Shown here: piece after piece, positions 1-64,000 of the stretch
Position numbering within the stretch: the stretch's first letter is position 1
How the letters are laid out: each line of letters starts with the position of its first letter
Virus record (IMG/VR): IMGVR_UViG_3300027733_000050
Coordinates: 1 to 64,000 of that record
Source: a virus
Strand: one strand, 5' to 3'
DNA length: 64,000 bases
Notes under the pieces: model-generated
The model's database searches: none
What the model saw: the letters and a program-made list of their open reading frames with translations, nothing else
Told to the model about the DNA's origin: nothing
Translations under genes and position numbers: made by a program

Positions 1-155
1 ACCCATATATTAGTGGCATGAAATCTGCAAAGAATACAAATCCTAAGGCCCTAACAAAGACATCAAAAGATGTAATTAAGGCTACAGCTGTAAAGACCTC
101 AGCTGCTAACAAAGGTCTTGTTGGTAAATTTAAATTAAAAGCAAAAATCAAATGA
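1..155 (+). CDS. 3' end of a small lysine-rich basic protein gene, possibly partial at the window edge (in-window ATG at 18)
   Basis: Frame is open from the window edge to TGA at 153-155; translation is K/T-rich (..MKSAKNTNPKALTKTSKDVIKATAVKTSAANKGLVGKFKLKAKIK); same composition as the following ORFs. Confidence 0.35.
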   Translation, partial: PYISGMKSAKNTNPKALTKTSKDVIKATAVKTSAANKGLVGKFKLKAKIK

Positions 156-331
156 AAAAAATGATGAAAGAAGCCAAGACTGGCGAGATGTACTCTAGCA
201 AGAAAGCTATGATGATGCACGAAAAAGGCGAAGGCATGAAAGAAATGTCTAAGGAGTATGGTAAGAAAGCTGCTATGAAAAAAGCAATGGCTAAGAAGAC
301 CATGACAAAGAAAACTGCAAAGAAAAAATAA
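152..331 (+). CDS. small lysine-rich basic protein (59 aa)
   Basis: ATG at 152, TAA at 329-331; MKKMMKEAKTGEMYSSKKAMMMHEKGEGMKEMSKEYGKKAAMKKAMAKKTMTKKTAKKK; overlaps the upstream ORF by ATGA; below the 60-aa ORF-track cutoff. Confidence 0.4.
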   Translation: MKKMMKEAKTGEMYSSKKAMMMHEKGEGMKEMSKEYGKKAAMKKAMAKKTMTKKTAKKK

Positions 332-351
332 TCTAAAAAATAAAAAATAAA

Positions 352-783
352 ATGGCAACAACACCAAAAAAAATGGTAAAGACTGTTACTAAAAAATCAA
401 CACCTAAGACAGGTGGAGGTAATAGCACAACAACAACTCCAAAAGACAATGCAAAGACTAAAACATTTGCTAAAAACGCTGGAGTAAATACAATGAAAAG
501 TTTAGGTTCTAACAATGCAACAGTTGTTACAAAAGGCGGAAGAACTGAGTTAACTACTTACTACCAAGGTAAAGATTCATCAGGAAGAACAATTACTGTT
601 CCTAACAAAACATTTGCTGGAAAAACAACTGCACAAGTAGACAGTATCTCTAACACATTGAATGTTCCAAAAGGAGGATTCAAGAAGGTTACAACATCTA
701 CTTACCGTTCAAACGAGTCAACAAAAACTCCTAAAGGAACTGTAACTTTAAAAAAACCTGCAAAAGTAACTGCTAAAAAATAA
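352..783 (+). CDS. Thr/Lys-rich low-complexity basic protein (143 aa); possibly virion DNA-associated
   Basis: ORF track; strongly T/K-biased composition; tightly packed with co-directional neighbours. Confidence 0.5.
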   Translation: MATTPKKMVKTVTKKSTPKTGGGNSTTTTPKDNAKTKTFAKNAGVNTMKSLGSNNATVVTKGGRTELTTYYQGKDSSGRTITVPNKTFAGKTTAQVDSISNTLNVPKGGFKKVTTSTYRSNESTKTPKGTVTLKKPAKVTAKK

Positions 784-788
784 TTACC

Positions 789-938
789 ATGGCTACTAAG
801 AACAAAGTAGAGAAGGTAATGAAAGAGTTTAAGTCTGGAAAACTACACACTGGCTCCAAGAAGGGGCCAGTTGTGAAGTCTAAGAAGCAGGCTATAGCTA
901 TTGCCTTATCTGAACAACGCAAAGCAAATAAAAAATAA
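789..938 (+). CDS. small basic protein (49 aa) with KSGKLHTGSKKGPVVKSKKQAIAIALSE motif
   Basis: ATG at 789, TAA at 936-938 overlapping the next ATG (TAATG); MATKNKVEKVMKEFKSGKLHTGSKKGPVVKSKKQAIAIALSEQRKANKK; conserved-looking short basic protein. Confidence 0.4.
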   Translation: MATKNKVEKVMKEFKSGKLHTGSKKGPVVKSKKQAIAIALSEQRKANKK

Positions 939-1252
939 TGAATAAATTATTCTTACTAACGGCAGTGATATTACTAACAAGTTGCGTTCATAACACTGAA
1001 GACACAAATGTTTGTGGTAAGGAGATTGAAAACATTTCTTACACAGCTGATGTGAAGCCTATCATTCGTGAGAAGTGTATGGGTTGTCACCAGGATTATT
1101 TTTTGTATGACTCATTAAATGCAGACGTTGTATCTGGTGAGTTTTACAAGCGAGTTTTATACAAGAGAGACATGCCGCCATCAGGAGGTCTTGACACTTG
1201 CGATTATATTGTATTAAAAAGATGGTATTATAACGGTCACACTTCAAACTAA
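938..1252 (+). CDS. lipoprotein class I c-type cytochrome (CxxCH heme-binding motif and MPP Met-ligand motif)
   Basis: N-terminal signal with lipobox LLTSC; EKCMGCHQD = CXXCH; later RDMPPSGG resembles the Met-ligand MPPN of cytochrome c551/c552; mature size about 85 aa is typical of small cytochromes c. Confidence 0.55.
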   Translation: MNKLFLLTAVILLTSCVHNTEDTNVCGKEIENISYTADVKPIIREKCMGCHQDYFLYDSLNADVVSGEFYKRVLYKRDMPPSGGLDTCDYIVLKRWYYNGHTSN

Positions 1253-1258
1253 TAAACT

Positions 1259-1531
1259 ATGGCAAAGAATCCACCAGTAGACAACAAAAAGCCTAATTTA
1301 AGATTAGGTTCCACATCAGAAAATAAAAATCCAAGTTCTCCTAAGTTTGATGTAGGAGCATCTGCAAACAAGAGAGGTTATTCATTAAATGCAGGAGTAT
1401 CGCTACCACTTTCTAAAAATTTTTCTGTTGGAGTGTCTGGTTTTAAGGGGAAAGAAGAAGGCCAAAAATTTAGTGGTAAGGAATTTAATGCTACGGTTAC
1501 TATTCCTTTAAATAGAAAAAAGAAAAAGTAA
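1259..1531 (+). CDS. hypothetical basic protein (90 aa)
   Basis: ORF track; K-rich; start overlaps nothing and stop abuts the next gene (ATG at 1531). Confidence 0.45.
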   Translation: MAKNPPVDNKKPNLRLGSTSENKNPSSPKFDVGASANKRGYSLNAGVSLPLSKNFSVGVSGFKGKEEGQKFSGKEFNATVTIPLNRKKKK

Positions 1532-1797
1532 TGCCATACGTTAATAAGGCTAGACCTTACAAAAAAGAGTACGAGCAATATCACAGCAGCGAAGAGCAGA
1601 AGAAAAATCGTGCTAAGAGAAACGCTGCTCGAAAAGAACTAGAGAAGAAAGGTGTTGTAAAAAAAGGAGATGGCAAAGACGTTGACCATAAGACTCCTAT
1701 ATCTAAAGGCGGAACAAATAAAAAATCAAATTTAAGAGCAATAAAAAAATCCGCAAACAGATCTTTTGCTAGAAATAGCGACCACTCAGTAAAGTAG
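1531..1797 (+). CDS. small HNH-family nuclease-like protein
   Basis: DVDHKTPISKGGTNKKSNLRAIKKSANRS matches the HNH core (DH..P.skGG....NL.....sCN) but lacks the flanking zinc cysteines; basic N-terminus. Confidence 0.5.
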   Translation: MPYVNKARPYKKEYEQYHSSEEQKKNRAKRNAARKELEKKGVVKKGDGKDVDHKTPISKGGTNKKSNLRAIKKSANRSFARNSDHSVK

Positions 1798-1825
1798 TGG
1801 TACATCTTTTGCTGGTAAAAACTTT

Positions 1826-3088
1826 ATGAGGAAAAAAGATAATGTTATCAGCACTGAAGATTTAAAGTCAATAATCGAACAGTCAATAACAAAACATCAA
1901 AACGAACTTCCTAATGTTATTAGGGGTAAGATTTTAGACTTCTTAAAAAAGAAGGGCTATCTATTTGTAAATAATTTTGGAAAGATTAGACCTATAACTA
2001 GCGATGGTATTCGTAAGAGAATGGAAAGATGTTATGAGATTAGAAATAAAATCAAAGACAACCCAATTCCAGAGACAGAATCAGAGCCTATCTCTTGGGA
2101 AAAAGATTTACAAAAGAAAACGGAGAAGTTAGAAGAAAAAAATTTAAAGAAGAAATATGAATCCTTATTGGATGAGTATGATAACTTAAAGAGGATCTCT
2201 GGATTTACAAAAGAATTTTTTAAGCCACTACAAGATTGGAAGATACCTATTAAGGGTAATCAAATAGATAAGTCTATAGCTGTAGTATTAGCCAGCGACT
2301 GGCATTACGAAGAGGAGGTTAGGCCAGAGACTGTAAACCATCTTAACTCATTCGACTTAAAAATTGCGGACAATAGAATTAACAGCTTTTTTAATAACAT
2401 TGTTAAGTTAATAAAAAAAGAACAAAAGGATAGCAATATCAATACTTTGGTGTTAGCTTTGCTTGGTGACTTTATAACTGGTAACATACATGACGATAAC
2501 GTAGAGTCATCGCAGTTAGGTGTTGGTGCAGCGTTATGGACAGTACAGTCTAGAATCAACTCAGGTATAAAGTTCTTGTTAGACAACACGAATCTTGATC
2601 TAGTAATACCATGCCACAGTGGTAATCATGCTAGACATACTAAGAAGCAGAGGATAGCTAACGAGAACGATAACTCACTAGAGTGGTTAATGTATAAAAA
2701 CTTAGCTACATTGTGGGCAGGAAACAAAAGAGTATTGTTCCTTGTAGGCGACTCATATCATAGCTATGTAGAGGTATTCCCAGGATATACAATTAGGTTT
2801 CACCATGGCCATCACGTTAGATACGGTGGGGGCATAGGTGGCTTAACTATTCCTATTAACAAGGCTATATCTCAGTGGAACAAGAACAGAAATGTACAGC
2901 TAGACTGCCTAGGACACTTTCATCAGTTTCACGATGGAGGAAACTTTGTAGTTAACAGTTCACTGATTGGATTTAGTCCGTATGCTATTAGCGTAAAGGG
3001 AGCCTACGAAAGACCAACACAAACTTTCTTTTTAATAAATGGAAGATACTTAGAGAAGACATGCACAACTAAAATATTTCTTGAATAA
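1826..3088 (+). CDS. calcineurin-like metallophosphoesterase (Mre11/SbcD-type phosphoesterase fold)
   Basis: Ordered motifs LASDWHY (DxH), LLGDFITGNIHDD (GDxxD), HSGNHARH (GNH[DE]), HHGHH and CLGHFHQFHDGG (GHxH); long charged N-terminal extension. Confidence 0.55.
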   Translation: MRKKDNVISTEDLKSIIEQSITKHQNELPNVIRGKILDFLKKKGYLFVNNFGKIRPITSDGIRKRMERCYEIRNKIKDNPIPETESEPISWEKDLQKKTEKLEEKNLKKKYESLLDEYDNLKRISGFTKEFFKPLQDWKIPIKGNQIDKSIAVVLASDWHYEEEVRPETVNHLNSFDLKIADNRINSFFNNIVKLIKKEQKDSNINTLVLALLGDFITGNIHDDNVESSQLGVGAALWTVQSRINSGIKFLLDNTNLDLVIPCHSGNHARHTKKQRIANENDNSLEWLMYKNLATLWAGNKRVLFLVGDSYHSYVEVFPGYTIRFHHGHHVRYGGGIGGLTIPINKAISQWNKNRNVQLDCLGHFHQFHDGGNFVVNSSLIGFSPYAISVKGAYERPTQTFFLINGRYLEKTCTTKIFLE

Positions 3089-3679
3089 ATGAAAAAGAAC
3101 ATCATTGCACTATGCGGAGACATGAAGTCTGGTAAGTCATCAGTAGCTAGAACAATATATCAAAAGCTAGATGACTGTATGATTATACCGTTTGCTGGCA
3201 TATCAAAGCAATGCATTGAAATGATTACAGGGATTGAGATGACCGACAGGCAGCCTGATGGAAGCTATGATTATAGTCAAACTCAAAAGCAGAAGCATTT
3301 ACCTGGTGGTATGATGTTAGGTCAGTTTATAAGAGACTTTTCTGAATCAGTAAGGAGCATTGATCCTTATATATGGGCAGATGCTACGATCAGACAGATT
3401 AATGATATTAGCAGAAGAAATTACATTATTCCAGACTTGAGGATGAAGCATGAGTTTGAGGCTTTGGTTAACCTAGAGAGTGACGATGACTTTAGCGTTT
3501 TTATTTACAGAATCGAAGCAGATGATCAGCTAAAGAAGATTCAAAAGCATGATGGAAGGGATCTGTCACACCCAACCGAAGTTAGCCATAAATTGTTCAA
3601 TGTAGACAAAACTTACACCAACAAGATGGGGTTAATTAATTTAGAATCAATAGCTAACGATATTATCAAGGGCTTGTAA
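3089..3679 (+). CDS. deoxynucleoside monophosphate kinase (T4 gp1-like P-loop kinase)
   Basis: IIALCGDMKSGKSSVA resembles the T4 Dnk P-loop (IFLSGVKRSGKDTTA); YIIPDLRMKHEFEAL resembles the T4 YYIVPDTRQDHEMDAA; size 196 aa. Confidence 0.6.
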   Translation: MKKNIIALCGDMKSGKSSVARTIYQKLDDCMIIPFAGISKQCIEMITGIEMTDRQPDGSYDYSQTQKQKHLPGGMMLGQFIRDFSESVRSIDPYIWADATIRQINDISRRNYIIPDLRMKHEFEALVNLESDDDFSVFIYRIEADDQLKKIQKHDGRDLSHPTEVSHKLFNVDKTYTNKMGLINLESIANDIIKGL

Positions 3680-3708
3680 AATAGCCAGAAATTCGCCATA
3701 TTTACTGT

Positions 3709-4248
3709 ATGGAATCGATCATACAGTTACTCAACTCAATTAAAGAATTTTGGCATGATATTATTTTTTGGTATGTTGTCCCAGAGATGCAGAATGTCGT
3801 TGTATTAAGAAACGGTAAATTTCATAGGCAGACAGGGCCTGGGTTACATTTTAAGTTACCATGCATATTTTCATTTGGCGATGAGCTTCACTATGTAGAT
3901 ACGGTAACAGAGACAACAGATACCCAGCCACAGACAGTGACTACAAAGGATAACTTACAGGTTGTAGTGTCTGCTATTATTAAGCATAAGGTAGTTGATC
4001 CTAAGGTTTACATTATAGAGGTAATGGATGTAAAGTCTGCTATTGTTGACATTACCATGGGCAAGATAAAAAGAAATGTAATGGAAAGGACATGGGATGA
4101 ATGTATCAACCAGGGACTAGACAACGAGATTGCAAAGCAGGCTAGAAGCGAGGCTAAGAAATGGGGTGTTTATATCGAGGAGGTAACTATCATCAACTTA
4201 GCACAGATCAGGTCGGTAAGGTTAATTACTAACAATAGTTTGCTATAA
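3709..4248 (+). CDS. SPFH/band-7 (stomatin/prohibitin/HflKC-like) domain protein
   Basis: N-terminal hydrophobic segment; then VVLRNGKFHRQTGPGLHFKLP...TKDNLQVVVSAII..VVDP...VTIINLAQI pattern typical of the Band 7 domain. Confidence 0.6.
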   Translation: MESIIQLLNSIKEFWHDIIFWYVVPEMQNVVVLRNGKFHRQTGPGLHFKLPCIFSFGDELHYVDTVTETTDTQPQTVTTKDNLQVVVSAIIKHKVVDPKVYIIEVMDVKSAIVDITMGKIKRNVMERTWDECINQGLDNEIAKQARSEAKKWGVYIEEVTIINLAQIRSVRLITNNSLL

Positions 4249-4301
4249 TTAAAAACATTTTTATATTTGCCCCTCGTTCTTTATAAATCACAATGCTTTC
4301 C

Positions 4302-4338
4302 GAAGCGTGGACTCGAACCCCAGTACCGTAATATTGGG
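4302..4338 (-). other. tRNA 3'-half-like sequence (T-arm-like GGGGTTCGAGTCC plus acceptor-like CTTCGGA), partly overlapping the terminator hairpin
   Basis: The minus strand reads CTGGGGTTCGAGTCCACGCTTCGGAAAG; GTTCGAGTCC is a canonical T-loop/stem core, but there is one T-stem mismatch and no matching 5' half was found. Confidence 0.25.
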
Positions 4339-4348
4339 GTTTTATTTT
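4317..4348 (+). terminator. rho-independent terminator after the band-7 gene (hairpin CCCCAGTA-loop-TATTGGGG, then TTTTATTTT)
   Basis: 8-bp stem with one G-U pair, 6-nt loop, U-tract on the + strand; abuts the stop of the convergent VRR-NUC gene. Confidence 0.55.
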
Positions 4349-4806
4349 GTCAAATCGGAAACAATTTTTTTGATCTTTAGGTCTACCTCAGCAATTGTTT
4401 GCTCTATGTCCTTTGCTACAATGTAGATTCCTCCACACTTTTCCACTTCTGCCATCCTTTCTTTTTGATCGTCAGATAGTCTATCCTTTCCAATCTTAAT
4501 TTCTATTGCTAGTTTAACACCGATCTTAACTCCGTTTAATACAAAAGGGTATATTCCATCAACATCCTCAAACCCTCTCTTCATTCCTGACTTACGCCAG
4601 ATCCCTTTTGCAGAATCAAACTGGCCTTGTGTGTTTACCCTTCTACCAGCACCGCCTACAGACTCAAGCCATCTGATAACCTGGTCTGTTAGCCTATTTG
4701 CTGGTGACACGTTTTTGTTTTTACCTTTTGAGAGCCTAGCTGCCGAAAAATAGATCTCAGCTCTTTCTTGTTGCGATAAATTATCTAAATGAAGTTCTTC
4801 GCCCAT
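4342..4806 (-). CDS. VRR-NUC domain nuclease (PD-(D/E)XK superfamily)
   Basis: GFEDVDGIYPFVLNG..KLAIEIKIGKDRLSDDQKERMAEVEKCGGIYIVAKDIEQ matches the VRR-NUC pattern (D...E.K...LS..Q..w...l...G....v). Confidence 0.6.
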   Translation of the reverse strand: MGEELHLDNLSQQERAEIYFSAARLSKGKNKNVSPANRLTDQVIRWLESVGGAGRRVNTQGQFDSAKGIWRKSGMKRGFEDVDGIYPFVLNGVKIGVKLAIEIKIGKDRLSDDQKERMAEVEKCGGIYIVAKDIEQTIAEVDLKIKKIVSDLTK

Positions 4807-4847
4807 AATTAAATAAATATATTTATATTTGTCAAAAATAAAGTAAA

Positions 4848-5048
4848 ATGATCATAAAACCAATTACTATTGATTTGCGAAAGGATGGATACGAAGATCT
4901 ATATGATTATGTCCTTGAATACGCAAAGAAGAATAACCGAGGAAAGATTTCATCTGCTGTTATTGATATCATAAGAGATCATGAGCAAAAACAGATGGAG
5001 AAGAATATTATTGTTCTACAGGGTGACAGGGTATTAGCAAAGGCATGA
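4848..5048 (+). CDS. small hypothetical protein, possibly RHH-like DNA-binding (66 aa)
   Basis: ORF track; predicted beta strand then two helices (KPITIDLRKDGYEDLYDYVLEYAKK..ISSAVIDIIRDH); sits upstream of the terminase genes. Confidence 0.35.
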   Translation: MIIKPITIDLRKDGYEDLYDYVLEYAKKNNRGKISSAVIDIIRDHEQKQMEKNIIVLQGDRVLAKA

Positions 5049-5398
5049 TAGACAAAGAAGTTTTAGAGCAGTGCAAGACAATTGCTAAGGCAAACCCAGC
5101 TGTTGCCAAATTATTAGAAGGTTTCCTCATTCTTAATGAATCGCCATACAAAGAATCTTATATGGTTATATACGATCTTATAGATACATGGCAGAGTGAG
5201 CTAAAGGAGAACATGACTAAGATCAATCTTTTAAAGGCAGAGGATAAAGCATTTGATAGGGCATTTAAGTTGTCTACGTCTATGCCAGATCTTATTGCTG
5301 GTCTTGATAGCATTAGAGATAAGATGTCACCAGAGATGAAGGAAGATGCAGATAAGAAGAGAAGAGCAAAGAAATCAGAAGGTAAAATAATTTTATGA
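5045..5398 (+). CDS. putative terminase small subunit (assigned by position only)
   Basis: 117-aa charged helical protein immediately upstream of, and overlapping, the large terminase gene; no diagnostic motif. Confidence 0.3.
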   Translation: MIDKEVLEQCKTIAKANPAVAKLLEGFLILNESPYKESYMVIYDLIDTWQSELKENMTKINLLKAEDKAFDRAFKLSTSMPDLIAGLDSIRDKMSPEMKEDADKKRRAKKSEGKIIL

Positions 5399-7209
5399 CG
5401 ATAATCAACAATAAAAAGAAAAAGTCACCGATATACACTTACGAGCCGCCACCACTTTTCAAGACGAAGCTCGATGAGCAGCGATATTGGGAGCAGGAGA
5501 AGCAAAGGTGGGTTGAGGGATATAACGATATGCCTGGTACTTTTTATTATGCGATTACGCAGGGTTGGGTAAAGGATCGTATTACTGGTATCATTGCCAG
5601 ACCTACTGTAAGGTATGTTGACTTGTTCATTCATGAATTTATTCAAAAGCAGAGAAACGCAAAGAGAATGGGAGGCGTTATAAAGCCCAGGGGGGTAGGT
5701 TTCTCTACTCAGGTGGGGATACTTTGTAATTACTTCTCTCGTGTGTACCCAGGATCAACAAGCATTGTAACGTCAAAGGATCAGGATGGTATTCAGACTA
5801 TCTTTAAGGAAAAGGTTTTGCCTGCCTATGAGAACATGCCTGTGGCTATTAAGCCAGATGTTGTAAACAAGAACGATACCAAGCAGATGTGCTACCTTCG
5901 TGTACAGGTTCCTGTAAAGAGAGGTGAGGTTGTAGAGTATGCAGAGTCTGAGGTATACCTTCGTGAAACATCTGAGAGTCCTAAGAGCCCTACAAACCTA
6001 TCAGGTAAGGGAGCTATCTTTGGTGCATACGATGAGTTCCCATTACATCCTAGAAGAAAGGAGCTTTTGAACTCTTCTATTGAGTGTTATCGTAATCCTG
6101 TAACAAAGTCGTTAGATGGTTTTTTATTGTGGGGAGGAACGGTAGAGGCTGCATTGACATCTGAACAGTTAAATAAGTTTAGGAGCATGGTATCCGACTC
6201 TACTATCTGGGACTGTGATATTTTGTTTATTCCGTTCTGGATGCAAATGTTTCTAACAAACGGATGGCCTGACCAGAAAAGAGCTGAGGAGTGGTGGGAA
6301 AAAGAATATGAGAAGTTAAACAAGGCTTCCGACAAAGATTCCTTAAAAGCATTCATTCGTAACAATCCTAGGAATTTGGATGATATATTTGAGTCATCAG
6401 AGGGATCTAGATGGGAAGATGATGTAAGCGAATTAATCAAGGAGCAACGTAAGATTGTGATCAACACTGTTCCAGAAAGAACTACTGGTAGATTCTTAGA
6501 CTATGGTAACGCTGTTAGCTTTACTCCAGATAAGGCAGGTAACTGTGTTGTTATGGAACAGCCTAAGCCTGATGTAATTTATTACGAGGTAGTCGATGGT
6601 GTTGCTACAGGTACAGAGTCTGGAAGCAAGGATGGATCAAAGGTTGCAGGGCTTATTATAAAGGGATTTGATCCAGCTGGTGAAAGTTATAAGCCTGTTG
6701 CCATGTATTTAGAAAGGCCAAAGACTGTAGAGCAAAGTTATATAACCCTTGCCTCTATGGCTAAGTATTATAATAAATACGATAACTTTAAGGGTATTAT
6801 GGCCGAAGCTAACGCTGCAACGGCAGATCACTTTAGTACATACCTTAACAGAGTAGGGTTAGGAAAATTTATTATGTACAGAAAAAATTTAAGTGGGGCC
6901 AGGACAAACACTCAGAACAGACCATTTTATTATGTCAATAATGAGATCAGGGATTATCAGATGCGACAGGCAAATCCTTTCTTGAGGAAGCACATATCTA
7001 GCATTATGCTTCTTGAGTTATTGGATCAGATGCTAATGGGAGCAGAAGAAAACACTGACGTTCTGGATGCGTGGTTGATGTTGTTCTTGGCGTTACCTCC
7101 AGATTATGATGCAAGCCCTAAGAAGAAAAGGGTAGAAAGAAAAAGAATGATAAGAGTTTACTCAAGAAATAATAGCGGACAGCTAATTGTGGAATGGAAA
7201 ACCGTATAA
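5395..7209 (+). CDS. terL: terminase large subunit
   Basis: 604 aa; Walker A-like IKPRGVGFSTQ; Walker B-like AIFGAYDEF; acidic nuclease-domain region towards the C-terminus; followed directly by the portal-sized gene. Confidence 0.65.
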   Translation: MTIINNKKKKSPIYTYEPPPLFKTKLDEQRYWEQEKQRWVEGYNDMPGTFYYAITQGWVKDRITGIIARPTVRYVDLFIHEFIQKQRNAKRMGGVIKPRGVGFSTQVGILCNYFSRVYPGSTSIVTSKDQDGIQTIFKEKVLPAYENMPVAIKPDVVNKNDTKQMCYLRVQVPVKRGEVVEYAESEVYLRETSESPKSPTNLSGKGAIFGAYDEFPLHPRRKELLNSSIECYRNPVTKSLDGFLLWGGTVEAALTSEQLNKFRSMVSDSTIWDCDILFIPFWMQMFLTNGWPDQKRAEEWWEKEYEKLNKASDKDSLKAFIRNNPRNLDDIFESSEGSRWEDDVSELIKEQRKIVINTVPERTTGRFLDYGNAVSFTPDKAGNCVVMEQPKPDVIYYEVVDGVATGTESGSKDGSKVAGLIIKGFDPAGESYKPVAMYLERPKTVEQSYITLASMAKYYNKYDNFKGIMAEANAATADHFSTYLNRVGLGKFIMYRKNLSGARTNTQNRPFYYVNNEIRDYQMRQANPFLRKHISSIMLLELLDQMLMGAEENTDVLDAWLMLFLALPPDYDASPKKKRVERKRMIRVYSRNNSGQLIVEWKTV

Positions 7210-7227
7210 ATTTAGTATTTTTGTAAA

Positions 7228-9597
7228 ATGGCAAAAAAGGCAATAACAATAGATTTGGGCGATGCGATATTTCGCAATGGTAGTAACCGCCCTCAAAGAC
7301 AGGATATTCCTGAAGTTGATAAAACTCCACAGTGGTATTTTAGAAATGCGGCTTATTACTTAACCTTTTATAATCAACCAATAGGATCACTACGATTCGA
7401 TGCCTCGCCTACAGACAGAAACATAACATCTATTCCTGAGCATGAAAGGAACTTCCCAGTTCAGCACATGTTACGAATGATGATGTATTATCTAGGTAAG
7501 CAACCTAACCTTGATTTTGCATATTTGACACAGAATGTCAAGGATATTAACATGCAGGCTCAGTGGCACAAGGGACAAGATATTGCAGAGTTCGTAAACT
7601 ATTTTAGAGGATTAATGTTGCAGCGATTAAGCAGGGCTAACTGGACTGCTAAGTCTGTATCTAGAGAGACTCAGAATAAGTATGCAGATATGTACCTTAA
7701 ATTGGAGACAATGTTATTGCTTGCTCCATATTTAAAACAGATAGAAGAGCAGGATGGATTAGCGTTTAGACCTATGCAGGGTGCAGAGAAGTTAGAGGTT
7801 CCAGAGGATATCGAAAGATTGATGGAAACTAATTTCTATGATCAGGGAGCGTTAACAGCTACTGACTTAGCTAACGGTTTTTGGTATACAAACAACTGGG
7901 CACAGAAGGCAGTAAAGAGTTTTATGCATACCGTTATTGCTGGAACAACAGCGTGGTGGCACAGGGTAGAGAACGGTAGATTGATTGAGGATATTATTCA
8001 GCCATATCAATTAATATGGGATAACCGTTTTGATGATGACTTTGGTGCAATGGATGAATTTAGAGGAGTAGTAGAGCCATTAAATGCATATGAGGCTACA
8101 CAAAGAAGGTTTGAAGGAAAACTTAGTCAGCAACAGATTGATGAGATTTATACGATCGCTGGTGATGACGAACAAATGAAATTATATAATACCGCTAGAA
8201 ATATCAACTGGTGGACACATTCTGGAAACAATGTTAGTAACACTATTACTGCTGTCACTGTTTATTGGAGAACTAGACGAGAGGTGTCTAAAGTTAAGGC
8301 CAAGAATCGTTTTGGCAATGAGACGATTAGAAAAAAACAAAGTCCTGACGAACCTTCTACTTATTTTGTTAATGATATCGCTTACGCTACTATACTTGGT
8401 AATAAGTACCTAATAGATTGGGGTTATGTTGATAATCTTGTAGAGTCGGTAGAGGATCCTGGAAGACCAGAGTTTCCAATATTTAGATTTAGACCAAATA
8501 CATTCTTAGGCGATAGTATCTCTGAGGTATCAAGAATACACAAGATGCAAGATGAAATGGATATGCTTGACTTCAAGATTCGTGAGATGATTGGTCGTGC
8601 TAAGGGCAAGACTTATATTATTCATGGAGATAAACTTGGTGAAGGTACATCTGTAAAAGAATTATACGATGACTTTTCTGATATGGGTATCCACGTTTCT
8701 ACAGGAACATCTGGCGAGGCTGGTGACGTTACAGATAGAAAGCAGACAGTAGAGGTTGTTGATTTAACGCTTGATCCTAACATTAGCCGCCTTGCAGAAT
8801 TATATCGTGAGAGAAAGGAAAGAATGGGAAGGGTAACCAGCACATCTGTTATCAGTTTAGGTCAGCAGACTAGATACATTGGATACGGCCAACAGCAAAG
8901 TTCAATAGCTCAGAATCAATTAGGAGTATCTTATTTATTAGATGGATTCATGGACTTCTTAGTTATGAACATGAGATACGCTGTAAATAAGGCAAAGTTT
9001 TTATATTCTCAAAAGGAAGATGAAGAGGTTCAATTCTTAATTGGAGAGAAGGGTTTTAGATATTTAAAATTCACCAAAGATATCAGATTTGAAAGATTCA
9101 TGGTAATGTTAAATATTAATGACTCTATTGACGAGGAAGGAAGAAAACGTATTCTATCGTATGCACAGGCATGGTCACAGAATCCTACGTTTGGTGTTAG
9201 TCCATCTTCAATATTAAAGTTAGAGTCTTCTAAGTCTTATACAGAGGCCGTAGATATGTTAGACTTTGAAATGAAGAGAGCTAAGAAAGAACAATCTCAG
9301 CAACAACAAGCAATGCAAGAGGCACAGATGCAGATGAAACAAGCATCAGAGATGTTTACAGCATCGTTGCAGCAATTGAAAGAGGATAATGCAAACTACA
9401 GAGCTGAGTTAGCTGCATGGGTTAAGGGGGCAACACAGCTTCATGACACCACACAAGAGCCAGCAATGAGTCCATTGCAGCCTCAGCTTCAGATGCAGAC
9501 TCAACAAATTCAACAGCAAATGCAGCAACAGCAAATGCAACAGCAGATGATGCAGCAACAGCAACAAGGTGGCGAACAAATGCCTCCACAACAATAA
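7228..9597 (+). CDS. portal protein (assigned by position and size) with poly-Q C-terminal tail
   Basis: 789 aa directly after terL and before the scaffold and major capsid genes; the C-terminal 90 aa are Q/M-rich low complexity (QQQMQQQQMQQQMMQQQQQ). Confidence 0.5.
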   Translation: MAKKAITIDLGDAIFRNGSNRPQRQDIPEVDKTPQWYFRNAAYYLTFYNQPIGSLRFDASPTDRNITSIPEHERNFPVQHMLRMMMYYLGKQPNLDFAYLTQNVKDINMQAQWHKGQDIAEFVNYFRGLMLQRLSRANWTAKSVSRETQNKYADMYLKLETMLLLAPYLKQIEEQDGLAFRPMQGAEKLEVPEDIERLMETNFYDQGALTATDLANGFWYTNNWAQKAVKSFMHTVIAGTTAWWHRVENGRLIEDIIQPYQLIWDNRFDDDFGAMDEFRGVVEPLNAYEATQRRFEGKLSQQQIDEIYTIAGDDEQMKLYNTARNINWWTHSGNNVSNTITAVTVYWRTRREVSKVKAKNRFGNETIRKKQSPDEPSTYFVNDIAYATILGNKYLIDWGYVDNLVESVEDPGRPEFPIFRFRPNTFLGDSISEVSRIHKMQDEMDMLDFKIREMIGRAKGKTYIIHGDKLGEGTSVKELYDDFSDMGIHVSTGTSGEAGDVTDRKQTVEVVDLTLDPNISRLAELYRERKERMGRVTSTSVISLGQQTRYIGYGQQQSSIAQNQLGVSYLLDGFMDFLVMNMRYAVNKAKFLYSQKEDEEVQFLIGEKGFRYLKFTKDIRFERFMVMLNINDSIDEEGRKRILSYAQAWSQNPTFGVSPSSILKLESSKSYTEAVDMLDFEMKRAKKEQSQQQQAMQEAQMQMKQASEMFTASLQQLKEDNANYRAELAAWVKGATQLHDTTQEPAMSPLQPQLQMQTQQIQQQMQQQQMQQQMMQQQQQGGEQMPPQQ

Positions 9598-9632
9598 TTG
9601 TTAATATTTAATTTTTAACTATATTTGCACAT

Positions 9633-10889
9633 ATGAATCAACCATCGAAAGCAGTTTCCAGTTTTGCTGAGGAATTGGCTAAAAAGCTGTCTGACAACGA
9701 ACCAGTTCAGCAGGTTAACGATCAAGCAACCTCCACAGTAAGTGAACCAACATTTGAAAATGCACAACCAGATGTGCAGGATCAGGTTGAAACAGCACAA
9801 CAGGAGGTGCAAACTCAGACTCAAGATGTAAAGAAAGAAAAGACATCTAGAAGTAAAAAGAGTAAACAAGAGCCTGTTCAGGCCGAACAACAAGAGCAAG
9901 CCCCTGTGGAAACAGAGAGAGAAGCTAAGGTTGTAGAGATGAACCAGGATAGAGATGAGAACTCATTAGACGATTACGAGAAAGATTTTATTTCTTTCTT
10001 GAACGATGATGAAACATCTTTTGACGATACAGGATTAAGGGGTGAGGCCCCAGATGAGAGGGAGGATAAAAGAAAGTATCAAGAAATTGAAACTAAACTT
10101 CAAGAGTATGAGAATACTTTAAACGATCCTCTTATCGCAGCTTTTGCAGAGTTTGTTAAGTCTGGTAAAACAGATGTAGCAGAGTTTGCTAAACAAGTTG
10201 GAGATTTAAGTGTTGGGGAAATGGACATAGAGGATATGTACCGAGCAAGAGCTGTAGAGATGGGATTTGAGGGTGATGACTTAGACGATGCTGTTATGGA
10301 ACAGCTTGATAAGTACAACTCAATGACTCGTCTAGAAAGGAAAGATGAAGAAACTAAGTTAAAGTCTATATACAAATCACAATCAGCTGAAAGGCTAAAA
10401 TCCTTCACTGAGAAAATGAGTAACGAAAAGCAAGCGGAGCAACAAAGAATGAACGAAATTGCATCCAAGGCTGACAAAGAACTTGACGAAGTTTTAAATA
10501 AAATGAAGGGGCAGAGATGGAAGAGTTTATTAATTGATGAGAGTATGGCCAACAACATCAAAGAAACTATTCCAGCAATGGCTCCACTGATGGCTCAATT
10601 AGATGACAAGAATCGTCTAACAGGTTTTGATGTGAAAGAAGGTATTGAAATGGCAATCTGGAAGTTGTACGGAAAACAACTCCTGAAGAGTACATTTGAT
10701 ATCGGCAGAACAGCAGGATTTGACGAGGCGATGAAGGATCGAATTAGGCCAACAACAACAACTGGTACATCGGCTTCACCAGCGGTTCCTGGAAATTCTT
10801 TAAAGGAGAATATCGAGGCAGCTAGAAAACAAGCAGCGGAAAGAGTTGCAGGCAGAAGATCGTTAATGGATATGCTTGGCAACAAATAA
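9633..10889 (+). CDS. scaffolding protein (acidic, coiled-coil)
   Basis: 418 aa, highly acidic (E/D/Q-rich), helical heptad-like, located between the portal and major capsid genes. Confidence 0.45.
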   Translation: MNQPSKAVSSFAEELAKKLSDNEPVQQVNDQATSTVSEPTFENAQPDVQDQVETAQQEVQTQTQDVKKEKTSRSKKSKQEPVQAEQQEQAPVETEREAKVVEMNQDRDENSLDDYEKDFISFLNDDETSFDDTGLRGEAPDEREDKRKYQEIETKLQEYENTLNDPLIAAFAEFVKSGKTDVAEFAKQVGDLSVGEMDIEDMYRARAVEMGFEGDDLDDAVMEQLDKYNSMTRLERKDEETKLKSIYKSQSAERLKSFTEKMSNEKQAEQQRMNEIASKADKELDEVLNKMKGQRWKSLLIDESMANNIKETIPAMAPLMAQLDDKNRLTGFDVKEGIEMAIWKLYGKQLLKSTFDIGRTAGFDEAMKDRIRPTTTTGTSASPAVPGNSLKENIEAARKQAAERVAGRRSLMDMLGNK

Positions 10890-10921
10890 CTGTACTAAAA
10901 TTTATCTAAAAAAATTAAAAA

Positions 10922-12301
10922 ATGTCAAAACAAACCTTAAATCAGATTTCAAATCTACCATTTGAGAATAACTTAATTCTTAATGGTTTAGCGAAAGAAG
11001 ACAAGTCTTCTATCGTGTTCGACTTTTCTGGAGGTTATAATGTCCTAGACCTTATCGTTAGTAAGGTTGCTTCTTCACGTAGAATCGTGGGTAAGGATGG
11101 TATCTTCCAAAAGCCGATTATGGGACTTTCAGTTGTTCAAGCTCAGGTAGCTAGTAACGCTGTAAACGGTTCTTTATTGCGTGTTAATTTCGTTGATCCT
11201 ACTTACGACAAGTTTCGTGTAACAGAAATCATCACTGATGGTACTGCTGCTGATAATATGGGACGTGTTGTAAACGCAGGTGCTGGTTTCATCGAAATGG
11301 AAATCGCTCCAAACGGTACATCTGCTACAGCTTGGAATGCATCTACAATGTTCGTTGCTGGAACTTATGCAACAGCTTTATGGAATGCTCAAGTTAATCG
11401 TGGATCAGGAGCAATGGCTAGTTTGTATGAGTATCCTCAGTACGTTACTAACCAAACTGCAATCATGCGTGAAAACGTAGAATTATATCGTAGAGATGCA
11501 TCTCAAACTTGGGTAGAGTTCCAAGGAGATTACTGGTATTCAGCTCAAGATATGATCATGATGCAACGTATCGCTCGTGCTATGGAACACCGTTCTTTAT
11601 TCTCTTACATGGGAACAAGCACAACAGGTGGTACAACTAACCACACAATGGGATTAAAAGCATCTATCAAGGATCCAAATCGTGGTGGTGTTTACAAATC
11701 ATTAGCTAACTTACCAACTCAAGCTGATTTCGAAAACTTCATCAACGAGATCGCAGATCGTCAAAACGCTGCTGATGTTGAAATCAACATGTTAGTAGGT
11801 CGTGGTTTATTAAACCGTATCCAAGGATTTACATCTCAATACATCCAGTATGCTGGTCAAGCTAACACATTCGGTGGTGCTTCAGTAAAAGGATTAGATG
11901 TTCGTCAATATGACATCAATGGTGTTCATGTTAACTTAATCCACGCTCCAATCTTGAACGACCGTTCACGTTTCCCACAAACTTCAAGCATCGCTGGTGC
12001 TGGTAACTTTACTCGTATGCAATATACAGGTATCGTTCTAGATATCAACAGCTATGATGCAGTAGGTGGTGGTTCACTTCCAGCAATGGAGAAAGTTTAC
12101 TTCGGTGACGAGGAAATGGTATATTACTATGTTCCTGGTATCGTAGGTAGCAACCTTCGTGGTGGATCAGGTGAAATGTTACGTAACGGAGACTTCGTTC
12201 TTGCAGTTAATCATAACGATGCTGTAACTACAGGTTTCTACACTGACTGTGCGTATGATTTCATGTCTTATCGTATGGGTTGGATGGAACTTGCTTATTA
12301 A
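10922..12301 (+). CDS. major capsid protein
   Basis: 459 aa immediately after the scaffold gene; strong high-expression codon bias (cgt/ggt/gct/ttc/atc third positions); typical capsid-gene position. Confidence 0.5.
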   Translation: MSKQTLNQISNLPFENNLILNGLAKEDKSSIVFDFSGGYNVLDLIVSKVASSRRIVGKDGIFQKPIMGLSVVQAQVASNAVNGSLLRVNFVDPTYDKFRVTEIITDGTAADNMGRVVNAGAGFIEMEIAPNGTSATAWNASTMFVAGTYATALWNAQVNRGSGAMASLYEYPQYVTNQTAIMRENVELYRRDASQTWVEFQGDYWYSAQDMIMMQRIARAMEHRSLFSYMGTSTTGGTTNHTMGLKASIKDPNRGGVYKSLANLPTQADFENFINEIADRQNAADVEINMLVGRGLLNRIQGFTSQYIQYAGQANTFGGASVKGLDVRQYDINGVHVNLIHAPILNDRSRFPQTSSIAGAGNFTRMQYTGIVLDINSYDAVGGGSLPAMEKVYFGDEEMVYYYVPGIVGSNLRGGSGEMLRNGDFVLAVNHNDAVTTGFYTDCAYDFMSYRMGWMELAY

Positions 12302-12340
12302 TTCTTAATCAAACGTCTAACTTAAAAAACATATAAAAAA

Positions 12341-13429
12341 ATGGCATCAATATCAACATATAACATTATTACCCCAGGAGCCCAAAGTTCAGCTGCTACA
12401 ACAGACATGAACATTGTAAATGGCTTCTTAAGAATGACTGGGGCTCCAAACATTAATTTTAAAAACACAGTATCTGCTGTAATTTTAGATCCTATCAATG
12501 AAGCTCGTGAGGTGATTACATTAACTCCAACAGCAGCTTCTGGGGCACAAACTTATTCAATCCGTATTCAGCAGTTTGTTAAAACTTTAGGTCGCAACGT
12601 ATCTAAAGTATTTAGCTATGCAGCAGCTAGCGGTGATTCAGCTACTACAATTAGTGCAGCATTTATCGCTATGATTAACTTAGAGCGTGAATTAGCTGTA
12701 ACTGCATCTGGAACTTCAACTATTGTTTTAACAGCAACATCAGGATCTTCTGATATGAATGTAATATTAATAAGTTTAGGTTCTGGTTTATCTCAGGCAG
12801 CTACTTATTTAAGTGCAGCTGGTACGGCTTTAACAGTTGCTACTACTTACACAGCAGGTGTTGCTTCTAACTTAACTACATTAACAGGTGCTACTGGAAC
12901 TCAGCCAGTAACTGGTAACGGTTTAGCTAATGGAGTATTACTTCAGATCACATTAAATGCTAGTGAAACAGGAACAATTACAATGCACGATGGTAGTACA
13001 TATGCAGCAGGACAGAGTTTTTTAGTTCGTTGTAATGTATCTAATAATGCTACTGTAACCTCTGCTACTGTAACTTACGGCCCAACAACTGATGCTAACG
13101 TATTAACAAATACTACAGGATCAGCAGCTCCAACTGTTGCAGTTGTTGCTACACCAGGTCGTGGTTTAGGTTCTGAATTAGCATTGCGTGGTATCGTAGG
13201 TGCAACAGCAGCTACTTCTTACACTCAGGTTAAGGTTAACTGGAACGATGTATCTCTTCAAGGTGGAACACCTATTGCGAAGGAGCATAGCGTTTTCGTA
13301 GATGGTACAACTAGTTCAGGTAACTTAACAGCATTTCGTTTTGTTGCAATTAACTTGTTATCTGGTTATACTGGAACAAACAGTGCTATTTCTTCAACTG
13401 TAAATCCAGAAGGATACGCAGCATTCTAA
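12341..13429 (+). CDS. abundant Ser/Thr/Ala-rich virion protein (head decoration or major tail/fibre component)
   Basis: 362 aa; the same high-expression codon bias as the capsid gene; followed by a strong terminator. Confidence 0.45.
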   Translation: MASISTYNIITPGAQSSAATTDMNIVNGFLRMTGAPNINFKNTVSAVILDPINEAREVITLTPTAASGAQTYSIRIQQFVKTLGRNVSKVFSYAAASGDSATTISAAFIAMINLERELAVTASGTSTIVLTATSGSSDMNVILISLGSGLSQAATYLSAAGTALTVATTYTAGVASNLTTLTGATGTQPVTGNGLANGVLLQITLNASETGTITMHDGSTYAAGQSFLVRCNVSNNATVTSATVTYGPTTDANVLTNTTGSAAPTVAVVATPGRGLGSELALRGIVGATAATSYTQVKVNWNDVSLQGGTPIAKEHSVFVDGTTSSGNLTAFRFVAINLLSGYTGTNSAISSTVNPEGYAAF

Positions 13430-13446
13430 TCGATACAATTCGGTTC

Positions 13447-13476
13447 AAAGGGGTGGGAAACTACCCCTTTGTTATA
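13447..13476 (+). terminator. rho-independent terminator (AAAGGGGT-GGGAAACT-ACCCCTTT, then GTT)
   Basis: 8-bp GC-rich stem, 8-nt loop, U-rich 3' side; sits after the highly expressed capsid operon. Confidence 0.6.
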
Positions 13477-13508
13477 AACAATTACAATTTATTTATTAAA
13501 TAAATATT

Positions 13509-14375
13509 ATGGCAAACAAAATCATTATTAAACCAAACACAAGCGAAACACCAAGCGGAATGATCCTAGGTGGTTCTTATCAGTTCGCACCAGGAAAAAT
13601 CAGATTAATGGTATCTGAGGATGCTTACATTGAGGCAGACGAGTCGGACAAAAATTTACCAGCATCTTTGAATATCACATTTAGCCAAAGAATGCCAGAA
13701 TATATTATCAGCTACGATCCAGATTCTAACGATGCTTATGACAAAAGAAGAAAGGATCTAGTAGAGATATTCTTTGCAGAGCATCCTTTGATGACTCGTA
13801 ATGGAAAGCCTACTAAGTTTACAAGATCTGCTATGTACGACATGCACAGCGAGCAGGAGAAGTCTAACGATCAATATGATGCGTGGCTAGAGAGCTTAAA
13901 GGTAATGAACAGACTTAACGAAATGGATGAGTTAGAGTTAAGAAATGCTATGTACTACTACGGTGTAGAGCCAGGAAGAAAGACAAAGAGCGAGCTTGTT
14001 ATTAAGCTGGGAGATATTCCTAATGGATTAGCTATTGTAGATGTTGATTATGCTACAAAAAAGAGTAACTTTATCAGCATGTTCTCTACTGAAAAGGCGG
14101 AGCTAGAAAAACAATACATTGTTAATATGCGTAAGGCATTGATGAATGGTATTGTTAGCGATAAGATGGATGGTAGCAGACATAATTATTATCATGGCAC
14201 AACATTTGTTGGTACATCATTTAATGACCTAATTGCCTATGCAAAGCGTGAGGACAGAATTTACAAGGAGCATATCATGCCTAGACTAGAGGAGATGGAC
14301 TATATGTTTGTAAAAACTGAGAAATCTGACGAGCTTTTAGGAGCATCAGAGGCAAAGGCATCAAAGAAGAAATAG
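13509..14375 (+). CDS. hypothetical virion-module protein (288 aa)
   Basis: ORF track; flanked by terminators on both sides, so a likely monocistronic unit. Confidence 0.5.
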   Translation: MANKIIIKPNTSETPSGMILGGSYQFAPGKIRLMVSEDAYIEADESDKNLPASLNITFSQRMPEYIISYDPDSNDAYDKRRKDLVEIFFAEHPLMTRNGKPTKFTRSAMYDMHSEQEKSNDQYDAWLESLKVMNRLNEMDELELRNAMYYYGVEPGRKTKSELVIKLGDIPNGLAIVDVDYATKKSNFISMFSTEKAELEKQYIVNMRKALMNGIVSDKMDGSRHNYYHGTTFVGTSFNDLIAYAKREDRIYKEHIMPRLEEMDYMFVKTEKSDELLGASEAKASKKK

Positions 14376-14408
14376 TTTCATAGTTTCCTTTTTTAGTTGT
14401 TAGTTTCA

Positions 14409-14433
14409 GGGTAGAGAAATCTACCCTTTTTTA
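14409..14433 (+). terminator. rho-independent terminator (GGGTAGA-GAAA-TCTACCC, then TTTTTT)
   Basis: 7-bp stem, GAAA tetraloop, T6 tract. Confidence 0.65.
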
Positions 14434-14447
14434 TTATCTTTGTAGTT

Positions 14448-15584
14448 ATGGCAACAACAGGTAATGACTTATGGCTATACACTCAATCACTGATTGATAA
14501 AGACTATAGCGACTGGCTAAGTACGGCCAAGGCAAACAGAATATTTAAGACAGCTCTATATAATGTTATCGAACAAAAGTTAGCCGTAATGGATAACCAA
14601 AAGATATATGACGAGCTAAGTTTTCTTATTAAGACGAATGAGTATGTTCAGTGTGGGCCTACATTTAATGCAGTTAATCCAAATACTATTCATAAAGTTC
14701 CTTTTTTAATATCAAGTGCTACATTAGTAGGTACTGTATTAACATTTACATCTCCAATTAAGCATAACTTAAATGCATCAGCTACAATAACATGGAATAA
14801 CTTAGGATTTTTAACTACTAACAACAATGGCACAGGTGGAGTTCAAAGTTTAGTTGATGATTATAGCTTTACTATTAATATAGTAGATACAACAACTGGG
14901 CCTTATCAAGGTGGTGGAAGTTTCACAACTCCGTATCAGGTTGATGACTATATGAGACTGCTTACTATTAAGTCATCGTTTATAGGGCCAAGGGTTGGAA
15001 CAAATAAAGTATTTGGAGCAACTCCATTAACAAATGATTTTTTTACAGTTGTTACGCAGGGAAATCCTACCATTATTGAGTTTAAAACAAAAACAAAGTT
15101 AAGGACTGGAAGTAAAATAAGAATTTTTGGCGAGAGCGAGGATCCATATCAATACTATGTAAATCAAACAGTAACTCAAATATCTGATAAAAGATATTCT
15201 ATTCCTTTTGATTTGATAGATTATTGGGGATCAGATGATTTTTATGCTCACTATATTTATGAGGAATACTGCACACCTTATTTTAGCGATGGTAAGATCA
15301 ACAAGAACAATGTTCCAAAGATATACGAGCCAGCGTTTGAGGATAGAGAGAACTCAATCATGATTTATCCTATCACAGACATATGTACTGGGGTTTATAT
15401 TGATTATGTTCACAAGCCTAACTATTTCGTAGATGTAACAGATGCATACGATGATTTAGAGTTGGTGTACACAAACAAGTTTTTATACTCTGTGGCGAAT
15501 GAGTTTGCTAACATATTCTCAGCGGCTACAAGGGATCCAGAACTATACAGATCAATTGAAAACGAAATAATCCAGAATCCATGA
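14448..15584 (+). CDS. hypothetical structural protein (378 aa)
   Basis: ORF track; co-directional and tightly packed in the morphogenesis block. Confidence 0.5.
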   Translation: MATTGNDLWLYTQSLIDKDYSDWLSTAKANRIFKTALYNVIEQKLAVMDNQKIYDELSFLIKTNEYVQCGPTFNAVNPNTIHKVPFLISSATLVGTVLTFTSPIKHNLNASATITWNNLGFLTTNNNGTGGVQSLVDDYSFTINIVDTTTGPYQGGGSFTTPYQVDDYMRLLTIKSSFIGPRVGTNKVFGATPLTNDFFTVVTQGNPTIIEFKTKTKLRTGSKIRIFGESEDPYQYYVNQTVTQISDKRYSIPFDLIDYWGSDDFYAHYIYEEYCTPYFSDGKINKNNVPKIYEPAFEDRENSIMIYPITDICTGVYIDYVHKPNYFVDVTDAYDDLELVYTNKFLYSVANEFANIFSAATRDPELYRSIENEIIQNP

Positions 15585-16243
15585 CATACAAAGAATTAGT
15601 TGATAGAATAACATCTAATGTTCAGGCTGGCATCAAGACAGATGAAACTAGATTTAGCAGGGACTTCGTTAAGGCCCATTTAAATACTGCTAGGGCTACA
15701 GCTATTCAGCAGAGTTTTGCAAAGTATAGAAAGATAAATCCTATATGGCAGCAAGAATTTGAGCTAGTATACGATGCAGATGTACAGCTTGACGTTAACT
15801 CAACATGCATAACAAGGTATAATGTTCCTACATGGATTGGAATCGATGGAAGAACAGATGGTATGTTGTTTGTTGGTAACAGCACAAACAGAGGATTTAG
15901 AATATTTAATTCACAGTCGGAACTATCATTATATTTAAACTTACCATTACAGGATCCTTACACAGGAAGGTATGTAGGCGTTGTTAGATACGCTGACCAT
16001 ATTGAGTTGCATTTCTCTAACAGAGTAAAGTCTGGAAAGATATTAATGCTATATCAAGATCCTTTGCAGTGTCCTACATTCAACGAAGACTTAGATCAGT
16101 ATCCTGTAACCGAAGAGTTGATAGGAATGATCGAGGATTTAATATTAAGAAAGTTTATGTCTGTTGCACAGCAGCCTATAGACAGGGTGCCAAACAAATC
16201 AGACTCAAAGGTAGCACAGTCAACTCCATATAGACCACAATAA
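15581..16243 (+). CDS. hypothetical structural protein (220 aa)
   Basis: ORF track; 4-nt overlap with the upstream gene (translational coupling). Confidence 0.5.
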   Translation: MTYKELVDRITSNVQAGIKTDETRFSRDFVKAHLNTARATAIQQSFAKYRKINPIWQQEFELVYDADVQLDVNSTCITRYNVPTWIGIDGRTDGMLFVGNSTNRGFRIFNSQSELSLYLNLPLQDPYTGRYVGVVRYADHIELHFSNRVKSGKILMLYQDPLQCPTFNEDLDQYPVTEELIGMIEDLILRKFMSVAQQPIDRVPNKSDSKVAQSTPYRPQ

Positions 16244-16959
16244 TGAACTATACAAACATAGAAGAAATTATAGCCTCTGCTAAGATTAGGTTGAGGCTTA
16301 CAGATACAAACCAGCCAGACATGGCACTGGAACACTATATCCTTCAGGGAGCAAAGAGCATCAACGCACTAGACTCTTACATTCTAAAGCAGAAGAAGCT
16401 AGATATTGTAAACGGCAGTGCTACTCTTCCAGAGGATTATCATGTGTTGATTGCAGCTAGGTTGCTAGGCATTCATGTTGATCAACAGAGCGTGTCGGTA
16501 GGTAATGGGGGGGAGTGTAGAAGAGCGTTGTATGTAAATGCACCTTATCTATACGCTAGTGGCTGTGACTGTGCTGATGACTCTATGGTAAACTTCTCTG
16601 ATACATTTCAGATTGTAGGTAACGAGATTGTGTTTAACTCACAGGCCCCAGCAGATTATATCTTATTAACATACGAGGCTAGGTCAATCGATGCAAACGG
16701 ATTGCCATGCTTCCCAGAAGATCACTCACGAGCTTTGATTGCTTATGCATGCTATCAGTATGCTATGTCTTACAGAGTAACTCAGCTAGATCCTTCTGGA
16801 TACATGCCAGATCAGGTAGAGTCATTCAGACAGGAGTGGGTAGCACAGAAGTCTTGGTGCAGAGGTAACGCTGTCAAGAAGGATGCAAGACACAGAAGAT
16901 CTGAAATCATGGCTACGGTAAATGCTTTAATAACTGGTAAAAATCCATACTTAAAATAA
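16243..16959 (+). CDS. hypothetical structural protein (238 aa)
   Basis: ORF track; start overlaps the upstream stop. Confidence 0.5.
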   Translation: MNYTNIEEIIASAKIRLRLTDTNQPDMALEHYILQGAKSINALDSYILKQKKLDIVNGSATLPEDYHVLIAARLLGIHVDQQSVSVGNGGECRRALYVNAPYLYASGCDCADDSMVNFSDTFQIVGNEIVFNSQAPADYILLTYEARSIDANGLPCFPEDHSRALIAYACYQYAMSYRVTQLDPSGYMPDQVESFRQEWVAQKSWCRGNAVKKDARHRRSEIMATVNALITGKNPYLK

Positions 16960-16960
16960 T

Positions 16961-19900
16961 ATGTCTACTCAATCAATAGTACAGGGCAACAACGGTAAGT
17001 TGAACTTAGATATGGAACCTGCTTACATTAATCAGGGAGACTATCTAGATGCCAAGAATGTAAGATATTTTACTCGTGAAGGGCAGACAACAGGAAGCCA
17101 CGAGAATGTGTATGGAAACGAATGGGTATTTGATATTGAAAGTATTAATGCAAGGAATAAGGTATACTTTATTGAGTATGGAGATATAACTGGAGATACT
17201 GATTTAACATTTTATTATAGCAATGGTGTTGTTATTGGAACAATAACAGCTATATCGGATCCAGTTAGTTTTGAGGCAGGAGTAAACAGTTTATTCTCTT
17301 CTTCTGATTATCTATTAATATTTAGTTCTTCAGGTGCTGGATTTGGAGTTGAAATAATTCCATATGATCCTGCTGGTTCACCATATCAATTTACTGGATT
17401 TGATTATTCTATAACATCATCAAATGCAGACTGGGTTGTATCGGTAACGCAAGATCCAGTGATGACTGTACACTCAGGAGCAAACAAGGTAATAGGATCA
17501 GTAAATATTGACGATGATTTATTTATTTTAAGTACACCTAATGAATTTGAAATATTATCAGATACTAAATATTTGGCGACAGGTTTAAATAATATCTCTC
17601 CTGGGACTACTTTTTCAATTGATAAAAATAATACTTTAGCTTCTGAAGGAGTTTTACAGTTATATTCCGATAATCCAAATGATATAACAGAATACTCTGG
17701 GCAGCATGTATATTCAAAAAATACAAGCAATCCTTCATACGATGTTATATGTTTAGTTGGATACTATGTAGTAAACGCTCCTGTAGGAGATGTTTATATA
17801 TCACAGGCATCGGTTGGATACGGAACAATAGGTGTAGCAAGAAAGAACGAGAATGATGAAACATGGGCATATACTCGATTACTAGTATCAAGAGAGTTTG
17901 CCTTCTCTACACTTTATCAGGCAGATGTTATTGGAGAGAAAAACAACCGAGGTGTATCAATATACTGGACAGATAATTTTAATGTGCCAAGATCATTTTA
18001 TTACTACGGTGACTATACTACAGATGGTGCGTTGAATAACGTAAACTCTTTGAACAAGTACGTTATTGGAAGTATTGCAAAGCAGACAAGGCTTCAGTAC
18101 GGATACGCTGGTGCTACTATTGACTATGGTGGCCAGGATAATGGTAAATTAAATTGTGGTAACTACAGATATGCTGTTAGGTTTACAACAAAGGAAGGTG
18201 TTAGCACCAACTGGTCTTTGTTAAGCAATCCTTTCTCAACATTCTATGGTGATACTCCATGGACTATCTATGGTGGCGATGCAGACACAAACTCTGGGAA
18301 GTCAAACATTATTAACGTATCGTGGAGTGATAACAATTCTTACGACTATATTCAGTTTTGTTATGTACGATTTGTAGAGGATGCAACTGTTGGAACAGGA
18401 CTGTTTTCCACAGAGGCTTATACGTTTGGAAGAACTAAGTTAGCTCTAGGCCAGACATCTATAGTATACACTCACGATGGATACGAGACAGATGTTGCAG
18501 AGCTAGGCCCTATATCTCAGCTACAGAACTCTACATTTGTTATTAAGAAAGCTAAAAACATTAGAGCCTTAGATAACCGATTAATACTTTCAAATGTTAA
18601 TGTTGCTGGCAACGAAGCATCGTTAGTTAATTTGTTTGATACAATCACATACAGCATTGAGAAGAAAAGCATAGACTCAATAGGCACATTCTCTCCTGAT
18701 AATACATTAACTCAAAGACATGATCCTACTACAGTTTACCAGTATAATTCAAAGATTGTTGATACTGGAGAATACATGGATCCAGAAAACTCGTTTAAGT
18801 ATGTAGGGTACATGATGAACGAGACATATCGTTTCTATGGCGTAGTTGAATACTTAGATGGTACACTGTCTGATGCTTATTATTTATTTGATGCTAAGAT
18901 TTGTACAGATGCAGATGCTCCAGCAGATCCATTAAATAAAAGAAACGGTTCATCTACATTTACTGATTATACTTTAAATACAAACACATCAGCAGGAGAT
19001 GGATTCTATGGCAACTGTTTGTTGGATGAAGCTGAGACTCTTATCCCATATGTAAATGTTACTATTCCATCTGTACTGCCAGCTATTAATGGAGTAGATG
19101 CAAAAAAAGTAATAAACAAGATTCATATATTCAGGGCTGATGTAAAGGAAAAAACAATCCTTGCAAATGGGTTAGGGGTGTTAGGTCTAAGACTAGATTT
19201 AACTCCAACTAATAACTTTGCAAGACATTATGTAAATAATCCAAACACTAGTGGTACTTCATTTATTAATATTTATGGTTCTTTATCATCTGATAATCCA
19301 TATGTTACATCTAGATATACATCATTCCCATTTATTGGAGATGTTGTCTCAGGCGAAACATTTGATAATGATGTTATAAATAATGATTTATATAATGATT
19401 TGTTTATTCCTGCAAATCCTCCATATACAACAGAGGTATACAGAAGATCAATAGAGTTTTATTCTCAAGATCATTTACTTTCAAATGAAAGAATACAATA
19501 CAGTAATATTGATGAGGTAATCAACTATGGTCACTATGATAATTATTTTTACAACTCTTTAACAACAACACCACCAAGAGGTTATAATAGCAGTTCGAGC
19601 TATACTAATAAACATAGTTTTGCATCATTTTATTTCTGTGGAAACTATGGGGATACTGTATATGAAACAACAGCCTTAGATACTACTGTTTTATGTGGCC
19701 CAACACCATGGTTAGATGAAAAAGAACATGTTAAGGTTGATACTAGTGCTTATGGTACTTATAGTAAGTGGTGGCAGGTTAGATGGGGGGCCTTAAATCC
19801 ATATGATGATTATATGACTCACAATAAAGGTCATGTATTTTTTACTGATTCAGATATTAATCCTATTGGAATTAGTGCAGGAAGGACATGTGATTATGCT

Positions 19901-21676
19901 ACTCATTTAATCTCATATTCAAGACCATTAACGCCAGATCAGCAGTATGGGAATAGTAATATAGGAACACTTATTCCAACAGGGGCTTATTATGATTTAC
20001 AAAGCGATACTACACAATTAGGTACACTTGCTACATTAAACGAAGTTAATGTGTTTGGTGGCGATACATATACATGCAAATCCTTACTAAGGTATCGATA
20101 TACAGATCCTAACAATAAAAATGGAAATGGTGATTCAGATGGTGGAAGGTATGGTGTTGGTATTGAGTTTTATTCTCAGTCAAGAGTAAATCCTCAGTTA
20201 AGATATAATACAGAGCCTCAGGGACAAACTCAAAACAATAGGGTATGGCCTTTTGATTTTCCAACTCCTCAAGATAAAAATCAATTTCAAGCCTGGTTTG
20301 CTCATACAGACACATCTAATAAAGTATATCTACCTGAAACAGTTTCGTACAACGGTTCGTTTAGCGATAAAAATACAATAAATTCTTTAGCTATTTACGA
20401 TTCTAATATTTATTACGAAAATAAACAGCCAGCTACAGTTTACTATTCTGAACCTAAGCTACAGGAATCGTTGATTGACTCTTATTCATATATTAAGCCT
20501 AGCAACAGGAAGGATTTAGATATATCTTTTGGTGATATTAATCATCACGAGATTTATAATGGTCAGCTGATTACATTCCAAGAGCGATCTATGAACAGAC
20601 AGTTCTTTAACTCTACTACAATGATATCTAATCCTGACTCTCAGATTGTACTGGGAGATGGTGGTCAGGTGTTATCTAGAAGAGGAGAGACGCTTTCTAC
20701 TTACGGACTAAGAAACAAGTGGTCTGTAATAAAAGGCAGATCAAAGGGAGGTAATGATGTTCTTTACTGGTACGATGCTACCACTAGAAAGATTATGCGT
20801 TTTGCTTACGATGGTGTAGTTCCTATTAGCGTTAGGTCTAATATTGACTCATTTATATGGAACAATACAGGGTTTATACAGATGTACGACACGCCAGCTC
20901 ATGGCGAAGGTGTGTGTGGTGTATGGAACGAAAAATATAACGAGGCACTGTTTACATTTAGGGCTAAGAAAATAGTTGATACATGGAATCCTGATAATAC
21001 ATATGATGAGGGTGATGTTGTTTTTTATACAGGAAGTGGCTATGATGAGTTCCATGAAACAGGTGAGTTTTTTATAAGTAATGTTGATTCAAATACTTTT
21101 GAGCCTGATTTTAATATTGAGGAATGGACTGTTATTCCTCATGACAACAACGAATACTATAACGAGTTTACGATTGTATTCTCTGAGGATAAGAACGGAT
21201 TTACAACATTCTATAGTCCTAAGCCAAAGATTTACATGCCATTTAAGGATGGGTATTTAACACCTATTCCTTTAAGTGATTATGGTCAATATATTTATGA
21301 GAATGATAGAGGAAGTCAATGTGTTTGGTATGATGATTTACAAGAGAACGCATTTATTGAGGGAGTGATTAATTATAATCCTGAGCTGATTAAAACAGCT
21401 GAGGCTATATCTATTGATGCTAATACAACCCCTGTTAGGGTAGATGTAAGATCTGCACAGCACAGCACATATATGTTATCTGCTAATAATGATTTTGCTT
21501 CTGTAGAGGGGATGTACAGAACACCTGTAAAGAATAACGCAACTCCAGATGGGGATACAACTAGAGTATACGGAAGGTGGTTCGGTGTTAAGTATACAAT
21601 GACTCCAGGTACAAGACAAGCTATTAGATCGTTTGTATTAAAAATAAGAGCAAGAAATAGAATGTATAATAAATAA
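16961..21676 (+). CDS. large virion protein (1571 aa), putative tail fibre/host-recognition protein
   Basis: Very long ORF rich in N/Y/T/S/G, typical of fibre and adhesin proteins; no enzymatic motif recognised. Confidence 0.5.
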   Translation: MSTQSIVQGNNGKLNLDMEPAYINQGDYLDAKNVRYFTREGQTTGSHENVYGNEWVFDIESINARNKVYFIEYGDITGDTDLTFYYSNGVVIGTITAISDPVSFEAGVNSLFSSSDYLLIFSSSGAGFGVEIIPYDPAGSPYQFTGFDYSITSSNADWVVSVTQDPVMTVHSGANKVIGSVNIDDDLFILSTPNEFEILSDTKYLATGLNNISPGTTFSIDKNNTLASEGVLQLYSDNPNDITEYSGQHVYSKNTSNPSYDVICLVGYYVVNAPVGDVYISQASVGYGTIGVARKNENDETWAYTRLLVSREFAFSTLYQADVIGEKNNRGVSIYWTDNFNVPRSFYYYGDYTTDGALNNVNSLNKYVIGSIAKQTRLQYGYAGATIDYGGQDNGKLNCGNYRYAVRFTTKEGVSTNWSLLSNPFSTFYGDTPWTIYGGDADTNSGKSNIINVSWSDNNSYDYIQFCYVRFVEDATVGTGLFSTEAYTFGRTKLALGQTSIVYTHDGYETDVAELGPISQLQNSTFVIKKAKNIRALDNRLILSNVNVAGNEASLVNLFDTITYSIEKKSIDSIGTFSPDNTLTQRHDPTTVYQYNSKIVDTGEYMDPENSFKYVGYMMNETYRFYGVVEYLDGTLSDAYYLFDAKICTDADAPADPLNKRNGSSTFTDYTLNTNTSAGDGFYGNCLLDEAETLIPYVNVTIPSVLPAINGVDAKKVINKIHIFRADVKEKTILANGLGVLGLRLDLTPTNNFARHYVNNPNTSGTSFINIYGSLSSDNPYVTSRYTSFPFIGDVVSGETFDNDVINNDLYNDLFIPANPPYTTEVYRRSIEFYSQDHLLSNERIQYSNIDEVINYGHYDNYFYNSLTTTPPRGYNSSSSYTNKHSFASFYFCGNYGDTVYETTALDTTVLCGPTPWLDEKEHVKVDTSAYGTYSKWWQVRWGALNPYDDYMTHNKGHVFFTDSDINPIGISAGRTCDYATHLISYSRPLTPDQQYGNSNIGTLIPTGAYYDLQSDTTQLGTLATLNEVNVFGGDTYTCKSLLRYRYTDPNNKNGNGDSDGGRYGVGIEFYSQSRVNPQLRYNTEPQGQTQNNRVWPFDFPTPQDKNQFQAWFAHTDTSNKVYLPETVSYNGSFSDKNTINSLAIYDSNIYYENKQPATVYYSEPKLQESLIDSYSYIKPSNRKDLDISFGDINHHEIYNGQLITFQERSMNRQFFNSTTMISNPDSQIVLGDGGQVLSRRGETLSTYGLRNKWSVIKGRSKGGNDVLYWYDATTRKIMRFAYDGVVPISVRSNIDSFIWNNTGFIQMYDTPAHGEGVCGVWNEKYNEALFTFRAKKIVDTWNPDNTYDEGDVVFYTGSGYDEFHETGEFFISNVDSNTFEPDFNIEEWTVIPHDNNEYYNEFTIVFSEDKNGFTTFYSPKPKIYMPFKDGYLTPIPLSDYGQYIYENDRGSQCVWYDDLQENAFIEGVINYNPELIKTAEAISIDANTTPVRVDVRSAQHSTYMLSANNDFASVEGMYRTPVKNNATPDGDTTRVYGRWFGVKYTMTPGTRQAIRSFVLKIRARNRMYNK

Positions 21677-21677
21677 T

Positions 21678-21914
21678 ATGGATTACTTAAAGCCGTTAAA
21701 GAACCTTATAGCAGACAAGAGAGAGTATATAATTAATAGATCAACTCTTGCAAATATACTATCTGGGGTTATCTATAAAGTAGACAAGATAGATGCAACA
21801 ATAGCTAGCAAGCAGGATAAGTTAATTGCTGGCGATGGTATGAATATTGCTGGCAATACAGTATCTTTGAACACTAGCGATAGCTTATCGCCTTTATTAT
21901 TAATGGGAGCATAA
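21678..21914 (+). CDS. small hypothetical protein (78 aa)
   Basis: ORF track; abuts its neighbours. Confidence 0.4.
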   Translation: MDYLKPLKNLIADKREYIINRSTLANILSGVIYKVDKIDATIASKQDKLIAGDGMNIAGNTVSLNTSDSLSPLLLMGA

Positions 21915-22496
21915 ATGGCAGCAAACTATAAGATATTAGGTGCTATTGCACACAGGCTACAGGCACATATTGTAACGGCAGATACAGATGGCACATACAA
22001 TACTTACACCGTTGACAATACAGATGGACACTTTCTTGTTCCAGGACAGATCGTTACTATACCATCGGGATCTATTGATCCAGAGTTATCTGGAGACTAC
22101 ATTATATTGACTACTCCTGATATATTTACCTTTACAACATTCACAGGAACACTAACTACAATCACTCCGCCATATACATCAGTTGTATCTGATAATTTTA
22201 CTACCAACGAGGCTCCATTGTATACTGTTCCATCTGGAACATCTACGGTAGTTAGCTCTATAACGGTGTGCAATACTGGTACAGGGATAGAAACTTTTAA
22301 GATAAGAATACAAAAATCTTTTTCAACAAATCTGTTTGCAAACAAGGCAGACTATCTTTACTATAACTTACCTTTAAAGTCAGGCGATACATTTATTGCA
22401 ACAATAGGAACTACTTTATCTGCATCAGATATTGTGTATGTATCGTCAAGCAACAGGGCAGTTCAGTTTATGGCATTCGGATCAGAAATATATTAA
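21915..22496 (+). CDS. hypothetical structural protein (193 aa)
   Basis: ORF track; T/S-rich. Confidence 0.45.
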   Translation: MAANYKILGAIAHRLQAHIVTADTDGTYNTYTVDNTDGHFLVPGQIVTIPSGSIDPELSGDYIILTTPDIFTFTTFTGTLTTITPPYTSVVSDNFTTNEAPLYTVPSGTSTVVSSITVCNTGTGIETFKIRIQKSFSTNLFANKADYLYYNLPLKSGDTFIATIGTTLSASDIVYVSSSNRAVQFMAFGSEIY

Positions 22497-22497
22497 T

Positions 22498-23736
22498 ATG
22501 CAGGGATACGCACTAAAAGATACATCGGCAACTCAGGTTAGTATTTCAAACTCTACAAACTTAGATGCATTTGGGAGGCTTAGGGTTAGCAATCCATTTA
22601 CTTTATTTGATTCAAGCCACAGGTATGCTGATAATGGGCTGTGGTCTACATCTACTGCAACAGGAGGAACTACTACATTTAATGCAAATCAAGGTTTAGT
22701 AGACTTAGCTGTTACAGCGTCTTCAGGCTCTGAAGTTATAAGAGAAACTATTAAAGTATTTGCATATCAACCTGGTAAAAGTTTGCTTGTGTTAAGCACT
22801 TTTGTAATGAGCCCTGCTAAAATAAATCTTAGGCAAAGAGTTGGATATTATGGAACTCAGAATGGTTTATATGTTCAGCTAAATAACGCTACTCTTAGCT
22901 TTGTTGAAAGAAGTTTAGTTACTGGATCAGTAACTGAATCTGTAGTAGATCAATCATCATGGAATGTTGACAAAATGGATGGTACTGGCCCTTCAGGGAT
23001 AGTGTTAGATATTTCAAAGGCTCAAATATTATTTATGGATATTGAGTGGCTAGGTCTTGGGACAGTTAGAATGGGATTTGTTATAGATGGTAATTTTTAT
23101 GTTTGTCATAAGTTTCACCATGCTAACTTAATAACCTCTACCTATATTACAACTGCTTCGTTACCGCTTAGATATGAAATAAGAAATACAGGTGCTACAA
23201 GTGGAGTTAGTACATTAAAACAAATCTGCTCTAGTGTATTATCTGAGGGAGGTTATGAACTTCGTGGTTCACAACAAGCTGTAGGTACACCAATTACTAC
23301 GCCTAAAACTTTGACTACGGCAGGTACATTTTATCCTGTTGTCTCTATAAGACTTAAATCAACAAGGTTAGATGCTATAGCTGTAGCAACAGCTCTCTCT
23401 GCAATAGGAAATACAGCAGCTAATTTTAATTGGCAAGTTGTGTCAGGAGGTACTACTACAGGTGGTGCATGGGTAAGTGCAGGAGCAAACTCTAGTGTAG
23501 AGTATAATATAACAGGAACTTCTTTTGCAGGAGGTAGAGTTATTGCATCAGGATATTTTACAGCTACAGCAAGCACAAGTGTTTCTGTAGATATATTAAG
23601 GGCAGCTTTATTATCTACTCAATTAGAAAGAAATGGATTAACAGGAGTAGCTTCTGAATTTACATTAATTTTAGCGGCAGGTACAAATAATGAAACTGTA
23701 TTTGGTTCAATGGATTGGGAAGAAATAAGTAGATAA
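22498..23736 (+). CDS. hypothetical structural protein (412 aa from ATG at 22498)
   Basis: The ORF track gives 22432 as the start, but the ATG at 22498 (MQGYALKD) follows the upstream TAA by 1 nt; start chosen to avoid a 65-nt overlap. Confidence 0.5.
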   Translation: MQGYALKDTSATQVSISNSTNLDAFGRLRVSNPFTLFDSSHRYADNGLWSTSTATGGTTTFNANQGLVDLAVTASSGSEVIRETIKVFAYQPGKSLLVLSTFVMSPAKINLRQRVGYYGTQNGLYVQLNNATLSFVERSLVTGSVTESVVDQSSWNVDKMDGTGPSGIVLDISKAQILFMDIEWLGLGTVRMGFVIDGNFYVCHKFHHANLITSTYITTASLPLRYEIRNTGATSGVSTLKQICSSVLSEGGYELRGSQQAVGTPITTPKTLTTAGTFYPVVSIRLKSTRLDAIAVATALSAIGNTAANFNWQVVSGGTTTGGAWVSAGANSSVEYNITGTSFAGGRVIASGYFTATASTSVSVDILRAALLSTQLERNGLTGVASEFTLILAAGTNNETVFGSMDWEEISR

Positions 23737-23781
23737 AATAAAAATGGTAAAGTCTTTAAATAAATTGTAAATAATTATAAT

Positions 23782-24963
23782 ATGAAAAACACAATCACAT
23801 TCATCGCAATTGTCCTATTTTTAGTAGGATTAACACACAACATCATTAGCTCTCCTGATGGGGCTCCATCTGGTTACGCTTTTGATAAAGCATCAAGCTA
23901 TAAGTCATGTGCTACAAGTGGATGCCATTCTGGAACAGCAGTCTTTGCTGATACATCTATTGCGAAGATTACAAGTAATATTCCATCAACAGGTTATGTA
24001 CCAGGATCTACCTATACATTTACTGCTACGGTTAACAAGCCTACTTATGTGAGGTTTGGATTTCAAGCAAGTCCTCAAGATAGCTTAGGTAACTACAAAG
24101 GCACAATGGTAGTTACTAACACAAGCAAGACTAAGATAACAGGAACGAAGTACATTACCCATACGCAGAGTGGTAACAGCCAATCATCATGGTCGTGGAA
24201 TTGGGTAGCACCTGCTCTTGGATCAGGACAGGTTAAGATGAGTGGAGCATTGATGGCTGCTAATAATAATGGAGGCACATCAGGCGATTCAGTTTATAAG
24301 GTTTCGGTATTGATTAATGAATGCTTTAAATCTCCTACCAATATAGTAGCTACACCAAAAGGTACATCAGTGACTATTAATTGGACAAAGAATCCTTGTG
24401 CTACAGGGTATAAGATTATGTATAGAGCAGTTGGTGCTACAACGTGGAAGTATATTACACTTCCAGACACAGCTACTAAAGCTATTTATCTTTTAAGTTA
24501 CTCTACTAATTATGAGTATGCAATAGCATCTATCAATGGAACAACATTATCTGCTTACTCTACAATGAAATACTTCACTACCCTGTGCAATTGCCCTCAG
24601 CCTGCATACTACTTAGACAGTTTAACGGCTACATCTAACAGATTCAATTGGACTGATGATGCGTGTGGAGTGAGATATAAGATTCAATACAAGAAATCAA
24701 CAGCTACTGCATGGACTACAAGAATAGTAGGGGATACAGTAAATCAATATACAATAAGTCCATTAGTACCTAACACAACTTATGTGTATCAGTTTAGAAA
24801 AGAATGTAACTCAACAGGTACTTATAACAGCACATGGATTACAGGATCATTCACATCGGCCCCTATTATCCAATCGCCTGACTTAGTTAGAATTATTAAT
24901 ATCGGTGACATTAAAGTTTATCAGTATTCTGATGGAACTACTAAAAAAGTGATTGAAAAATAA
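23782..24963 (+). CDS. secreted protein with two fibronectin-type-III-like repeats
   Basis: N-terminal signal/TM (MKNTITFIAIVLFLVGL); two repeats with the FN3 pattern (..P.N..AT..G.S..I.W....C..GY.I.Y......W......T...L..L...T.Y.Y). Confidence 0.45.
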   Translation: MKNTITFIAIVLFLVGLTHNIISSPDGAPSGYAFDKASSYKSCATSGCHSGTAVFADTSIAKITSNIPSTGYVPGSTYTFTATVNKPTYVRFGFQASPQDSLGNYKGTMVVTNTSKTKITGTKYITHTQSGNSQSSWSWNWVAPALGSGQVKMSGALMAANNNGGTSGDSVYKVSVLINECFKSPTNIVATPKGTSVTINWTKNPCATGYKIMYRAVGATTWKYITLPDTATKAIYLLSYSTNYEYAIASINGTTLSAYSTMKYFTTLCNCPQPAYYLDSLTATSNRFNWTDDACGVRYKIQYKKSTATAWTTRIVGDTVNQYTISPLVPNTTYVYQFRKECNSTGTYNSTWITGSFTSAPIIQSPDLVRIINIGDIKVYQYSDGTTKKVIEK

Positions 24964-25115
24964 TGGCAAAGAAACCAACTACTGCCAAGGTAAGCAGTAC
25001 ATTCAAGAAAAAGGCAAAGGTTAGAAGACCAGGGGTACACAGCAAGAAAGGCTGTAGCTGCTTAAAGTCTTCTAAAAACTATAGCAAGCCGTATAGGTCA
25101 CAAGGGAAAAAATAA
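24963..25115 (+). CDS. small basic protein (50 aa), Lys/Arg-rich with a CxC pair
   Basis: ATG overlaps the upstream stop (TAATG); MAKKPTTAKVSSTFKKKAKVRRPGVHSKKGCSCLKSSKNYSKPYRSQGKK; below the ORF-track size cutoff. Confidence 0.35.
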   Translation: MAKKPTTAKVSSTFKKKAKVRRPGVHSKKGCSCLKSSKNYSKPYRSQGKK

Positions 25116-25146
25116 ATATCTTTGTAATAATTAAAAAAATAATCAT

Positions 25147-25752
25147 ATGAATTTACTAGGACATCGACAATTAGAGGGATTAGGAGCTGCTCCATGGATG
25201 GCTGCTGGTGGTGCTTTGATAGGAGCTGGGGTTGGATATTTACAGTATAGAGAAGGGAAGAAAGAGGCAGAAAGGATAGATAAGTTACCAAGACAGACAA
25301 TGGCTGGTGCTAGATTACAGGAGTTTGGAGCTGTTGAGAATCAGTATAAGGATATGTCACAGCAAGGTCTTGGTGCTGCCGAGACTAATGAGTTCATGAA
25401 AAGAGCTGCTAGTGCAAACTACGCTAACCAGCTAAACGCTCAGTCTATGGGAGGTGGATCGCTGGCACGATATGTGAATAGCCTTAATAACTTTACAATG
25501 ATTAATCAGATCGGTGCATTGGCAGGCCAGAATTTTGGCAGAAGAATGCAGGGATTACAGCAGTATACAGGATTGTTAAATCAGAAGCAGCAAGCAATCA
25601 ACCAAGATGTGATGATGGCAAACCAAAGAATTGATCGTGCTGGACAGGCGGCAGCTCAGTTACAGCAGCAAGGATTGGCTAACGTAGCAGGAGGAATCGG
25701 TGCTGGTCTTTCATCTCTTGGACAAATGTATGCAACTAAATCTACAACATAA
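25147..25752 (+). CDS. Gly/Ala/Gln-rich hypothetical virion protein (201 aa)
   Basis: ORF track; N-terminal hydrophobic glycine-zipper-like segment (AAPWMAAGGALIGAGVGYL). Confidence 0.45.
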   Translation: MNLLGHRQLEGLGAAPWMAAGGALIGAGVGYLQYREGKKEAERIDKLPRQTMAGARLQEFGAVENQYKDMSQQGLGAAETNEFMKRAASANYANQLNAQSMGGGSLARYVNSLNNFTMINQIGALAGQNFGRRMQGLQQYTGLLNQKQQAINQDVMMANQRIDRAGQAAAQLQQQGLANVAGGIGAGLSSLGQMYATKSTT

Positions 25753-27401
25753 TGGCAGAAAACTTTAATACGTTTAAAAATATTGGCGATACGGTTTCCT
25801 TTGACTCTCTGTACAGAGGTATAGAGAACATGGGCAAGGCGATTGCAGCAGCCAGAACAGCTAAGGCTAAGGCTCAAGCTAAGAGTAACGATGAATTACA
25901 AAAGATGATCCTTACATTAGATCAGCAAAAAGGATTAACATCGTTACAAGCTCAAAAGAACAAATCAGATTTGGCTAAGGCTTTAGACAATACTTTTACA
26001 GCTGCAAAAAATGATCCTAACACAACACTAGGAACTTTTTTAACAGAAAGAACAAATTATAATACTTCATCTAATATGGCTGTTGATCAGTCAAAAATAG
26101 AAAATGAAATAAGACAAAAGGCAGGAGAGGGTTTAATATCTGCTACCGTTCTTGATTTATATAATCAAGCAACAAAAGATGGCAATATGTTACCTTTTTT
26201 AAATCCAAATAATCAGTTAGAGCTTAACAGACAAGGGATATATGTGGTTGCAGATCCCAACTCAGTAGCAACATTAACTGATGGAACTCAAAGTGCTACC
26301 TGGGCTTTTGTTTCGTCACCAACACTTGCAAAACCTAAATCGATTATTGATGAATTTGCAAAAATAAAGAATGATCCTTCAAACTATACATCAGCGATTA
26401 CAACCAATGAAAAAAAAGAAACTAAGGTAAACGGTGTATGGGATACTAAAACAATTGAAACATTTACTATAAAGCCAGAAAAGATTACAGAGTTAAAAGA
26501 ACAGTTAGCTTCTGACGTTGGTATACAATCTTTGTATAGAACAGATAATGAGTTATGGAATAAAAAGACTGTTTTAGAATATGATGCAATAAATAAAGAT
26601 CAAACACTACAGGGTTTGTCACAAGAAGAAAAATTAAAGTTAGCTGCTAAGAGAGCAATTCAAAAGGATATAGATGCTTACAATGCACAAGGTGGATTTA
26701 ATTATGCTGATACAAAGGTAGGTACTGTAACTGAAAAATCAGACTCTAAGATTATTATTAATAATCAGCCTAGGACTATTGATAGAGGGCCTATGAGTGC
26801 TAGTAGTGGTGTAAAAACAATAAAAGGTGCTAGAGCATTAGATGCTATTAATACTAAAGCACAACTTAATGAGATAGCTGCTAAATTGAAGAAGAATGGT
26901 GACAACCCTGTATACGACACATTTAATGGTAAAAAAGTAATGTATGTTAGGGTAAAACCTGGAGTAGTTGATGCTTTTTATATGGATGAAGTAGATGAGC
27001 AGGCAGCAGGATTCCAAATTCAAAAAACTAAACAGAATGCTGATCCAAAAAGTTTTGTGTATACCCCAGGAGATTTAAAAGATAAACAGTTTTATGATCC
27101 AGCAAACTTAGCACCAGTTAGTCAATCTAAGGTATCGCAAATTATGAAGGAAGGAACGATAGATGATTATGTTAAGATAGGTGGAAAGATATATGCTAAA
27201 TACACAAGCATTATACAAGGAGCTGAGGGTATTTCTCTTGACAGAACAAACTCATTCTACGTATATGTAGAGCCTAATCAGGAATTTGATAGAATAGGAG
27301 CTTCTTACTATGAAAATAAAGGTGGCAAAGCGATCAACTCAATGTATGATTGGGATGGCTGGGGAAGTGAAGAGACAAACGATGTAATTGACTTTAAATA
27401 A
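25752..27401 (+). CDS. hypothetical virion protein (549 aa)
   Basis: ORF track; start overlaps the upstream stop (TAATG). Confidence 0.5.
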   Translation: MAENFNTFKNIGDTVSFDSLYRGIENMGKAIAAARTAKAKAQAKSNDELQKMILTLDQQKGLTSLQAQKNKSDLAKALDNTFTAAKNDPNTTLGTFLTERTNYNTSSNMAVDQSKIENEIRQKAGEGLISATVLDLYNQATKDGNMLPFLNPNNQLELNRQGIYVVADPNSVATLTDGTQSATWAFVSSPTLAKPKSIIDEFAKIKNDPSNYTSAITTNEKKETKVNGVWDTKTIETFTIKPEKITELKEQLASDVGIQSLYRTDNELWNKKTVLEYDAINKDQTLQGLSQEEKLKLAAKRAIQKDIDAYNAQGGFNYADTKVGTVTEKSDSKIIINNQPRTIDRGPMSASSGVKTIKGARALDAINTKAQLNEIAAKLKKNGDNPVYDTFNGKKVMYVRVKPGVVDAFYMDEVDEQAAGFQIQKTKQNADPKSFVYTPGDLKDKQFYDPANLAPVSQSKVSQIMKEGTIDDYVKIGGKIYAKYTSIIQGAEGISLDRTNSFYVYVEPNQEFDRIGASYYENKGGKAINSMYDWDGWGSEETNDVIDFK

Positions 27402-27411
27402 TTAAAACAAG

Positions 27412-30400
27412 ATGGCAGAAGAACAAGATATAACTCAAGTTGATCAAACTAGTTTAGATATACCTAGCTCCGATCTTGTGGCATCGTCTACAACAGAGGA
27501 GGAGAAGCCTAAACCTACTCCAAAGCCTGATCCTACATTTAGGAAGAAAATTTGGAATGGATTAGTAGCCCTTAATAGCAAAGGTAAAATTAAGTTAAGT
27601 TTAAAATCAGAACAAGAGTTTTATACTAAACTTGATGCTGATCAAGAATATGCTAGACAGTTATATTCTAATTTAAAAAAGGTTGTTCCTGCTGATAATC
27701 TTGATCAGGATGAGTCTGTGTTTCTTTCAAAAATATACGGCAAGCCAACTAAACCTGCTAACAGTGGGATGGCAGCTAATGAGCCAATGACTACTACTGA
27801 TAACAAAACTGCCAAAGTAGAGACCGTTTCAACTGATGCTTGGGAAGAGGCTTTATATACACCAGCTCAAGTAGCTATTGCAAGGAAGGAATTAGATGCT
27901 AACAACAAACAACCTACTCCGTACAAACTTCCTAGTGGCAAGACTGTAATTTTTAAATATAATTCTAAGGGTAACATTACTGCATCATACGCAACTCAGG
28001 GAGAGAAAGCAACTGATAAATTTTTTCAGTTGTCTAATGATGAGAAATTAAAGAAGGAATCTCAGTCAGCATTTTACAATTTTGATCAGATTTATGAAGA
28101 ACATCAAAAAGATCAAGATATTTTAAGAAAAGATCAAGAGGCATTAGATAGCAGAGGAAGTTCATTTGGAGGAATGGAATTGCAAGCTCCAAATAAATTA
28201 TCTAGCATAGATCGAATTAAATATAATAATAGACTTGAGTTATACGATTTAAAAATAAAACAAATTCATGATCAATTTGATGAGATTATAAAGTTTGGTG
28301 TTAATGAAAAGAATTATAAGCGTTTTATAACAATAGATAACAATGGATTTAGCGTTGTAAGCCAGTCAAAGATTGATAGTTTAGCCTCACAAATATTAAC
28401 ACATTATGGAGGAAATAATTCTTCTTATTTAAAAGAGATATTAGTAAAAAAACTGGAATCATATTTGAATGCTTTTCCAGGAATGTTAGAAGCATCAAAA
28501 AATACAGATAAAAAATTAAAATCAAAATTTGAGGCAGCAGCTGATGAAAAAGTTTCTTTGTTGAATAAGGCTCAAAACGAGAAATTATTAACAGAGGAGG
28601 AAATTAAAAATACATCAAAAGCATATTCTAATGAAGCTAAAGTAAAAGGTACTGAATTATCAAAACCTTATTTAGATCAAATCAAAACATTATCTGATCA
28701 ACAAAAATCATTAAACGATAATTTAGAAGCAGAGTCTAAAAAGTTTTTCTCTACTTTAACTGAAACAGATCCTGACATTAAGGCTTTATATGATAGTTAT
28801 TTAGCACAGGCTAAAGAGTTAGAAAATAGTCAATATAATAATCAAGAAAGAAATACATTAAATAAAAAATTTTATGATGACTTTGTTAAGAAAGCATCTC
28901 CTTTTTTTGAGGCTAAACAAAAGGAATTTAACGATAAATATAAAACAACTTTTGATCAAATAGGTCTTCAGATAAATGACTTAGCAAAAGAAATGAATGT
29001 TAAGTTAGCTGATTTATCAAGATCTTATAACGATAAATTTAGACTTTACCAGGATCAAAGGGTTGCACAGGGGAATAAAAAAATAGCTGATATACAAAAA
29101 CAGTTTCAAGCGATGGGTATATCAAAGGAGCTTTCTGATGAATATACAAGGGTATGGAAGGAAGAATTTGATAAATATCAATCTAAAAGAACAGCTCAAA
29201 TATATACTAAAAATGAGGTGGATAATTTTGGCCCTTTAGGATTATTTACAGAGTTTGGTAAAAGTGTATGGAATAATTTTGGCGGCACTTTAGAAAATGC
29301 TGGTACTGTTCTAGATTTTGATGCATTAAAGATATTAGGGGCTGAAATGAATAGAGGAGAGTACGGATTTAGTATTCCAGATATATCATTAAAAAGTTGG
29401 AAGGATATACTTAATCCATATAAAATTGCTGGATCTACAGGTCAGTTGGTTGGAAGAATGGTTCCACAAATTGGAGGTCAAATATTATTAGGATATGCAA
29501 CAGGTGGTGCTTCTTTATATGCTAGGGTTGCTCTTCAGACAGTTGCAGGTTATGCTTTTGAAACCATAGATATGGCTGGCGGTAAGTATAATGAAATATT
29601 AATGAAAACTGGTGATCCAGCGAAGGCTAGTAAAGCAGCTGAAGATTTAGCCTTTTTAAATTTAAGACTTTTGCCAACATATGGCTTAGAGGTGTTACCT
29701 TTTTTTGAAGAATTTAAAAATATTGTTAAAGGCAAAAGTTTACTTTCATATGCAGGAAGAGCAGGTATTGCTGGTGGAACAGAAATGTTAACAGAGACAT
29801 TTTTACAAGAACTTCCTCAGAATGCAATGGAGAGGAAAGTAGAGTTGGATGCTATGTACAATGCAAATGTAAGCCTTTCTGATATACTATTTACTAATGG
29901 TAAGACCTTGACTGATAAATCTGGTAAGGTATTAATTGATCAAGAATATCAAAGAACGATTAAGACAGATGCATCAGGTGATTTAAAGAATACATTTTTA
30001 AATGTAGGGCCATCATCATTTTTAATGGCGGCTCTTCCACATGCTGGAAGCTATGCTAAAACGACATATCAAGAGCTTTCTGGTAAAAGGATGTTTGCTA
30101 AATATAAATTAGGATTAGTAAACAGTAATCTTGCTAAACAAAAATTATTTGAGATTTTATTAACTAGAGGTGAAAATACAGCAGGGGCATTTTTAACTGC
30201 AATGCAAACATCTGGTATGGTATCAGAGGTAGAATTTAATGATATGTTATCATCGTTAGAGGAGATGCAAAGTCTAGCTGGTCTTTCTAAAAGAGAGAAA
30301 TTAAGCAAAGAAGACACCATGTTGTTAGGTGCTTTAATGTTTGAATATAAAACTCAAGAGAAGGCTTTAGCAAATCCAGAATTAACAGCTGATGAGAAAT

Positions 30401-32751
30401 CATTAATAGAGGAAAGATTAAAATATTCAAAGGATAACTTCAATAATTTTTTAAGAGGCAAAAAATCTGATTTTGTTATATTTAGAATAGGCAATACTGA
30501 TCACATAGTTAGCTACGATCAACTAGACAGATTAATGAATGATCAGGAATTTGTTAATAGCACAAAAGGTTCGTTCTCTATTTTTGTTGCTGGTAGTCAA
30601 GTAAATTCTAAGGGTGAAAACCTAAAAGAAAAGGCTATGAAAGTATTTGAGGTTCAGCCTTTAACTCAAGAACAGATTGATGACATGGAAAGGAATGGCA
30701 CTCCAGTGATGGATATATTTGCTAATACAGAGATTCCTAACCTAAATAGTTTAGTTCAAGATTTAGAAGAAAGAATGAATAATGCTGAGGAGATTGATGA
30801 GAAGGACATGAACTCTGCTATTGGAGGATTATACAAACAATTGCAAGATATACTTGACAACCATTACAACACTGAGAACGGAAAGAGAGCTGCTCAAATG
30901 TTGATGGATACAATTGAAAAACTTGAAAATTATGAATTTACAACAAAAGAAGAAACTGTCGATGTTAACGAGAGAACAACAACTCAAAGTATTAGAGAGG
31001 TTGTCAACGCAACAAAAAACATCTTTGGAAGGATCACAGGAACAGCTAAAAGCGGAGCCAAAAAATTCGCAAGAATCGTCACAGGATTCAAGCAGCAAGG
31101 AAAGTATTCAGTAGAAATCAACGAGAAGGATGAGGTTATTTTAACTCCTATGAGTGGAGCCCCTATCGTTCTTGGAAATAGAAAGGATTTAAATGGTAAG
31201 GTAAAGTTTGTTTCGTCTAGCTTTAGCGGAAAGACAGGCAAGATATCTACCATTACCTTCAGAGTAAACGAGGCTAACGAAAACGGTGTGATGCCAGAGG
31301 TTACCTTGTCTACAGCAGATGGATTTAGCTACGATGAATTGCTTGACATGGCTATCGATTTGAGGGCGATGGAGGTTGGTGAGGTTACTACAGAGGAGTT
31401 TGACAATGCAGTAACTGAGGTTGTTACAGGACAGAAGACTGTAAAGACTTTCCCTAATATTGGCAAGGCAGAGCAGAAGGCTAAAGCAAAAGCAGAGGCA
31501 GAAGCACAACAGCAAGCTGCTCCAGAGCAAGCACCGCAACAGACACCAGAGCAGATCAATCAAAGGGTACAGGTATTGCAGGCACAGCAGGAAGAGGAGT
31601 TAAAGGCTGCACAGGATATGATAAAGACATCAAACATCCGTAGCAGTGGAATGACCTTGAGCGAGGCTATAAAGGCAAGAGATGAGAAGGTAAAACAAAT
31701 CAGGGCTAAGTATAAAGTTCTTATTGATAACGCTAAGAAAGGCGTTACAGAGGAAACTCAGCAGGCTGAAGCAGAGCAGCAGCAGAATAAGGATGTTGTA
31801 GACATTACTTCAGACAACATTGAAGATTTGCAAAACATTCCTACTGAAAATAAATTTCAAAAGCGAGTGTTAAATGCGATACCTAACATATTAAAGGCGT
31901 TAGGTAAAATAGTTCCAGGAGTGAAGGTGTCTATTCACTTGACTACACAGTCTTACAGAGACAGTGTACTAAGAGATTCTAATGGAACAAATGATGGAAG
32001 AGGTACAAAGGGATATTATTATAGGGATAGCAAGACCATAAATATTGACTTATCAAAAATAAGCTCTATGGATGGTATGGTTACTACTTTCCACGAAGCG
32101 TTTCATGGTATGTATAAGGAGCTTCCTGATGGATTAAAAAATATTCTTTATGAATCTATCCAGACAATTGTTATGGGAAGTAGTTTTAGATTTAAAATAA
32201 AAACAAAATCTTATTTCAATAAGTTTGCTAAACAGTATACGAATAAAGATAAAAAGAAAGAGAAAGCAATACAGCAGGAAGAAGCAGTTGTTGAGTTCTT
32301 GGGCTATATGGCATCTGGTGGAGTTACATTAACTGTTCCAGGGTATAAGATGTTTATTGAGGCGTTGAACAAAATCCTAGATAAGATCGGTTTAGGTAGC
32401 TTTAAGTTCACCACATCTAATCAGGTAAAAGACTTTGCCAAGGGAGTTGTTAACGCAATGAAGACTGGACAGGATATTACTGAGTTAGTTCCACCATCAA
32501 CTCAAACGCAGCAAGGACAGCAGGATATCTCATTCAGAAATGAAACGGCTAAACTATTCGATCAGGTAAATAATTTAAAGGAAAAGGTTCAGGAAGCGGA
32601 AAATACAGCAGAAAAGCGTAAATTCGCAAGTGAAAGAAGAGAAATGTTGGCCGAGAATCCTTCCGTTAAGCTGATTGACGATAACTTCAAGAATATCATA
32701 GATCAGTTGAAGCAGAACGAAGAGTTTGAGTTTAAGGGCCCTTGCTTCTAA
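27412..32751 (+). CDS. giant virion protein (1779 aa), coiled-coil-rich, with a C-terminal zincin-like HExxH module
   Basis: Long K/E/Q-rich helical regions; ..INIDLSKISSMDGMVTTFHEAFHGM.. (HEAFH at nt 32092-32106), paralogous to the HExxH module of the 2914-aa protein; QQDISFRNE linker-type motif near the C-terminus. Confidence 0.55.
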   Translation: MAEEQDITQVDQTSLDIPSSDLVASSTTEEEKPKPTPKPDPTFRKKIWNGLVALNSKGKIKLSLKSEQEFYTKLDADQEYARQLYSNLKKVVPADNLDQDESVFLSKIYGKPTKPANSGMAANEPMTTTDNKTAKVETVSTDAWEEALYTPAQVAIARKELDANNKQPTPYKLPSGKTVIFKYNSKGNITASYATQGEKATDKFFQLSNDEKLKKESQSAFYNFDQIYEEHQKDQDILRKDQEALDSRGSSFGGMELQAPNKLSSIDRIKYNNRLELYDLKIKQIHDQFDEIIKFGVNEKNYKRFITIDNNGFSVVSQSKIDSLASQILTHYGGNNSSYLKEILVKKLESYLNAFPGMLEASKNTDKKLKSKFEAAADEKVSLLNKAQNEKLLTEEEIKNTSKAYSNEAKVKGTELSKPYLDQIKTLSDQQKSLNDNLEAESKKFFSTLTETDPDIKALYDSYLAQAKELENSQYNNQERNTLNKKFYDDFVKKASPFFEAKQKEFNDKYKTTFDQIGLQINDLAKEMNVKLADLSRSYNDKFRLYQDQRVAQGNKKIADIQKQFQAMGISKELSDEYTRVWKEEFDKYQSKRTAQIYTKNEVDNFGPLGLFTEFGKSVWNNFGGTLENAGTVLDFDALKILGAEMNRGEYGFSIPDISLKSWKDILNPYKIAGSTGQLVGRMVPQIGGQILLGYATGGASLYARVALQTVAGYAFETIDMAGGKYNEILMKTGDPAKASKAAEDLAFLNLRLLPTYGLEVLPFFEEFKNIVKGKSLLSYAGRAGIAGGTEMLTETFLQELPQNAMERKVELDAMYNANVSLSDILFTNGKTLTDKSGKVLIDQEYQRTIKTDASGDLKNTFLNVGPSSFLMAALPHAGSYAKTTYQELSGKRMFAKYKLGLVNSNLAKQKLFEILLTRGENTAGAFLTAMQTSGMVSEVEFNDMLSSLEEMQSLAGLSKREKLSKEDTMLLGALMFEYKTQEKALANPELTADEKSLIEERLKYSKDNFNNFLRGKKSDFVIFRIGNTDHIVSYDQLDRLMNDQEFVNSTKGSFSIFVAGSQVNSKGENLKEKAMKVFEVQPLTQEQIDDMERNGTPVMDIFANTEIPNLNSLVQDLEERMNNAEEIDEKDMNSAIGGLYKQLQDILDNHYNTENGKRAAQMLMDTIEKLENYEFTTKEETVDVNERTTTQSIREVVNATKNIFGRITGTAKSGAKKFARIVTGFKQQGKYSVEINEKDEVILTPMSGAPIVLGNRKDLNGKVKFVSSSFSGKTGKISTITFRVNEANENGVMPEVTLSTADGFSYDELLDMAIDLRAMEVGEVTTEEFDNAVTEVVTGQKTVKTFPNIGKAEQKAKAKAEAEAQQQAAPEQAPQQTPEQINQRVQVLQAQQEEELKAAQDMIKTSNIRSSGMTLSEAIKARDEKVKQIRAKYKVLIDNAKKGVTEETQQAEAEQQQNKDVVDITSDNIEDLQNIPTENKFQKRVLNAIPNILKALGKIVPGVKVSIHLTTQSYRDSVLRDSNGTNDGRGTKGYYYRDSKTINIDLSKISSMDGMVTTFHEAFHGMYKELPDGLKNILYESIQTIVMGSSFRFKIKTKSYFNKFAKQYTNKDKKKEKAIQQEEAVVEFLGYMASGGVTLTVPGYKMFIEALNKILDKIGLGSFKFTTSNQVKDFAKGVVNAMKTGQDITELVPPSTQTQQGQQDISFRNETAKLFDQVNNLKEKVQEAENTAEKRKFASERREMLAENPSVKLIDDNFKNIIDQLKQNEEFEFKGPCF

Positions 32752-32765
32752 AATAAATTACTACA

Positions 32766-33263
32766 ATGATTAAAACAGAAAAATTATCTAAAGATGTTGT
32801 GGCGATCCTAAATCATGGGATGCACAAGGAATTTGATCACATGTTAGCGTACAGAGGTGCTGCTAATTGGTGTAACAATAACGGTTTCTTTAAGGCTGCT
32901 GAGTATTTTGCTAAGGAGGCTGAAGAGGAATTTGGTCACGCTAAGAAGTATCAAGACTTCATGACTGACTGGAACGTAACACCAGATATCCCTAACCTTG
33001 ATCAACCAGTGATGGATTTTGAGAATCTTTGTGATGTTATCGAGACTATCTATGGCAACGAACTAGAGTTATTCCATACATACCAGGAGAACAGCACAGA
33101 GTTGTTTAATTCAGGCGAGATTGCGGTATTTGATTTCATGCAGTTTTACAGAAAGGCACAGAACGATTCTGTTAAGACATACAGCGATATGTTGAATATT
33201 TTAACTGGCACAAATTTAGATGATAAGTTCCAAATGTTAATGTTGGAAGAAAAACTATTTTAA
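32766..33263 (+). CDS. ferritin (FtnA-like non-heme ferritin)
   Basis: 165 aa; LNHGMHKEFDHMLAYRGAANWCNNNGFFKAAEYFAKEAEEEFGHAKKYQDFMTDWN aligns with bacterial ferritin [54 protein letters not shown]; ExxH ferroxidase motifs are retained; FDFMQFYRKAQ matches FNFLQWYVSEQ. Confidence 0.7.
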   Translation: MIKTEKLSKDVVAILNHGMHKEFDHMLAYRGAANWCNNNGFFKAAEYFAKEAEEEFGHAKKYQDFMTDWNVTPDIPNLDQPVMDFENLCDVIETIYGNELELFHTYQENSTELFNSGEIAVFDFMQFYRKAQNDSVKTYSDMLNILTGTNLDDKFQMLMLEEKLF

Positions 33264-33265
33264 TT

Positions 33266-36200
33266 ATGGCAAAACCTTGTATAGTAAAATATAAAGGAAA
33301 GGAATACAGTGTCGAGCAGTTCTCTGCTATGTTACACGATGGTTTGTTAAACAATCTTATTGAGTCAGGAGCAATCGACCAGAACAAGCTGAAAGGTGAT
33401 CTGAAGCTGTTGCAGGATAATGAGATTAGTTTTCAGTTAGAAAATATATTTTTAAATAGTCCTGACAAGCTATCTAGCTTAACAGAGGTTGCAAATTTTT
33501 TAAATGATTTTATAAAGGCAAACAAACTTTTTGAAGATAAAATAGAAAATGTTGCTGACGATATAGTTGTAAAGGAGTTTGCAAATCATATATCAAAGGA
33601 ATTAAAGGCATGGGACAAGGTGAAGGGATCTAAATATATTGGATTTTATGACGAAGATATTCCAGTTAGATTAAATCCAGAGCTACAAAAATTTGCAGAA
33701 AAAAGATACGGAAGAAAGTTACAAGATTTTGAGGTATCGTTGTATCATATTGTAAGTGCATTTGCATCTCCATCGGCCGATCCTAAGTTTGATTCTTCTA
33801 AGGGACTAGAGGTATTTGACAAGTATATGAAAACTGGTGTATTGACAGGATATACAGACAAGCAGGCAACTGAATGGGAAAAAAATGCAAAGGGGAAAAA
33901 AGTAGATACTGGAAGACTAAAATTTGATAAGAATGGAAATCCTGTTATGAAGCAGGTTGCAAAGGCATATGCCGTTGACTCTTTAGAAAAAGTTAAGACA
34001 GTTATCGATAAATTTAATGGAGATGTGGAGAAGGCTGTTAACTGGTTATTTTCTATACATAGCTATCAAGAACTTTCGGATATTATGAACCTTCCTACAA
34101 AAGGGGAAAAGGCATTATCTGAAAATGAATATTTATCTAAGTCAGATGGGGGGTACGGTGTATTTGCTGTAACTGGGGTAAAGCTAGGATCTTACATATT
34201 AAATAGAGTTGGCAATTACTCTACCGTTACAAAGGATATGTGGTACGCAAGAACCATGGCAAGGTTAGCAGGCGAGTCGTTATTAGAGGATGGTGAAGCT
34301 ATTAAAAGTCCATGGAGCTTAACAAAGGCTAATCTAAGAAAGAGAGTATTGGCTGATAAGGCTTTTGCTATAGTGGCCAAAAAATTAAAGACTACCCCAG
34401 CAATTATTCAGCAAAGAATATGGGACTTTGAAAAGAGACTGTATGAACAATTGGGGACAGTAGAAAAGGAAGGATATGCATCAGAAGGCTTTATTAAAAA
34501 AGCGAAGGAGATTCTTGGGGGAGATATTAGTTTCAGATTCGAGAAGTCTGGTACAGCTACCATAAAGAACGCTCCTAAGGGAACATACTTGAACATAGGA
34601 TTGCTGAAGGGCGAGACTGAAGAGTTGATATCTATTGACGAGGTTTTGTCTAACTTACCTTCAGATGTCAAGGTTGTAAAGCAGAGACAGGTTACAGGAA
34701 CGGAGCCTACTCTTGCGTTGCAGATCAGCAGAAAGATGAGCGATCAAGAAATGGAGGACTTCAGAAACGCTACTGCACAGATGGCTATCCCTCAGTTAAG
34801 CGATGGCAAGGGCGTTATACATGGCACGCAGGAGTGGGGAGAGTTCAACCCAGAGTTCTTTGTATTGCCTAACAATAAGCAGCTGTCAAGCATCGAAGGT
34901 GTTGAGATAACTAGCGTAGAGCCTAACGAAGAAGGGCCTAGTTTCCGTAGAGATGATATTGAGGCTACTGCTAAGGCGTTAGAGGGAGTTGGGTTAACTA
35001 ACATATGGCAGGCTGTAATAGGCAATAGAAAATATGGCAAGCCTGTAAGAGTTAAAGAGGATGGGAAAACATTTACTATTAAAAGAACAGATCCTGCTAC
35101 CAATGAGCCGTATGGATTTGAGCTTGGTGATGGATCGCCATATATTAGAACAGAGAGTGGTGAGTACACTAATGGTGACTCAACTTATGAATCATGGAAT
35201 CAATTCCTTCAAATTAACGAAGGTTCTGGAGTTTTAGATGGCATTTCAGATTTAAATGACACTACAGAGGCTGAGGTAAGGGCTAGAGAAAAAGATTTAA
35301 ATGTATCTTTTAATACTTTAAGCGACCTAGGATTCTGGAATAAGGCTAGCAATATTGTTGCTAATTTTTTAGGTTACGATTCTCCAATGCAAGCACAGGA
35401 GCAGAGCAAGGAAGATACTGAGATATGGAAGAATTTAGTTTCTAAGGCTGTAGATTTATTTAACTCTGGAAAGATTGAAAATATAGTTGATTTTTATAGT
35501 AAAGTATTTGGAATGTCTAAGGAGGAAGCCACTGACAGAAGTGGATACAAGACACCGTTTACTTATTTATCAGAGCAATATTATGATGCAAAGGATAACG
35601 GAAGTAATCCTAACTTAGTAAAGGCAGTTGAAGATCAAATTGGTGAGCAAGGTGGTATTTCATTCCGTTTGACAGAGCCATCAGGCGTTTCTTACAACGA
35701 AACATTAAAGATGGTGGGATTAACTCCATCATCATTAGAAGAATATGCAAAGACAATAAAGGTAACTCAACGACAAAAAAGAATTCCTGAGGCACAAAAG
35801 GCAGCAGAGGAATATAGAAAGGGTAACATAACTCAGGAACAGTATATAAAAACAGTAAGAGAGAAGCAGCCGATTACTCCTTTAAAATCTGTGCCAGTAA
35901 TACCATCCCTAAAAAGAGTTGTTACAAGTCTTGCTACCGACAAAGTAGAGAAAGGAATTATAGGATTAACAAAAGAGGTTCCTAACGGCACGCTGGTAGG
36001 TTTAAGATTAGATATTCCTGCTTACGATAGCTACGATACTTGGGTAGTGTCTGTACACGATGGTGCAAACAGAACTAGCAAAGGTGGATCTATTGGCTAT
36101 GGCCAGGCTGCTGTAATTAAAAATGTAACATTTGGTGCAGAGCCTAAGGCTACATTAGCAATTGCTGTAGATAAAGCAAAGGCTCCTATCGCTCGTATGT

Positions 36201-39200
36201 TTGGGGAGTGGGTAAACGAGGATCCACAGTCTGTAAAAGAAAGAGCAGAGAAGTTAATGAACGATCCTGCTTGGACACAGGTAGGAATGAATCCTTTTAG
36301 ACACAGCTGGTTTTATGACAAGGCTAACGGCAATCCTGTAATATCTGCTGACGAGGTTATTCAAGTAGGTGCTTTGGTATTGGCAAAGAATGTTGTGATG
36401 GGATCGATTACTGACAAGCGTTTTGCTACTAAAAATGACAAGGGAGAACAGATATTCTTCCGTAAAGAAGACAAGGTAAAGGGAAGCTACTTCGAGCCTG
36501 CGATGACAACTGACTCTAAGGGCAACTATGTATTCTTCCACTTCTCTACGGCTCCGTTGAAGTCATTGATGAAGGGTATCGACTCAAGAAAATACTACAG
36601 CACCAGAACATCGAGAGATGAGAAGGGATTGCAGTACGGTGTAGCATCTTACTATACAAAGCCTACAGACAGCGAGAATGTTGTTGGTGGGGATAAGTAT
36701 TATGTAACGATATCTCCTGACAAGGTATACCCAATGGATCTTGATCCTAACGGATACAGAGCTGCGGCAGAGAAGAAGATTAAGAAGAACACACCGTTCA
36801 GAGAGTCTAAGATCAGCAAGGAGATTGCTAATGCAGCTGCACGAGATGGCTACGAGATGGCCGTTGGAGAGTGGAGCTTTGACAGATCTGGATTAACCAA
36901 GAGCGAGATCCCTGAGTTCAGAGGTGATGCATTGGTTCCGTTGAAGCCTACAGAGATTACAGGCAAAGAAAAGTTCAAGACAGGAGAAGAAAGAGGTATC
37001 AAGACCGAGCATCCAGACAGAGCTAGATTGGCATTCAATCAGCAGGTAGAGGATCTTGCATCTGATATTGACTCTTATAAGTCTAGCAAGGGTAAGTTCG
37101 ATGATGCCTATGAGATCGCATCTACTGTTATGGTATACGGCGGTATCGTAGAGGATTACGGAACACCTAACCAGAGAGTAAGACCTCTTACAATGAAAGA
37201 GTTCGACACCATGACCAAGGGATTATCTCCTAAGCTAAAGCAAAGAGCTGAGAAGATAAGAGGTCAGATGGAGGATAATCAAGGTATGTCCTTCAGAATA
37301 GATGAAAAAGAAATAGAAAAACCTACAAAAAATGCTGATGGATCATTAAGATATAATTTTAATTTAATACAAAATGGGAAAAAGGTTGGTAATGTTGTTT
37401 ATGATATTTTAAAAAATAAATTAATAATCCAATCAATTAATTCTTTTAAAAATGGAATCGGTAAATTATATATTGAACAATTAAAAAATAAATATCCAGA
37501 CAAAAAAATAACTGGTTATTCAACTGTATCAGCAAGAGGGTTTTGGGAAAAAATGGGGGCCATTTTTAATGAAAGCGATAAACAAGAAAATTATGATGAT
37601 GACAGTGGCGATTTGACTGGATTTGAACTTCCAAACGAAATCTCCTTCAGAATAGACGAAAACTATAAGAACAATATTGAAAAGCAGTTAGGAAAGTTTG
37701 ACGAGCAAAATAAAAATAAAAAATTTCCATCTGCATTAGAGGTTGCTAAGTACGTATTACCGAAAGATATATTTGATCGATACAGAAATCTTTATGAGAT
37801 GGCTGCTAGAAATAATATTCAAGTTACTATTGACTTAGAGAGGTTGCCGTATAACGCAGTTGCAACTTACTCATATGGATTTATAAATCTTAGTAAATTA
37901 AAATCCTCTTATAATATAAATAACTACGAAGAGTTTGCTGAGGTTTTTAATCATGAAATTATTCATGGATTGTTAAGTAAAGGAATTGATGGATTTACAA
38001 AGAAATTTGATTTTCATAACAATTTACAAAACATAATGCAAGCTGTAATAGATAACTCTGATTCTGCAAGTGAAAATGTTAAAGCAATAATATCTTATAT
38101 TGTAGAGGCTGGTGAGGAATTTAAGGTAAAAGATTATTATAATGCAACAAAGGAAGAATCAGAATCGGGTAATTATAGAACTGTTAATGATTTAGAAGAG
38201 TTAATTACATATGCATTTACGAATACTGAATTTGCAGAGTTCTTAGATTCTATACCAGCATCAAAAGATATTGATGTAAAAGGTAAATCTATTTTTCAAC
38301 AGTTAAAAAATATTATTAGAGACTATATAAAAAAATTAGTTAAGGGGCCTACAGCACTTGATGAAATTAATTCTGTTTTAGATAAATTTTTGGATACAGC
38401 TTGGAATGAGCAAGACATCGCTGAAAGAAATAGCCAGTATAATTGGGGACTAAAGTTTAATGCTGACGAAATCTCCTTCAGAGCAGACATGGGCCAGAGA
38501 AGGATCACCAGCAACCCAAGATTAATGGCGATGCTGTATGGTGCTAACTTCAAGGACTTGAGAAGAGCTATCAATATATCTCCAGACTCATTCTATACTC
38601 CACAAAAATATTCACAGCTGAAGCCACAGATAGCAAACATGTCGGATGCAGAGTTGCTAGCAGCTATCGATGTAGATACAGCATTAGAGGATATATTCCG
38701 TAGCACAGATGGGCCAATCGTTGGTCTTGCTTTTATAGAGTACATCAACAGACTAAAGAATCTGATAGCAAACACTACAGATCAAAATGATATTGATCTT
38801 TACGAAGAGTTAATTCAAAATGCTTACGATTCTGTTGCTCCATTTACAACGAAGGTTGCTCAGATTTTAAGACAACTTGGAGAGATCAAGTCAACGATTA
38901 AGAAAGATGAGGTTCAGTTTTATCTTGACATGATCGAGTCATTGATTAATGCAAATGGTTATATGATTAATGAGGATCATAGGGATGCATTAAGAGGAAT
39001 CATAGAGGTTGTATTAAACAGCAAGAAGAACTATACAACATTGTTCCAGGATTTAGTAAACAAAGGTAGTGGTGTTACGGCACAGGACATACAAGATCTA
39101 AACATGGCAGAGGTTGAACTACAGAACGCTAACGCTGCATTGAACATGATCGTGGCATTCTTATCGCCTCCATCATCAAAAGATTTCTGGTCTGGAGTGT

Positions 39201-42010
39201 TAAGAGGGAACCTAATGTCTGTACGAAGTGCATTGACTGGATTATACTCTAACTTAATAAACATGGGAGTGTTTAAATACAGAAATCTTGTACAGTCTGT
39301 ATTGAGTATTCCATTTGCTATACTTAAAAAAGCTGGCATAAATACTTTTGGACTAGAAAAATATCAGTTTTTTAATACTCCAATTGTATCAAACATTAAG
39401 TACGGATTATTCCTAGATGTATTACAGGATGCTATTGTTGGTGTTACAAAGGCTATTGCTACATTAGGAAAGATAATGATCGGAAAGGAATCGTTTAGAG
39501 GGTTCCTAGATAAATCACCTACAGCCAACAGAGTATTTAATATTATAAAGTATGGTTCTTCAGCACTTGAGGGAGGATCTCCTGTGATATTAGATAAGAG
39601 TAACCACACGATGACAGCTATCAGAAAAGCAATGACATCTAAAGGTGGTAAGACTACACTGAATATTAGAGGAATGAAGATGGATGTAGCTAGCTCATTT
39701 AAGAGAACTAGTTTCAGCAAATGGTTTAAAGTTAACTATCCAGGAAGTGATTACAATTCATTATCTGCAAAGGATAAAAAGATTATTCAAGACGAATTTT
39801 TCAACGATCCTAAGGCTGCTGTACCAACAATAGGTGATAAGGCTGCTGTGTTAGGAAGAGCATTTATGGCCGTTAACTCTGAGTTTGTATTTAGATTAGT
39901 AGCCTTATCGGATTACCTTCCCAAGACTTATGCAAACAATATAGAGATGACTAGACTTGCTCAGACTCTTGGACTAGATGAGAATCAAACTCAGCTATTC
40001 ATGAGGGATCCTGCAAAGTACATAGAGATCATGTCAAATGTATTAACTCCAGAGGCTTTAAACTTTTGGATTGATACAGTAGCAGAGGTTACAGTTACAA
40101 AGGATACAGGATTAGGAAAGGCATCTACAGCTTTCGTAGAGGGCATAAAAAATTATGTTCCTATGAAATTAATGAGAGCATTCCCAGGATTAAGTGATAA
40201 CAAGGCGTTTATAAATGCTGTAGGTGTTTGGCAATTTATTATTGACTCTATTGTTCCGTTTGTTAAGATACCTATGAATGCTATCAGTTTAACAGCGGAC
40301 TTCTTAATTCCTAGTAAGCCGTTTATGAAGGCAATCTATTTTAGTGCATTAGCAATTAAAAATAAAGGAACAGATCAAGCTGAAGCATACGCATTGTCTG
40401 CAATGAAAAACTACTCTATGACCGTTGTAGCATTAGGTTTAAGATCATTAGCAGTTGGTTTGGTGTCAGTTCCAGGACTAGTTGTATTAGCACCAGGGAA
40501 GGATGATGACGATGAGAAGAAGAAAATGAAATCTAAGTTCTCAAGAATGTCAATCAATATCGATGCATTAAAGAGATACTTTACACCAGGAGAAGATCCT
40601 TCATATAAGGATGGTGATCAATACCACTCATTAACAGCATATGGTGTATTAGGGATTTTAATTTATAACTATGCATCAATCAATGACCAAGCTAACAAAA
40701 AATATTACGATGAAATAAGCAAGGCTCCTAAAAACTTATTGCCAAGCGAGGGTATTACATCAAATCCTTTTGATATGTCTACAAGTGGATTTTTAGAGCT
40801 AGAATTAAAGGCATTTGAGGCTAGTCAGTTCTTTATCGATCAGTCATGGTTCGTTGGTATTAATTCAGCGTTGCAGGGATTAACTGGTGGTGAAAAAGGA
40901 GCAGATCAGTTTGTAAATAATTACATAGGAACATTATTGTCTACGTGGTGGGGATTCTCTTCACATGCTCAACAAATATCTGATATGTACAGAGAGATAA
41001 CTGGTAAGCCAGTATTTGATGTAACGCTCCCAACAGAATTGCAGAATGTGAAAAAAGAAGGGTATCCAGGAGTATTTAGTGACCGTATATGGAACAACAT
41101 ATTTAAGAAGAATGAACTTATTCATGATGCTATTATGAAATCTCCAGAGGATAGTGAATACATTAAGTTTAGTATGTATGGTGAGAAAATGAGTCCAGTA
41201 GCAGGAAATACTAAAAATAAATTAGATGTTGCTTTGTCTATCGCAGCTCCAGCTAGAAGGGTTACTCCAAACTTAACCAAGGAAGAAAGATTTTACATGG
41301 CTGTATATGAAAACAAAAATAAGATTAATATTCCAGGGTATGAATTAAGTTTAGCTGAACCAACTATGAATAAAACAGAGAAGTTAAAAGTGTTTTATAA
41401 GGTGGCTGAGTTTGGTCAGGTAGCTGAGACAATAAATGTAATGATCATGCCAAAGGAATACAACAAGATTAACGAAATGGCAGGTGATGCCCTAAGGGAT
41501 TTACACTCTACTTTATTAAGCGAACAAGGTTTATTAGACTTTGAGGTAAGAGGAAAAGTTATAAGCCCAGAAGATATTATGTCCAAAAACTGGGGCAATA
41601 CTAAAGAGGTTGCAAATGTAAGAAATGCAATTGCTGTATCTATTTCAGAGGGGAATAAATTATTAAACACTTTCCTAAAACCATGGGAACTGTTTAGTAA
41701 ACCTGTAACTAATTATATTGGTAAGGAGGAGGCTGCTGTTATTCAAGAGGTAAGATCACTAATTGATACTAGACTATTAACTTACAAGGTTTTAAATCCA
41801 AATACAGGTAAAATGGAAATGCTTTCAAGTTATTTAGTGACTAACCCTGAGTTATCTAATAAATTATACAACCTAGCAAAAGAATCAATCCTATTGTATT
41901 TAAAGGCAGCTAGTGAAGCTATAAATAAAAACGATAAGTATAGAGAGCTATTAGACAACCCAGAAATAACAATAGAGCAAGAAAAAGCTAGAAAAGAAGG
42001 TAATTTTTAA
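33266..42010 (+). CDS. giant modular virion protein (2914 aa) with a recurrent ISFR linker motif, a GNAT-like module and a zincin-like HExxH module
   Basis: SFR tripeptide in a conserved context ((D/E/G)(I/M/P)SFRx(D/E)E) occurs seven times (nt about 34523, 34934, 35651, 37283, 37634, 38465, 39485) plus an ISFQ variant at 33418; GNAT-like KNGIGKLYIEQL...SARGFWEKMGAIF (nt about 37300-37620); FNHEIIHGL at nt 37952-37966. Confidence 0.6.
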   Translation: MAKPCIVKYKGKEYSVEQFSAMLHDGLLNNLIESGAIDQNKLKGDLKLLQDNEISFQLENIFLNSPDKLSSLTEVANFLNDFIKANKLFEDKIENVADDIVVKEFANHISKELKAWDKVKGSKYIGFYDEDIPVRLNPELQKFAEKRYGRKLQDFEVSLYHIVSAFASPSADPKFDSSKGLEVFDKYMKTGVLTGYTDKQATEWEKNAKGKKVDTGRLKFDKNGNPVMKQVAKAYAVDSLEKVKTVIDKFNGDVEKAVNWLFSIHSYQELSDIMNLPTKGEKALSENEYLSKSDGGYGVFAVTGVKLGSYILNRVGNYSTVTKDMWYARTMARLAGESLLEDGEAIKSPWSLTKANLRKRVLADKAFAIVAKKLKTTPAIIQQRIWDFEKRLYEQLGTVEKEGYASEGFIKKAKEILGGDISFRFEKSGTATIKNAPKGTYLNIGLLKGETEELISIDEVLSNLPSDVKVVKQRQVTGTEPTLALQISRKMSDQEMEDFRNATAQMAIPQLSDGKGVIHGTQEWGEFNPEFFVLPNNKQLSSIEGVEITSVEPNEEGPSFRRDDIEATAKALEGVGLTNIWQAVIGNRKYGKPVRVKEDGKTFTIKRTDPATNEPYGFELGDGSPYIRTESGEYTNGDSTYESWNQFLQINEGSGVLDGISDLNDTTEAEVRAREKDLNVSFNTLSDLGFWNKASNIVANFLGYDSPMQAQEQSKEDTEIWKNLVSKAVDLFNSGKIENIVDFYSKVFGMSKEEATDRSGYKTPFTYLSEQYYDAKDNGSNPNLVKAVEDQIGEQGGISFRLTEPSGVSYNETLKMVGLTPSSLEEYAKTIKVTQRQKRIPEAQKAAEEYRKGNITQEQYIKTVREKQPITPLKSVPVIPSLKRVVTSLATDKVEKGIIGLTKEVPNGTLVGLRLDIPAYDSYDTWVVSVHDGANRTSKGGSIGYGQAAVIKNVTFGAEPKATLAIAVDKAKAPIARMFGEWVNEDPQSVKERAEKLMNDPAWTQVGMNPFRHSWFYDKANGNPVISADEVIQVGALVLAKNVVMGSITDKRFATKNDKGEQIFFRKEDKVKGSYFEPAMTTDSKGNYVFFHFSTAPLKSLMKGIDSRKYYSTRTSRDEKGLQYGVASYYTKPTDSENVVGGDKYYVTISPDKVYPMDLDPNGYRAAAEKKIKKNTPFRESKISKEIANAAARDGYEMAVGEWSFDRSGLTKSEIPEFRGDALVPLKPTEITGKEKFKTGEERGIKTEHPDRARLAFNQQVEDLASDIDSYKSSKGKFDDAYEIASTVMVYGGIVEDYGTPNQRVRPLTMKEFDTMTKGLSPKLKQRAEKIRGQMEDNQGMSFRIDEKEIEKPTKNADGSLRYNFNLIQNGKKVGNVVYDILKNKLIIQSINSFKNGIGKLYIEQLKNKYPDKKITGYSTVSARGFWEKMGAIFNESDKQENYDDDSGDLTGFELPNEISFRIDENYKNNIEKQLGKFDEQNKNKKFPSALEVAKYVLPKDIFDRYRNLYEMAARNNIQVTIDLERLPYNAVATYSYGFINLSKLKSSYNINNYEEFAEVFNHEIIHGLLSKGIDGFTKKFDFHNNLQNIMQAVIDNSDSASENVKAIISYIVEAGEEFKVKDYYNATKEESESGNYRTVNDLEELITYAFTNTEFAEFLDSIPASKDIDVKGKSIFQQLKNIIRDYIKKLVKGPTALDEINSVLDKFLDTAWNEQDIAERNSQYNWGLKFNADEISFRADMGQRRITSNPRLMAMLYGANFKDLRRAINISPDSFYTPQKYSQLKPQIANMSDAELLAAIDVDTALEDIFRSTDGPIVGLAFIEYINRLKNLIANTTDQNDIDLYEELIQNAYDSVAPFTTKVAQILRQLGEIKSTIKKDEVQFYLDMIESLINANGYMINEDHRDALRGIIEVVLNSKKNYTTLFQDLVNKGSGVTAQDIQDLNMAEVELQNANAALNMIVAFLSPPSSKDFWSGVLRGNLMSVRSALTGLYSNLINMGVFKYRNLVQSVLSIPFAILKKAGINTFGLEKYQFFNTPIVSNIKYGLFLDVLQDAIVGVTKAIATLGKIMIGKESFRGFLDKSPTANRVFNIIKYGSSALEGGSPVILDKSNHTMTAIRKAMTSKGGKTTLNIRGMKMDVASSFKRTSFSKWFKVNYPGSDYNSLSAKDKKIIQDEFFNDPKAAVPTIGDKAAVLGRAFMAVNSEFVFRLVALSDYLPKTYANNIEMTRLAQTLGLDENQTQLFMRDPAKYIEIMSNVLTPEALNFWIDTVAEVTVTKDTGLGKASTAFVEGIKNYVPMKLMRAFPGLSDNKAFINAVGVWQFIIDSIVPFVKIPMNAISLTADFLIPSKPFMKAIYFSALAIKNKGTDQAEAYALSAMKNYSMTVVALGLRSLAVGLVSVPGLVVLAPGKDDDDEKKKMKSKFSRMSINIDALKRYFTPGEDPSYKDGDQYHSLTAYGVLGILIYNYASINDQANKKYYDEISKAPKNLLPSEGITSNPFDMSTSGFLELELKAFEASQFFIDQSWFVGINSALQGLTGGEKGADQFVNNYIGTLLSTWWGFSSHAQQISDMYREITGKPVFDVTLPTELQNVKKEGYPGVFSDRIWNNIFKKNELIHDAIMKSPEDSEYIKFSMYGEKMSPVAGNTKNKLDVALSIAAPARRVTPNLTKEERFYMAVYENKNKINIPGYELSLAEPTMNKTEKLKVFYKVAEFGQVAETINVMIMPKEYNKINEMAGDALRDLHSTLLSEQGLLDFEVRGKVISPEDIMSKNWGNTKEVANVRNAIAVSISEGNKLLNTFLKPWELFSKPVTNYIGKEEAAVIQEVRSLIDTRLLTYKVLNPNTGKMEMLSSYLVTNPELSNKLYNLAKESILLYLKAASEAINKNDKYRELLDNPEITIEQEKARKEGNF

Positions 42011-42022
42011 TATATTTGTATC

Positions 42023-42616
42023 ATGGCACTTACATTAAAAGCAAGCGTAATAGCTGAAGAAACAGGAACATTTACGGTACAGGATACCACAGGAGTATAT
42101 ACATCAAATAATCCAACTGGATATGGGGCTCCTAATCCACAGATTATATACTTTACATCTGCTGATTTGACTGTATCTGTACCAGAACCAGAAACATTTC
42201 TTCCAGCACCTACGCCAGTTACATACAGCATAAATATGTACCCAACGCTTCCAAATACTGGATCACCGTTATACTACATAGACTATTCTATGTTGGGAGG
42301 AAATGCTGCAAATAAATGTCCTGATGGAGTATATGAGTTTACATACGAGGCTTATGACGATGACAATGGTGACTTGTATACTTGGAACGGTAGCGTATTG
42401 ATGTATGCTAATACATTATGTTGCTTGGCTAACCTAGCTATTGCTGGAACCAACTCAGGCTGTGGCTGTGGGTGCGGAAGCAAGATGAGCAGATTTGAAA
42501 AGGGTATGTTAATGCTTGAGGCTGCTAAGTACGCTACGTCTTGTAATAACACTACAGCTGCTGCAAAGGCTTTGCTAGCTGCTAGTGAGTTGTGTAACGG
42601 ATGCAAAGATTGTTAA
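42023..42616 (+). CDS. hypothetical protein with Cys-rich C-terminus (197 aa)
   Basis: ORF track; C-terminal GCGCGCGS...CNGCKDC cysteine cluster. Confidence 0.45.
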   Translation: MALTLKASVIAEETGTFTVQDTTGVYTSNNPTGYGAPNPQIIYFTSADLTVSVPEPETFLPAPTPVTYSINMYPTLPNTGSPLYYIDYSMLGGNAANKCPDGVYEFTYEAYDDDNGDLYTWNGSVLMYANTLCCLANLAIAGTNSGCGCGCGSKMSRFEKGMLMLEAAKYATSCNNTTAAAKALLAASELCNGCKDC

Positions 42617-42617
42617 G

Positions 42618-43271
42618 ATGGCAAAGATAACCTTCAACTCAGAAACATATAACGCATTCTTAGCTGAAAAGAAGTGCTGTATAGCTACTCAGGTTTCTGA
42701 GTATGTAGATGCAATGTACTCTGCCAGCTCAGATGCTGATTGTTTGTTGGATGAGCTGAGAGAGAATATCTACTATTTAAAATTCCTAGAGGCTGGCTAC
42801 ATTCCTGTAGGAGATGTGCTGTATCCAGAGAATGGATCGTGTGCTAATTATGATGAAGGAATTGATTATACTAATATATTTCTTCCTGGAGATAAAATAA
42901 CAATTCATTATACGCTTTATTTTTATGATTTAGATGGAGATTTAGCTACTAAAAATTTTACTTTTAATCCTGGTGCTAATCCTGGTGCTGTTGGATCTCC
43001 AACTTATATAGATAATTATTTAACGGTAGGATTGCAAAGTGCTGGTTTTAATAATGTACAAGTTACAGTTGAGTATTCATATCCAAATTTTAGCATTAAA
43101 ATAAGTGGAAACAATTTAATTGTTTTTAAATTAGTTGATGTAGATAATGAATTTAATGATTTTTATACCTACTCCTGCGACTATGTCTACGCATCCGAAG
43201 ATACTAACTGCCTTACAGATGACGATGCTGTAAAGATGTCTAACCTTATTCACTGTGATTGTTGCAATTAA
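42618..43271 (+). CDS. hypothetical protein with Cys-rich C-terminus (217 aa from ATG at 42618)
   Basis: ATG at 42618 (MAKITFNSE) follows the upstream TAA by 1 nt; the ORF track starts earlier at 42585; ends ..IHCDCCN. Confidence 0.45.
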   Translation: MAKITFNSETYNAFLAEKKCCIATQVSEYVDAMYSASSDADCLLDELRENIYYLKFLEAGYIPVGDVLYPENGSCANYDEGIDYTNIFLPGDKITIHYTLYFYDLDGDLATKNFTFNPGANPGAVGSPTYIDNYLTVGLQSAGFNNVQVTVEYSYPNFSIKISGNNLIVFKLVDVDNEFNDFYTYSCDYVYASEDTNCLTDDDAVKMSNLIHCDCCN

Positions 43272-43485
43272 TATGGAAAAGCAAAGTAACATACTATCGA
43301 AGGTTAATACCATACTGATTGCATTCTGTGCATTTATATTAACGGATATCTATCGTGACTTTAAGATGATGAAGGAAGAGGTGATGGATCATAAGTATCA
43401 GATTAAGAGTATGAACCAGCAGATCATAGATCTAAAGGCTATACTACCAAAGAATCAAACTTACGTTAGTGCTAAAATAAATTAA
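43255..43485 (+). CDS. small membrane protein (one TM plus helical tail); lysis-associated candidate
   Basis: ORF track (the alternative start MEKQSN at 43273 is as likely); single hydrophobic helix ILIAFCAFILTDIY. Confidence 0.4.
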   Translation: MIVAINMEKQSNILSKVNTILIAFCAFILTDIYRDFKMMKEEVMDHKYQIKSMNQQIIDLKAILPKNQTYVSAKIN

Positions 43486-43486
43486 A

Positions 43487-43696
43487 ATGAATTTAAAATT
43501 GAAAAACTACTGGGAACCTACACCGAAATTATTTAGAGTTATCGGTGACACGTTATTATCTGTTGGTAGTATTGCTACTACATATAGCATTATCTCTGAT
43601 ATGAAAGAAATTGCAATTGCTTGTTTAATTTGCTCTATTGTTGGAAAGTTCATGACTAACATGGCTACACTAGGCGAAGGCGAAAATCAACAATAA
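43487..43696 (+). CDS. holin-like small membrane protein (two predicted TM helices)
   Basis: 69 aa; hydrophobic segments LLSVGSIATTYSII and IAIACLICSIVGKF; position upstream of the lysozyme. Confidence 0.45.
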   Translation: MNLKLKNYWEPTPKLFRVIGDTLLSVGSIATTYSIISDMKEIAIACLICSIVGKFMTNMATLGEGENQQ

Positions 43697-44271
43697 TGCA
43701 TAAACCAGAGTTCCTTGCTACAATAGCGTTCTGTTGTTTACTGATTGTACTGTGCTTTAGTACATGCTGTGATGTTAACAGCCCAGAGGTTATTGTAAAA
43801 AGAGATACGATGGTTATAAAGGGGAACCCTGATACATTAATTGTAAGGGATACAATTAACAAAACAATCATTAAACCTAAGCCATATGCAGTCTTTCCTA
43901 CACCTATCTCAAATGATCCTAGTCTTCATAATCTCGATAGTATTCGCATTTATACTAATGATTATGTCGATGACCAAGGACATATTCAAGTATCTGATTC
44001 AGTGCGTGGAATATTGCTACATCAAAGTATATCTGCTACTTTACAGAGTAAGGTTATATCTAAAACGGATACTGTAGTAATAAAGGTAGACAGCATGATC
44101 CTGCCTAAGCCATGGAGTTTTTTTGTAGGAGGAACTATCATCGGTGGCCAAAGCCAGGCAAATAATTTATTTGTTACAGGAGGTGCTGTTAACAATAACA
44201 AGCAATATCAAATTGGATACGATCCATTCAATAAATCTTTTTTAGTTGGTTTTGGAATTAAAATAAAGTGA
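43696..44271 (+). CDS. lipoprotein/membrane-anchored protein (191 aa), spanin-like candidate
   Basis: N-terminal signal with Cys cluster (LIVLCFSTCCD); immediately upstream of the lysozyme with an overlapping start. Confidence 0.4.
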   Translation: MHKPEFLATIAFCCLLIVLCFSTCCDVNSPEVIVKRDTMVIKGNPDTLIVRDTINKTIIKPKPYAVFPTPISNDPSLHNLDSIRIYTNDYVDDQGHIQVSDSVRGILLHQSISATLQSKVISKTDTVVIKVDSMILPKPWSFFVGGTIIGGQSQANNLFVTGGAVNNNKQYQIGYDPFNKSFLVGFGIKIK

Positions 44272-44272
44272 C

Positions 44273-44725
44273 ATGGAAAAGGTAACTGGAACAAACGGAT
44301 TGAACTTAATAAAGAAGAAAGAGGGTTTTGTTTCGATACCTTATAAATGTCAGGCTGGTGTTCCAACAATAGGTTACGGATCTACTTACTATGAGGATGG
44401 TACAAAGGTTACAATGGCCGATCCTGGGATAACAGAGGTGCAGGCAACTAAACTTTTAAGCAATACAATCAAAGGATTTGAAAAGGCTGTAAACACTTAC
44501 GTCACCAGCGACATTAATCAGAATCAGTTTGATGCTCTAGTTAGCTTCACTTACAATGTAGGGCCTGATCAGTTTAAAAAATCTACATTACTAAAGTATA
44601 TTAATAATAATCCTAACGATCCTAACATAGCACTTGAGTTTGCTAAGTGGGTAAAGATAAAGGGAAATGTATCGAAGGGCCTTGTTAAAAGAAGAGCCGA
44701 AGAGTCGAGTTTATATTTTTCATAA
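44273..44725 (+). CDS. GH24 phage lysozyme (muramidase)
   Basis: LIKKKEGFVSIPYKCQAGVPTIGYGST motif (catalytic Glu in EGF; TIGYG) and FDALVSFTYNVG are typical of the T4/lambda lysozyme family. Confidence 0.7.
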   Translation: MEKVTGTNGLNLIKKKEGFVSIPYKCQAGVPTIGYGSTYYEDGTKVTMADPGITEVQATKLLSNTIKGFEKAVNTYVTSDINQNQFDALVSFTYNVGPDQFKKSTLLKYINNNPNDPNIALEFAKWVKIKGNVSKGLVKRRAEESSLYFS

Positions 44726-44744
44726 GGGTGAGTTTCCCCACCCC
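44726..44744. other. hairpin (GGGTG-AGTTTCCC-CACCC) between the convergent lysozyme and nuclease genes; possible bidirectional terminator
   Basis: 5-bp GC stem; no strong U-tract on either strand. Confidence 0.3.
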
Positions 44745-44755
44745 TACAAAACATT

Positions 44756-45664
44756 CTAAGGCATATAATAATACTGCGGTAGCGTTAAGTCAACGATGCC
44801 AAACTTATTTTCTGTTAGCATTCTTTTTTCTATAACACTGTTTCCTATCATTGGCCACGTATCATTTTGAATACAGTTTAGTATCTGCCCTAATACTTCT
44901 CTGTACTGAGATCTTCCGAATGCAATATCATCAGGTAATAACCTGTAGATACAATACTCAAACGGATAAGATTTCTCAATGGCAATGTAGAAATAAGAAC
45001 TGACCTGCTTCTGAGTTACCGCCTCTATCCCATCAATCTGAATAGCCGCTTGCATTGGGTAGTTATACCTTGCTACAGACGATGCAAAATCGTTTGGGTA
45101 AGCACTCTCAGTGGTCTTGATGTCTAGCACGACAATCGTTCCATTAGAAAGTTCGACAAATAGGTCTGGCCTAGTCTTCATGGGTAATCCAGTTCCAGCA
45201 TCGTTCCAATAAACAGATTGCTCAACCTTGCCCATAGATAAATATCTAGACAGTAACTCGTTTGCTATAATTGAATTGTACATGATATCAATGTTAGCAC
45301 TCAAGTCGGAGTCAATAATCTCCTTGCCTAAATCTTTTATTCGCTTTACATACTCTTTATTCTCAGTCTTAGCCATCGTACTGCTAGGAAACGGTAGGTC
45401 TGACTTTCTTAATACATGATACTGCATACTAAACTTTAATGGCTCCAGTATACGAGTGTGTACAATGGTTCCGATCTTAGATGCATCAGTTCTTTGCTCC
45501 TTCTCTCTGAAAGGATATCTGAGGAATTTATACATTGACTTCAACCCTTCCTTTAACCAGGAAGAGCTTATAGAGCCATAATCGTTATGATACGACTCTA
45601 TATCTACGTCAGGATGAATCTCAGCTTTTTTGTTGGGATCTATTGTCCATTTTGTGTAGAACAT
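44756..45664 (-). CDS. RecB-family PD-(D/E)XK exonuclease (YqaJ/Cas4-like)
   Basis: DLFVELSNGTIVVLDIKTT (D..E...D.K core) followed by YNYPMQAAIQ (QxxxY motif of the RecB nuclease family); adjacent to RecT. Confidence 0.65.
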   Translation of the reverse strand: MFYTKWTIDPNKKAEIHPDVDIESYHNDYGSISSSWLKEGLKSMYKFLRYPFREKEQRTDASKIGTIVHTRILEPLKFSMQYHVLRKSDLPFPSSTMAKTENKEYVKRIKDLGKEIIDSDLSANIDIMYNSIIANELLSRYLSMGKVEQSVYWNDAGTGLPMKTRPDLFVELSNGTIVVLDIKTTESAYPNDFASSVARYNYPMQAAIQIDGIEAVTQKQVSSYFYIAIEKSYPFEYCIYRLLPDDIAFGRSQYREVLGQILNCIQNDTWPMIGNSVIEKRMLTENKFGIVDLTLPQYYYMP

Positions 45665-45785
45665 GCTCTTGCTTTTTCTATTGCGTTTTTGACGTTAAAG
45701 TAATACTCTCCTATTGGAAGTTTTTTTTCTGATGATTCCTTCATGGCATCTAATCCTGCCTTTAATTCATCAAAGGAATCAAAAC

Positions 45786-46154
45786 TTAAAAAGGGAGATC
45801 ACTACCTCCAACAGTGGACTCTGGCTTAACAGTTACATTAAATCCAACAGGAACTGTCGCTGTTGCAGGGGCAGTAGCTGTGCTTGGTACAGACGTTGGA
45901 TATTGTGTAAAGCTAGGCGTTGGTACAGCCTGCACCGAAGGTGTTGCCTGAACGGTTCCTCCATTGCTGTTGTCTTCTTGCTGAACAGATCCGCTGAAGA
46001 AGTCTTTGCCTCCATTCTTAGACTGCTTCTTCCACAAAGAAACTTTCATTTTTCTTCCATCAGGCATCTCTAGTGTTCCTGACAATACTGGCTTGTTGCC
46101 ATTTGGTTCGTTTTCGAACAGCGTAATGTACGCTACATGTTTGTAATTTGACAT
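45786..46154 (-). CDS. hypothetical protein with Ser/Thr/Pro/Ala-rich C-terminus (122 aa)
   Basis: ORF track; orientation consistent with the minus-strand block, so the overlapping + ORF 45714-46073 is rejected. Confidence 0.45.
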   Translation of the reverse strand: MSNYKHVAYITLFENEPNGNKPVLSGTLEMPDGRKMKVSLWKKQSKNGGKDFFSGSVQQEDNSNGGTVQATPSVQAVPTPSFTQYPTSVPSTATAPATATVPVGFNVTVKPESTVGGSDLPF

Positions 46155-46159
46155 ATGTA

Positions 46160-46354
46160 TTAATTATTTAAGTGTTTTACTAATTGAATCATTATAAATA
46201 TTATGGACAGGATAAAGAACGCATCTCTGTATGCAGCCATTCTAGCGGAGTTAATTACTCTATTATTAAATAATGATAATAGAAAGTCTGATATAGACAG
46301 TATAGTTAACATGCACGAGAATAATACTATGCACAGGTAAGCTAATTCTTTCAT
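46160..46354 (-). CDS. small membrane protein (64 aa)
   Basis: ORF track; two hydrophobic helices. Confidence 0.35.
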   Translation of the reverse strand: MKELAYLCIVLFSCMLTILSISDFLLSLFNNRVINSARMAAYRDAFFILSIIFIMIQLVKHLNN

Positions 46355-47091
46355 TCCTCGTTAGGTATTTCAACAAAGTCAACATCAAGTAAGTCTTCTG
46401 TATGAACAGGATCTGGTGCTGTCTGTTGATCCATTGTAGACATTGCTGAAGCTAATCTAGAAATGTTCATTGCATCATTCTTAGGAAGGTACTTAAACAA
46501 TCTTCTGATGACTGTCTTTCTTGCCATCTCCGTAAAGTCTGTTCCCCATGCACCATTTAACTTCTGCGATTTCTTGTTCATATCTGAACGCATCGCAATG
46601 TTATACACCTCTTGTGCGGTCATGTACTCTACATACTTAGCATCGTTTGATCCAGTAGCAATAGCATACACACCAATGATATCACCAGGATTTCCATTGA
46701 TGACTGGCTTGTGGGTGATGCTTGTTGATGTTCCGTAGTTAATCTCAAATACATCATTGGCATACACAACCCTTGCCTCAACATTCTTTAAGATACCCGA
46801 ACTAACTAACAAGTAAATCAAGCCTTGGTAACCAGGTTGAAATACACACTTACCTTTTCTTGGAACAAGGTATCCATGTCCCATCACAGGATTAAGTGTT
46901 AGTCCACTCATTGCAATGTTTAATACAGAGCTTGCTACCGACTTAGGATCGCATGCTTGTAAGAATGTATTGTTTGATAAAGCCTGCAATGCGTACATTG
47001 CTTCCTTCTCAAATGCCATATCAGGGGCTATTTGTTTGAATCGCTCCTCCTGTGTAGCGATAGCCTGCTGGGCCAATTTAATGTTGCTCAT
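46351..47091 (-). CDS. recT: RecT-family single-strand annealing protein
   Basis: 246 aa; GHGYLVPRKGKCVFQPGYQGL core typical of RecT/Red-beta-like proteins; overlaps the upstream recombinase gene stop. Confidence 0.6.
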   Translation of the reverse strand: MSNIKLAQQAIATQEERFKQIAPDMAFEKEAMYALQALSNNTFLQACDPKSVASSVLNIAMSGLTLNPVMGHGYLVPRKGKCVFQPGYQGLIYLLVSSGILKNVEARVVYANDVFEINYGTSTSITHKPVINGNPGDIIGVYAIATGSNDAKYVEYMTAQEVYNIAMRSDMNKKSQKLNGAWGTDFTEMARKTVIRRLFKYLPKNDAMNISRLASAMSTMDQQTAPDPVHTEDLLDVDFVEIPNEE

Positions 47092-47768
47092 ATATTTGTT
47101 TGAATTAGTTTCGCTGAATAAAAAAGTCTTTCTAGTTTTCTTGAGTCATATACACCAAAGCCCATGCCATTTATTTTATCGCATATAACTTTATCTGTCA
47201 GGCCAATGTTTCTAAACTCGTTTGCCATTTTATATATAACATCCTTCTGAGGTGTCCAATGCTTCTTTGCAGTAGCTATCGCACCACTCATGTACTCTTG
47301 TGGCTTAAACTCTCGTGGAGTTCCCAACTTGACACCTTTTTTCTTTAGGCTATTCAGTGCATCCTTTGTACGGATGCTACCTCTCTCTGATTCGTATTCT
47401 GCTACGGCCATCATTATCGTTAACACCATCCTGTTAGTAGCCTTGTCGGCATGTGTCGCTGGAAAATCAAGAGCCACAAAGTGTACTCCCATGTTCAGCA
47501 ACTTACCAAGCAATTCTACATCACGACCAAAACGATCTAGCTTGTACACTACCAACGGAAGATCTAACTTAGCGGCTAGACTCATTGCTTCGTGTATCTG
47601 CTTTCTCTTGTGTAACTTCTTTCTGTTACCTGATACGACATCAGTAAATTCGTAGGCTGGCTCCTGCCCCTTGTAGTGATTAATCATACCACTTCTTTGA
47701 GCCTCTAATCCTAATCCTGAGTCACCTTGTTTCACAGATGACACACGATAGTATGCTATGTATTTCAT
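47088..47768 (-). CDS. small serine recombinase (resolvase/invertase family)
   Basis: MKYIAYYRVSSVKQ catalytic-serine motif; LDRFGRD and E-Y-ESER-I motifs of the resolvase catalytic domain; short C-terminal DNA-binding region. Confidence 0.75.
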   Translation of the reverse strand: MKYIAYYRVSSVKQGDSGLGLEAQRSGMINHYKGQEPAYEFTDVVSGNRKKLHKRKQIHEAMSLAAKLDLPLVVYKLDRFGRDVELLGKLLNMGVHFVALDFPATHADKATNRMVLTIMMAVAEYESERGSIRTKDALNSLKKKGVKLGTPREFKPQEYMSGAIATAKKHWTPQKDVIYKMANEFRNIGLTDKVICDKINGMGFGVYDSRKLERLFYSAKLIQTNI

Positions 47769-47782
47769 TGTAGTTGTTTGTG

Positions 47783-47850
47783 TGGAGGATATAGGACTCG
47801 AACCTATTACTAGTGGATTACCACTGCTTTACCTGTTAAGCTAATCCTCC
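47783..47850 (-). ncRNA. tRNA-like element (degenerate/pseudo-tRNA) between the M15 peptidase and serine recombinase genes
   Basis: The minus strand reads GGAGGAT-TA-GCTT-AACAGGTA-AAGC-A-GTGG-TAAT-CCAC-TAGTA-ATAGG-TTCGAGT-CCTAT-ATCCTCC-A: perfect 7-bp acceptor, D-arm and T-arm, but the anticodon arm is about 4 nt short (4-nt loop). Confidence 0.45.
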
Positions 47851-47905
47851 GATGGTGTTGAACATAGGAGCCCCTAACTCCTTGTGCTTTCGCACACACC
47901 ATCAT
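47851..47905 (-). other. long hairpin (GATGGTGT...ACACCATC with an inner GGAG/CTCC stem) directly upstream of the tRNA-like element
   Basis: 8-bp outer inverted repeat; lies 3' of the M15 peptidase gene. Confidence 0.3.
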
Positions 47906-47906
47906 C

Positions 47907-48374
47907 TTAAAAAGGAATATATGAAACCGAATTATTTCTTTTAACTGCCTTTAATACAATCTTTCTCTGTCTTCCTGTTATATCGTAACTAACGTGAACC
48001 CACTCAGGATTATTGTCCGTACCGAACTCCCATATTAACTGATCAAAATCTAGGTTGTTCTTTATGTAGTCAAACAATACTTTGTTTGTAGGCCCATTTA
48101 ATACACCATCTAAGTCAAGATCAAATGCCTGGCCCAAACAATGCTGAGAGGTTGCAGATGAGTTAGATATTTTTGAATTCAACTCCTTGCTACGAAACCC
48201 TGATGTAATAGGAATCTTTATCAGAAACTTCTCACAGCATTTATCGTATACGTTCTTAGCAAGAGCCTCTAGGCACATGATCTGTTGTTGATTTGGTTTG
48301 TTATCAATGTTAAGTCTTGTAGCTGTTGCCGACTTACAAACCTCATCTAATGTTAAATACTTTCCTATAAGCAT
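47907..48374 (-). CDS. peptidase M15 (D-Ala-D-Ala carboxypeptidase/VanY-like) cell-wall hydrolase
   Basis: ITSGFRSKELNSKISNSSATSQHCLGQAFDLDL matches the SGYR..N......S.H..G.A.D signature of Peptidase_M15. Confidence 0.65.
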   Translation of the reverse strand: MLIGKYLTLDEVCKSATATRLNIDNKPNQQQIMCLEALAKNVYDKCCEKFLIKIPITSGFRSKELNSKISNSSATSQHCLGQAFDLDLDGVLNGPTNKVLFDYIKNNLDFDQLIWEFGTDNNPEWVHVSYDITGRQRKIVLKAVKRNNSVSYIPF

Positions 48375-48616
48375 AAAATAATTACTATAAAGATAAACAA
48401 CGAAAGAAAGAATAATATATTGCGTACATTTTTATAAAATGTAATATTTCTAATCATCTTACCTTGTTGATACGAATCATTTTCAAACCAATACTTTTTA
48501 GAACACTTGGTAGATAGATGACCAAAGAATAATCCTGATCCTAACGATACAATAACCCAAGTTATGATGAATAATACCTTAGTCTTTTGATCCATATTTT
48601 CTTCTCCAGTTAACAT
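48365..48616 (-). CDS. holin-like membrane protein (two TM helices)
   Basis: 83 aa; TM1 VLFIITWVIVSLGSGLFFG; TM2 ILFFLSLFIFIVIILCL; start overlaps the M15 gene. Confidence 0.45.
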   Translation of the reverse strand: MLTGEENMDQKTKVLFIITWVIVSLGSGLFFGHLSTKCSKKYWFENDSYQQGKMIRNITFYKNVRNILFFLSLFIFIVIILCL

Positions 48617-49040
48617 ATTTCCAACTTAAATGAACTCCTGCTACACCTAACACACCAACGACCATGCTCCAATTTCTTTGTCTCTTAACAATTCTTAATT
48701 GCTTTGTTAGTTCCATGATTCTGCTATCCTTCCCATCAAGATCATAAGATTGCTGATCTACTAATGATTTATAGTTAACACATCTTTTGTTAGCATCATC
48801 TAACATTTGCTCGTATGTAGACAATCTGTTGTGATATGATTCAATAATTGAATCTCTTGACTGAATGCTATTAGTAAATATAACTTTGTCAATGTCTGAT
48901 TGCTTCAGATCTTGTATCATAAACTCTACTAACTTCTTGTTCATGATAACCGATGAATCACTTGCGGTCTTTGTAGCGGTTTGCGAGAAAGTCATTAAAC
49001 TGCTTAGAGCTAGACTTACTGATAATATTAGCTTTTTCAT
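48579..49040 (-). CDS. secreted protein (153 aa), spanin-like candidate
   Basis: N-terminal signal peptide MKKLILSVSLALSSLMTFSQTA. Confidence 0.4.
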   Translation of the reverse strand: MKKLILSVSLALSSLMTFSQTATKTASDSSVIMNKKLVEFMIQDLKQSDIDKVIFTNSIQSRDSIIESYHNRLSTYEQMLDDANKRCVNYKSLVDQQSYDLDGKDSRIMELTKQLRIVKRQRNWSMVVGVLGVAGVHLSWKYVNWRRKYGSKD

Positions 49041-49299
49041 TTGATTTTGTAATTGGTTTTTGAATGTTATTTTTAATCATGTTATTTAAGATCTGGATGC
49101 TGTCATTCAATTTCTCTAACTGAACGCTATCAACAATTATCTTATCAACGTATACGGTGTCCTTCAACGAATCAGTAGCGTTAACTATAACCTCTTGTTC
49201 GTAATATCTTTTTGTTTTGTTCTTTTGATAGGTAACCCATAACACTGTGGACAATAGTGCAACAATGGATAATCCTAGGTAGATATACTTTTTGTACAT
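48958..49299 (-). CDS. type-II membrane protein with N-terminal TM helix (113 aa)
   Basis: YIYLGLSIVALLSTVLWVTY hydrophobic anchor. Confidence 0.4.
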   Translation of the reverse strand: MYKKYIYLGLSIVALLSTVLWVTYQKNKTKRYYEQEVIVNATDSLKDTVYVDKIIVDSVQLEKLNDSIQILNNMIKNNIQKPITKSNEKANIISKSSSKQFNDFLANRYKDRK

Positions 49300-49300
49300 A

Positions 49301-49666
49301 CTATTTAATTACTGAGTTAATGTTTTCTAAGAATTGGATTGCTTGGATTATCTGAACTTTATCAGCGTAAGGTACAATCTCATATAACTTAAGATTGATA
49401 GTCTTATTAAAGTCCTCAGTTATCTTAGCCACTGCTACACGCTTCTTTTCTAAATATTTAGAAGAAGGCATATCGATTACTCCAGTAGTATCAGACATGG
49501 TGAATGATGAGTAAGGCATAGCTAATGCAAGCTGTTGCACTTGTTCAAGATAGATTTTAGTTAATTGCATCTTGCTCATTTGGTCATAAGGTTGAGCTAG
49601 CCCTTGTGCATTGGCCTTCATCCCGAAAGCGAATAACACGATTATAAATAGTTTTCTCATTGTCAT
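49301..49666 (-). CDS. secreted small protein (121 aa)
   Basis: Signal peptide MTMRKLFIIVLFAFGMKANAQG. Confidence 0.4.
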   Translation of the reverse strand: MTMRKLFIIVLFAFGMKANAQGLAQPYDQMSKMQLTKIYLEQVQQLALAMPYSSFTMSDTTGVIDMPSSKYLEKKRVAVAKITEDFNKTINLKLYEIVPYADKVQIIQAIQFLENINSVIK

Positions 49667-49923
49667 TATTTATTTGGCGAAGATAGGATCTTATGCAATC
49701 CTAAAAAATATTTTATATAATTTATTAAACTTGGATTTATTCTCTTTAATATAATTTTGTTGTTTTTATTTCTAGCTAGGACTATACCATCCCATACTTT
49801 TTTACTGTTACAAATCCTACAGCATACCGATCTTCCCTCGCAATATCTAACATTATAATTATTGCTATCGCTAAAGTACATCCATCGTGGGTAACTCTTT
49901 CTACATTCAAAACATTTCTTCAT
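49666..49923 (-). CDS. Cys-rich zinc-ribbon protein (85 aa)
   Basis: C-x2-C ... C-x5-CC-x2-C arrangement (CFEC...CEGRSVCCRIC). Confidence 0.4.
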   Translation of the reverse strand: MKKCFECRKSYPRWMYFSDSNNYNVRYCEGRSVCCRICNSKKVWDGIVLARNKNNKIILKRINPSLINYIKYFLGLHKILSSPNK

Positions 49924-49970
49924 TTATAAGTATCATTATTTATGCACATACATCATAAGTCATGCCAAAA

Positions 49971-50858
49971 TTATTTCTCATTTTTTGCAAAATTAATTTC
50001 ATATTGAGTTTTATTTTGTTCGTTTAAATCATTGATACCACAAAATCCATTGCACTCGAATAAAGGTTCTACCTTTCTAATTGGCATGTCATCTAAAGAT
50101 TTTAGTTGAGGATACTTAGGATGCTTCTTTAAAAACAATAAAGTATTTCCAGTTTCCTTTGCCTCATTACCTTGATCCTTTAGCATTGTAACAGGCTCGC
50201 CTTTCATATCGGTTAGCTTATGTTCCATATTTGCCATGGCATCAAATTTATCAGGGAAGTCTACTCTTATTTTTTGCCAATAACCTATCCCTCCCTGAAC
50301 ACAACCTGTACCAAAGCAATTATTATTCCTAAATCCTAACTTATACATAATAGGTATCTCTATCCCTACATCTTCAATCATCTTTAGGCAAGCATCTTTA
50401 TCTAATCCCATCATCAACAATGGATATATCCCTTTAGCTTTTGGATGATTCATGGTTAAAGATTTAGCTCTGTTAAATTCTTTTTTATCAAATTCAAATC
50501 CGAATATTTGATAATCATATTCAACACTTTTCTGCCACTGCTCCCTAACCCTTCTTTTAAGATTGGTTGAACATATTGCACCTGTAGCAACATTTAATGA
50601 CTTATGCTTTATCCAAACATCTTGTATGCTGTCATATTTATCTCCTATCGCAGTAATTGTTTCTATTTCCTTGCCATACCACTTTTCGCAGTCTAACTTA
50701 AACCTATAAGTATCTGGGTGTTCATTCTTGGTATCAATCATTACAATCCTGCAATTTTTTACTCCAAATAAATCAATACCTATCTTACAAGATACAGCAC
50801 TTGTTATTCCACCACTCCACCAAGCTATTACTTTTTTCATGTTGTTATTTTTATCCAA
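49971..50858 (-). CDS. PAPS-reductase-like PP-loop ATP pyrophosphatase family protein
   Basis: VIAWWSGGITSAVS = SGGxxS PP-loop; size 295 aa; C-terminal cysteine pairs; a family commonly phage-borne (CysH/DndC-like fold). Confidence 0.5.
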   Translation of the reverse strand: MDKNNNMKKVIAWWSGGITSAVSCKIGIDLFGVKNCRIVMIDTKNEHPDTYRFKLDCEKWYGKEIETITAIGDKYDSIQDVWIKHKSLNVATGAICSTNLKRRVREQWQKSVEYDYQIFGFEFDKKEFNRAKSLTMNHPKAKGIYPLLMMGLDKDACLKMIEDVGIEIPIMYKLGFRNNNCFGTGCVQGGIGYWQKIRVDFPDKFDAMANMEHKLTDMKGEPVTMLKDQGNEAKETGNTLLFLKKHPKYPQLKSLDDMPIRKVEPLFECNGFCGINDLNEQNKTQYEINFAKNEK

Positions 50859-51078
50859 TTAGTTCATCAGCGTTTATATTATGGTTGTCAAAGTGTTCGA
50901 GTATCTTGGTCATCACTTGCTCTGATGATAACTCCCCTTGCTCTTCCATCCATTCAAGTTCCTTACGCATATTTCTAAGTTCCCATAGCACACATGCCAT
51001 GTCTAATGCTTTGACGCATCTCAGATGTGATCTTACATCATCTGGTTCGTTGAGGTCGAATTTAATTATTCCTTCCAT
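50851..51078 (-). CDS. hypothetical small acidic protein (75 aa)
   Basis: ORF track. Confidence 0.4.
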   Translation of the reverse strand: MEGIIKFDLNEPDDVRSHLRCVKALDMACVLWELRNMRKELEWMEEQGELSSEQVMTKILEHFDNHNINADELIG

Positions 51079-51221
51079 GGTTTATTTTATTTGTTGTTAC
51101 GTTACTATTAGTACCACTTTACATATTGTAGAGCATTTACTTTACATATTGTGCATTATATCGCACATTAAGTTGTATTTATTAGGTTAATGTAGCATAA
51201 GTCCATCATTAAGTGCTTTAT

Positions 51222-51303
51222 ATTGCACATTAATTGCACCATAATTGCACCAATTGCACAATTTGTGGCTCATAATGGGCTCATATTGGGCTCAATTGGC
51301 TCA
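51222..51303. repeat. two iteron arrays with identical 11-11-9 bp spacing: 4x ATTGCAC (51222, 51233, 51244, 51253) and 4x GGCTCA (51267, 51278, 51289, 51298)
   Basis: Direct repeats at helical-turn spacing inside a 480-bp AT-rich intergenic region; origin-of-replication or regulator-binding array. Confidence 0.55.
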
Positions 51304-51566
51304 TTTTTAACACCCTATAAGGTATAATTAAGTTAATGAATGATATATCATACCTTTTTGGGTATAAATTTTATACTACTTGGTATTATACCATTTAGTC
51401 CCATATTTAATCTTTATTTGGGACGAACTATTCCTAAAACTTAGCAGTTGTCCGATGTTTTAGGACTACTAAAATAAATGCTTGTCTTTCCAAGCTGTCA
51501 GGATTTTTTATCTATGCAGTGCTTCTCCTTGCACTATTTCAGATGGTTACAAATTGTAACGGTTTG

Positions 51567-51875
51567 CTATTGTTGACCTCCGTATGTTTCGTTGTAGTAA
51601 TACTCTGCATTTCTATTATACCATAGTGAACTTCTTTCTGATTGTTGGTCTGTCCTACCATCACGATAAGTATTAACTATCTGCTCTTTCTCCATTGCTT
51701 TTGCCTCAAGCAAGTCAAAGAGGTCTAACTTTTTATTCGCTGATTGTAAATACAACCATTCAACTGCTGTCTGCTTACTCATTGTTACCTCCGAATATTT
51801 CGCTATAGTATTTTTCGCCTTGCTCTCCATTCCAGTCATTGTATGGATGATTATCAAATATCCGCTGACCTTCAA
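51567..51875 (-). CDS. small protein, paralogue of the next gene (likely true start at the internal MSKQTAVEW, about 51785)
   Basis: KQTAVEWLY and the C-terminal YYNETYGGQQ match KQTSVEWFL ... YYSEIFGGNNE of ORF 51775-52029. Confidence 0.4.
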   Translation of the reverse strand: MKVSGYLIIIHTMTGMESKAKNTIAKYSEVTMSKQTAVEWLYLQSANKKLDLFDLLEAKAMEKEQIVNTYRDGRTDQQSERSSLWYNRNAEYYYNETYGGQQ

Positions 51876-52029
51876 TGTGTGCTTTAACTATCTCCTGTCT
51901 ATGCATCTGCCTCGCTTCATGCTTTAACTTCGCCATCTCCTCAGCAATTGAATATCCTTCGCTATCATACAACTCCTTGCGGTGTGTTAGCTGATCTAAA
52001 AACCATTCTACTGATGTTTGTTTATTCAT
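51775..52029 (-). CDS. small protein, tandem paralogue of the previous gene (84 aa)
   Basis: Shared N- and C-terminal motifs with ORF 51567-51875. Confidence 0.45.
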   Translation of the reverse strand: MNKQTSVEWFLDQLTHRKELYDSEGYSIAEEMAKLKHEARQMHRQEIVKAHIEGQRIFDNHPYNDWNGEQGEKYYSEIFGGNNE

Positions 52030-52134
52030 CTTTATTTATTTTTTATGATTAAATATATTATTAGCATTATGATACCTAGGAAGGATAATATGCTTATGGA
52101 TCCATAACTGATTAGGATCAGTATGTCCCTTATC

Positions 52135-52341
52135 TTATTCTTTATCCTTCCCATTGAAAATGTTTTTTATTTGTTGATAAATATCCTCAGCCTTCTCTCC
52201 CCAGTACATTTCACACTTGCCATCCTTAAACGGAACTTCGGTAAAGTATGATTGCCTATGAGGATTAGGTCTTGCGGTATACCTTCTGCAAGTTGAAGCT
52301 ATGGGGCAATCAGTTCCCTTACACATTGATATGTCAGGCAT
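52135..52341 (-). CDS. Cys-rich small protein (68 aa)
   Basis: MCKGTDCPIASTCRRY...GKCEMY cysteine pattern. Confidence 0.4.
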   Translation of the reverse strand: MPDISMCKGTDCPIASTCRRYTARPNPHRQSYFTEVPFKDGKCEMYWGEKAEDIYQQIKNIFNGKDKE

Positions 52342-52549
52342 TGTCTTCCTCCTTTAATAAATCTGCGTAATACTCACAAAATAAATTATAGCACATCTCG
52401 AATCCAACAAACTCTCTTTGTAAAACATTTTTACGCATTTCCTCTAGACCATGCTTCATAATACTTCTCATGGTCATTGCTCTTTGCCTCGCCAATATCT
52501 TCTGATTTTGGGGTACAGCTTTTGCAGGTTTCACATTCTCTTGCATCAT
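52334..52549 (-). CDS. small hypothetical protein (71 aa); overlaps alternative Cys-rich ORF 52431-52619
   Basis: The two overlapping ORFs of the track cannot both be real; 52431-52619 encodes a C-x2-C...C-x2-C-x2-C zinc-finger-like peptide. Confidence 0.3.
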   Translation of the reverse strand: MMQENVKPAKAVPQNQKILARQRAMTMRSIMKHGLEEMRKNVLQREFVGFEMCYNLFCEYYADLLKEEDNA

Positions 52550-52554
52550 AGTAA

Positions 52555-52929
52555 TTATTGCATATTAGACACCTCTTCCACACCTCGTGGTTCATCAGTG
52601 TTTGGTTCCTTATAATCATTGATCATGTTCATTAACTCTAAACGATTTGCATCCTCTCTCAAGGACATTACCTTATCTAGCAATATGCTGAATACCTCTC
52701 CATCATCCGATACCGCATCATCATTAACATGCTCGTTGATGTATCTAGTTAGCATCTTTGCACTATCTAGGTATTGATTAAGCCTCCACTTAAAGTCAAA
52801 CTTAACCATTCCTTTAATTCCGTATGCCCACTTCTCAGCCTCTCCGCTAAGAACTACGAACATCATTAATGCCTTTTCAAACTCTTTCAGTTTGTTTTCA
52901 TCCATTGCTTCTAAATGTTTTTTAGCCAT
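52555..52929 (-). CDS. hypothetical protein (124 aa)
   Basis: ORF track. Confidence 0.45.
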   Translation of the reverse strand: MAKKHLEAMDENKLKEFEKALMMFVVLSGEAEKWAYGIKGMVKFDFKWRLNQYLDSAKMLTRYINEHVNDDAVSDDGEVFSILLDKVMSLREDANRLELMNMINDYKEPNTDEPRGVEEVSNMQ

Positions 52930-53218
52930 TGTTTTTGTATTTTATAAATATTTCTAGTGCCATCTCAAATGGTATGTTGGTAAGGAAGACACTATCTATT
53001 CCCCTAACATAAATGTTAGCCAATCCATTATAATTTTCATCATCCTCTAACTCCACATTTCTAATGCAAGATATATCGTTCATGTCTATACTACATGTCA
53101 TCCATACATCGTTTACTATTCCCATGTCCTCCATGTACTTGCTATAGCAAGCTACCTTGCAGATCAATATGCTACCATACACCGATGGCTCTTCTAAATT
53201 AATTCTGTTCTTCCTCAT
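52922..53218 (-). CDS. hypothetical protein (98 aa)
   Basis: ORF track. Confidence 0.4.
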   Translation of the reverse strand: MRKNRINLEEPSVYGSILICKVACYSKYMEDMGIVNDVWMTCSIDMNDISCIRNVELEDDENYNGLANIYVRGIDSVFLTNIPFEMALEIFIKYKNNG

Positions 53219-53795
53219 CGTAGATTAAAATTTTATCGTTTATAACTCTATTTAATATTTTTCTGCTTACCTCCATGCACAACTCAGGTGATGCATCCTT
53301 GAACTCTTCGATCAGTATGTTGCATATTGTGTTGATATTGTTCAGTCCCCACTTCTTGAAGATGTTGTCGCTTAACTTATAATTCTTCAGCAACTGCAAC
53401 GTAAAGTCATCCATGCTCTTGCTAAGGTGCTTGTTGAACTGATAATGATCTTGCCCTGTAATATACAAACTCCTTACGTTAGCCGCACTGATATCCTTGC
53501 CTCTGATTCGAAACAACATGCTGATTGCCTCAGATGTTGCTCCCGATAACCTATGCAGTGAATAGGCTAACATTCTTCTGCCAGCAACACCGCTAGCCTT
53601 GTTGCTATTGGAATATACATCCATCAACGTATATCCACTCTCGATCAAGGTCATCTCGCCTGCCGTAAACAAGATCTCTAGATCCTCCTTTATTGACTTG
53701 CTACATGCCTTACATGTGCCTATCCCTATTCCCTTCTGCTGATGGTTAACCTTGCAGATGGAACATATCTTGTATGTGAATTCTTCTCTTGTCAT
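53199..53795 (-). CDS. DNA-binding protein with N-terminal C4 zinc finger and C-terminal helix-turn-helix (HTH) resembling DnaA domain IV
   Basis: CSIC..x13..CKAC; later GRRMLAYSLHRLSGATSEAISMLFRIRGKDISAANV resembles the DnaA C-terminal/LuxR-like HTH. Confidence 0.35.
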   Translation of the reverse strand: MTREEFTYKICSICKVNHQQKGIGIGTCKACSKSIKEDLEILFTAGEMTLIESGYTLMDVYSNSNKASGVAGRRMLAYSLHRLSGATSEAISMLFRIRGKDISAANVRSLYITGQDHYQFNKHLSKSMDDFTLQLLKNYKLSDNIFKKWGLNNINTICNILIEEFKDASPELCMEVSRKILNRVINDKILIYDEEEQN

Positions 53796-54124
53796 TATAA
53801 ATATCTTTTTTGTTGTTGTTTAATTATTACTGCCCTCCAAATTATCTTGAATGCATCCTCTTCGGTTATGTTGTCTGCATCGAACACAAACTTTGCTAAA
53901 CTCCATTGATTACGTTCGTTGTTCTGCAATAATCTTATTGCCTCTAGGATAACCCTTGCAGTTAAAACATAGGTAAATTCATCCTTGTCGTAGTACACCA
54001 AAACTCTTTTACCTTCCGACCATGACTTGTCCTTGTCCCAATCCTTTACGAATCGTATGCCCTTGCTCTCATCTAGCATTTCGAATATGCTATTGATGGT
54101 TAAGTCAGTATTTAAATCTCTCAT
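53795..54124 (-). CDS. hypothetical protein (109 aa)
   Basis: ORF track. Confidence 0.4.
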   Translation of the reverse strand: MRDLNTDLTINSIFEMLDESKGIRFVKDWDKDKSWSEGKRVLVYYDKDEFTYVLTARVILEAIRLLQNNERNQWSLAKFVFDADNITEEDAFKIIWRAVIIKQQQKRYL

Positions 54125-54238
54125 TCGTTAAACGATTTATAGATGAAGTAATAAGCAATGCCGACCTTGATAGCAATGGAACTATCATATTTATAACCTC
54201 CATAGATATAGACTACAGCCAAAGACAAGGTAACAATG

Positions 54239-54463
54239 TTAAGCAATACCTTCTCTAACGATAGTCTCATAGAACGGCTCTATTATAAAGTTAACACCAA
54301 TCTGCTCACCTAGTCTTCTAGCACGATCCTTATCTAGAGGTGCTGAGTTGTATCGGTCATTGCTGAATATCATCTCTCCGCCATTAGAGAGTTTGTCTTG
54401 TAGGTATTTATATTGCTGAGATTCTGCATCCCATATGGCTAACCTAAATTTGTCTTGTTTCAT
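54239..54463 (-). CDS. hypothetical small protein (74 aa)
   Basis: ORF track. Confidence 0.35.
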   Translation of the reverse strand: MKQDKFRLAIWDAESQQYKYLQDKLSNGGEMIFSNDRYNSAPLDKDRARRLGEQIGVNFIIEPFYETIVREGIA

Positions 54464-54542
54464 TTTTGTCTGAGTGCGTTAATTAAAATTCTGATTCCTT
54501 CAAATATTGCGATGGCTCCTACCATCATGATGAATGCAAATG

Positions 54543-54728
54543 CTATTTCTTCCATATCTTTACCTCCCCATTAGGATAAATTGTGTGACTAATTTTTAAC
54601 TTTTTACTTTGCTTTTTTTCGGATGCATCCGACATATTTAATGTGTTCAAATAGTCTTGATACAATGATGAGTTTACAAAAACTCTGTTCCACTTTGTAG
54701 AACTTAAATTTCTATCTAGATGTTTCAT
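54543..54728 (-). CDS. hypothetical small basic protein (61 aa)
   Basis: ORF track. Confidence 0.3.
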   Translation of the reverse strand: MKHLDRNLSSTKWNRVFVNSSLYQDYLNTLNMSDASEKKQSKKLKISHTIYPNGEVKIWKK

Positions 54729-54751
54729 GTGTTTATAATTATTAACAATTT

Positions 54752-54976
54752 TTATGCCAACTTTTTTAATATGTTCGTTTCCATTCCATAATGGATAGCC
54801 ACCTTATCGTAAGTAATCGCAGCCTCTCTCTCGCCTTCGGGCGTAGGATCAAAGTAACCTAGGTGCTTGGATACAACCGATCCGTTGTTGTTAACCCTGA
54901 TCCTAGCCTGATACTTGCGAATGTTTGGCTTGAATACTACACCCCTATACTGAGATGATTTATTCTTTACTCCCAT
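54752..54976 (-). CDS. stand-alone AP2/ERF-type DNA-binding domain protein
   Basis: SQYRGVVFKPNIRKYQARIRVNNNGSVVSKHLGYFDPTPEGEREAAITYDKVAIHYG matches the AP2 fold consensus (YRGV...W.A.I...G..V.LGTFDT.EEAA.AYD.AA...G). Confidence 0.7.
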   Translation of the reverse strand: MGVKNKSSQYRGVVFKPNIRKYQARIRVNNNGSVVSKHLGYFDPTPEGEREAAITYDKVAIHYGMETNILKKLA

Positions 54977-55221
54977 AGGTCTACCCTTTTATTGATGAAT
55001 ACAATCTCATCCCCACTCTCGTAAGCCATGAACACATTGTCGAAGTCTAGCAGATAACTTTGAATTAAGTTAATCTCTCCTAGGGTGAACTCGTGCGTTA
55101 CGTGGTTGTAGTCAACACGAAAGTTTGGTCTGCTACTATTGTGCTTGGTGAATACTCCTAATCCTTCTATAAGAATCTTCTTATATTCTTCGGTCTTAAT
55201 TATTTCTACTTTGTTGTTCAT
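54967..55221 (-). CDS. hypothetical small protein (84 aa)
   Basis: ORF track. Confidence 0.4.
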   Translation of the reverse strand: MNNKVEIIKTEEYKKILIEGLGVFTKHNSSRPNFRVDYNHVTHEFTLGEINLIQSYLLDFDNVFMAYESGDEIVFINKRVDLWE

Positions 55222-55520
55222 AGCGATTCAATTATTTCTTCCATTATTAATGATTCATTGCACTTGATATACTCTTCGATGACCTTATTCTCGGCATCGT
55301 TAAACGCATCCTTGTACCACCCAACAATCTCTAACTCCCAATAGTTGTTGCCTTGGTCATATCCCTCGCTACCCCAATACTCGTAGTGACCAATACCATC
55401 GTTGCATCTTTCCTTGGTGTAGAAAATAGTCAAGTCTCTTGACTTTACATACTCTCCCTCCGAATCGTAGACATCTAGGAAGTCTAGATCGGTCATCTCG
55501 TATTCATACTTTGATCTCAT
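55218..55520 (-). CDS. small acidic protein (100 aa)
   Basis: ORF track; D/E/Y-rich. Confidence 0.4.
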   Translation of the reverse strand: MRSKYEYEMTDLDFLDVYDSEGEYVKSRDLTIFYTKERCNDGIGHYEYWGSEGYDQGNNYWELEIVGWYKDAFNDAENKVIEEYIKCNESLIMEEIIESL

Positions 55521-55807
55521 GGGTGAAATGTTTTATTGATTTCCTTTTTAATCTGCTCTAGCCAGTAATCATCCCAACACATTCCCATATCCTCAACAAA
55601 CGATTCCCAATTGTCTTCCCTAGTGTGATATTGCTGATACAAGTCGCTACCAACAACCTTGTCAACAATATAAATTAGTATGTCTGCGATACCTAACGTA
55701 CCATGGAAGTTGTCTCTAATGTAACTACTACTACACAAGTCTTCCATATAAAGCCATCCCGACAATGTCAGTAATAACTTTTTGTCTTTTTCTAGTTGCT
55801 TATCCAT
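55517..55807 (-). CDS. small acidic protein (96 aa)
   Basis: ORF track. Confidence 0.4.
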   Translation of the reverse strand: MDKQLEKDKKLLLTLSGWLYMEDLCSSSYIRDNFHGTLGIADILIYIVDKVVGSDLYQQYHTREDNWESFVEDMGMCWDDYWLEQIKKEINKTFHP

Positions 55808-56162
55808 TTCTTTCCGATATTATATTGTAAATAATATTTTCTAAAATTGCTGACCATAAATCATCCTCGTATGATTCGTTGTATCTCTTGAGTACCTCTT
55901 CCATTTCTTCCACCGACAAATCCTTATTCAAAATGTTGCACACGTTTACCACATCCTCGTAGCTGATGGAAACAAGTGGCTTGATGCGTTGCTTGTAAAT
56001 AGTCTTTAGAGTATAATCTTTTTGTAGGTACACACACACCTCGTTGTATTCCTCGCAGTAGTGGATGTCAAAGATGTCTGCACTAAACCAAAATTCGGTC
56101 TCATCGGGAGTGATTTCATATCGATAATCTACTCCATTGTAATTGAAATTAATCGTTGTCAT
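55800..56162 (-). CDS. small acidic protein (120 aa)
   Basis: ORF track; preceded by the promoter-like motif at 56171-56185. Confidence 0.45.
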   Translation of the reverse strand: MTTINFNYNGVDYRYEITPDETEFWFSADIFDIHYCEEYNEVCVYLQKDYTLKTIYKQRIKPLVSISYEDVVNVCNILNKDLSVEEMEEVLKRYNESYEDDLWSAILENIIYNIISERNG

Positions 56163-56163
56163 A

Positions 56164-56556
56164 TTACATTAATTTAAGGGTTTCTAAAAGTTGTTTAAGT
56201 CCTATCACTTCGATGACGAATCTTCTATCGTCAATGTTACCATCCTTTAATTCTTGCTGAAGTCCATTAATCTGATTAATGACCATATCGTAAGGATGGG
56301 TGTTGTCAGTGTCAATGTCATTAATCAATTCCACATCTACAGGATCGTATTCTTCATCGGTAATAATACCATCACTATCCAAACAAATCCACCTAGGGAT
56401 GTAACCACATTGGTCATAGATGTCTCTTATAGACTTGTTAATCTTACCACTTGTCTTGAATTCGTTGAGTGTAGCATAGCCTAACTCTTTTATTTCCGAT
56501 GAGTCGCTATAGTACCAATCTATAAAACGACTTGCTAAAATTTTATTTGATTTCAT
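56164..56556 (-). CDS. small acidic protein (130 aa); the only gene here with a canonical Shine-Dalgarno sequence
   Basis: ORF track; AGGAGGA lies 7 nt upstream of the ATG on the coding strand. Confidence 0.45.
   Translation of the reverse strand: MKSNKILASRFIDWYYSDSSEIKELGYATLNEFKTSGKINKSIRDIYDQCGYIPRWICLDSDGIITDEEYDPVDVELINDIDTDNTHPYDMVINQINGLQQELKDGNIDDRRFVIEVIGLKQLLETLKLM
56171..56185 (-). promoter_or_regulatory. conserved early-gene motif copy (reverse strand, consensus TTTAACCCCTTAAAA) upstream of gene 55800-56162
   Basis: aatttaagggtttct on the + strand, 9 nt from the start codon. Confidence 0.4.
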
Positions 56557-56574
56557 AATGTGTCCTCCTATTAA

Positions 56575-57075
56575 TTATAAACTACGTTTTTTAAGATGAA
56601 CGATATGTTTTGCTATATCTTCCAACAACGCATCGGTATCTTCTAATAGATTATCTTGTCGGTAGTCAGCAGATAGTTCAAAGCCACCCTTGTGCAATCC
56701 ATCCTCGTTCTCGTACCGACCTAAATATTTATGTGCATACCATTCCTTATGCTCCCAACAATTATATCTTTTATCTAACTCTCCAATAAATCTTATAGTC
56801 AAGCGACAATAATCTTTATGCTCATACACTTCTAACTCGTAACCGAAGTTATCGAGTAGGTCGGTGACATCAGCCGTTAGCCGATGTAGTAACTCATCGT
56901 TGACAATCTTAGCCATCCTAGTCTGCTCTCTAAATTGTTCTTTCTTGATGGATATTTCATCTAGCTGACTATTGATGAAATTTAATAGGTCATTGTTGCT
57001 GACCTTCTTTGACTTGTTGATTCTATCGAATTCGCTTATCAGTGAGTTGATAATGTTTTGCTGATTGTTAGTCAT
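56575..57075 (-). CDS. hypothetical protein (166 aa)
   Basis: ORF track; motif at 57087-57101 upstream. Confidence 0.45.
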   Translation of the reverse strand: MTNNQQNIINSLISEFDRINKSKKVSNNDLLNFINSQLDEISIKKEQFREQTRMAKIVNDELLHRLTADVTDLLDNFGYELEVYEHKDYCRLTIRFIGELDKRYNCWEHKEWYAHKYLGRYENEDGLHKGGFELSADYRQDNLLEDTDALLEDIAKHIVHLKKRSL

Positions 57076-57086
57076 CTTGTTTATTG

Positions 57087-57101
57087 TTTTAAGGGGTTTA
57101 T
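57087..57101 (-). promoter_or_regulatory. conserved early-gene motif copy upstream of gene 56575-57075
   Basis: ttttaaggggtttat on the + strand. Confidence 0.5.
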
Positions 57102-57102
57102 A

Positions 57103-57654
57103 TTATTGTTCAGTTCTTACAAAGTATTTGTTGCAAAATTCTACTACCTTTTTCACTACCTCTTCACTGCACTCTAGGTGGATTACCTTGTCATTCATAA
57201 ACTCTACACCATCGGGATTAACTCTGAAGTATAAACTTCTTGCATGAACATTGTATCCGTATTCGCTATCTACACTTCCATTACGAATTTGAATATCATC
57301 AATGTTAAAATACTTAGATACTTCTGAAATCAATTCTTTTACCCACGCAAGATGGCTTGCACTTTTTAAAGCATCATCATTGCTCTTAAGATACTTTTTT
57401 ACTAGAGTGTTTACTGAATCTGAACTTGGTTTCATAACTTTTAGTTTTAAGGGGTTAACTGCTTTTAAGAAATTTACGATGCAGTCATATTCCGAATGCC
57501 TTGCATCATTGTACTTGCTTTCGGAGAAGTCAGCATACAAATGCTCTGCTACTTCCCATTGGATGTCTAGTGCCTCATCCTTGTCTATGTTACCGAAATT
57601 AATTGCTAGGTGTAACATCGTGTACACTGAATAGCCATCTTGTGATTGTTTCAT
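57103..57654 (-). CDS. hypothetical protein (183 aa), possibly with a nested in-frame internal start
   Basis: ORF track; the promoter-like motif occurs both upstream (57657-57682) and internally (57445-57459) 10 nt before an in-frame ATG (MKPSSD). Confidence 0.45.
   Translation of the reverse strand: MKQSQDGYSVYTMLHLAINFGNIDKDEALDIQWEVAEHLYADFSESKYNDARHSEYDCIVNFLKAVNPLKLKVMKPSSDSVNTLVKKYLKSNDDALKSASHLAWVKELISEVSKYFNIDDIQIRNGSVDSEYGYNVHARSLYFRVNPDGVEFMNDKVIHLECSEEVVKKVVEFCNKYFVRTEQ
57445..57459 (-). promoter_or_regulatory. conserved early-gene motif copy inside ORF 57103-57654, upstream of an internal in-frame ATG
   Basis: ttttaaggggttaac on the + strand, 10 nt from the internal ATG at 57433-57435. 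Confidence 0.45.
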
Positions 57655-57656
57655 AA

Positions 57657-57682
57657 TTTTAAGGGGTTTTAAGGGGTTAAAC
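57657..57682 (-). promoter_or_regulatory. tandem double copy of the conserved early-gene motif upstream of gene 57103-57654
   Basis: ttttaaggggttttaaggggttaaac on the + strand. Confidence 0.5.
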
Positions 57683-57702
57683 TTATTCTATTAACGATAC
57701 TT

Positions 57703-58089
57703 CTAGCAATATATTACTTCTCCGAAGAAAATTGTTTGGATGATTACATCAGTGTCAGACACATCGTATTCCTCATTCAACACATTCATCAACTGATCGA
57801 TCGGTGCGTTGTTCATCCTTTCGTGGATGTCAGCTAGTGTTACGTAAAACACTTCTTCGCACTCTAGGTCATAGATGCCTAGCTTACCACCATCCTTTAG
57901 CATTTCCATCAGCACATCTTCGTAGCAAGGTGTGTTACCTTTGTACATTTCCATCAATTTACTCTTGCTCTGCTCGTAGGATTTCTTGCCATATATCCAC
58001 TGCAACGAGTGAATGTGAATGTCATTGTCGCATAGGCAATTGAAGAATACATCTTCTGCTTGTGCTTTACTTAATTGATACTTTGTCAT
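57703..58089 (-). CDS. hypothetical acidic protein (128 aa)
   Basis: ORF track; motif at 58100-58114 upstream. Confidence 0.45.
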   Translation of the reverse strand: MTKYQLSKAQAEDVFFNCLCDNDIHIHSLQWIYGKKSYEQSKSKLMEMYKGNTPCYEDVLMEMLKDGGKLGIYDLECEEVFYVTLADIHERMNNAPIDQLMNVLNEEYDVSDTDVIIQTIFFGEVIYC

Positions 58090-58099
58090 AAGATTATAG

Positions 58100-58114
58100 T
58101 TTTAAGGGGTTAAT
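58100..58114 (-). promoter_or_regulatory. conserved early-gene motif copy upstream of gene 57703-58089
   Basis: ttttaaggggttaat on the + strand. Confidence 0.5.
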
Positions 58115-58115
58115 G

Positions 58116-58340
58116 TTATTTAGAATAATGTAAGGAGCAATTACCACTCTCCTTGTTAGTGTAGATGTTGCATATCCATGCTTTGTAAAAACCATCAGCA
58201 CACGTGTACACTAGCTGATTGGTGTATGTTTCCGATGGATGATTGCCTTTGTCCTCTGATAGCACAAAGCCGTTGCTGATTAGATGTTTGATTTTAGAAT
58301 CTAAAGAATCAATGTCAAACCAAATTGAATTAGTGTCCAT
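58116..58340 (-). CDS. hypothetical small protein (74 aa)
   Basis: ORF track; degenerate motif at 58350-58364. Confidence 0.4.
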   Translation of the reverse strand: MDTNSIWFDIDSLDSKIKHLISNGFVLSEDKGNHPSETYTNQLVYTCADGFYKAWICNIYTNKESGNCSLHYSK

Positions 58341-58349
58341 AAGAATAAA

Positions 58350-58364
58350 GATTAAAGGTTAATA
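58350..58364 (-). promoter_or_regulatory. degenerate motif copy upstream of gene 58116-58340
   Basis: gattaaaggttaata on the + strand. Confidence 0.3.
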
Positions 58365-58474
58365 TTATTGTTTGTTAAAGGGAACTATCATTATTTCGTA
58401 TACCTAGGTTTAGCTTGTAAGCTACCCATAGGCAGAGGGGAATCATAACCTCTCCACCTAGGATTGCCATCATA

Positions 58475-58924
58475 CTAATTAATTTCCCAATCGAAATTCT
58501 CAACCATCTCATCAGTGTCATCATAATACAATTGTCCGTTGTTAATGTTTCTAGTAAAGGCTCTTCCGTTATACTTACCACTAGCAAAGAAGTGTGCATC
58601 CAAGTCCACATAGATTTCCATATCTAGGTAATTCCATTTGTCATCAGTAACTTGGAACTTCATCTTTGTACCTACCAACGATGCCACTAACTTGGTGTCG
58701 GTTTCTGCGTGTGGTTGTAACTTAAACACATCAATTACCTTGTATGCCCTAACATTATTGAACTCCATATTCTCGATGGTCATTGATAGGTATTGCCTAG
58801 TGTCATCTATCTGCTCTACACTATCTCCAACATTATTTTTAGATGCATCGTAGATTAATTGCTGACCTTTGCTTGGTGCAGTCATCCCTAGGATAACCGC
58901 TACCACTACTAATAATTTCTTCAT
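58475..58924 (-). CDS. secreted protein (149 aa)
   Basis: Signal peptide MKKLLVVVAVILGMTAPSKG. Confidence 0.45.
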   Translation of the reverse strand: MKKLLVVVAVILGMTAPSKGQQLIYDASKNNVGDSVEQIDDTRQYLSMTIENMEFNNVRAYKVIDVFKLQPHAETDTKLVASLVGTKMKFQVTDDKWNYLDMEIYVDLDAHFFASGKYNGRAFTRNINNGQLYYDDTDEMVENFDWEIN

Positions 58925-58965
58925 AGGATTAAATTTATTTATTGGTTAAACTGATTACTGATTAA

Positions 58966-59478
58966 TTATTGTTTACTCAACGCAGTGCCCCAGTTCGTGA
59001 ACACCACCTCGCCTCTGCTATTGCGTAGTCGGAACTTATACTTCGCACCTTGATACCATCCGCACATATTAATTGCACCATTGCCGTTACCCTGCGTTGT
59101 AAGGTCAGTGAACGTGTGGCCTAGGTATCTACCTGTCACATCTCCAACAAACCTAGTGCCATCCCATCGGTATACGATGGTAAATTCTGCACCACTCACT
59201 GCATCAGTAAAGCGGAATGTCTTACCAATTACTAGGTTAGGTGTAGGCATCTGACCATACACTAAATTCTGCACCTTCCACTTGTGGCAATACACCACAT
59301 TCAACCCTAGTGTGTCGCATCGGAAGTCTAACGTGTAGTCTAGACTATCTACCACGTTGCTAGTGTTGGATGCTCGGTTGCTAGGTTGCACCATACCCAA
59401 CTCATCATTTTCTTTCGTGCATGATGTAGCCATAACTACCATAGTTAACATTGCTACTAATTTCATTACTTGTTTCAT
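58966..59478 (-). CDS. lipoprotein (170 aa)
   Basis: Signal with lipobox MVVMATSC; motif at 59482-59503 upstream. Confidence 0.45.
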   Translation of the reverse strand: MKQVMKLVAMLTMVVMATSCTKENDELGMVQPSNRASNTSNVVDSLDYTLDFRCDTLGLNVVYCHKWKVQNLVYGQMPTPNLVIGKTFRFTDAVSGAEFTIVYRWDGTRFVGDVTGRYLGHTFTDLTTQGNGNGAINMCGWYQGAKYKFRLRNSRGEVVFTNWGTALSKQ

Positions 59479-59481
59479 AAC

Positions 59482-59503
59482 TTTAAGGGATTAAGGGTTA
59501 AAT
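59482..59503 (-). promoter_or_regulatory. double (degenerate) motif copy upstream of gene 58966-59478
   Basis: tttaagggattaagggttaaat on the + strand. Confidence 0.45.
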
Positions 59504-59955
59504 TAATTATTTTGTTCTTCGATGCAACTTCTTATTGCCTCTTCAATAGCATCTATTCTATTCCAACTTTTTAAAGTCTCTTCATTATCTCCATTGAATG
59601 TTTGTAACTCTTCATCAGTGTAACTTTCAAATCTTATTTTTAAAGAGTCATATGCTGATACTAGCACCGCACCTCTACCATCTAGGTGTTCGCTCTCGTA
59701 CCACTCATCATCATCCAATTCTTCCCACTGAGTGTGGTAGTACATTTCCTCATCGAAGAAGAAATCTAGTAACTCTTCATCATCATTGCAGTCAGTAGAT
59801 AACTTGCCTTTGCAGTTAACCCACTCTATTGTGCGTAGGTGTTCTAGCAAGTGTGCCCTAGTGCTGAAGTACATTTCTCCATCTCCGAAACAAAAGCCTT
59901 CGTTGATTCCGTTGTTTGTTGCATCGCATCTGCGAGCGAATTTAAATCTTTTCAT
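59503..59955 (-). CDS. highly acidic protein (150 aa)
   Basis: ORF track; D/E/W-rich (DNA-mimic-like composition); motif at 59965-59979 upstream. Confidence 0.45.
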   Translation of the reverse strand: MKRFKFARRCDATNNGINEGFCFGDGEMYFSTRAHLLEHLRTIEWVNCKGKLSTDCNDDEELLDFFFDEEMYYHTQWEELDDDEWYESEHLDGRGAVLVSAYDSLKIRFESYTDEELQTFNGDNEETLKSWNRIDAIEEAIRSCIEEQNN

Positions 59956-59964
59956 AACGATATA

Positions 59965-59979
59965 TTTTTAGGGGTTTAT
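59965..59979 (-). promoter_or_regulatory. motif copy upstream of gene 59503-59955
   Basis: tttttaggggtttat on the + strand. Confidence 0.45.
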
Positions 59980-60006
59980 ATATTACTAACGTGATTGCTT
60001 ATCCGT

Positions 60007-60327
60007 TTATTGTGCCTTGGGTAAAGAATATCCTTGGCTTTCTAAATTATCAAACATTACTTTGAATGCCTTATACATGGACTTCTTATAAGCCTCAGTT
60101 TGATGCTCGAAAATTCTGCTATACATCATGCTTGTGATTGTTACAAACTGCATCTCGGCTTGGTATGAAAGGAAAGCATAGGTCTCGCCTCTAGATAAAC
60201 TATCTACCAATTCTTGTAGACTACCGATTGCTAACACTTCCTTGTTTGGATGCGTGAAATTCTTTTCTGCTGATGCTTTGATGTGTGCATCTGCAACCGC
60301 TTTGATTTCTTTTGTGATACGTTTCAT
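60007..60327 (-). CDS. hypothetical protein (106 aa)
   Basis: ORF track; motif at 60332-60351 upstream. Confidence 0.45.
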   Translation of the reverse strand: MKRITKEIKAVADAHIKASAEKNFTHPNKEVLAIGSLQELVDSLSRGETYAFLSYQAEMQFVTITSMMYSRIFEHQTEAYKKSMYKAFKVMFDNLESQGYSLPKAQ

Positions 60328-60331
60328 AACC

Positions 60332-60351
60332 TAGGGGATTAAGGGGTTTAT
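60332..60351 (-). promoter_or_regulatory. double motif copy upstream of gene 60007-60327
   Basis: taggggattaaggggtttat on the + strand. Confidence 0.45.
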
Positions 60352-60386
60352 ACTACTAACGTGAATTGTGAATTGTTTATTGTGTA

Positions 60387-60581
60387 CTATTGTAACTTTG
60401 CTATTTGCTCTAGTGTTGGCTTGTTGCCATTAACTCTAACGTAGTATTCGCTGAATGTCCACTTACGTTTAAAGTTGCGTGCATGGTCGAATGATTTGAA
60501 TACCTTGGTGATGCTAGTTGACCATCCATTTCTACCCTCGTTTACAAAGGTGATTTCAATGTTTAGATCGGTGGTGTTCAT
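60387..60581 (-). CDS. hypothetical small protein (64 aa)
   Basis: ORF track. Confidence 0.35.
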   Translation of the reverse strand: MNTTDLNIEITFVNEGRNGWSTSITKVFKSFDHARNFKRKWTFSEYYVRVNGNKPTLEQIAKLQ

Positions 60582-60778
60582 AGGTCATTCAGTTTATTTG
60601 TTATCATAATTGCTAGCACTGATGATGTCCCTAGGGTAAACAATAAGAACATCTCTAGCATCGGTGTGTTCGGTGTCACCTTTGAGTTTGCTACATCTAC
60701 GATTAGGAATAGTGATGCTGATGCTAATACTACCAATCCAATTGCGATTAGTGTGCCGATTAATTTGTCTAGTCTCAT
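60578..60778 (-). CDS. small membrane protein (66 aa)
   Basis: Two hydrophobic helices (LIGTLIAIGLVVLASASLFLIV; LLFTLGTSSVLAIMI). Confidence 0.4.
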   Translation of the reverse strand: MRLDKLIGTLIAIGLVVLASASLFLIVDVANSKVTPNTPMLEMFLLFTLGTSSVLAIMITNKLNDL

Positions 60779-60782
60779 GATA

Positions 60783-60960
60783 TTAGTCGTGTAAAGGGTT
60801 GATTAAATTATTTTCGTAGCGGTAAGCCTCTTCTTTAGCTATAATTTTACCAAGGATAACCAAGGCTTTTACCTTTTCTTCAGTGCTTACATTGTCTGAT
60901 TTAGCTATGTTCTTTAGTAACTGAACATAAAGGTCGATTTGCTTTTTTAATTGCTCATTC
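60783..60960 (-). CDS. small helical protein (59 aa), not in the ORF track
   Basis: ATG at 60960 (reverse strand), TAA at 60783-60785; MNEQLKKQIDLYVQLLKNIAKSDNVSTEEKVKALVILGKIIAKEEAYRYENNLINPLHD; motif at 60973-60987 upstream. Confidence 0.35.
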
Positions 60961-60972
60961 ATAACATTAAGA

Positions 60973-60987
60973 TTTTAAGGGTTAAAC
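60973..60987 (-). promoter_or_regulatory. motif copy upstream of small ORF 60783-60960
   Basis: ttttaagggttaaac on the + strand. Confidence 0.45.
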
Positions 60988-60997
60988 TATATTCTAG

Positions 60998-61040
60998 AGC
61001 GGAGTGAGGGTTCGAACCTCTTATCCCTAATGACTCCGCT
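60998..61040 (-). other. tRNA-like minihelix (acceptor stem AGCGGAG/CTCCGCT plus T-arm-like GAGG-TTCGAAC-CCTC) with no D or anticodon arms
   Basis: The minus strand reads AGCGGAG-TCATTAGGGATA-AGAGG-TTCGAAC-CCTCA-CTCCGCT; the T-loop consensus is kept but only 12 nt sit where about 40 nt of D/anticodon arms would be; located between two minus-strand genes. Confidence 0.35.
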
Positions 61041-61062
61041 GACCACCTTTAATTCACTCGTA

Positions 61063-61530
61063 CTATTTACTATTTACAAATAGCCTATCTTTATGTTTCA
61101 TTTGTACACTATAGCTAGTCACTCTAGGTACTTCAACCTCTGACATATGTTCTAGGTCAAAGATTGATTTTTGTGAGTTAGCCATACCTAAACTTAAGGC
61201 ACTTTTAAGTGACCATTTTCTATCGAAATCGTCATCCTTTTCTAGCAACATTACAACATCGAAGTGGTAAACTTTGTCGCTATCTAACCACCCACCGAAA
61301 GCTAATTTGATGTCTAGTTTCTTCCAATCTGACTCAACTTCCATCATTTCATTGTATACTTGGATGCAGTGTTCAGCACCCTCTAGGTTGTGACTATTCA
61401 AAGTCTGTTTTACTCCGACTACGAAGTAGTTACCGCTTACATCGTTGCCTTGTGCATCCATTGTGAAACCCATCGGGTTTTGTTCTGCTTTACGCATCAT
61501 GTCTGATGCAGTTACTGAAGTTGTGTTCAT
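61063..61530 (-). CDS. hypothetical protein (155 aa)
   Basis: ORF track; motif at 61540-61553 upstream. Confidence 0.45.
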   Translation of the reverse strand: MNTTSVTASDMMRKAEQNPMGFTMDAQGNDVSGNYFVVGVKQTLNSHNLEGAEHCIQVYNEMMEVESDWKKLDIKLAFGGWLDSDKVYHFDVVMLLEKDDDFDRKWSLKSALSLGMANSQKSIFDLEHMSEVEVPRVTSYSVQMKHKDRLFVNSK

Positions 61531-61539
61531 GATTATAAG

Positions 61540-61553
61540 TATTAAGGGTTAAT
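61540..61553 (-). promoter_or_regulatory. motif copy upstream of gene 61063-61530
   Basis: tattaagggttaat on the + strand. Confidence 0.4.
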
Positions 61554-61580
61554 AATTAGTTAACGTGATTACTAGTTGGT

Positions 61581-61796
61581 TTATTGCTTGCCTACTGACA
61601 TTGCACCTAGGATTGCGACTACAAACTGAAGACTAAATACTATAACTGCTGACTGCTCTGTTACTGCTCCAAGTAATCCAATCGTTGCTACTAGTGTGCA
61701 AGTGATTGTTAGTTTAAGTTTGTTTGTCATGGCGTTGTTATCGTTGGTGTTCGGTATAATAACAGCGAAACTACATCGGATATTGTGCTTTGTCAA
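61581..61796 (-). CDS. small membrane protein (71 aa)
   Basis: Hydrophobic helices (LTITCTLVATIGLLGAV; VIVFSLQFVVAILGAM). Confidence 0.35.
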   Translation of the reverse strand: MTKHNIRCSFAVIIPNTNDNNAMTNKLKLTITCTLVATIGLLGAVTEQSAVIVFSLQFVVAILGAMSVGKQ

Positions 61797-61889
61797 GCAT
61801 TATTTTGTAAGTGATTGATTATCAGCATAAAAACTTTCAATAATTCTTTACAATGTGGTTGTGTGTATGGATGCAATGAACTAAGTCTA

Positions 61890-62520
61890 TATTACTGCGT
61901 GCGTGTACACTCGCAGGATACCATTACGTGCGTGCGTGCGTATGTGCGTGCGTTCTTTGTTAATAGGTTGCAATAAATTCTATGTGCCAAAATCGTGCCA
62001 AACTATTGCTATTCCCAAAATGGGAAACTTGTCCCAAAATGGGAATTTACGTTCATTTATTTTCATTTATACGTGTGGTTGTCACAACATTTGTACGTAC
62101 AACAGTTGTATATACAACAATCGATTGCTTGTCTACTGCGTGTGCGTGTGCGTTTGTCTACTGCGTGCGATTGTCTACTGCGTGTGCGTGCGTGACTTGA
62201 TGCAAGGCTTGATAGGTGTATTAAGCCTAGGTAATTTGTCTCGTAAGCCTAGGTGTAACGCAATGAGCCTTAATCATTTGCATCTGCATCTAGGAGTGGA
62301 AATCGGATGGCTTTTGTTTTTACTTTCTTCGTTGGTGGCAACTAACGTCAACACATAACGCTTTTGCATTTGCCTCTGCGTTCGTGTGTGTGGAGGGGGT
62401 GTTTTTTTTCTTCCTTGCGTCCACCTATATGCTACGTATACTAGATCACACCTGCAATTTTAGAATTTTTAGAGGGCATTACCCTGGCCTGGGTGGGGGG
62501 GAATTGTTTTACAGGGGAGG
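61890..62520. repeat. GC-enriched non-coding repeat island: (CG/TG)n alternating tracts, 3x GTCTACTGCGTG, 2x palindromic TTCCCAAAATGGGAA, 2x TAAGCCTAGGT, 2x TTCATTTAT, TTGTATATACAA palindrome and G7 tracts
   Basis: Seen directly; no credible ORF (the track ORFs here are Cys/Val-rich artefacts of the repeats); composition differs from the flanking AT-rich DNA. Confidence 0.55.
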
Positions 62521-62684
62521 ACATTCTATTAGCCTTTATAGTGGTTATAGGAAGTATTGTATATCAGTTACTTGTATTGTAGCCAGTATAAATATAGCAT
62601 GGATCTTTAAACTATAGATAACATTAGTAATCAATTACTTACAAAACAGTAGTATGATCTGAGGAATAAGTTTAAACGTAATTA

Positions 62685-63165
62685 ATAACTGATAATCAAT
62701 AACTTATATATACAACATTACATAACTGAAAGTAAAAGTATAGTACATAGTAAAAATATAAAAATCGTTAGTAAAAGGTATAAAATACATTATTGTATAA
62801 AATAAGGGGGTATAGGGGTAATATAGGGAATCCTGGGTTTCGATATACAGCATGGCCCTAGATATACTGATAATCAGCTACTAATTCAAAAATAAGATCG
62901 AGTTGCCAGAAAAACCCGAAAATTAACTCATTGATTATCAGGGAGAAATTCCATGAAAAGATGTTCTCCATGAGTATCAATTAGTTACGTAAAAAACAGG
63001 CGTTAGGTATAATTCTGGCACACAAATTGCATGCAGATCCAGCAAGAAACGACTGCAAAAACGATGAAAACAGCGTTCCATGGTATAATTCTGGCACACG
63101 ATTTGCAATAAAAATCTAAAAACAAAGTAAAAAAAATAACCAAATTCACAACTAATTGATTATCA
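62685..63165 (+). promoter_or_regulatory. control region upstream of the RHH gene: four copies of the palindrome CTGAT(A/T)ATCAG (about 62687, 62868, 62931, 63156) and a duplicated 25-bp promoter-like element GGTATAATTCTGGCACAC(A/G)A(A/T)TTGCA (63009, 63085)
   Basis: Seen directly; TATAAT-containing direct repeats 76 bp apart; palindromic operators flanking them; the last operator overlaps the RHH start codon. Confidence 0.45.
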
Positions 63166-63166
63166 G

Positions 63167-63688
63167 ATGGAAGTAAGAACAACAGTAGTTTTTGATCAGG
63201 AAGAGTACCTGAGCTTAAAAAAGCGTAGCGGTGAGCTTAACATGTCAGTAAGCAGATTCCTTAGGTATCTGTACTCGACTTATGGCGAAAGACCGATTAA
63301 CAAGTCAAGGAGCCGACTTAAAAGGATTAGCGGCAACATTACCAACAGGGATCTTAGGAAGATCTTAAAGACATGCCCTGAGTATTCCAACATCGAAACC
63401 TTTAGCCCGATTGGAAATGGGGTAAGGTTTAAGGAACTGAAGGATGGTGTTTACACCACGCACCTGGGCGATGTGTACAGACACAGCTTGGGGGGTGGCG
63501 GATATTGCTACACCAAGAAAAGGTACTTCAACCCAGAGAACAACGATGAGGTAACCCACCATTACAAGAAGAAGTACCCACACGAGCTATTCTTCTACGG
63601 ACAGAAGGGCAAGGCATTCGCAGCCGTTCTTTATGGAGAGAGCTTTGACTATTCCTTGGAATCATTTAAAAACATATTAGAAAAATGA
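63167..63688 (+). CDS. ribbon-helix-helix (CopG/Arc-like) N-terminal domain protein (173 aa)
   Basis: TTVVFDQEEYLSLKKRSGELNMSVSRFLRYL = beta strand plus two helices of an RHH fold; C-terminal domain unknown. Confidence 0.45.
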   Translation: MEVRTTVVFDQEEYLSLKKRSGELNMSVSRFLRYLYSTYGERPINKSRSRLKRISGNITNRDLRKILKTCPEYSNIETFSPIGNGVRFKELKDGVYTTHLGDVYRHSLGGGGYCYTKKRYFNPENNDEVTHHYKKKYPHELFFYGQKGKAFAAVLYGESFDYSLESFKNILEK

Positions 63689-63891
63689 ACACCAAAAAAA
63701 GATCATTGGCAAAGACTGTAACATACCGACTGATTAGTTCTGCTATAGGATTTGTGGTTGTTTGGATGTTATCTGACAACGTAAAGACTGGGGCCATGTT
63801 TTCACTGGCCGAAGTTATTTATAAACCGTTGCAATACTATATCCACGAAAGGGTATGGCAGCATGTAAAATGGGGGAAGAATGATGAATAA
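63685..63891 (+). CDS. small membrane protein (68 aa)
   Basis: ORF track; hydrophobic helix LISSAIGFVVVWML. Confidence 0.4.
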   Translation: MNTKKRSLAKTVTYRLISSAIGFVVVWMLSDNVKTGAMFSLAEVIYKPLQYYIHERVWQHVKWGKNDE

Positions 63892-64000
63892 AATATTAAT
63901 ACTCTTACTATTGATTTGTAGTAATGTACATGCCCAAAAAGTAAAGCACTGGTCTTTTGGCCCTCAGCTTGGTTATACTTATGTAACTCAGACACAAAGA
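63881..64000 (+). CDS. 5' end of a secreted outer-membrane beta-barrel-like protein gene (partial), host-like
   Basis: MMNKILILLLLICSNVHAQ signal peptide then KVKHWSFGPQLGYTYV, typical of Bacteroidetes OM beta-barrel (OmpA-like/porin family) N-termini; runs off the window. Confidence 0.35.
   Translation, partial: MMNKILILLLLICSNVHAQKVKHWSFGPQLGYTYVTQTQR

What the first reader, a model, noticed from the sequence alone, without database searches (positions are those of the whole stretch)
32766..33263. Ferritin gene embedded between the two giant virion-protein genes
The 165-aa product aligns along its length with bacterial non-heme ferritin (FtnA) including ExxH ferroxidase motifs (EEEFGH, ELELFH). 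A ferritin in the middle of a phage structural operon is unusual. It could be a packaged or ejected iron-handling protein, relevant to ideas of phage iron acquisition/Ferrojan-horse and to the ferritin cargo of phage-derived encapsulins. It co-occurs with a phage-borne cytochrome c (938-1252), suggesting an iron/redox auxiliary theme.
Basis: partly seen in the sequence, partly recalled or inferred. Interest (0 to 1): 0.75.

Follow-up and report, generated by a model that had tools for sequence, protein, structure and literature searches.

The report
Virus-specific ferritin in phage cargo module
A crAss-like phage carries a real, apparently active ferritin gene that is a fixed part of the gene block for proteins stored inside the phage head, which suggests, without proving it, that these abundant aquatic viruses handle or even carry iron.

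Summary
The 165-aa ORF at 32766-33263 is real and is a true ferritin. It scores 57 bits against Pfam Ferritin. Its AlphaFold model (pLDDT 90.7) superposes on E. coli and Vibrio ferritin at TM 0.89-0.91. All di-iron ferroxidase residues are present. It belongs to a distinct, apparently virus-only subfamily that keeps the H-chain-type centre (E22, Y29, E55, H58, E99, Q132), has lost the bacterial 'site C' and E130, and has gained an invariant Glu51.

It is not a stray host gene. The window is a crassvirus-type phage with ring proteins and a muzzle. In about 50 related contigs the ferritin sits in the same slot, tightly coupled between giant cargo-position proteins. A search with the downstream giant's N-terminus alone recovered ferritin in 16 of 16 loci. 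In other phage lineages it lies between a Mu-type portal and a MuF minor head protein, or directly after a lambda-type portal.

I found no cultured phage, no cellular chromosome and no paper that carries or describes it. The most likely role is a ferroxidase/iron-storage cage made with, and probably packaged among, the head-interior proteins. A purely cytoplasmic late-expressed role is nearly as likely.

The parts
32766..33263 (+). Ferritin gene (165 aa, pI 4.6). Predicted helices are A 9-38, B 42-68, a long B-C loop, C 88-115, D 119-146 and E 154-164. Ferroxidase-centre codons are E22 (32829), Y29 (32850), E55 (32928), H58 (32937), E99 (33060) and Q132 (33159). The subfamily-specific invariant is E51 (32916).
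27412..32751 (+). Upstream giant (1779 aa) in the crassvirus cargo-gene position. It has a single HExxH motif at aa 1561 and no family or PDB match.
32527..32748 (+). C-terminal domain of giant 1, about 74 aa (aa 1706-1779). It starts at an ISFR motif and ends '...EFEFKGPCF'. It is the only part of giant 1 conserved in relatives, whose proteins end '...KKG[ND]CP', and it always lies directly before the ferritin gene.
33266..42010 (+). Downstream giant (2914 aa). It has HExxH at aa 1563 and hydrophobic segments at aa 2315-2410. Residues 794-1216 resemble Roseobacter phage CRP-9 gp54 (encoded after the portal) and the 3694-aa 'structural protein' of Flavobacterium phage elemoE.
33266..33436 (+). 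N-terminal domain of giant 2 (aa 1-57, 'MAKPCIVKYKGKEYSVEQFSAMLHDGLL...', ending at an ISFQ motif). It is predicted as a beta-hairpin plus two helices. M1, A2 and C5 are invariant. It is co-conserved with the ferritin gene in relatives.
16961..21676 (+). Crassvirus muzzle protein (1571 aa), a context marker that defines the virion type.
   Evidence: PF25731, 160 bits, E 1.1e-46
15581..16959 (+). Crassvirus tail ring protein 2 (15581-16243) and ring protein 1 (16243-16959).
   Evidence: PF25702 43 bits; PF24228 38.7 bits
5395..9597 (+). Large terminase (5395-7209) and portal (7228-9597), at the start of the same plus-strand structural block.

Best explanation
The ORF encodes a genuine, catalytically competent ferritin of a virus-specific subfamily. 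That subfamily is a fixed member of the gene set for head-interior (cargo/ejection) proteins.

Shown:
- The fold is the classical five-helix maxi-ferritin subunit.
- The intrasubunit di-iron ferroxidase centre of the H-chain type (Glu22, Tyr29, Glu55-x-x-His58, Glu99, Gln132) is intact and invariant across relatives.
- Site C and Glu130, which are typical of bacterial ferritins, are absent.
- The gene is embedded without its own detectable signals, and with gaps of -14 to +37 nt, between giant proteins in the crassvirus cargo slot.
- It is co-inherited with the adjacent termini of those giants.
- In other phage lineages it sits between portal and MuF, or directly after the portal.

Inferred:
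- It is translated from the late structural transcript together with the cargo proteins.
- It assembles into a 24-mer cage. Ferritin catalysis requires assembly (PMC4646333).
- It oxidises Fe(II) with O2 or H2O2 and passes Fe(III) quickly into a mineral core. Loss of Glu130/site C speeds this flux in other ferritins (PMC4771812).
- It acts at or inside the assembling head, most likely co-packaged in the capsid cargo zone. There it would keep redox-active iron away from the packed DNA and cargo proteins, and it would make the virion an iron-bearing particle.

Confidence that it is a real ferritin with an intact ferroxidase centre is about 0.9. Confidence that it is physically linked to the head interior is about 0.45-0.5.
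For: Ferritin identity.

Active site: all six centre residues plus Glu51 are invariant in 53 representatives and in 34 of 34 unique locus sequences. About 95 top representatives show the subfamily signature, and canonical E-E-E-E ferritins appear only lower in the list.

Core-gene status:
- The same slot is used in L001-3 and L053, each with a muzzle nearby.
- 23 IMG/VR loci carry it.
- 16 of 16 loci found with giant 2's N-terminal domain alone carry ferritin immediately upstream.
- 29 of 63 further metagenomic or viral loci are giant-flanked with the same terminal motifs.
- In L020, L021, L025-27 and L031 the giants-plus-ferritin block lies on the other side of the muzzle-like gene, so the ferritin travels with the giants.

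Independent lineages:
- Mu-type portal, then ferritin, then Phage_Mu_F, with overlapping codons.
- Lambda-family portal, then ferritin, then two genes, then the major head protein.
- That lambda-type ferritin is 64% identical to a crAss-type one and nests inside the crAss clade.

No moron signature: promoter-like and terminator-like sites are at chance level and there is no flanking terminator. GC3 is within about 1 SD of the window's genes.

No cellular source: two scans of 185,579 species genomes gave only two MAG contigs, and the one long enough to read (L118) is giant-flanked.

The cargo slot is experimentally defined in PhiCrAss001, where gp45-47, encoded after the muzzle, are detected in virions by mass spectrometry (PMC10172136).
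Against: - There is no proteomic, structural or expression evidence. Every relative is metagenomic.
- Gene position can reflect transcription timing only.
- PhiCrAss001 and all cultured crassviruses lack a ferritin, so it is not needed for cargo packaging in general.
- A 12-nm, roughly 460-kDa cage cannot pass the tail channel, which is under 5 nm (PMC10172136). An 'ejected' role would need unfolding and reassembly. A 'stays in the head' role has no precedent.
- About 10 of 63 loci hold N-terminally extended variants in small-gene contexts outside recognisable head modules.
- The protein has no recognisable capsid-targeting peptide.
- The window's giants have no detectable homology to gp45-50 beyond a short N-terminal motif.
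Confidence: 0.47

Rival explanations
1. It is a late-expressed cytoplasmic auxiliary enzyme. The ferritin cage works free in the infected cell. It mops up Fe(II) released as host proteins and DNA are degraded, limits Fenton damage to replicating and packaging phage DNA, or hoards scarce iron. It is never part of the virion. Its place in the operon only sets timing and dosage.
For: - This is the known role of cellular ferritins and Dps.
- Other phages carry Dps or Mn-catalase (Gratiaviridae, PMC8008677), or a ferritin read as an auxiliary gene (myxophage MV-2).
- Ferritins in uncultured phages are already auto-annotated in UniProt.
- N-extended variants occur outside head modules.
- Catalysis needs the assembled cage, which is awkward for a protein that must be packaged or ejected (PMC4646333).
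Against: - Timing alone does not explain why roughly five independent placements all fall beside the portal, MuF or giant cargo genes, and never elsewhere in the 25-35-kb late block.
- The gene has no promoter/terminator signature of its own and overlaps its neighbours' stop and start codons.
- It shows no sporadic presence/absence within the clade (16 of 16).
- No close host homolog exists.
Confidence: 0.36
2. It is an iron donor or chaperone for the neighbouring giants. The ferritin would supply or buffer iron for a metal centre formed by the conserved terminal cysteines ('...GNCP' at the end of giant 1, 'MAxPC...' at the start of giant 2). That centre would link the cargo proteins head-to-tail for ordered ejection.
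For: The only parts of the giants conserved with the ferritin are the two Cys-bearing termini adjoining the gene. Bayfield et al. propose that ejection order depends on interactions between cargo proteins.
Against: - PhiCrAss001 gp47 ends '...LRCNS', and gp49 and gp50 start 'MAKKC' and 'MSKRC', yet that phage has no ferritin. The motifs are therefore a general crassvirus feature independent of ferritin.
- The Mu-portal and lambda-portal classes lack these cysteines.
- One Cys per terminus is a weak metal site.
- No known ferritin acts as a direct metallochaperone of this kind.
Confidence: 0.07
3. It is a ferritin fold reused without iron chemistry, for example as a scaffold, spacer or decoy, or else it is a recently captured or contaminating host gene.
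For: Four-helix bundles are easily re-purposed. The score lies far below the FtnA equivalog cut-off. GC3 is somewhat higher than in the flanking giants (0.42 vs 0.27 and 0.31).
Against: - Every ferroxidase ligand is invariant across sequences as low as 22-25% identical. Only catalytic constraint explains that.
- Synteny is conserved across dozens of contigs.
- No cellular copy was found.
- GC3 is within about 1 SD of the window's genes.
Confidence: 0.04

Closest known systems
Prokaryotic non-haem ferritin (Ftn; E. coli FtnA 1EUM, H. pylori Pfr 3BVE, V. cholerae 3QZ3)
   Same: Same length (about 165 aa) and same five-helix subunit with a long B-C loop and a C-terminal E helix (TM 0.89-0.91). 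It has the same sites A and B ligands Glu17, Glu50, His53 and Glu94, plus Tyr24 and Gln127. These are the best sequence and structure matches.
   Different: Only 22-26% identical. It fails the NCBIfam FtnA equivalog cut-off (53 vs 178 bits). Site C is gone: Glu126 becomes Ala/Ile/Val, Glu129 is variable, and Glu130 becomes Ser/Ala. His46 is replaced by an invariant Glu. It is encoded only on phage contigs.
Animal H-chain ferritin ferroxidase centre (human H: E27, Y34, E61, E62, H65, E107, Q141, with A144 at the Glu130 position; residue numbering from my own knowledge)
   Same: It has the same ligand set, with a small residue in place of Glu130 and no site C. By analogy this predicts fast release of Fe(III) into the cavity.
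   Different: There is no closer sequence relationship. PDB matches to animal ferritins are much weaker than those to bacterial ones. The resemblance is a convergent loss of site C.
Phage-encoded Dps / ferritin-like proteins (Lactobacillus phages, 'Gratiaviridae'; PMC8008677)
   Same: Both are ferritin-superfamily proteins carried by phages, and both are presumed to limit iron and oxidative damage.
   Different: Those are Dps-type (12-mer, intersubunit site, no E helix) or Mn-catalases, they lie outside head modules, and they are read as stress-tolerance genes. This protein is a maxi-ferritin type fixed inside the head/cargo module. BFVD Dps matches are much weaker, at TM 0.6-0.7.
Crassvirus cargo proteins (PhiCrAss001 gp45, gp46, gp47, gp49, gp50; PMC10172136)
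   Same: It occupies the same genomic slot, downstream of ring and muzzle genes, among giant proteins. The flanking giants share the 'MAKxC' N-terminal and Cys-near-C-terminus motifs with gp49/gp50 and gp47.
   Different: No crassvirus cargo protein is a ferritin, and PhiCrAss001 has none. Virion presence is shown by mass spectrometry for gp45-50 but is untested here.
Encapsulin ferritin-like cargo (EncFtn, IMEF, M. xanthus EncB/C; PMC6668986, PMC8346489)
   Same: The idea is the same: a ferritin-superfamily enzyme encoded next to, and enclosed by, an HK97-fold shell.
   Different: EncFtn proteins are two-helix half-ferritins forming decamers. IMEF and EncB/C are distinct four-helix proteins. 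All carry terminal targeting peptides and depend on the shell for storage. This protein is a complete cage-type ferritin with no recognisable targeting peptide, in a bona fide tailed phage.

Membership tests
Ferritin (maxi-ferritin, Pfam PF00210) | Sequence match to the family profile above the curated threshold | tested here: met
   57 bits against a 24.5 cut-off, E 2.7e-15, residues 13-144 on profile positions 2-137 of 142
Ferritin (maxi-ferritin, Pfam PF00210) | Four-helix bundle with a long B-C loop and a short fifth (E) helix | tested here: met
   AF2 pLDDT 90.7 with helices 9-38, 42-68, 88-115, 119-146 and 154-164. TM 0.89-0.91 and rmsd 1.3-1.6 A to EcFtnA and VcFtn. This is a predicted structure, not an experimental one.
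Ferritin (maxi-ferritin, Pfam PF00210) | Intrasubunit di-iron ferroxidase centre (Glu17, Glu50-x-x-His53, Glu94, Gln127, Tyr24; EcFtnA numbering) | tested here: met
   E22, E55, H58, E99, Q132 and Y29 are present. They are invariant in 53 representatives and in 34 of 34 locus sequences.
Ferritin (maxi-ferritin, Pfam PF00210) | Assembly into a 24-mer cage and iron mineralisation | not testable with these tools
   Only monomer prediction is available. The presence of the E helix and B-C loop is compatible with a cage but does not prove it.
Bacterial Ftn / FtnA equivalog (NCBIfam NF007638) | Score above the equivalog cut-off | tested here: not met
   53.1 bits against a cut-off of 178
Bacterial Ftn / FtnA equivalog (NCBIfam NF007638) | Third iron site C (Glu49, Glu126, Glu129, Glu130), typical of bacterial Ftns (PMC4771812) | tested here: not met
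   The query has E54, A131, D134 and S135. Across relatives, position 126 is never Glu and position 130 is Ser (25) or Ala (9).
Bacterioferritin (Bfr) | Haem-binding Met52 and a second ExxH (Glu127-x-x-His130) in helix D (residue definitions from my own knowledge) | tested here: not met
   Phe56 occupies the Met52 position, and Gln132 and Ser135 occupy the Glu127 and His130 positions (sequence). No Bfr ranks among the top PDB hits.
Dps (mini-ferritin) | 12-mer subunit without a C-terminal E helix, with an intersubunit ferroxidase site | tested here: not met
   The top structural matches are all 24-mer Ftns. Viral Dps models match much worse, at TM 0.6-0.7 and E above 1e-3. The intrasubunit centre is complete.
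Encapsulin cargo ferritin-like proteins (EncFtn / IMEF) | Half-ferritin or distinct four-helix cargo with a terminal targeting peptide, next to an encapsulin shell gene | tested here: not met
   This is a full-length cage-type ferritin. The locus holds terminase, portal, ring and muzzle genes, so it is a tailed phage and not an encapsulin operon. No targeting-peptide-like extension is present.
Crassvirus virion cargo proteins | Encoded in the structural block downstream of ring and muzzle genes among giant proteins | tested here: met
   The order is ring 2, ring 1, muzzle, five genes, the 1779-aa giant, ferritin, the 2914-aa giant. PhiCrAss001 has the same layout.
Crassvirus virion cargo proteins | Physically present in purified virions (mass spectrometry or cryo-EM) | not testable with these tools
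   No isolate or proteome exists for this clade.
Moron / sporadic auxiliary metabolic gene | Own promoter and terminator, patchy distribution among close relatives, close host homolog, deviant composition | tested here: not met
   Promoter-like and terminator-like sites are at chance level, with none flanking the gene. Intergenic gaps run from -14 to +37 nt. Ferritin was present in 16 of 16 loci. No cellular homolog was found. GC3 is within about 1 SD. The promoter scan does not cover Bacteroidota-type promoters.

The most novel reading that the evidence does not exclude
Virions of a widespread aquatic clade of roughly 65-70-kb crAss-like phages, and of unrelated phages with Mu-type or lambda-type portals, package an assembled ferritin cage in the capsid's cargo zone. 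That would be a natural phage counterpart, and possibly an evolutionary antecedent, of ferritin-loaded encapsulins. It would also make phage heads, not only tail fibres, carriers of mineralised iron, with consequences for virion stability and for the viral share of colloidal iron in lakes and oceans.
Probability: 0.3. Interest if true: 0.85.

Novelty: new variant of a known kind. Interest (0 to 1): 0.66.

Why it matters
Ferritin is among the best-known protein families, and ferritin-like genes in phages have so far been treated as occasional stress or auxiliary genes. Here a distinct, apparently virus-only ferritin lineage has an intact catalytic centre and a changed iron-transit chemistry: site C is lost and an invariant Glu is gained. 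It is fixed inside the gene module for proteins that live inside the phage head, and it recurs next to the portal in several unrelated phage lineages from lakes and oceans.

If it is packaged, three things follow:
- It would be the first ferritin cargo of a true virus capsid.
- It would link phage heads functionally to encapsulin iron compartments.
- It would give the 'phages as iron carriers' idea a concrete, testable molecule.

If it is only late-expressed, it still shows that iron and oxidant control during head filling is under strong selection in abundant environmental phages. Either way it supplies a clean marker gene and a small, easily expressed protein for experiments.

Tried and rejected
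- **Cultured relatives.** tblastn of the ferritin, and of two distant subfamily members, against 50,697 phage records gave no true relative. The only hits were weak cellular-type ferritins in unannotated records.
- **Giants as virion RNA polymerase.** Neither giant has a DxDxD motif, a PDB sequence match or a Pfam/PHROG assignment. BLAST and phmmer against PhiCrAss001 gp45-50 found nothing beyond the muzzle. I could not show they are RNAP subunits.
- **Giants as paralogues of each other.** BLASTP found no similarity.
- **Split intein or a single interrupted ORF, as an explanation of the Cys-bearing termini.** I rejected this. The flanking domains are helical or a beta-hairpin plus helices, not HINT-like, and the ferritin has its own start and stop.
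- **Iron-bridge idea.** This is weakened by the same termini occurring in the ferritin-less PhiCrAss001.
- **Rosetta-stone fusions.** The N-terminal parts of P0096 and P0141 have no Pfam or PHROG match. P0146 turned out to be a synthetic influenza HA-H. pylori ferritin vaccine construct.
- **Iron/redox theme.** ORF 938-1252 has no cytochrome c family support. The recurrent downstream neighbours are an M15 peptidase, MuF or unknowns, none iron-related.
- Broad alignments A2, A3 and A4 were too divergent for the search for related loci.
- **Literature.** Ten searches found no description of a structural-module or crassvirus ferritin.
Full report
**1. The observation**

A 165-codon ATG ORF occupies exactly 32766-33263 on the plus strand. 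It begins 14 nt after the stop of a 1779-aa ORF (27412-32751) and ends 2 nt before the start of a 2914-aa ORF (33266-42010). The sequence evidence for a ferritin is:
- It matches Pfam Ferritin (PF00210) at 57 bits, E 2.7e-15, against a gathering score of 24.5. The match covers almost the whole domain.
- phmmer against all PDB chains puts bacterial non-haem ferritins first: H. pylori 3bve at 1.3e-14 and E. coli FtnA 1eum at 4.1e-13. The alignment runs end to end over residues 6-146.
- NCBIfam's FtnA model also matches, but at 53 bits against an equivalog cut-off of 178. It is a ferritin, though not an FtnA orthologue.
- PHROGs has a family for it (phrog_16594, E 8.5e-13) with no assigned function.

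**2. Structure and active site**

An AlphaFold2 model built on six homologues is confident (pLDDT 90.7, pTM 0.85). It shows the classical maxi-ferritin subunit: helices A 9-38 and B 42-68, a long B-C loop, helices C 88-115 and D 119-146, and a short E helix 154-164. Foldseek against the PDB returns only 24-mer ferritins at the top. EcFtnA and V. cholerae ferritin match at TM 0.89-0.91, rmsd 1.3-1.6 A and 22-25% identity.

I read the H. pylori alignment with the usual EcFtnA numbering (query = +5). The site A and B ligands and their second-shell partners are all present:
- Glu17 is E22 and Tyr24 is Y29.
- Glu50 is E55 and His53 is H58.
- Glu94 is E99 and Gln127 is Q132.

The residues that build the third iron site (site C) of bacterial ferritins are not kept:
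- Glu126 is Ala131.
- Glu129 is Asp134.
- Glu130 is Ser135.

The review PMC4771812 states that site C is typical of bacterial Ftns, that Glu130 bridges sites B and C, and that removing it speeds mineralisation about tenfold in a diatom ferritin.

The resulting ligand set is the one I know from animal H-chain ferritin, which has Ala at the Glu130 position (my own knowledge). In ELELFH only Glu99 matters, because His104 is not conserved.

**3. A distinct, virus-only subfamily**

An exhaustive profile search of 1.84 billion representatives found 2211 proteins at E<1e-3, 486 at <1e-10 and 40 at <1e-30. Tabulating the catalytic columns showed that about 95 of the top hits share one signature. They keep E17, Y24, E50, H53, E94 and Q127, carry a hydrophobic residue at position 126 and have Ser or Ala at position 130. 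Canonical ferritins with Glu at positions 49, 126, 129 and 130 first appear around E 1e-21.

In a 53-member alignment the invariant columns are E22, Y29, E51, E55, H58, E99, L102, Y106 and Q132. Across 34 unique sequences taken from genomic loci the seven polar ones are 34 of 34. Glu51 occupies a position that is His in the E. coli and H. pylori proteins. Its invariance suggests a new transit or third-site ligand replacing site C, which is an inference.

The evidence that the subfamily is viral only:
- A rough neighbour-joining tree, without support values, separates the phage sequences from cell-type ferritins.
- Two pattern-based scans of one genome per species for 185,579 species found only two hits, both on MAG contigs. 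The longer contig, binned as Bacteroidetes, reads 2357-aa giant then ferritin, which is a phage arrangement.
- No record among 50,697 deposited phage genomes holds a relative.
- BFVD shows that a few ferritins from uncultured phages are already auto-annotated in UniProt. One example is 'Putative bacterial non-heme ferritin [uncultured marine phage]', and a fragment is 37% identical.
- Ten literature searches found no study of such a gene. The nearest reports are Dps and Mn-catalase genes in 'Gratiaviridae' (PMC8008677) and a ferritin listed as an auxiliary gene in a myxophage.

**4. What the window is**

The plus-strand block contains these genes in order:
- a large terminase and a portal;
- crassvirus tail ring proteins 2 and 1 (PF25702 at 43 bits, PF24228 at 38.7 bits);
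- a crassvirus muzzle protein (PF25731, 160 bits, E 1e-46);
- five genes of 193-549 aa;
- the 1779-aa giant, the ferritin and the 2914-aa giant.

[quoted passage not shown] Together with gp49 and gp50 they are thought to leave through the tail partly unfolded (PMC10172136). So the ferritin lies in the cargo-gene slot of a crassvirus-type phage.

Direct evidence on the giants is thin:
- There is no PDB, Pfam or useful PHROG match.
- There is no DxDxD polymerase motif, and each giant has one HExxH motif near residue 1560.
- Giant 2 has hydrophobic segments at residues 2315-2410.
- Residues 794-1216 of giant 2 resemble Roseobacter phage CRP-9 gp54, a 1395-aa protein encoded after the portal. They also resemble a 3694-aa 'structural protein' of Flavobacterium phage elemoE.
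- Giant 2 begins 'MAKPC', like PhiCrAss001 gp49 ('MAKKC') and gp50 ('MSKRC'). Giant 1 has a Cys two residues from its C-terminus, loosely like gp47, which ends '...LRCNS'.

Calling the giants 'virion proteins' is therefore a reasonable inference and not a demonstrated fact.

**5. The gene is a fixed part of the module**

- *Same slot in divergent relatives.* Relatives only 45-55% identical sit in the same slot on unrelated metagenomic contigs that also carry a muzzle gene (L001-3, L053).
- *IMG/VR loci.* Twenty-three IMG/VR loci found through the ferritin show it flanked by proteins of 750-3300 aa. Contig lengths cluster at 64-71 kb, which suggests the genome size.
- *Only the adjoining termini are conserved.* BLAST of the neighbours showed that only two pieces of the giants are conserved. 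One is the last 60-90 residues of the upstream protein, ending '...LE..G...KKG[ND]CP'. The other is the first 30-60 residues of the downstream protein, 'MA(x)PC..YKGK.Y...EF..MLHDG.L'. The rest has diverged beyond detection.
- *Independent search.* Searching IMG/VR with the downstream N-terminal domain alone recovered 16 loci, nine of them on new contigs. All 16 have a ferritin-like ORF immediately upstream, at hmmsearch E 1e-36 to 1e-71.
- *The block moves as a unit.* In one subgroup the giants-plus-ferritin block lies on the other side of the muzzle-like gene, so the ferritin travels with the giants.
- *No independent expression signals.* Intergenic distances are -14 to +37 nt. Promoter-like and terminator-like sites around the gene are at chance frequency, with no flanking terminator. 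The scan does not cover Bacteroidota-type promoters.
- *Composition.* GC3 (0.42) is within about one standard deviation of the window's genes (0.34 +/- 0.08).

None of this resembles a moron or a recent capture.

**6. Other lineages**

A metagenome-wide scan that was not pre-filtered for viruses, plus a further IMG/VR scan, gave 63 loci. Some are redundant with each other or with earlier loci. They fall into five classes:

| Context | Loci | Detail |
|---|---|---|
| Giant-flanked with the paired terminal-Cys motifs | 29 | Same arrangement as the window |
| After a ~3300-aa giant | 8 | Followed by a small protein or an M15 peptidase |
| Directly after a Mu-type portal | 14 | Stop and start codons overlap |
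| Directly after a lambda-family portal | 2 | PF05136; followed by two genes and the major head protein |
| Small-gene contexts with larger gaps | 10 | Mostly N-terminally extended variants |

In the larger Mu-portal subgroup the next gene is a Phage_Mu_F minor head protein (PF04233, 55 bits). The order there is portal, ferritin, MuF. MuF and SPP1 gp7-type proteins are capsid-internal, portal-associated proteins (my own knowledge of those families).

The lambda-type ferritin is 64% identical to a crAss-type one and nests within that clade. The gene has therefore moved between phage lineages and landed each time beside the portal or internal-protein genes. I count roughly five independent placements, all of this kind. 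That is hard to explain by a need for late timing alone, because the late block has 20-30 possible junctions. This count is my estimate and has no formal statistical test behind it.

**7. Mechanism**

*Shown.* The protein has a ferritin fold, an intact and invariant di-iron centre, no site C, operon embedding, co-inheritance with the cargo-slot giants, and repeated portal or MuF adjacency.

*Inferred from established ferritin chemistry.* The protein assembles into a 24-mer. Catalysis at the di-iron site requires assembly (PMC4646333, abstract seen). It oxidises Fe(II) with O2 or H2O2 and, lacking Glu130 and site C, hands Fe(III) quickly to a mineral core.

*Inferred from context.* It is made with the cargo proteins and acts at or inside the filling head, most plausibly as a co-packaged component of the capsid cargo zone. 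There it would keep redox-active iron away from DNA and cargo. I put this at about 0.47.

*Main rival (about 0.36).* A free cytoplasmic cage made late in infection protects progeny DNA or hoards iron, with no link to the virion. The points in favour of this rival are:
- A 12-nm cage cannot pass a channel narrower than 5 nm.
- No targeting peptide is visible.
- PhiCrAss001 manages without ferritin.
- Extended variants occur outside head modules.

*Minor rivals.* An iron-donor role for the Cys-bearing termini (about 0.07) is weakened because the same termini exist in the ferritin-less PhiCrAss001. A non-catalytic or recently captured gene (about 0.04) is contradicted by the invariant ligands and the conserved synteny.

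**8. Comparison and novelty**

The protein is a member of the ferritin family. The profile, the predicted fold and the ferroxidase centre all meet the tests, while cage assembly could not be tested. It is not:
- an FtnA orthologue, because the equivalog score and site C are not met;
- a bacterioferritin or a Dps;
- an encapsulin cargo protein.

It may work like a cargo protein of a crassvirus, but the defining test, presence in virions, cannot be made here. I rate it a new variant of a known kind. It is a virus-specific ferritin lineage with altered iron-transit residues and a fixed place in the head-interior gene module. I could not find it described.

**9. Limits**

- All relatives are metagenomic.
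- The tree has no support values.
- Collection scans are pattern-limited.
- Locus counts include near-duplicates.
- Habitat is inferred only from contig names (TARA and lake-like JGI sets) and from a structural protein shared with marine cyanophages.
- The host is hinted at only by similarity to Flavobacterium phage proteins and by one Bacteroidetes-binned contig.

Noticed in passing
window 33266-42010 (giant 2: aa 54, 421, 558, 798, 1341, 1459, 1736; nt 33425, 34526, 34937, 35657, 37286, 37640, 38471) and window 32527 (giant 1 aa 1706): A short motif [I/M/P]-S-F-[R/Q], preceded by Gly/Asp/Glu/Asn/Gln-rich residues, occurs 7 times in the 2914-aa giant and once in the 1779-aa giant. It occurs nowhere else in the window (0.17 expected, at most 2 in 2000 shuffles). 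It bounds exactly the two terminal pieces that are co-conserved with the ferritin. It could mark processing sites or docking peptides. It is not found verbatim in the giants of relatives.
   Followed up: partly
window 32740-32748 and 33266-33280; L001-L112; L054 (PhiCrAss001 gp47, gp49, gp50): There are paired terminal cysteine motifs. Upstream giants end '...KKG[ND]CP' (window: '...KGPCF') and downstream giants start 'MA(x)PC...'. PhiCrAss001 gp49 and gp50 start 'MAKKC' and 'MSKRC', and gp47 ends '...LRCNS'. This looks like a general, undescribed feature of crassvirus giant cargo proteins.
   Followed up: partly
window 22432-23736 (+): A 434-aa protein matches phrog_1645 'virion structural protein' at 9e-140. 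It is 62-66% identical over more than 90% of its length to proteins of marine T4-like cyanophages (S-RIM12, S-RIM50, S-WAM2) and Puniceispirillum phage HMO-2011. The window's portal and ferritin have no hit in any deposited phage. This is a highly conserved module shared horizontally across very different aquatic phages.
   Followed up: no
It has no Pfam match at E<=0.01. A haem-binding lipoprotein is possible but unverified.
   Followed up: partly
window 3709-4248 (+): A phage-encoded SPFH/Band 7 domain protein (PF01145, 79 bits, E 4.6e-22) lies upstream of the terminase. Next to it is a weak nucleotide-kinase-like ORF at 3089-3679.
   Followed up: no
window 35645-36913 (giant 2 aa 794-1216); L033, L034: This domain of the 2914-aa giant is 42% identical to part of Roseobacter phage CRP-9 gp54 (1395 aa, encoded just after the portal). 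It is 26% identical to part of the 3694-aa 'structural protein; DUF3293' of Flavobacterium phage elemoE. It may be a shared module of internal or ejected giant proteins across podovirus groups.
   Followed up: partly
proteins P0017-P0031, P0165, P0166; loci L051, L052, L109-L116: Subfamily members of 181-273 aa carry acidic or Lys-rich, low-complexity N-terminal extensions. Where context is available they sit outside head modules, with longer intergenic gaps. P0096 and P0141 fuse the ferritin domain to unknown N-terminal domains, one of which has a 'PYPNFHAARVRDP' motif.
   Followed up: partly
BFVD hits A0A6J7WIS1, A0A6J7XDU5, A0A6J7WPK9: Several multi-domain proteins of uncultured Caudovirales named 'Prohead protease' contain a Dps/ferritin-like domain that matches the model (prob 1.00, E about 1e-2). 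If real, ferritin-like domains fused to a head-maturation protease would be independent evidence that such domains are delivered into capsids.
   Followed up: no
protein P0146 (one search list): One 'metagenomic' representative is a synthetic influenza haemagglutinin-H. pylori ferritin nanoparticle vaccine construct (Pfam Hemagglutinin 308 bits plus Ferritin 125 bits). It is a laboratory sequence in the public protein collection.
   Followed up: yes
L053 2978-3313; L007 12181-12441: In related loci, a CxxCxxCC (PF03692) putative metal-chelating protein is encoded between the muzzle and the cargo genes. An Acb2/Tad1-hairpin (anti-CBASS sponge-like) gene lies just past the ferritin block.
   Followed up: no
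window 46351-47091 (-) and 47907-48374 (-): These are a RecT recombinase (126 bits) and a Peptidase_M15_3 endolysin-like protein (39 bits). Homologues of the M15 peptidase lie directly downstream of the ferritin in the '3300-aa giant' class (L069, L075, L081), which places the ferritin there at the boundary between the structural and lysis genes.
   Followed up: partly

Follow-up and report, generated by a model that had tools for sequence, protein, structure and literature searches.

What is the role of a short peptide that recurs along a giant phage protein between modules unrelated to each other? The window (the whole 64,000-nt stretch of viral DNA analysed here) encodes a 2914-aa protein in which the tripeptide SFR occurs seven times, compared with 0.34 occurrences expected from composition, in line with the first-pass annotation, which had put the chance expectation below one. 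The copies lie at aa 422, 559, 799, 1342, 1460, 1737 and 2076 (Ser codons at nt 34529, 34940, 35660, 37289, 37643, 38474 and 39491), and the pattern [IMPVL]SF[RQ] gave 7 matches versus 0.18 expected (P about 1e-9). Six SFR copies share the context [EDQ][EDG][EGD][IPVML]-S-F-R-x-[DET][EDN] with an ISFQ variant at nt 33425-33436 and with a DISFR copy in the neighbouring 1779-aa ORF at nt 32524-32538; both of these had been noted before, at positions a few nucleotides upstream because context residues were included. Constraint was evident on both sides of SFR: in unrelated modules alike, positions -2 to -4 are acidic or Gly and positions +2/+3 are acidic. The earlier assignment of all seven copies to one context does not extend to the seventh (KESFRG, aa 2076), which lies out of context within the conserved C-terminal core, marks no junction and is kept in place among relatives with no breakpoint at it. 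In a six-frame scan of the 64-kb window, in-context SFR was restricted to the two giant ORFs; the motif was absent from the ORFs of the capsid/portal gene region and from other virion proteins. The features of the locus are as follows.

5395, plus strand: terminase gene, upstream of the giant ORFs
7228, plus strand: portal gene, upstream of the giant ORFs
15581-16243, plus strand: ring protein 2 (PF25702, 5e-11)
16243-16959, plus strand: ring protein 1 (PF24228, 1e-9)
16961-21676, plus strand: muzzle protein (PF25731, 1e-46)
27412..32751, plus strand: neighbouring ORF, 1779 aa, with zincin motif HEAFH at nt 32092-32106
32766..33263, plus strand: ferritin-like ORF, 165 aa, between the two giant ORFs (PF00210, E 2.7e-15)
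33266..42010, plus strand: giant ORF, 2914 aa, polyvalent multi-module putative virion cargo protein
33266..33436, plus strand: M0, leader of 57 aa, ending in NEISFQ (I54-Q57, nt 33425-33436)
33437..34537, plus strand: M1 (aa 58-424), HhH-GPD DNA-glycosylase-like, ending in GGDISFR (ISFR nt 34526-34537)
34538..34948, plus strand: M2 (aa 425-561), ending in EEGPSFR (PSFR nt 34937-34948)
34949..35668, plus strand: M3 (aa 562-801), ending in QGGISFR (ISFR nt 35657-35668)
35669..37297, plus strand: M4 (aa 802-1344), composite, ending in DNQGMSFR (MSFR nt 37286-37297)
37298..37651, plus strand: M5 (aa 1345-1462), minimal GNAT-superfamily module, ending in LPNEISFR (ISFR nt 37640-37651)
37652..38482, plus strand: M6 (aa 1463-1739), zincin metallopeptidase-like, ending in NADEISFR (ISFR nt 38471-38482)
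38483..42007, plus strand: M7 (aa 1740-2914), conserved C-terminal core without junction peptides

The product of the giant ORF is identical to metagenome protein P0001 and has 91 homologues of 1.8-4.9 kaa each, in which the Pfam families ART-PolyVal (PF18760), LPD23 (PF18838), LPD38 (PF18857), InPase (PF18823), DUF3293 and GNAT were identified, the first four in relatives from the range P0004-P0090. Its layout is a conserved 57-aa leader followed by six cassettes and a 1175-aa conserved core. Direct Pfam and PHROG searches with the whole ORF and with each module gave sub-threshold matches to L5 gp82 and phrog_586 only, phmmer against PDB sequences gave no match at E<=1, and neither megablast of the giant gene nor tblastn of the portal matched any of 50,697 phage records. 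Crass-type ring 1, ring 2 and muzzle genes lie upstream on the same strand and place the locus in a virion/cargo context; the same context, with virion genes upstream, was found in L001, L002, L004 and L005. The ferritin-like ORF is conserved in L001 and L002, and L004, a distant relative, also has a ferritin ORF after its giant gene. By sequence comparison, the 2914-aa ORF is a multi-effector, phage-type polyvalent protein of a crAss-like podophage. Its gene position and the 'structural protein' label of a related Elemovirus gene suggest that packaging in the virion and ejection into the host with the DNA are both probable. The proposal of a packaged or ejected carrier of several effectors, made in the first-pass annotation, fits the position of the gene after crAss-type ring and muzzle genes (PMC10172136).

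To locate the borders of the modules, the protein was compared by BLAST within the close clade, which comprises the window protein and six relatives (P0001-P0007). This analysis revealed breakpoints at aa 57/59, 419/420, 557/565, 794/797, 1347, 1459 and 1734, all at junction peptides, and DNA-level homology breakpoints likewise fell on SFR codons. The 34 distinct junctions drew in combination on 28 upstream and 23 downstream contexts, and the upstream context VEPNEEGP-SFR preceded four different modules among relatives. Judged by these breakpoints, the junction peptide is shown to be a joint for the insertion, deletion and swap of whole cassettes between related phages. The reading of the protein as modular, with ISFR peptides as module boundaries, was borne out at both the protein and the DNA level in the six close relatives. 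Three genomes together hold 22 copies, spelled in 14 codon versions in which all six Ser codons appear, with AGA, CGT or CGA for Arg; as this comparison shows, selection therefore acts on the peptide and not on the DNA, the level that the first-pass annotation had considered. The 17-nt identity that had raised the DNA-level alternative, ACGAAATCTCCTTCAGA, is present at 37635 and 38466, and a 14-nt repeat, TCCTTCAGAATAGA, occurs at 37289 and 37643 on either side of the GNAT-like module. The remaining five junctions have fewer than 9 nt in common with any other copy, and three of the eight window copies share at least 9 nt. No enrichment of SFR was detected outside the close clade (68 copies versus 29 expected overall, the excess lying nearly all in P0001-P0007), so the motif as spelled is clade-specific.

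The individual modules differ in distribution. M0 is 85-95% identical across the six close relatives, the sequence after it differs, and DNA homology to L001 stops at 33441; no second copy of the leader was found in the window. M1, the most widespread module, is modelled with an HhH-GPD DNA-glycosylase-like fold. M2 corresponds to homology blocks at 419/420-557/565 in relatives, and M3 was found only in the window protein and P0004, with breakpoints at aa 794/797. M4 holds a domain like mycobacteriophage L5 gp82 at aa 927-1032 (PF25735 at E 1e-4 to 3e-5, under the Pfam cut-off; also phrog_586). Analysis of M4 by tblastn gave matches in podophage MW202701 (a protein adjacent to the portal), in Roseobacter phages CRP-9 and CRP-207 and in an Elemovirus giant 'structural protein', and its homology block stops at aa 1347 in all relatives. 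Some relatives swap in ART-PolyVal and DUF7178 modules; the ART-PolyVal domain of P0005 (1466-1588) begins directly after an SFR. M7 is 75-99% identical and uninterrupted in all six relatives. Hydropathy marks two TM-like stretches in it, at aa 2315-2333 (nt 40208-40264) and at aa 2390-2408 (nt 40433-40489); it also holds a DDDDE run, and the seventh SFR, out of context, lies here at nt 39491-39499.

We also examined the 118-aa module M5, for which a GNAT-like signature, KNGIGK...ARGFWEKMGAIF, had been described and is present. A direct Pfam search with M5 gave no match. HMMER against 1.84e9 representatives revealed 14 relatives, mostly stand-alone proteins of 105-123 aa, several of which pass the Pfam GNAT cut-offs. 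A profile of M5 and its relatives matched 66 PDB sequences at E<=1 (best RibT, E 7e-7), and the 60 of these that were listed are essentially all GNAT-type acetyltransferases. Residues G53/G55 and FW82-83 are conserved in the family. The top 50 Foldseek matches were all GNAT, weak (E about 1e-2) and obtained with a model of pLDDT 25-60, since a single sequence covers the region. By profile evidence, M5 is a member of the GNAT superfamily, as had been suggested. The stand-alone relatives stop just before ..PNEISFR, and M5 is absent precisely between two SFR in P0002, P0003, P0005 and P0006.

Other lineages have junction peptides of their own, usually ending in Q (SRSQK, KIKQQK, GREQK, KSKSQ and QASVGNR), and their cassette indels are bounded by these lineage-specific peptides. 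A nearly invariant Q precedes M1 across the family, and the peptides before and after M1 match by lineage (SKSQ/SKSQ, SRSQ/SRSQ, IKAQ/IKAQ, RKKQ/RKKR and ISFQ/ISFR). Further lineage-specific peptides recur 3-5 times, in patterns chosen post hoc. A degenerate 3-mer recurrence test over 32 lineages, a crude measure, was weakly positive (83 versus 58 expected). An unbiased 6-mer BLOSUM self-comparison revealed the peptides of other lineages and missed ISFR because its flanks vary.

Structure prediction had been proposed as a means to tell linkers from buried segments. In AlphaFold models, five junction sites fell in low-confidence coil beside folded units. The sites at aa 54-57 and 420-429 are exact pLDDT<50 gaps in a high-confidence model, in which the ISF of M0 directly precedes the first helix of M1. 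Those at 1342, 1460 and 1737 are coil with pLDDT<50 in a model built from a shallow alignment, which accounts for their low confidence. The models show the junction peptide in a predicted flexible linker.

We then considered the metallopeptidases of the locus. M6, in which the peptide FNHEIIHGL had been recognised, carries HEIIH at nt 37952-37966, with an invariant HExxH and a downstream Glu, and modelling gave a fold like those of lethal factor and PPEP. As the first-pass annotation had anticipated, M6 is predicted to have a zincin fold, and this is lethal-factor-like; anthrax lethal factor and the Pro-Pro endopeptidases (M34 zincins) are its structural neighbours. The 1779-aa neighbouring ORF corresponds to the N-terminal portion of relatives that have a single ORF: BLAST aligned it colinearly with aa ~170-1700 of P0013, P0043, P0063, P0089 and others, their HExxH region included; gene fission directly after the zincin is tolerated. 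A phmmer search of this ORF against the PDB gave six weak, unrelated matches only. Its single junction peptide, QQDISFR (DISFR aa 1705-1709), lies about 70 aa before its end, and in L002 the corresponding ORF has an extra ~84-aa module between two DISFR copies (DNA breakpoints 32522/32538). HExxH was identified in 79 of 99 family proteins. P0004 and P0007 retain every SFR junction in a giant protein without HExxH and have a zincin only in the neighbouring ORF, so that cleavage there would need the neighbour's zincin in trans. The P0045-P0058 lineage has SRSQK junctions in a giant protein without HExxH. The neighbour's zincin is kept in every close-clade genome examined. No prohead protease (types S49, S78, U9 and U35 were considered) or other protease was recognised by Pfam/PHROGs in most (not all) other ORFs of at least 120 aa.

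We consider it an evenly balanced proposition that the junction peptide is cut by a protease, most likely the in-cis zincin. The ISFR junction would be cut at or beside R (Q in most other lineages), the likeliest protease would be a zincin of the same protein pair (HEIIH of M6 or HEAFH of the neighbour), and processing, whether inside the capsid or following ejection, would release the leader and let each enzyme work on its own. As in processed polyproteins, a short consensus site recurs at domain boundaries, in linkers that are exposed in the models. We tentatively extend this to a fuller reading, in which the lineage-specific junction peptide would be both the in-frame joint for effector swapping and the cleavage code of a co-evolving, lethal-factor-like zincin on the same chain. 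Muzzle-bearing crAss-like podophages would then carry a programmable array of effector cassettes, a dsDNA-phage polyprotein with junctions ancestrally ending in Gln and ending in ISFR in the present clade, and arbitrary enzymes may be packaged as one thread, injected and released separately in the host. Autoproteolysis by a Ser nucleophile was rejected because it requires a dedicated fold around the site, and the flanks here are unrelated modules.

An uncleaved motif that docks the chain to a partner (the portal, the inside of the capsid, the lumen of the tail or a chaperone for packaging), or that fixes the register in which the chain unfolds and threads through the tail, with the giant protein acting as one chain, is unlikely, but peptide-level selection and a linker location would suit a binding motif equally well. 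The cargo protein gp45 of PhicrAss001 is one extended chain bound at several points, to the portal and tail barrel (PMC10172136), the N4 virion RNA polymerase, which bears a metallopeptidase (MPTase) domain, is packaged unprocessed (PMC5512222), and the motif is missing from the 1175-aa core and from other virion proteins. However, a motif found at every module boundary and nowhere else is easier to explain as a release site; if it were uncut, the DNA glycosylase-like, GNAT and, in relatives, ART modules would remain tethered, unrelated as their targets are. Its placement after a short conserved leader and before a short C-terminal tail is the classic propeptide layout, and zincins are conserved beside it. 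Cleavage by another phage protease, such as a prohead protease, or by a host protease, with the zincins acting as effectors on host proteins, appears distinctly improbable. Zincin specificity usually lies on the primed side, and Q or R at P1 is atypical of zincins, which would suit such an enzyme. P0004, P0007 and the SRSQK lineage keep their junctions in giant proteins without HExxH, and Iyer et al. (PMC5512222) allow that MPTases may also serve as effectors. Against this stand the lack of a recognisable protease in the ORFs searched, the absence of the motif from the capsid/portal-region ORFs, which are the usual co-substrates of prohead proteases, and the retention of the neighbour's zincin in the close clade; the motif also differs between related phages, which indicates a phage-encoded reader.

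The exact exchange of cassettes at the motif, the 14-nt direct repeat around the GNAT cassette and the 17-nt repeat linking two junctions would be expected of a DNA microhomology joint for RecT-type in-frame shuffling, whose residues are a by-product, and the genome encodes RecT, a DUF3799 (PF12684) protein and a resolvase. We nevertheless regard the lack of any protein-level function as very doubtful. The variety of codon versions, with switches between AGY and TCN for Ser, is the opposite of selection for DNA identity; five of the eight window copies have no stretch of 9 nt in common with another copy, residues -4 to +3 are constrained across unrelated modules, and distant lineages keep a Q-ending peptide of like character at the same module boundary. 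The one SFR of seven that is an unrelated internal occurrence (aa 2076) is what chance would produce. As an account of the motif, chance or compositional artefact is effectively ruled out by the P value of about 1e-9 and by the match of the sites to every homology breakpoint, and an origin of SFR within a repeated domain is ruled out because the flanking modules are mutually unrelated.

Comparison with known systems places most of this architecture in described classes. Polyvalent proteins are giant phage proteins that combine zincin MPTase, ART, GNAT and other domains (Iyer, Burroughs, Anand, de Souza and Aravind 2017, J Bacteriol, PMC5512222). The window protein is alike in being a giant phage-encoded chain among late/virion genes, with unrelated conflict-type domains within the range of two to fifteen (HhH-GPD-like M1, L5 gp82-like M4, GNAT M5 and zincin M6) an MPTase hub with HExxH and a downstream Glu, and relatives that carry the class-specific families ART-PolyVal, LPD23, LPD38 and InPase. 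It differs in that the gene is split in two in the window lineage and in that a lineage-varying junction peptide marks every cassette boundary. Autoprocessing by the MPTase has already been proposed for polyvalent proteins; the paper names no processing site, and the word 'linker' is absent from it (PMC5512222). The phi14:2 RNA polymerase preprint (bioRxiv 10.1101/2020.03.07.982082) likewise mentions crAss-like 'huge polyproteins, likely cleaved', in which there is a zincin domain. Like gp45-gp50 of PhicrAss001 and gp65-gp67 of phi14:2, the giant gene lies after ring, muzzle and tail genes and its product is in the 150-330 kDa class; a zincin-like domain in one protein, fusion and fission of giant genes between phages and proposed cleavage are further likenesses. 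In contrast, the payload here consists of effector cassettes and not of a virion RNA polymerase; a motif search detected no DFDxD/DxDGD (DPBB) motif in either giant ORF, the phmmer searches of the PDB pointed to no similarity to phi14:2 gp66, and Crassvirales genomes are about 100 kb compared with about 70 kb for the contig here.

In T4, the capsid-targeting sequence of IPI-III is cut by gp21 at L/I-x-E, and in phiKZ, inner-body proteins are cut by gp175 at S/A/G-x-E, in both cases by a prohead protease that cuts capsid proteins too. These internal proteins likewise begin with a short conserved leader, after which comes a brief consensus site; the site recurs in several packaged proteins of one phage, and a few residues set its specificity. 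In contrast, the sites here lie between the cassettes of one or two giant chains only and end in R or Q, and the candidate protease is an in-cis zincin. RNA-virus polyproteins, cut by 3C/3CL proteases at Q followed by G/S/A, are similar in having many enzymes per chain, a short site at each boundary, often Gln at P1, and an embedded protease; the present case differs in belonging to a dsDNA phage, in its zincin rather than chymotrypsin-like fold, in that cleavage is putative, and in the exchange of cassettes between genomes at the sites. Literature searches turned up, in the passages retrieved, no earlier account of a junction or cleavage motif in proteins of this kind, and a search for Elemovirus virion proteomics found none. 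The earlier view that such proteins are undescribed is not supported, since the papers on polyvalent proteins (PMC5512222) and crAss-like huge polyproteins already cover them. The architecture, the nested GNAT and the zincin are not new, given the polyvalent class and the crAss-like cargo position; the discrete recurrent junction peptide appears, as far as the consulted sources go, to be a new element.

Polyvalent proteins are common in phages and conjugative elements. Cutting by their own metallopeptidase domains has been proposed since 2017, and the idea stayed untested because no site was defined. A peptide at every cassette boundary leads to exact predictions, namely neo-termini at SFR and peptide substrates for the zincin. 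The junction peptide also explains the turnover of effector repertoires, in which whole cassettes swap at the joint, and provides a rule by which domains of unknown function can be marked off in giant metagenomic proteins, which number in the thousands. If cleavage is confirmed, the layout of leader, junction and cassette would offer a natural model for packing foreign proteins into phage capsids.

Analysis of the giant ORF revealed seven copies of SFR (aa 422, 559, 799, 1342, 1460, 1737 and 2076) compared with 0.34 expected from composition, so the recurrent peptide of the first-pass annotation is real. That annotation placed all seven in one conserved context, which is correct for six. The seventh (IMIGKESFRGF, 39491-39499, aa 2076-2078) lies inside the conserved C-terminal core and is kept in place in all close relatives; its upstream context is hydrophobic, not acidic, and no homology breakpoint falls there in these relatives, so it is not a junction. 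The reported ISFQ variant was found at aa 54-57, and the copy in the neighbouring ORF (QQDISFR, aa 1705-1709) was the sole further in-context copy in all six frames of the window. Together, the six in-context SFR copies and ISFQ gave seven matches to [IMPVL]SF[RQ] in the giant ORF compared with 0.18 expected (P about 1e-9). The junction consensus in the close clade (the giant protein and six homologues) was [EDQ][EDG][EGD][IPVML]-S-F-R-x-[DET][EDN], with constraint on both sides of SFR despite unrelated flanking modules.

Features of the window
15581-21676, same strand as the giant ORF: crAss-type tail genes (ring 2, ring 1, muzzle)
27412-32751 (+): neighbouring ORF, 1779 aa
32766-33263: ferritin-like ORF, 165 aa, between the two giant ORFs (PF00210, E 2.7e-15)
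33266-42010 (+): giant ORF, 2914 aa
aa 802-1344 of the giant ORF: module M4, mycobacteriophage L5 gp82-like domain, match below Pfam threshold
aa 1345-1462: module M5, GNAT superfamily, profile evidence
aa 1740-2914: module M7, conserved core without interruption, with two TM-like stretches by hydrophobicity at 40208-40264 (aa 2315-2333) and 40433-40489 (aa 2390-2408)

A search of 5.8 billion proteins identified 91 homologues of the giant ORF, each of 1.8-4.9 kaa. Six were close relatives (75-99% identity), each covering just 41-50% of the query. BLAST block ends in these six (query aa 57/59, 419/420, 557/565, 794/797, 1347, 1459 and 1734) coincided with every in-context SFR or SFQ and occurred nowhere else, which bears out the modular reading of the protein. 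The contigs of two relatives aligned colinearly with the window (76-98% DNA identity), and their DNA breakpoints sat on SFR codons (33441, 37308, 37643 and 38465/38482). The neighbouring ORF of one relative contained an additional ~84-aa module precisely bounded by two DISFR copies. Across the clade, four different modules follow VEPNEEGP-SFR, and three precede SFR-FEKSGT. Because the 34 distinct junctions mix 28 upstream and 23 downstream contexts, sequence comparison identifies the junction peptide as the point at which cassettes are joined.

The junction sites are predicted to lie in flexible linkers. In a model of aa 40-470 (pLDDT 83.7, alignment of 22 sequences), the only low-confidence gaps were model residues 1-17, reaching the ISF of ISFQ, and 381-390, which are exactly ISFRFEKSGT and separate the final helix of module M1 from the initial strand of M2. 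A model of aa 1330-1750, weaker evidence because its alignment was shallow, placed sites 1342, 1460 and 1737 in coil with pLDDT<50, and confident structure began two residues past ISFR-1462. Independently of the models, stand-alone relatives of the 118-aa M5 stop just ahead of ...PNEISFR, and zincin-module relatives begin directly after their own lineage's junction peptide.

M5 had no direct Pfam match. An exhaustive HMMER search revealed 14 relatives. Most are 105-123 aa long, and several pass Pfam GNAT cut-offs. A profile of M5 and its relatives retrieved essentially only GNATs among the listed PDB matches (RibT at 7e-7), and the top 50 structural matches to a low-confidence M5 model, though weak (E about 1e-2), were likewise all GNATs. 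By these profiles the GNAT-like signature proposed for this module holds at the superfamily level, and the zincin HExxH call stands at the superfamily or fold level. The N-terminal part of M4 (aa 794-1066) shared 43% identity with part of a 994-aa protein whose gene directly follows the portal gene in an unrelated 54.8-kb podophage (L006, MW202701, 8683-11667), a position where head-associated cargo is commonly encoded. An acidic DDDDE run (aa 2413-2417) follows the TM-like stretches of M7, and by-eye comparison with Flavobacterium phage elemoE (L003) found a similar GDDDDEEK element in its 3694-aa 'structural protein'. The 57-aa leader (33266-33436; MAKPCIVKYKGKEYSVEQF..L) resembles the N-termini of far smaller zincin-containing proteins from other metagenomes (P0093-P0095 and P0097; e.g. 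MGAPCRVTFDGKVF.. and ..IPCDFITTKGGKEV..), where a lineage-specific junction peptide (KMQASVGGR, GSVGV) also follows; the leader may serve in packaging or targeting.

We also compared junction peptides in other lineages. The N-boundary of M1 carries a nearly invariant Q ahead of the first helix (QAExLF), and within each lineage the peptide ending in this Q resembles the first peptide past M1 (before/after pairs: SKSQ/KSKSQ, SRSQ/SRSQ, IKAQ/IKAQ, RKKQ/RKKR, SRKQ/SRSQ, and ISFQ/ISFR in the window). Recurrent peptides, with patterns selected post hoc, included GREQK (x4), KIK[QK]Q (x4), K[SA]KSQ (x4), Q[AF]SVGNR (x3) and [PI]AFS[KRL] (x5). Cassette indels bounded by two copies of the lineage peptide were seen between four pairs of homologues (P0054 vs P0047, P0038 vs P0031, P0035 vs P0037 and P0067 vs P0065). 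A cruder, pre-defined degenerate recurrence test across lineages was only weakly positive (83 observed vs 58 expected), so generalization of the rule is suggestive, not established.

Upstream of the giant ORF, on the same strand, lie genes for terminase, portal, crAss ring protein 2, ring protein 1 and muzzle (E 1e-46), a context shared by two distant homologues. In PhicrAss001, the virion cargo proteins gp45-gp50 are products of genes past the muzzle (PMC10172136). Just upstream of the terminase gene, an SPFH/Band-7 domain ORF (3709-4248, E 5e-22) is accompanied by one for a VRR-NUC nuclease (4342-4806, minus strand). Domains in the homologues (ART-PolyVal, LPD23, LPD38, InPase, DUF3293 and GNAT) belong to families that typify polyvalent proteins, and the giant ORF is therefore a new member of this class in a crAss-like phage. 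The earlier statement that such proteins are undescribed was wrong, since the class was defined by Iyer et al. 2017 (PMC5512222); its passages on processing propose that MPTase domains cut polyvalent proteins into functional units, without a defined site. A passage of the phi14:2 RNAP preprint (bioRxiv 10.1101/2020.03.07.982082) likewise describes crAss-like 'huge polyproteins, likely cleaved', that contain a zincin domain. The crAss RNAP motif (DFDxD/DxDGD) was absent from both giant ORFs, and a phmmer search of solved structures gave no meaningful relative for either. This 70-kb muzzle-bearing phage thus seems to carry effector cargo in place of a virion RNAP.

The neighbouring ORF corresponds, in colinear order, to the N-terminal 1400-1700 aa of single-ORF relatives from other lineages, HExxH zincin included; the giant gene has therefore been split just after the zincin module in this lineage, and the ferritin-like ORF occupies the gap. 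A ferritin ORF also occurs in relatives (L001 9501-9998, L002 9501-9998 and L004 21831-22325). In the distant relative L004 it lies directly downstream of the single giant gene, so the linkage of ferritin to the cargo genes is conserved.

The 17-nt identity reported between two junctions exists (37635 and 38466), and a 14-nt direct repeat, TCCTTCAGAATAGA, flanks M5; the remaining five copies had <9 nt in common with any other. Among 22 junction copies from three genomes, S-F-R was written in 14 codon versions, using all six Ser codons and AGA, CGT and CGA for Arg. Selection therefore acts on the amino acids of the junction, contrary to the DNA-level selection that was one of two options first suggested, and this codon diversity contradicts a pure DNA recombination joint, which we consider highly improbable. 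The short repeats at three junctions may aid recombination and cannot explain the motif itself. A recombination module at 44756-47768 (minus strand; DUF3799 [PF12684], RecT and resolvase ORFs) was annotated on the colinear locus L001, and the 14-17-nt repeats could serve a single-strand-annealing system in cassette exchange.

We propose that the junction peptide would be a site for processing by a co-evolving protease that the phage itself encodes, with the in-cis zincin as candidate reader. Each cassette boundary carries a short two-sided consensus within a flexible linker, and the consensus also occurs after the conserved 57-aa leader and ahead of a 70-aa C-terminal tail; its spelling is lineage-specific alongside conserved zincins, and a six-frame scan of the window found the motif in no other virion protein. 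Together these features give it the look of a processing site, and we give in-cis zincin cleavage roughly even chances. The zincin is solely in the neighbouring ORF in two close relatives, and the giant protein of one distant lineage has no HExxH zincin. Cleavage by a different protease is judged improbable. The passage of Iyer et al. on N4 vRNAP (PMC5512222) offers a precedent for an MPTase-bearing yet uncleaved protein. A docking or threading motif that is never cleaved would be compatible with the selection and linker data but fits poorly with one-per-boundary placement, and we judge it unlikely. Set against the parts of the literature cited here, the junction peptide, as a cassette joint and probable cleavage site, appears to be new, and both roles are directly testable.

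What the first reader, a model, noticed from the sequence alone, without database searches (positions are those of the whole stretch)
47769..47905. Degenerate tRNA-like element plus long hairpin immediately upstream of the serine recombinase
A 68-nt sequence on the minus strand has a perfect 7-bp acceptor stem, D-arm and canonical T-arm (GGTTCGAGTCC) but a truncated anticodon arm (4-nt loop), so it is probably not a functional tRNA. It abuts the start of a small serine recombinase. Phage attP cores frequently derive from tRNA genes, so this may be the recombinase's attachment/crossover site. It could equally be a tRNA-like RNA processing signal separating the lysis genes from the recombinase.
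Basis: partly seen in the sequence, partly recalled or inferred. Interest (0 to 1): 0.55.

Follow-up and report, generated by a model that had tools for sequence, protein, structure and literature searches.

The report
Anticodon-less tRNA-like RNA in a phage operon
Between a phage's cell-wall-cutting enzyme gene and its recombinase gene sits a conserved folded RNA, a tRNA-Trp copy whose anticodon was deleted, fused to a Y-shaped hairpin; it most likely marks where the cell's tRNA-processing enzymes cut the phage message, not where the recombinase acts.

Summary
Window 47783-47850 (- strand) is a 68-nt cloverleaf. It scores 54.9 bits on Rfam tRNA (threshold 29), and ARAGORN rejects it. It has a 7-bp acceptor stem, a D-arm and a canonical T-arm, but its anticodon arm is a 5-bp stem with a 4-nt loop. 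A 53-nt Y-shaped hairpin domain (47851-47903) touches its first base.

Its closest intact relatives are phage tRNA-Trp(CCA) genes. The element equals such a tRNA minus exactly five bases, C32-A36, which include the anticodon.

It is not decaying. Six sequence variants from related phage contigs keep all 40 base pairs, and five stem changes all give G.U. The D/T-loop core is invariant, while all four anticodon-loop positions vary and the loop stays 4 nt long. Neighbouring third codon positions are only 55-74% identical, against 93% for the element.

The attP idea is not supported. The neighbour is a small resolvase-type serine recombinase, whose homologues in the same recombinase-RecT-exonuclease module lack the element. 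No second site and no split or prophage copy was found.

Best reading (about 0.45): a co-transcribed tRNA-like punctuation and stability element, cut by RNase P and RNase Z. A trans-acting tRNA mimic remains possible. This is a new variant of a known kind.

The parts
47851..47903 (-). Y-shaped hairpin domain. The 8-bp closing stem pairs 47903-47896 with 47858-47851. Hairpin 1 is 47895-47884 (4 bp with a GAAA or GUAA loop). Hairpin 2 is 47882-47866 (7 bp). A 7-nt single-stranded junction follows at 47865-47859. The domain abuts G1 of the tRNA-like element with a 0-nt linker.
   Evidence: MFE fold. All 19 pairs are kept in 6 variants, with 3 one-sided changes to G.U. A covariance model of it finds no other copy in the window or in 61 loci.
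47783..47850 (-). tRNA-like cloverleaf derived from tRNA-Trp. Acceptor stem 47850-47844 pairs with 47790-47784. D-arm is 47841-47826, T-arm 47807-47791, discriminator A at 47783. No CCA is encoded.
   Evidence: Rfam tRNA 54.9 bits; fold; alignment to phage tRNA-Trp(CCA) genes; 21 pairs kept in all variants.
47812..47825 (-). Truncated anticodon arm: a 5-bp stem (counting A26-U44) with a 4-nt loop at 47820-47817. The five bases C32-U33-C34-C35-A36 of the parent tRNA-Trp are missing.
   Evidence: The loop is UAAU, UAUU, GAAA or GCAA in the variants and always 4 nt.
47769..47782 (-). 14-nt A/C-rich, unstructured leader (CACAAACAACUACA) between the discriminator base and the recombinase ATG. It would be the 5' end of the downstream mRNA after a cut 3' of the tRNA-like element.
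   Evidence: Sequence; unpaired in the MFE fold. The cut itself is inferred.
47907..48374 (-). Upstream cistron: M15-family endolysin (155 aa), the last gene of a lysis cassette. Its stop codon lies 3 nt before the hairpin domain.
   Evidence: Pfam PF08291 and phrog_894 endolysin.
47088..47768 (-). Downstream cistron: small serine recombinase (226 aa, Resolvase N-terminal domain only). It is the first gene of a recombinase-RecT-SSB-like-DUF3799 exonuclease module.
   Evidence: Pfam PF00239; phrog_125 DNA invertase; homologues.

Best explanation
The 138-nt gap between the endolysin and recombinase genes is filled by one structured RNA transcribed with both genes. It consists of a Y-shaped hairpin domain directly fused to a tRNA-like cloverleaf.

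The cloverleaf descends from a phage tRNA-Trp(CCA) gene that lost exactly the five loop bases holding the anticodon. It can no longer decode. It keeps everything the tRNA-processing enzymes read: a 7-bp acceptor stem stacked on the T-arm, the D-loop/T-loop elbow, and the discriminator base.

Proposed mechanism (inferred, not shown): host RNase P cuts between C(-1) and G(+1). RNase Z, or an equivalent enzyme, cuts after A73. This splits the long early/lysis transcript into three products:
- an upstream lysis mRNA that ends flush with the stable hairpin domain, which would protect its 3' end from exonucleases;
- a free RNA of about 68 nt that cannot decode;
- a downstream recombination-module mRNA that begins with a 14-nt unstructured leader.

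Shown here: the fold, its tRNA-Trp origin, the selection on it, and its independence from the recombinase family. Inferred: the cleavages and their effect on expression.
For: 1. Fold and tRNA score.

2. Origin. The best full-length matches among 50,697 phage records are tRNA-Trp(CCA) genes of Leeuwenhoekiella phage Arctus_1 and Bacillus phage CP-51. The alignment shows a clean 5-nt gap at CUCCA.

3. Purifying selection. Against L033 the flanking genes are 55-74% identical at third codon positions and 83.6% identical overall, while the 122-column element is 93.4% identical, with 8 differences. The adjacent 150 nt on each side are 72% and 82% identical at third positions. The binomial P is 3e-5 even at 20% neutral divergence. 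Against L092 the element is 121/121 identical, versus 92.8% overall.

4. Selection on the fold. In 6 distinct variants 240 of 240 pair cells are standard pairs. Five pairs changed on one side and all became G.U, which pairs only on the sense strand. Simulating 14 random substitutions gives P = 1e-5 to 3e-4 that none breaks a pair.

5. Selection on tRNA shape, not decoding. The 17 unpaired core positions (U8, A9, D-loop, T-loop) are invariant, while all 4 anticodon-loop positions vary and the length stays at 4. My own hypergeometric count from those alignments gives about 2e-4.

6. Co-transcription is plausible. The genes are on the same strand. No terminator, sigma-70 promoter or Bacteroidetes-type promoter motif lies at the element. 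No ORF of 40 aa or more overlaps it.

7. Precedent. A 7-bp acceptor stem is a major RNase P determinant, and tRNA-like modules are cut and CCA-tailed in vivo (PMC4201824). RNase P separates secG mRNA from leuU tRNA in E. coli (PMC2241853).
Against: - No transcript data exist, so the cleavage sites are inferred only.
- There are no double compensatory changes. Only G.U-preserving transitions were seen, because the variants are close to one another.
- Another intergenic region, 45665-45785, is also 89% conserved, so raw conservation alone is not specific.
- An intact tRNA, or a bare acceptor/T minihelix, would serve as a processing signal equally well. Punctuation therefore does not explain why the anticodon stem is kept invariant or why the loop length stays fixed.
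- A helix ending flush at position -1 could hinder rather than help RNase P.
- The closest phages sharing the lysis cassette (L001-L004) and those sharing the recombination module (L038-L049) do without the element.
Confidence: 0.45

Rival explanations
1. The excised tRNA-like RNA is itself the functional product. It would be a non-decoding tRNA mimic that binds or titrates a host or phage factor recognising the tRNA body. Candidates are a tRNA-directed defence nuclease or toxin, a modification enzyme, the CCA-adding enzyme, or a synthetase that ignores the anticodon. The hairpin domain and the operon position would only provide expression and maturation.
For: The anticodon stem (GUGG/CCAC) and the 4-nt loop length are kept in all 6 variants, although processing enzymes do not need this arm. 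Two of the four loop versions are GNRA caps (GAAA, GCAA). All elbow nucleotides are invariant. A second, unrelated family of tRNA-likes with a 5-bp/4-nt anticodon arm shows real covariation, with 6 doubly changed pairs and 0 of 500 shuffles reaching that, so such RNAs recur.
Against: No partner protein is evident. The neighbours are an endolysin and recombination genes. The loop sequence is free to vary, so there is no sequence-specific loop contact. The element is confined to one narrow phage lineage. No literature precedent for such a decoy was found.
Confidence: 0.2
2. It is the attachment or crossover site (attP, or a res/hix-type site) of the adjacent serine recombinase, acting as double-stranded DNA.
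For: It lies 14 nt upstream of the recombinase gene. Resolvase and invertase sites often lie next to their genes (general knowledge).
Against: - The recombinase is small (226 aa, PF00239 only).
- Six homologues in the same module lack the element.
- The substitutions preserve RNA pairs through G.U, which become A-C mismatches on the other strand, and DNA-site selection would not do that.
- D/T-loop conservation follows tRNA rules.
- No second copy or half-site is in the 64-kb window.
- The locus is contiguous in every assembly fetched.
- A pattern scan of 185,579 species genomes found no copy.
- Serine recombinases do not need tRNA-derived homology (established knowledge).
Confidence: 0.04
3. 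It is a dead tRNA-Trp gene, a neutral relic of a deletion that happens to survive in a young lineage and has no function of its own.
For: It descends from tRNA-Trp by one 5-nt deletion. Truncated tRNA-likes also occur sporadically inside phage tRNA arrays, where decay is plausible. The lineage carrying it is narrow.
Against: It shows 93% identity where neighbouring third codon positions show 55-74%. None of 14 substitutions breaks a pair. The 17 core loop positions are invariant, while the loop that used to hold the anticodon varies at all 4 positions. The adjoining non-tRNA hairpin domain is conserved in the same way.
Confidence: 0.1
4. It is a DNA-level structure on the single-stranded sense strand, such as a priming or origin signal or a recombination hotspot for the RecT/exonuclease module.
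For: It sits at a mosaic boundary between the lysis cassette and the recombination module. G.T wobbles are tolerated in single-stranded DNA hairpins.
Against: The conserved unpaired nucleotides are exactly the tRNA elbow and T-loop set read by RNA enzymes. GNRA-to-GNRA loop switches (GAAA/GUAA, GAAA/GCAA) are an RNA signature. There are no iterons or AT-rich tract at the site.
Confidence: 0.05

Closest known systems
mascRNA/MALAT1 and MEN-beta tRNA-like 3'-end processing modules of mammals (Wilusz et al. 2008; cited from memory)
   Same: A tRNA-like cloverleaf with a reduced, non-decoding anticodon arm is embedded in a longer transcript. RNase P cuts at its 5' side. The upstream RNA is left ending in a protective structure that directly precedes the cut.
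   Different: Here it is a bacterial virus. The upstream protector is a Y-shaped hairpin domain, not a triple helix. Coding RNA follows downstream. Cleavage is not shown here. There is no sequence relationship.
Bacterial mRNA-tRNA co-transcripts separated by RNase P, e.g. E. coli secG-leuU (PMC2241853); mitochondrial tRNA punctuation (general knowledge)
   Same: A tRNA-shaped unit inside a polycistronic transcript serves as the cutting mark between messages.
   Different: Those units are working tRNAs. This one has lost its anticodon, yet its shape is still under selection.
Phage-encoded tRNA-Trp(CCA) genes: Leeuwenhoekiella phage vB_LaeS_Arctus_1 (PP314354.1 12904-12975) and Bacillus phage CP-51
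   Same: They are the closest sequences. They share D-loop UUAACAGGUA, anticodon-stem GG/CC, the AA of the loop, and the T-arm.
   Different: The element is 5 nt shorter (C32-A36 missing). Its discriminator is A, not the G of those tRNA-Trp genes. ARAGORN rejects it.
YrlA-type bacterial and phage Y RNAs with a tRNA-like module (PMC4201824)
   Same: It is a non-decoding tRNA mimic found in bacteria and phages. The D/T elbow is kept. It is a substrate for RNase P and CCA addition when the acceptor stem has 7 bp.
   Different: In Y RNAs the acceptor-like stem continues into a Ro60-binding helix formed by the 5' and 3' ends, and the gene sits next to Ro60. Here the flanks are not complementary. 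The neighbours are an endolysin and a recombinase. No Y-RNA family matched.
tRNA-gene-derived attP sites of temperate phages
   Same: tRNA-related sequence lies next to a recombinase gene.
   Different: Those are partial tRNA 3' segments used by tyrosine integrases, or unrelated short sites used by large serine integrases. Here a complete cloverleaf evolves under RNA-pairing rules beside a small resolvase-type enzyme.
RNase P-matured phage regulatory or stable RNAs: P1/P7 C4, P4 CI, T4 species 1 and 2 RNAs (cited from memory)
   Same: Phage transcripts carry tRNA-like acceptor/T features so that host RNase P shapes them.
   Different: Those are not full cloverleaves derived from an identifiable tRNA by an anticodon deletion. 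No antisense target is evident here.

Membership tests
Decoding tRNA (Rfam RF00005 / tRNA-Trp) | Cloverleaf with 7-bp acceptor stem, D-arm and T-arm, scoring above the Rfam gathering score | tested here: met
   54.9 bits against 29; fold.
Decoding tRNA (Rfam RF00005 / tRNA-Trp) | 5-bp anticodon stem with a 7-nt loop holding U33 and an anticodon triplet | tested here: not met
   The loop is 4 nt in all 6 variants, and 9 model positions are replaced by 4. ARAGORN finds no tRNA.
Decoding tRNA (Rfam RF00005 / tRNA-Trp) | Bacterial tRNA-Trp identity: CCA anticodon and G73 discriminator (established knowledge) | tested here: not met
   The anticodon is deleted. The discriminator is A, where the two intact phage tRNA-Trp genes have G.
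Phage attP / recombinase target site | Adjacent integrase of a type known to integrate phages (tyrosine integrase or large serine integrase) | tested here: not met
   The protein is 226 aa with only PF00239 Resolvase. Its best PHROG is DNA invertase.
Phage attP / recombinase target site | Site travels with the recombinase in related elements | tested here: not met
   Homologues P0002-P0006 and P0008 (50-57% identity) have 0-24 nt upstream and no tRNA-like hit.
Phage attP / recombinase target site | Matching host attB or split attL/attR junctions in genomes | tested here: inconclusive
   No copy among 28 pattern hits in 185,579 species genomes. All assemblies fetched are contiguous. The scan used a single exact pattern, and the host is unknown.
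tRNA-like processing / punctuation element (mascRNA-type, mRNA-tRNA co-transcript) | RNase P/Z determinants: 7-bp acceptor stem stacked on T-arm, intact D/T elbow, discriminator base | tested here: met
   Read directly from the sequence: U8, A14, G18G19, A21, G53-U54-U55-C56, A58, C61. All are invariant in the variants.
tRNA-like processing / punctuation element (mascRNA-type, mRNA-tRNA co-transcript) | Lies inside a transcript between same-strand genes, with no promoter or terminator of its own | tested here: inconclusive
   Same strand, 3 nt after a stop codon and 14 nt before a start codon. No consensus promoter or terminator at the site. Consensus scans are weak evidence, and there are no RNA data.
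tRNA-like processing / punctuation element (mascRNA-type, mRNA-tRNA co-transcript) | Observed endonucleolytic cleavage at the tRNA-like 5' and 3' ends | not testable with these tools
   Needs end-mapping or in vitro RNase P/Z assays.
YrlA / Y RNA | Ro60-binding helix formed by the 5' and 3' flanks of the tRNA-like module, and a neighbouring Ro60 (TROVE) gene | tested here: not met
   The flanks (…ACACCAUC and ACACAAAC…) are not complementary. The ten neighbouring proteins have no TROVE hit. No Y-RNA Rfam hit at E up to 10 locally or at the gathering score window-wide. Not every ORF of the window was scanned.

The most novel reading that the evidence does not exclude
The element is one example of an unrecognised class of anticodon-less tRNA mimics, in which the tRNA body is kept and the anticodon loop is replaced by a 4-nt cap. 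Phages would make these by hijacking host tRNA maturation. The released RNA would act in trans, for example by soaking up a tRNA-directed defence nuclease or toxin, or another protein that binds the tRNA elbow or acceptor.

An independent rumen/Bacteroidaceae family with the same arm geometry shows true covariation. Similar elements occur in Chamaesiphon genomes. Both hint that the design recurs.
Probability: 0.15. Interest if true: 0.8.

Novelty: new variant of a known kind. Interest (0 to 1): 0.5.

Why it matters
Phage tRNA genes are usually discussed as codon-usage aids or as replacements for host tRNAs destroyed by defence nucleases. This case shows a phage keeping a tRNA's shape under clear selection after discarding its anticodon. 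So the tRNA body has a use of its own, in message processing and stability or as a mimic.

If the processing model holds, it is a bacterial-virus counterpart of the MALAT1/mascRNA 3'-end mechanism. It would also be a compact natural part for splitting and stabilising polycistronic RNAs.

There is a practical warning too. tRNA finders disagree on such elements: Rfam accepts this one and ARAGORN rejects it. They can therefore be mis-annotated as tRNAs, as pseudogenes or as att sites.

Tried and rejected
- **INPHARED searches of the region.** Near and distant DNA searches found no related phage.
- **Exact or degenerate patterns of the element in IMG/VR.** No hits. This lineage is absent from that collection.
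- **Recombinase-based locus search in IMG/VR.** Nothing found.
- **Endolysin relatives in IMG/VR (32 loci).** No tRNA or tRNA-like element. The closest four share the lysis cassette but carry a different downstream gene.
- **Repeat and short-BLAST searches for a second copy or half-site in the window.** Only chance-level matches.
- **Promoter and terminator scans (sigma-70, intrinsic terminator, Bacteroidetes-type promoter).** Nothing at the element.
- **Covariance model of the hairpin domain.** The only hit is the site itself, across the window and 61 loci.
- **PHROG annotation of 19 other genes.** Almost no functions; no integrase or repressor was recognised, so the phage lifestyle stays unknown.
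- **Genome-collection scan.** No prophage or host copy.
- **Literature searches.** No description of an anticodon-deleted tRNA-like element in a phage operon.
- **Rejected alternatives.** tmRNA (ARAGORN); Y RNA (flanks not complementary, no Ro60 nearby); assembly artefact (the 4-nt loop recurs with four different sequences in independent samples).

Full report
**Setting**

The window is a 36.6% G+C phage genome segment. Long structural genes lie on the + strand up to 44725, including a weak large-terminase match. A block of small genes on the - strand runs from about 61530 down to 44756.

On that strand the order is as follows:
- a lysis cassette ending in an M15 endolysin (47907-48374);
- a 138-nt gap;
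- a 226-aa Resolvase-domain serine recombinase (47088-47768);
- RecT (46351-47091);
- a 64-aa ORF (46160-46354);
- an SSB-like protein (45786-46154; SSB-like by eye from its C-terminal DLPF tail, no Pfam or PHROG hit);
- a DUF3799/exonuclease VIII-like nuclease (44756-45664).

More distant recombinase homologues are named from Bacteroidia and Flavobacterium, so a Bacteroidota host is likely. That is an inference.

**Observation**

Positions 47783-47850 (- strand) score 54.9 bits on the Rfam tRNA model (gathering score 29; E = 1.2e-10 locally, 4.6e-9 window-wide). This is the only Rfam hit in the 64 kb. ARAGORN finds no tRNA or tmRNA.

The fold is a clean cloverleaf (-23.4 kcal/mol, z = -4.6):
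- acceptor stem GGAGGAU/AUCCUCC;
- D-stem GCUU/AAGC with loop AACAGGUA;
- T-arm AUAGG-UUCGAGU-CCUAU;
- a 5-nt variable loop and discriminator A;
- an anticodon arm of only A-GUGG-UAAU-CCAC-U.

The standard tertiary-contact bases are all present: U8, A14, G18G19, A21, G46, G53-U54-U55-C56, A58 and C61. This is read directly from the sequence.

Immediately 5', with no linker, lies a 53-nt Y-shaped domain (47851-47903). Its 8-bp closing stem encloses UGC-GAAA-GCA-type hairpin 1 and a 7-bp hairpin 2, followed by a 7-nt single strand. The whole 142 nt folds at -47.5 kcal/mol, z = -5.0.

The structured RNA fills the gap. It starts 3 nt after the endolysin stop codon and ends 14 nt before the recombinase ATG. 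No ORF of 40 aa or more overlaps it. Only "long hairpin" needs refining, to a three-way junction.

**Origin**

A sensitive search of 50,697 phage records gave two top full-length matches. Both are tRNA-Trp(CCA) genes, from a Flavobacteriaceae phage (Leeuwenhoekiella phage Arctus_1) and from Bacillus phage CP-51 (ARAGORN).

The alignment shows one clean 5-nt gap. The parent reads GUGG-U-CUCCA-AA-A-CCAC. The element lacks CUCCA, that is C32, U33 and the anticodon C34-C35-A36.

Among 331 tRNAs in all fetched loci, these two Trp genes remain the best matches. This set includes the two BLAST-selected loci, so it is not an independent test. The discriminator is A, where those tRNA-Trp genes have G.

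**Relatives and selection**

The recombinase belongs to a 90%-identity cluster of 20 proteins. Every member context fetched has the same endolysin / 139-140-nt gap / recombinase arrangement and carries the element. These are L033-L037, L092 and L184-L190, from JGI, ENA and Logan samples.

There are six distinct versions. The anticodon-arm loop is UAAU, UAUU, GAAA or GCAA. All four positions vary, the length is always 4 nt, and two versions are GNRA caps. The hairpin-1 loop switches between GAAA and GUAA, both GNRA.

Divergence against L033:
- The surrounding 5.2 kb is 83.6% identical.
- Third codon positions of the six flanking genes are 55-74% identical.
- The element is 93.4% identical, with 8 differences in 122 columns.
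- In the adjacent 150 nt on each side, third positions are 72% and 82% identical.
- The binomial probability of 8 or fewer differences is 3e-5 even at 20% neutral divergence.

Against L092 the element is identical at 121 of 121 positions, where the region as a whole is 92.8% identical.

Counting pairs on the proposed structure gives 40 pairs, and 240 of 240 cells are standard pairs. Five pairs changed on one side and all became G.U:
- U15-A53 in the closing stem;
- A29-U45 and A32-U42 in hairpin 2;
- G5-C68 in the acceptor stem;
- A26-U44 in the anticodon stem.

A simulation of 14 random substitutions leaves every pair intact with P = 1e-5 to 3e-4. G.U pairs exist only on the gene-sense strand, so the constraint is on that strand's fold.

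Within the cloverleaf, the 17 unpaired core positions (U8, A9, D-loop, T-loop) never vary, while the 4 loop positions all do. My hypergeometric count gives about 2e-4. This is the pattern expected if tRNA shape is selected and decoding is not.

Limits of this evidence:
- No pair has a double compensatory change.
- The variants are closely related.
- Another intergenic stretch (45665-45785) is also 89% conserved.

**Is it the recombinase's site?**

- The enzyme has only PF00239 and is resolvase/invertase-sized.
- Homologues at 50-57% identity (P0002-P0006, P0008) sit in the same recombinase-RecT-SSB/DUF3127-DUF3799 module. They have 0-24 nt upstream and no tRNA-like hit.
- Phages sharing the lysis cassette (endolysin about 72% identical, L001-L004) carry a different ORF downstream and no tRNA-like element. 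That ORF looks HNH-like by eye, which was not verified.
- No part of the element recurs in the window.
- A pattern scan that does recover the element in metagenomes (L092) found no copy in 185,579 species genomes.
- All assemblies fetched show the locus uninterrupted.
- Serine recombinases need no att homology, and the tRNA-restoring logic belongs to tyrosine integrases (established knowledge).

I put the attP reading at about 4%.

**Mechanism**

Established knowledge says that RNase P, RNase Z and the CCA-adding enzyme read the acceptor/T-arm stack, the elbow and the discriminator, not the anticodon. All of these features are intact and invariant here, so excision of the cloverleaf is the default expectation.

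No promoter or terminator consensus lies at the site. I therefore infer co-transcription with both neighbours.

A cut at C-1/G+1 would leave the lysis mRNA ending flush with the 8-bp closing stem of the hairpin domain, a plausible 3' exonuclease block. A cut after A73 would start the recombination-module mRNA with the unstructured leader CACAAACAACUACA-AUG.

If the flush helix instead blocks RNase P, the upstream mRNA would end in the hairpin domain plus the tRNA-like element, as in a viral 3' tRNA-like structure. The stabilising outcome would be similar.

What punctuation does not explain is the invariant anticodon stem and the fixed loop length. This keeps the trans-acting mimic model alive at about 0.2.

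**Wider survey (side result)**

The pattern GGTAAAGC-N19-23-GGTTCGAGTCC selects D-to-T spacings too short for a normal anticodon arm. It found 91 metagenome, 28 genome and 15 IMG/VR stretches.

Twenty-three of the 91 metagenome stretches, about 18 of them distinct sequences, pass simple stem checks for a cloverleaf with a shortened arm. Many lie in phage tRNA arrays, where decay is plausible.

One rumen/Bacteroidaceae family has a 5-bp/4-nt arm and genuine covariation: 6 doubly changed pairs, with 0 of 500 shuffles reaching that. Three Chamaesiphon genomes carry a similar element with GNNA caps.

The design therefore recurs, but I did not establish a common function.

**Verdict**

The element is a selected, non-decoding derivative of tRNA-Trp fused to a hairpin domain. 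That makes it a new variant of known tRNA-like processing and mimic elements, of moderate interest. The mechanism still rests on inference.

Noticed in passing
L054, L085, L089/L097/L174, L090, L115, L122, L131, L139, L149 (e.g. L054 2304-2373 +; L174 9405-9474 -): A separate family of about 70-nt tRNA-likes from rumen metagenomes, an IMG/VR contig and a Bacteroidaceae MAG. The anticodon arm is UCGCA-NNNN-UGCGG (5 bp with a 4-nt loop). There are 6 pairs with compensatory double changes, one of them in the short arm. They lie near one or two ordinary tRNAs and are preceded by a conserved upstream sequence of about 60 nt.
   Followed up: partly
L143 4721-4790 (+), L146 and L161 on the - strand (reverse-complement coordinate starts 5279 and 1188); Chamaesiphon genomes: Three cyanobacterial genomes carry a tRNA-like element with the arm ACCGA/GCCGA-G(C/U/G)UA-UCGGU. 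Its 4-nt loop begins with G and ends with A. The acceptor stems differ between species but stay paired. In L143 an ordinary tRNA follows 4 nt downstream.
   Followed up: no
L065, L067, L095, L102, L107, L117, L126, L170, L171, L173, L175, L176, L178, L180, L182: A recurrent viral motif: …GGUAGGUGGUAAAUGGUAAAGC-G-UCCGA-GGCA-UCGGA…GGUUCGAGUCC…GGCAGGUG. It has a GNRA-capped arm and a T-arm but no obvious 7-bp acceptor stem. In the two contexts checked with Rfam (L170, L171) it lies inside a phage tRNA array, and in L171 Rfam reads the region as a 117-nt weak tRNA hit.
   Followed up: no
window 44756-47768 (-); L038, L044-L048: A conserved recombination module recurs across diverged phages: small serine recombinase, then RecT, then an SSB-like or DUF3127 protein, then a DUF3799 (exonuclease VIII-like) nuclease. 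In L047/L048 the gene order is permuted. The role of a resolvase-type enzyme in a RecT/exonuclease module is unexplained.
   Followed up: partly
window 44273-44725 (+) and 47907-48374 (-): The phage carries two different cell-wall hydrolase genes. One is a PF00959 lysozyme-type endolysin at the end of the + strand block. The other is the M15 peptidase in the - strand lysis cassette. They lie about 3 kb apart on opposite strands, on either side of the recombination module.
   Followed up: no
L001-L004 (e.g. L003 4416-5090): In the closest IMG/VR phages that share the lysis cassette, a 224-aa ORF overlaps the 3' end of the endolysin gene at the place where the window has the tRNA-like element. 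It looks HNH-endonuclease-like by eye, which was not verified. This position is therefore a mosaic junction between modules.
   Followed up: partly
window 51151-51264: A cluster of short direct repeats built on ATTGCAC (families D8, D10, D19; 11-nt and 62-nt spacings) lies in an intergenic stretch of the - strand block. It looks like an operator or iteron array.
   Followed up: no
window 45665-45785: The intergenic region between the SSB-like gene and the exonuclease gene is 89% identical to L033 (108 of 121 positions). It contains a 20-nt inverted repeat (45722-45741 with 45773-45792). This is another conserved non-coding stretch of unknown role.
   Followed up: no
window 47851-47903 (-): The hairpin domain has the same branch order as a T-arm-less tRNA: an 8-bp closing stem, a 4-bp hairpin, a 1-nt spacer, a 7-bp hairpin, then a 7-nt strand AUGUUCA. 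It could be a second, more degraded tRNA remnant. Rfam gives no tRNA hit for it even at E up to 10.
   Followed up: partly
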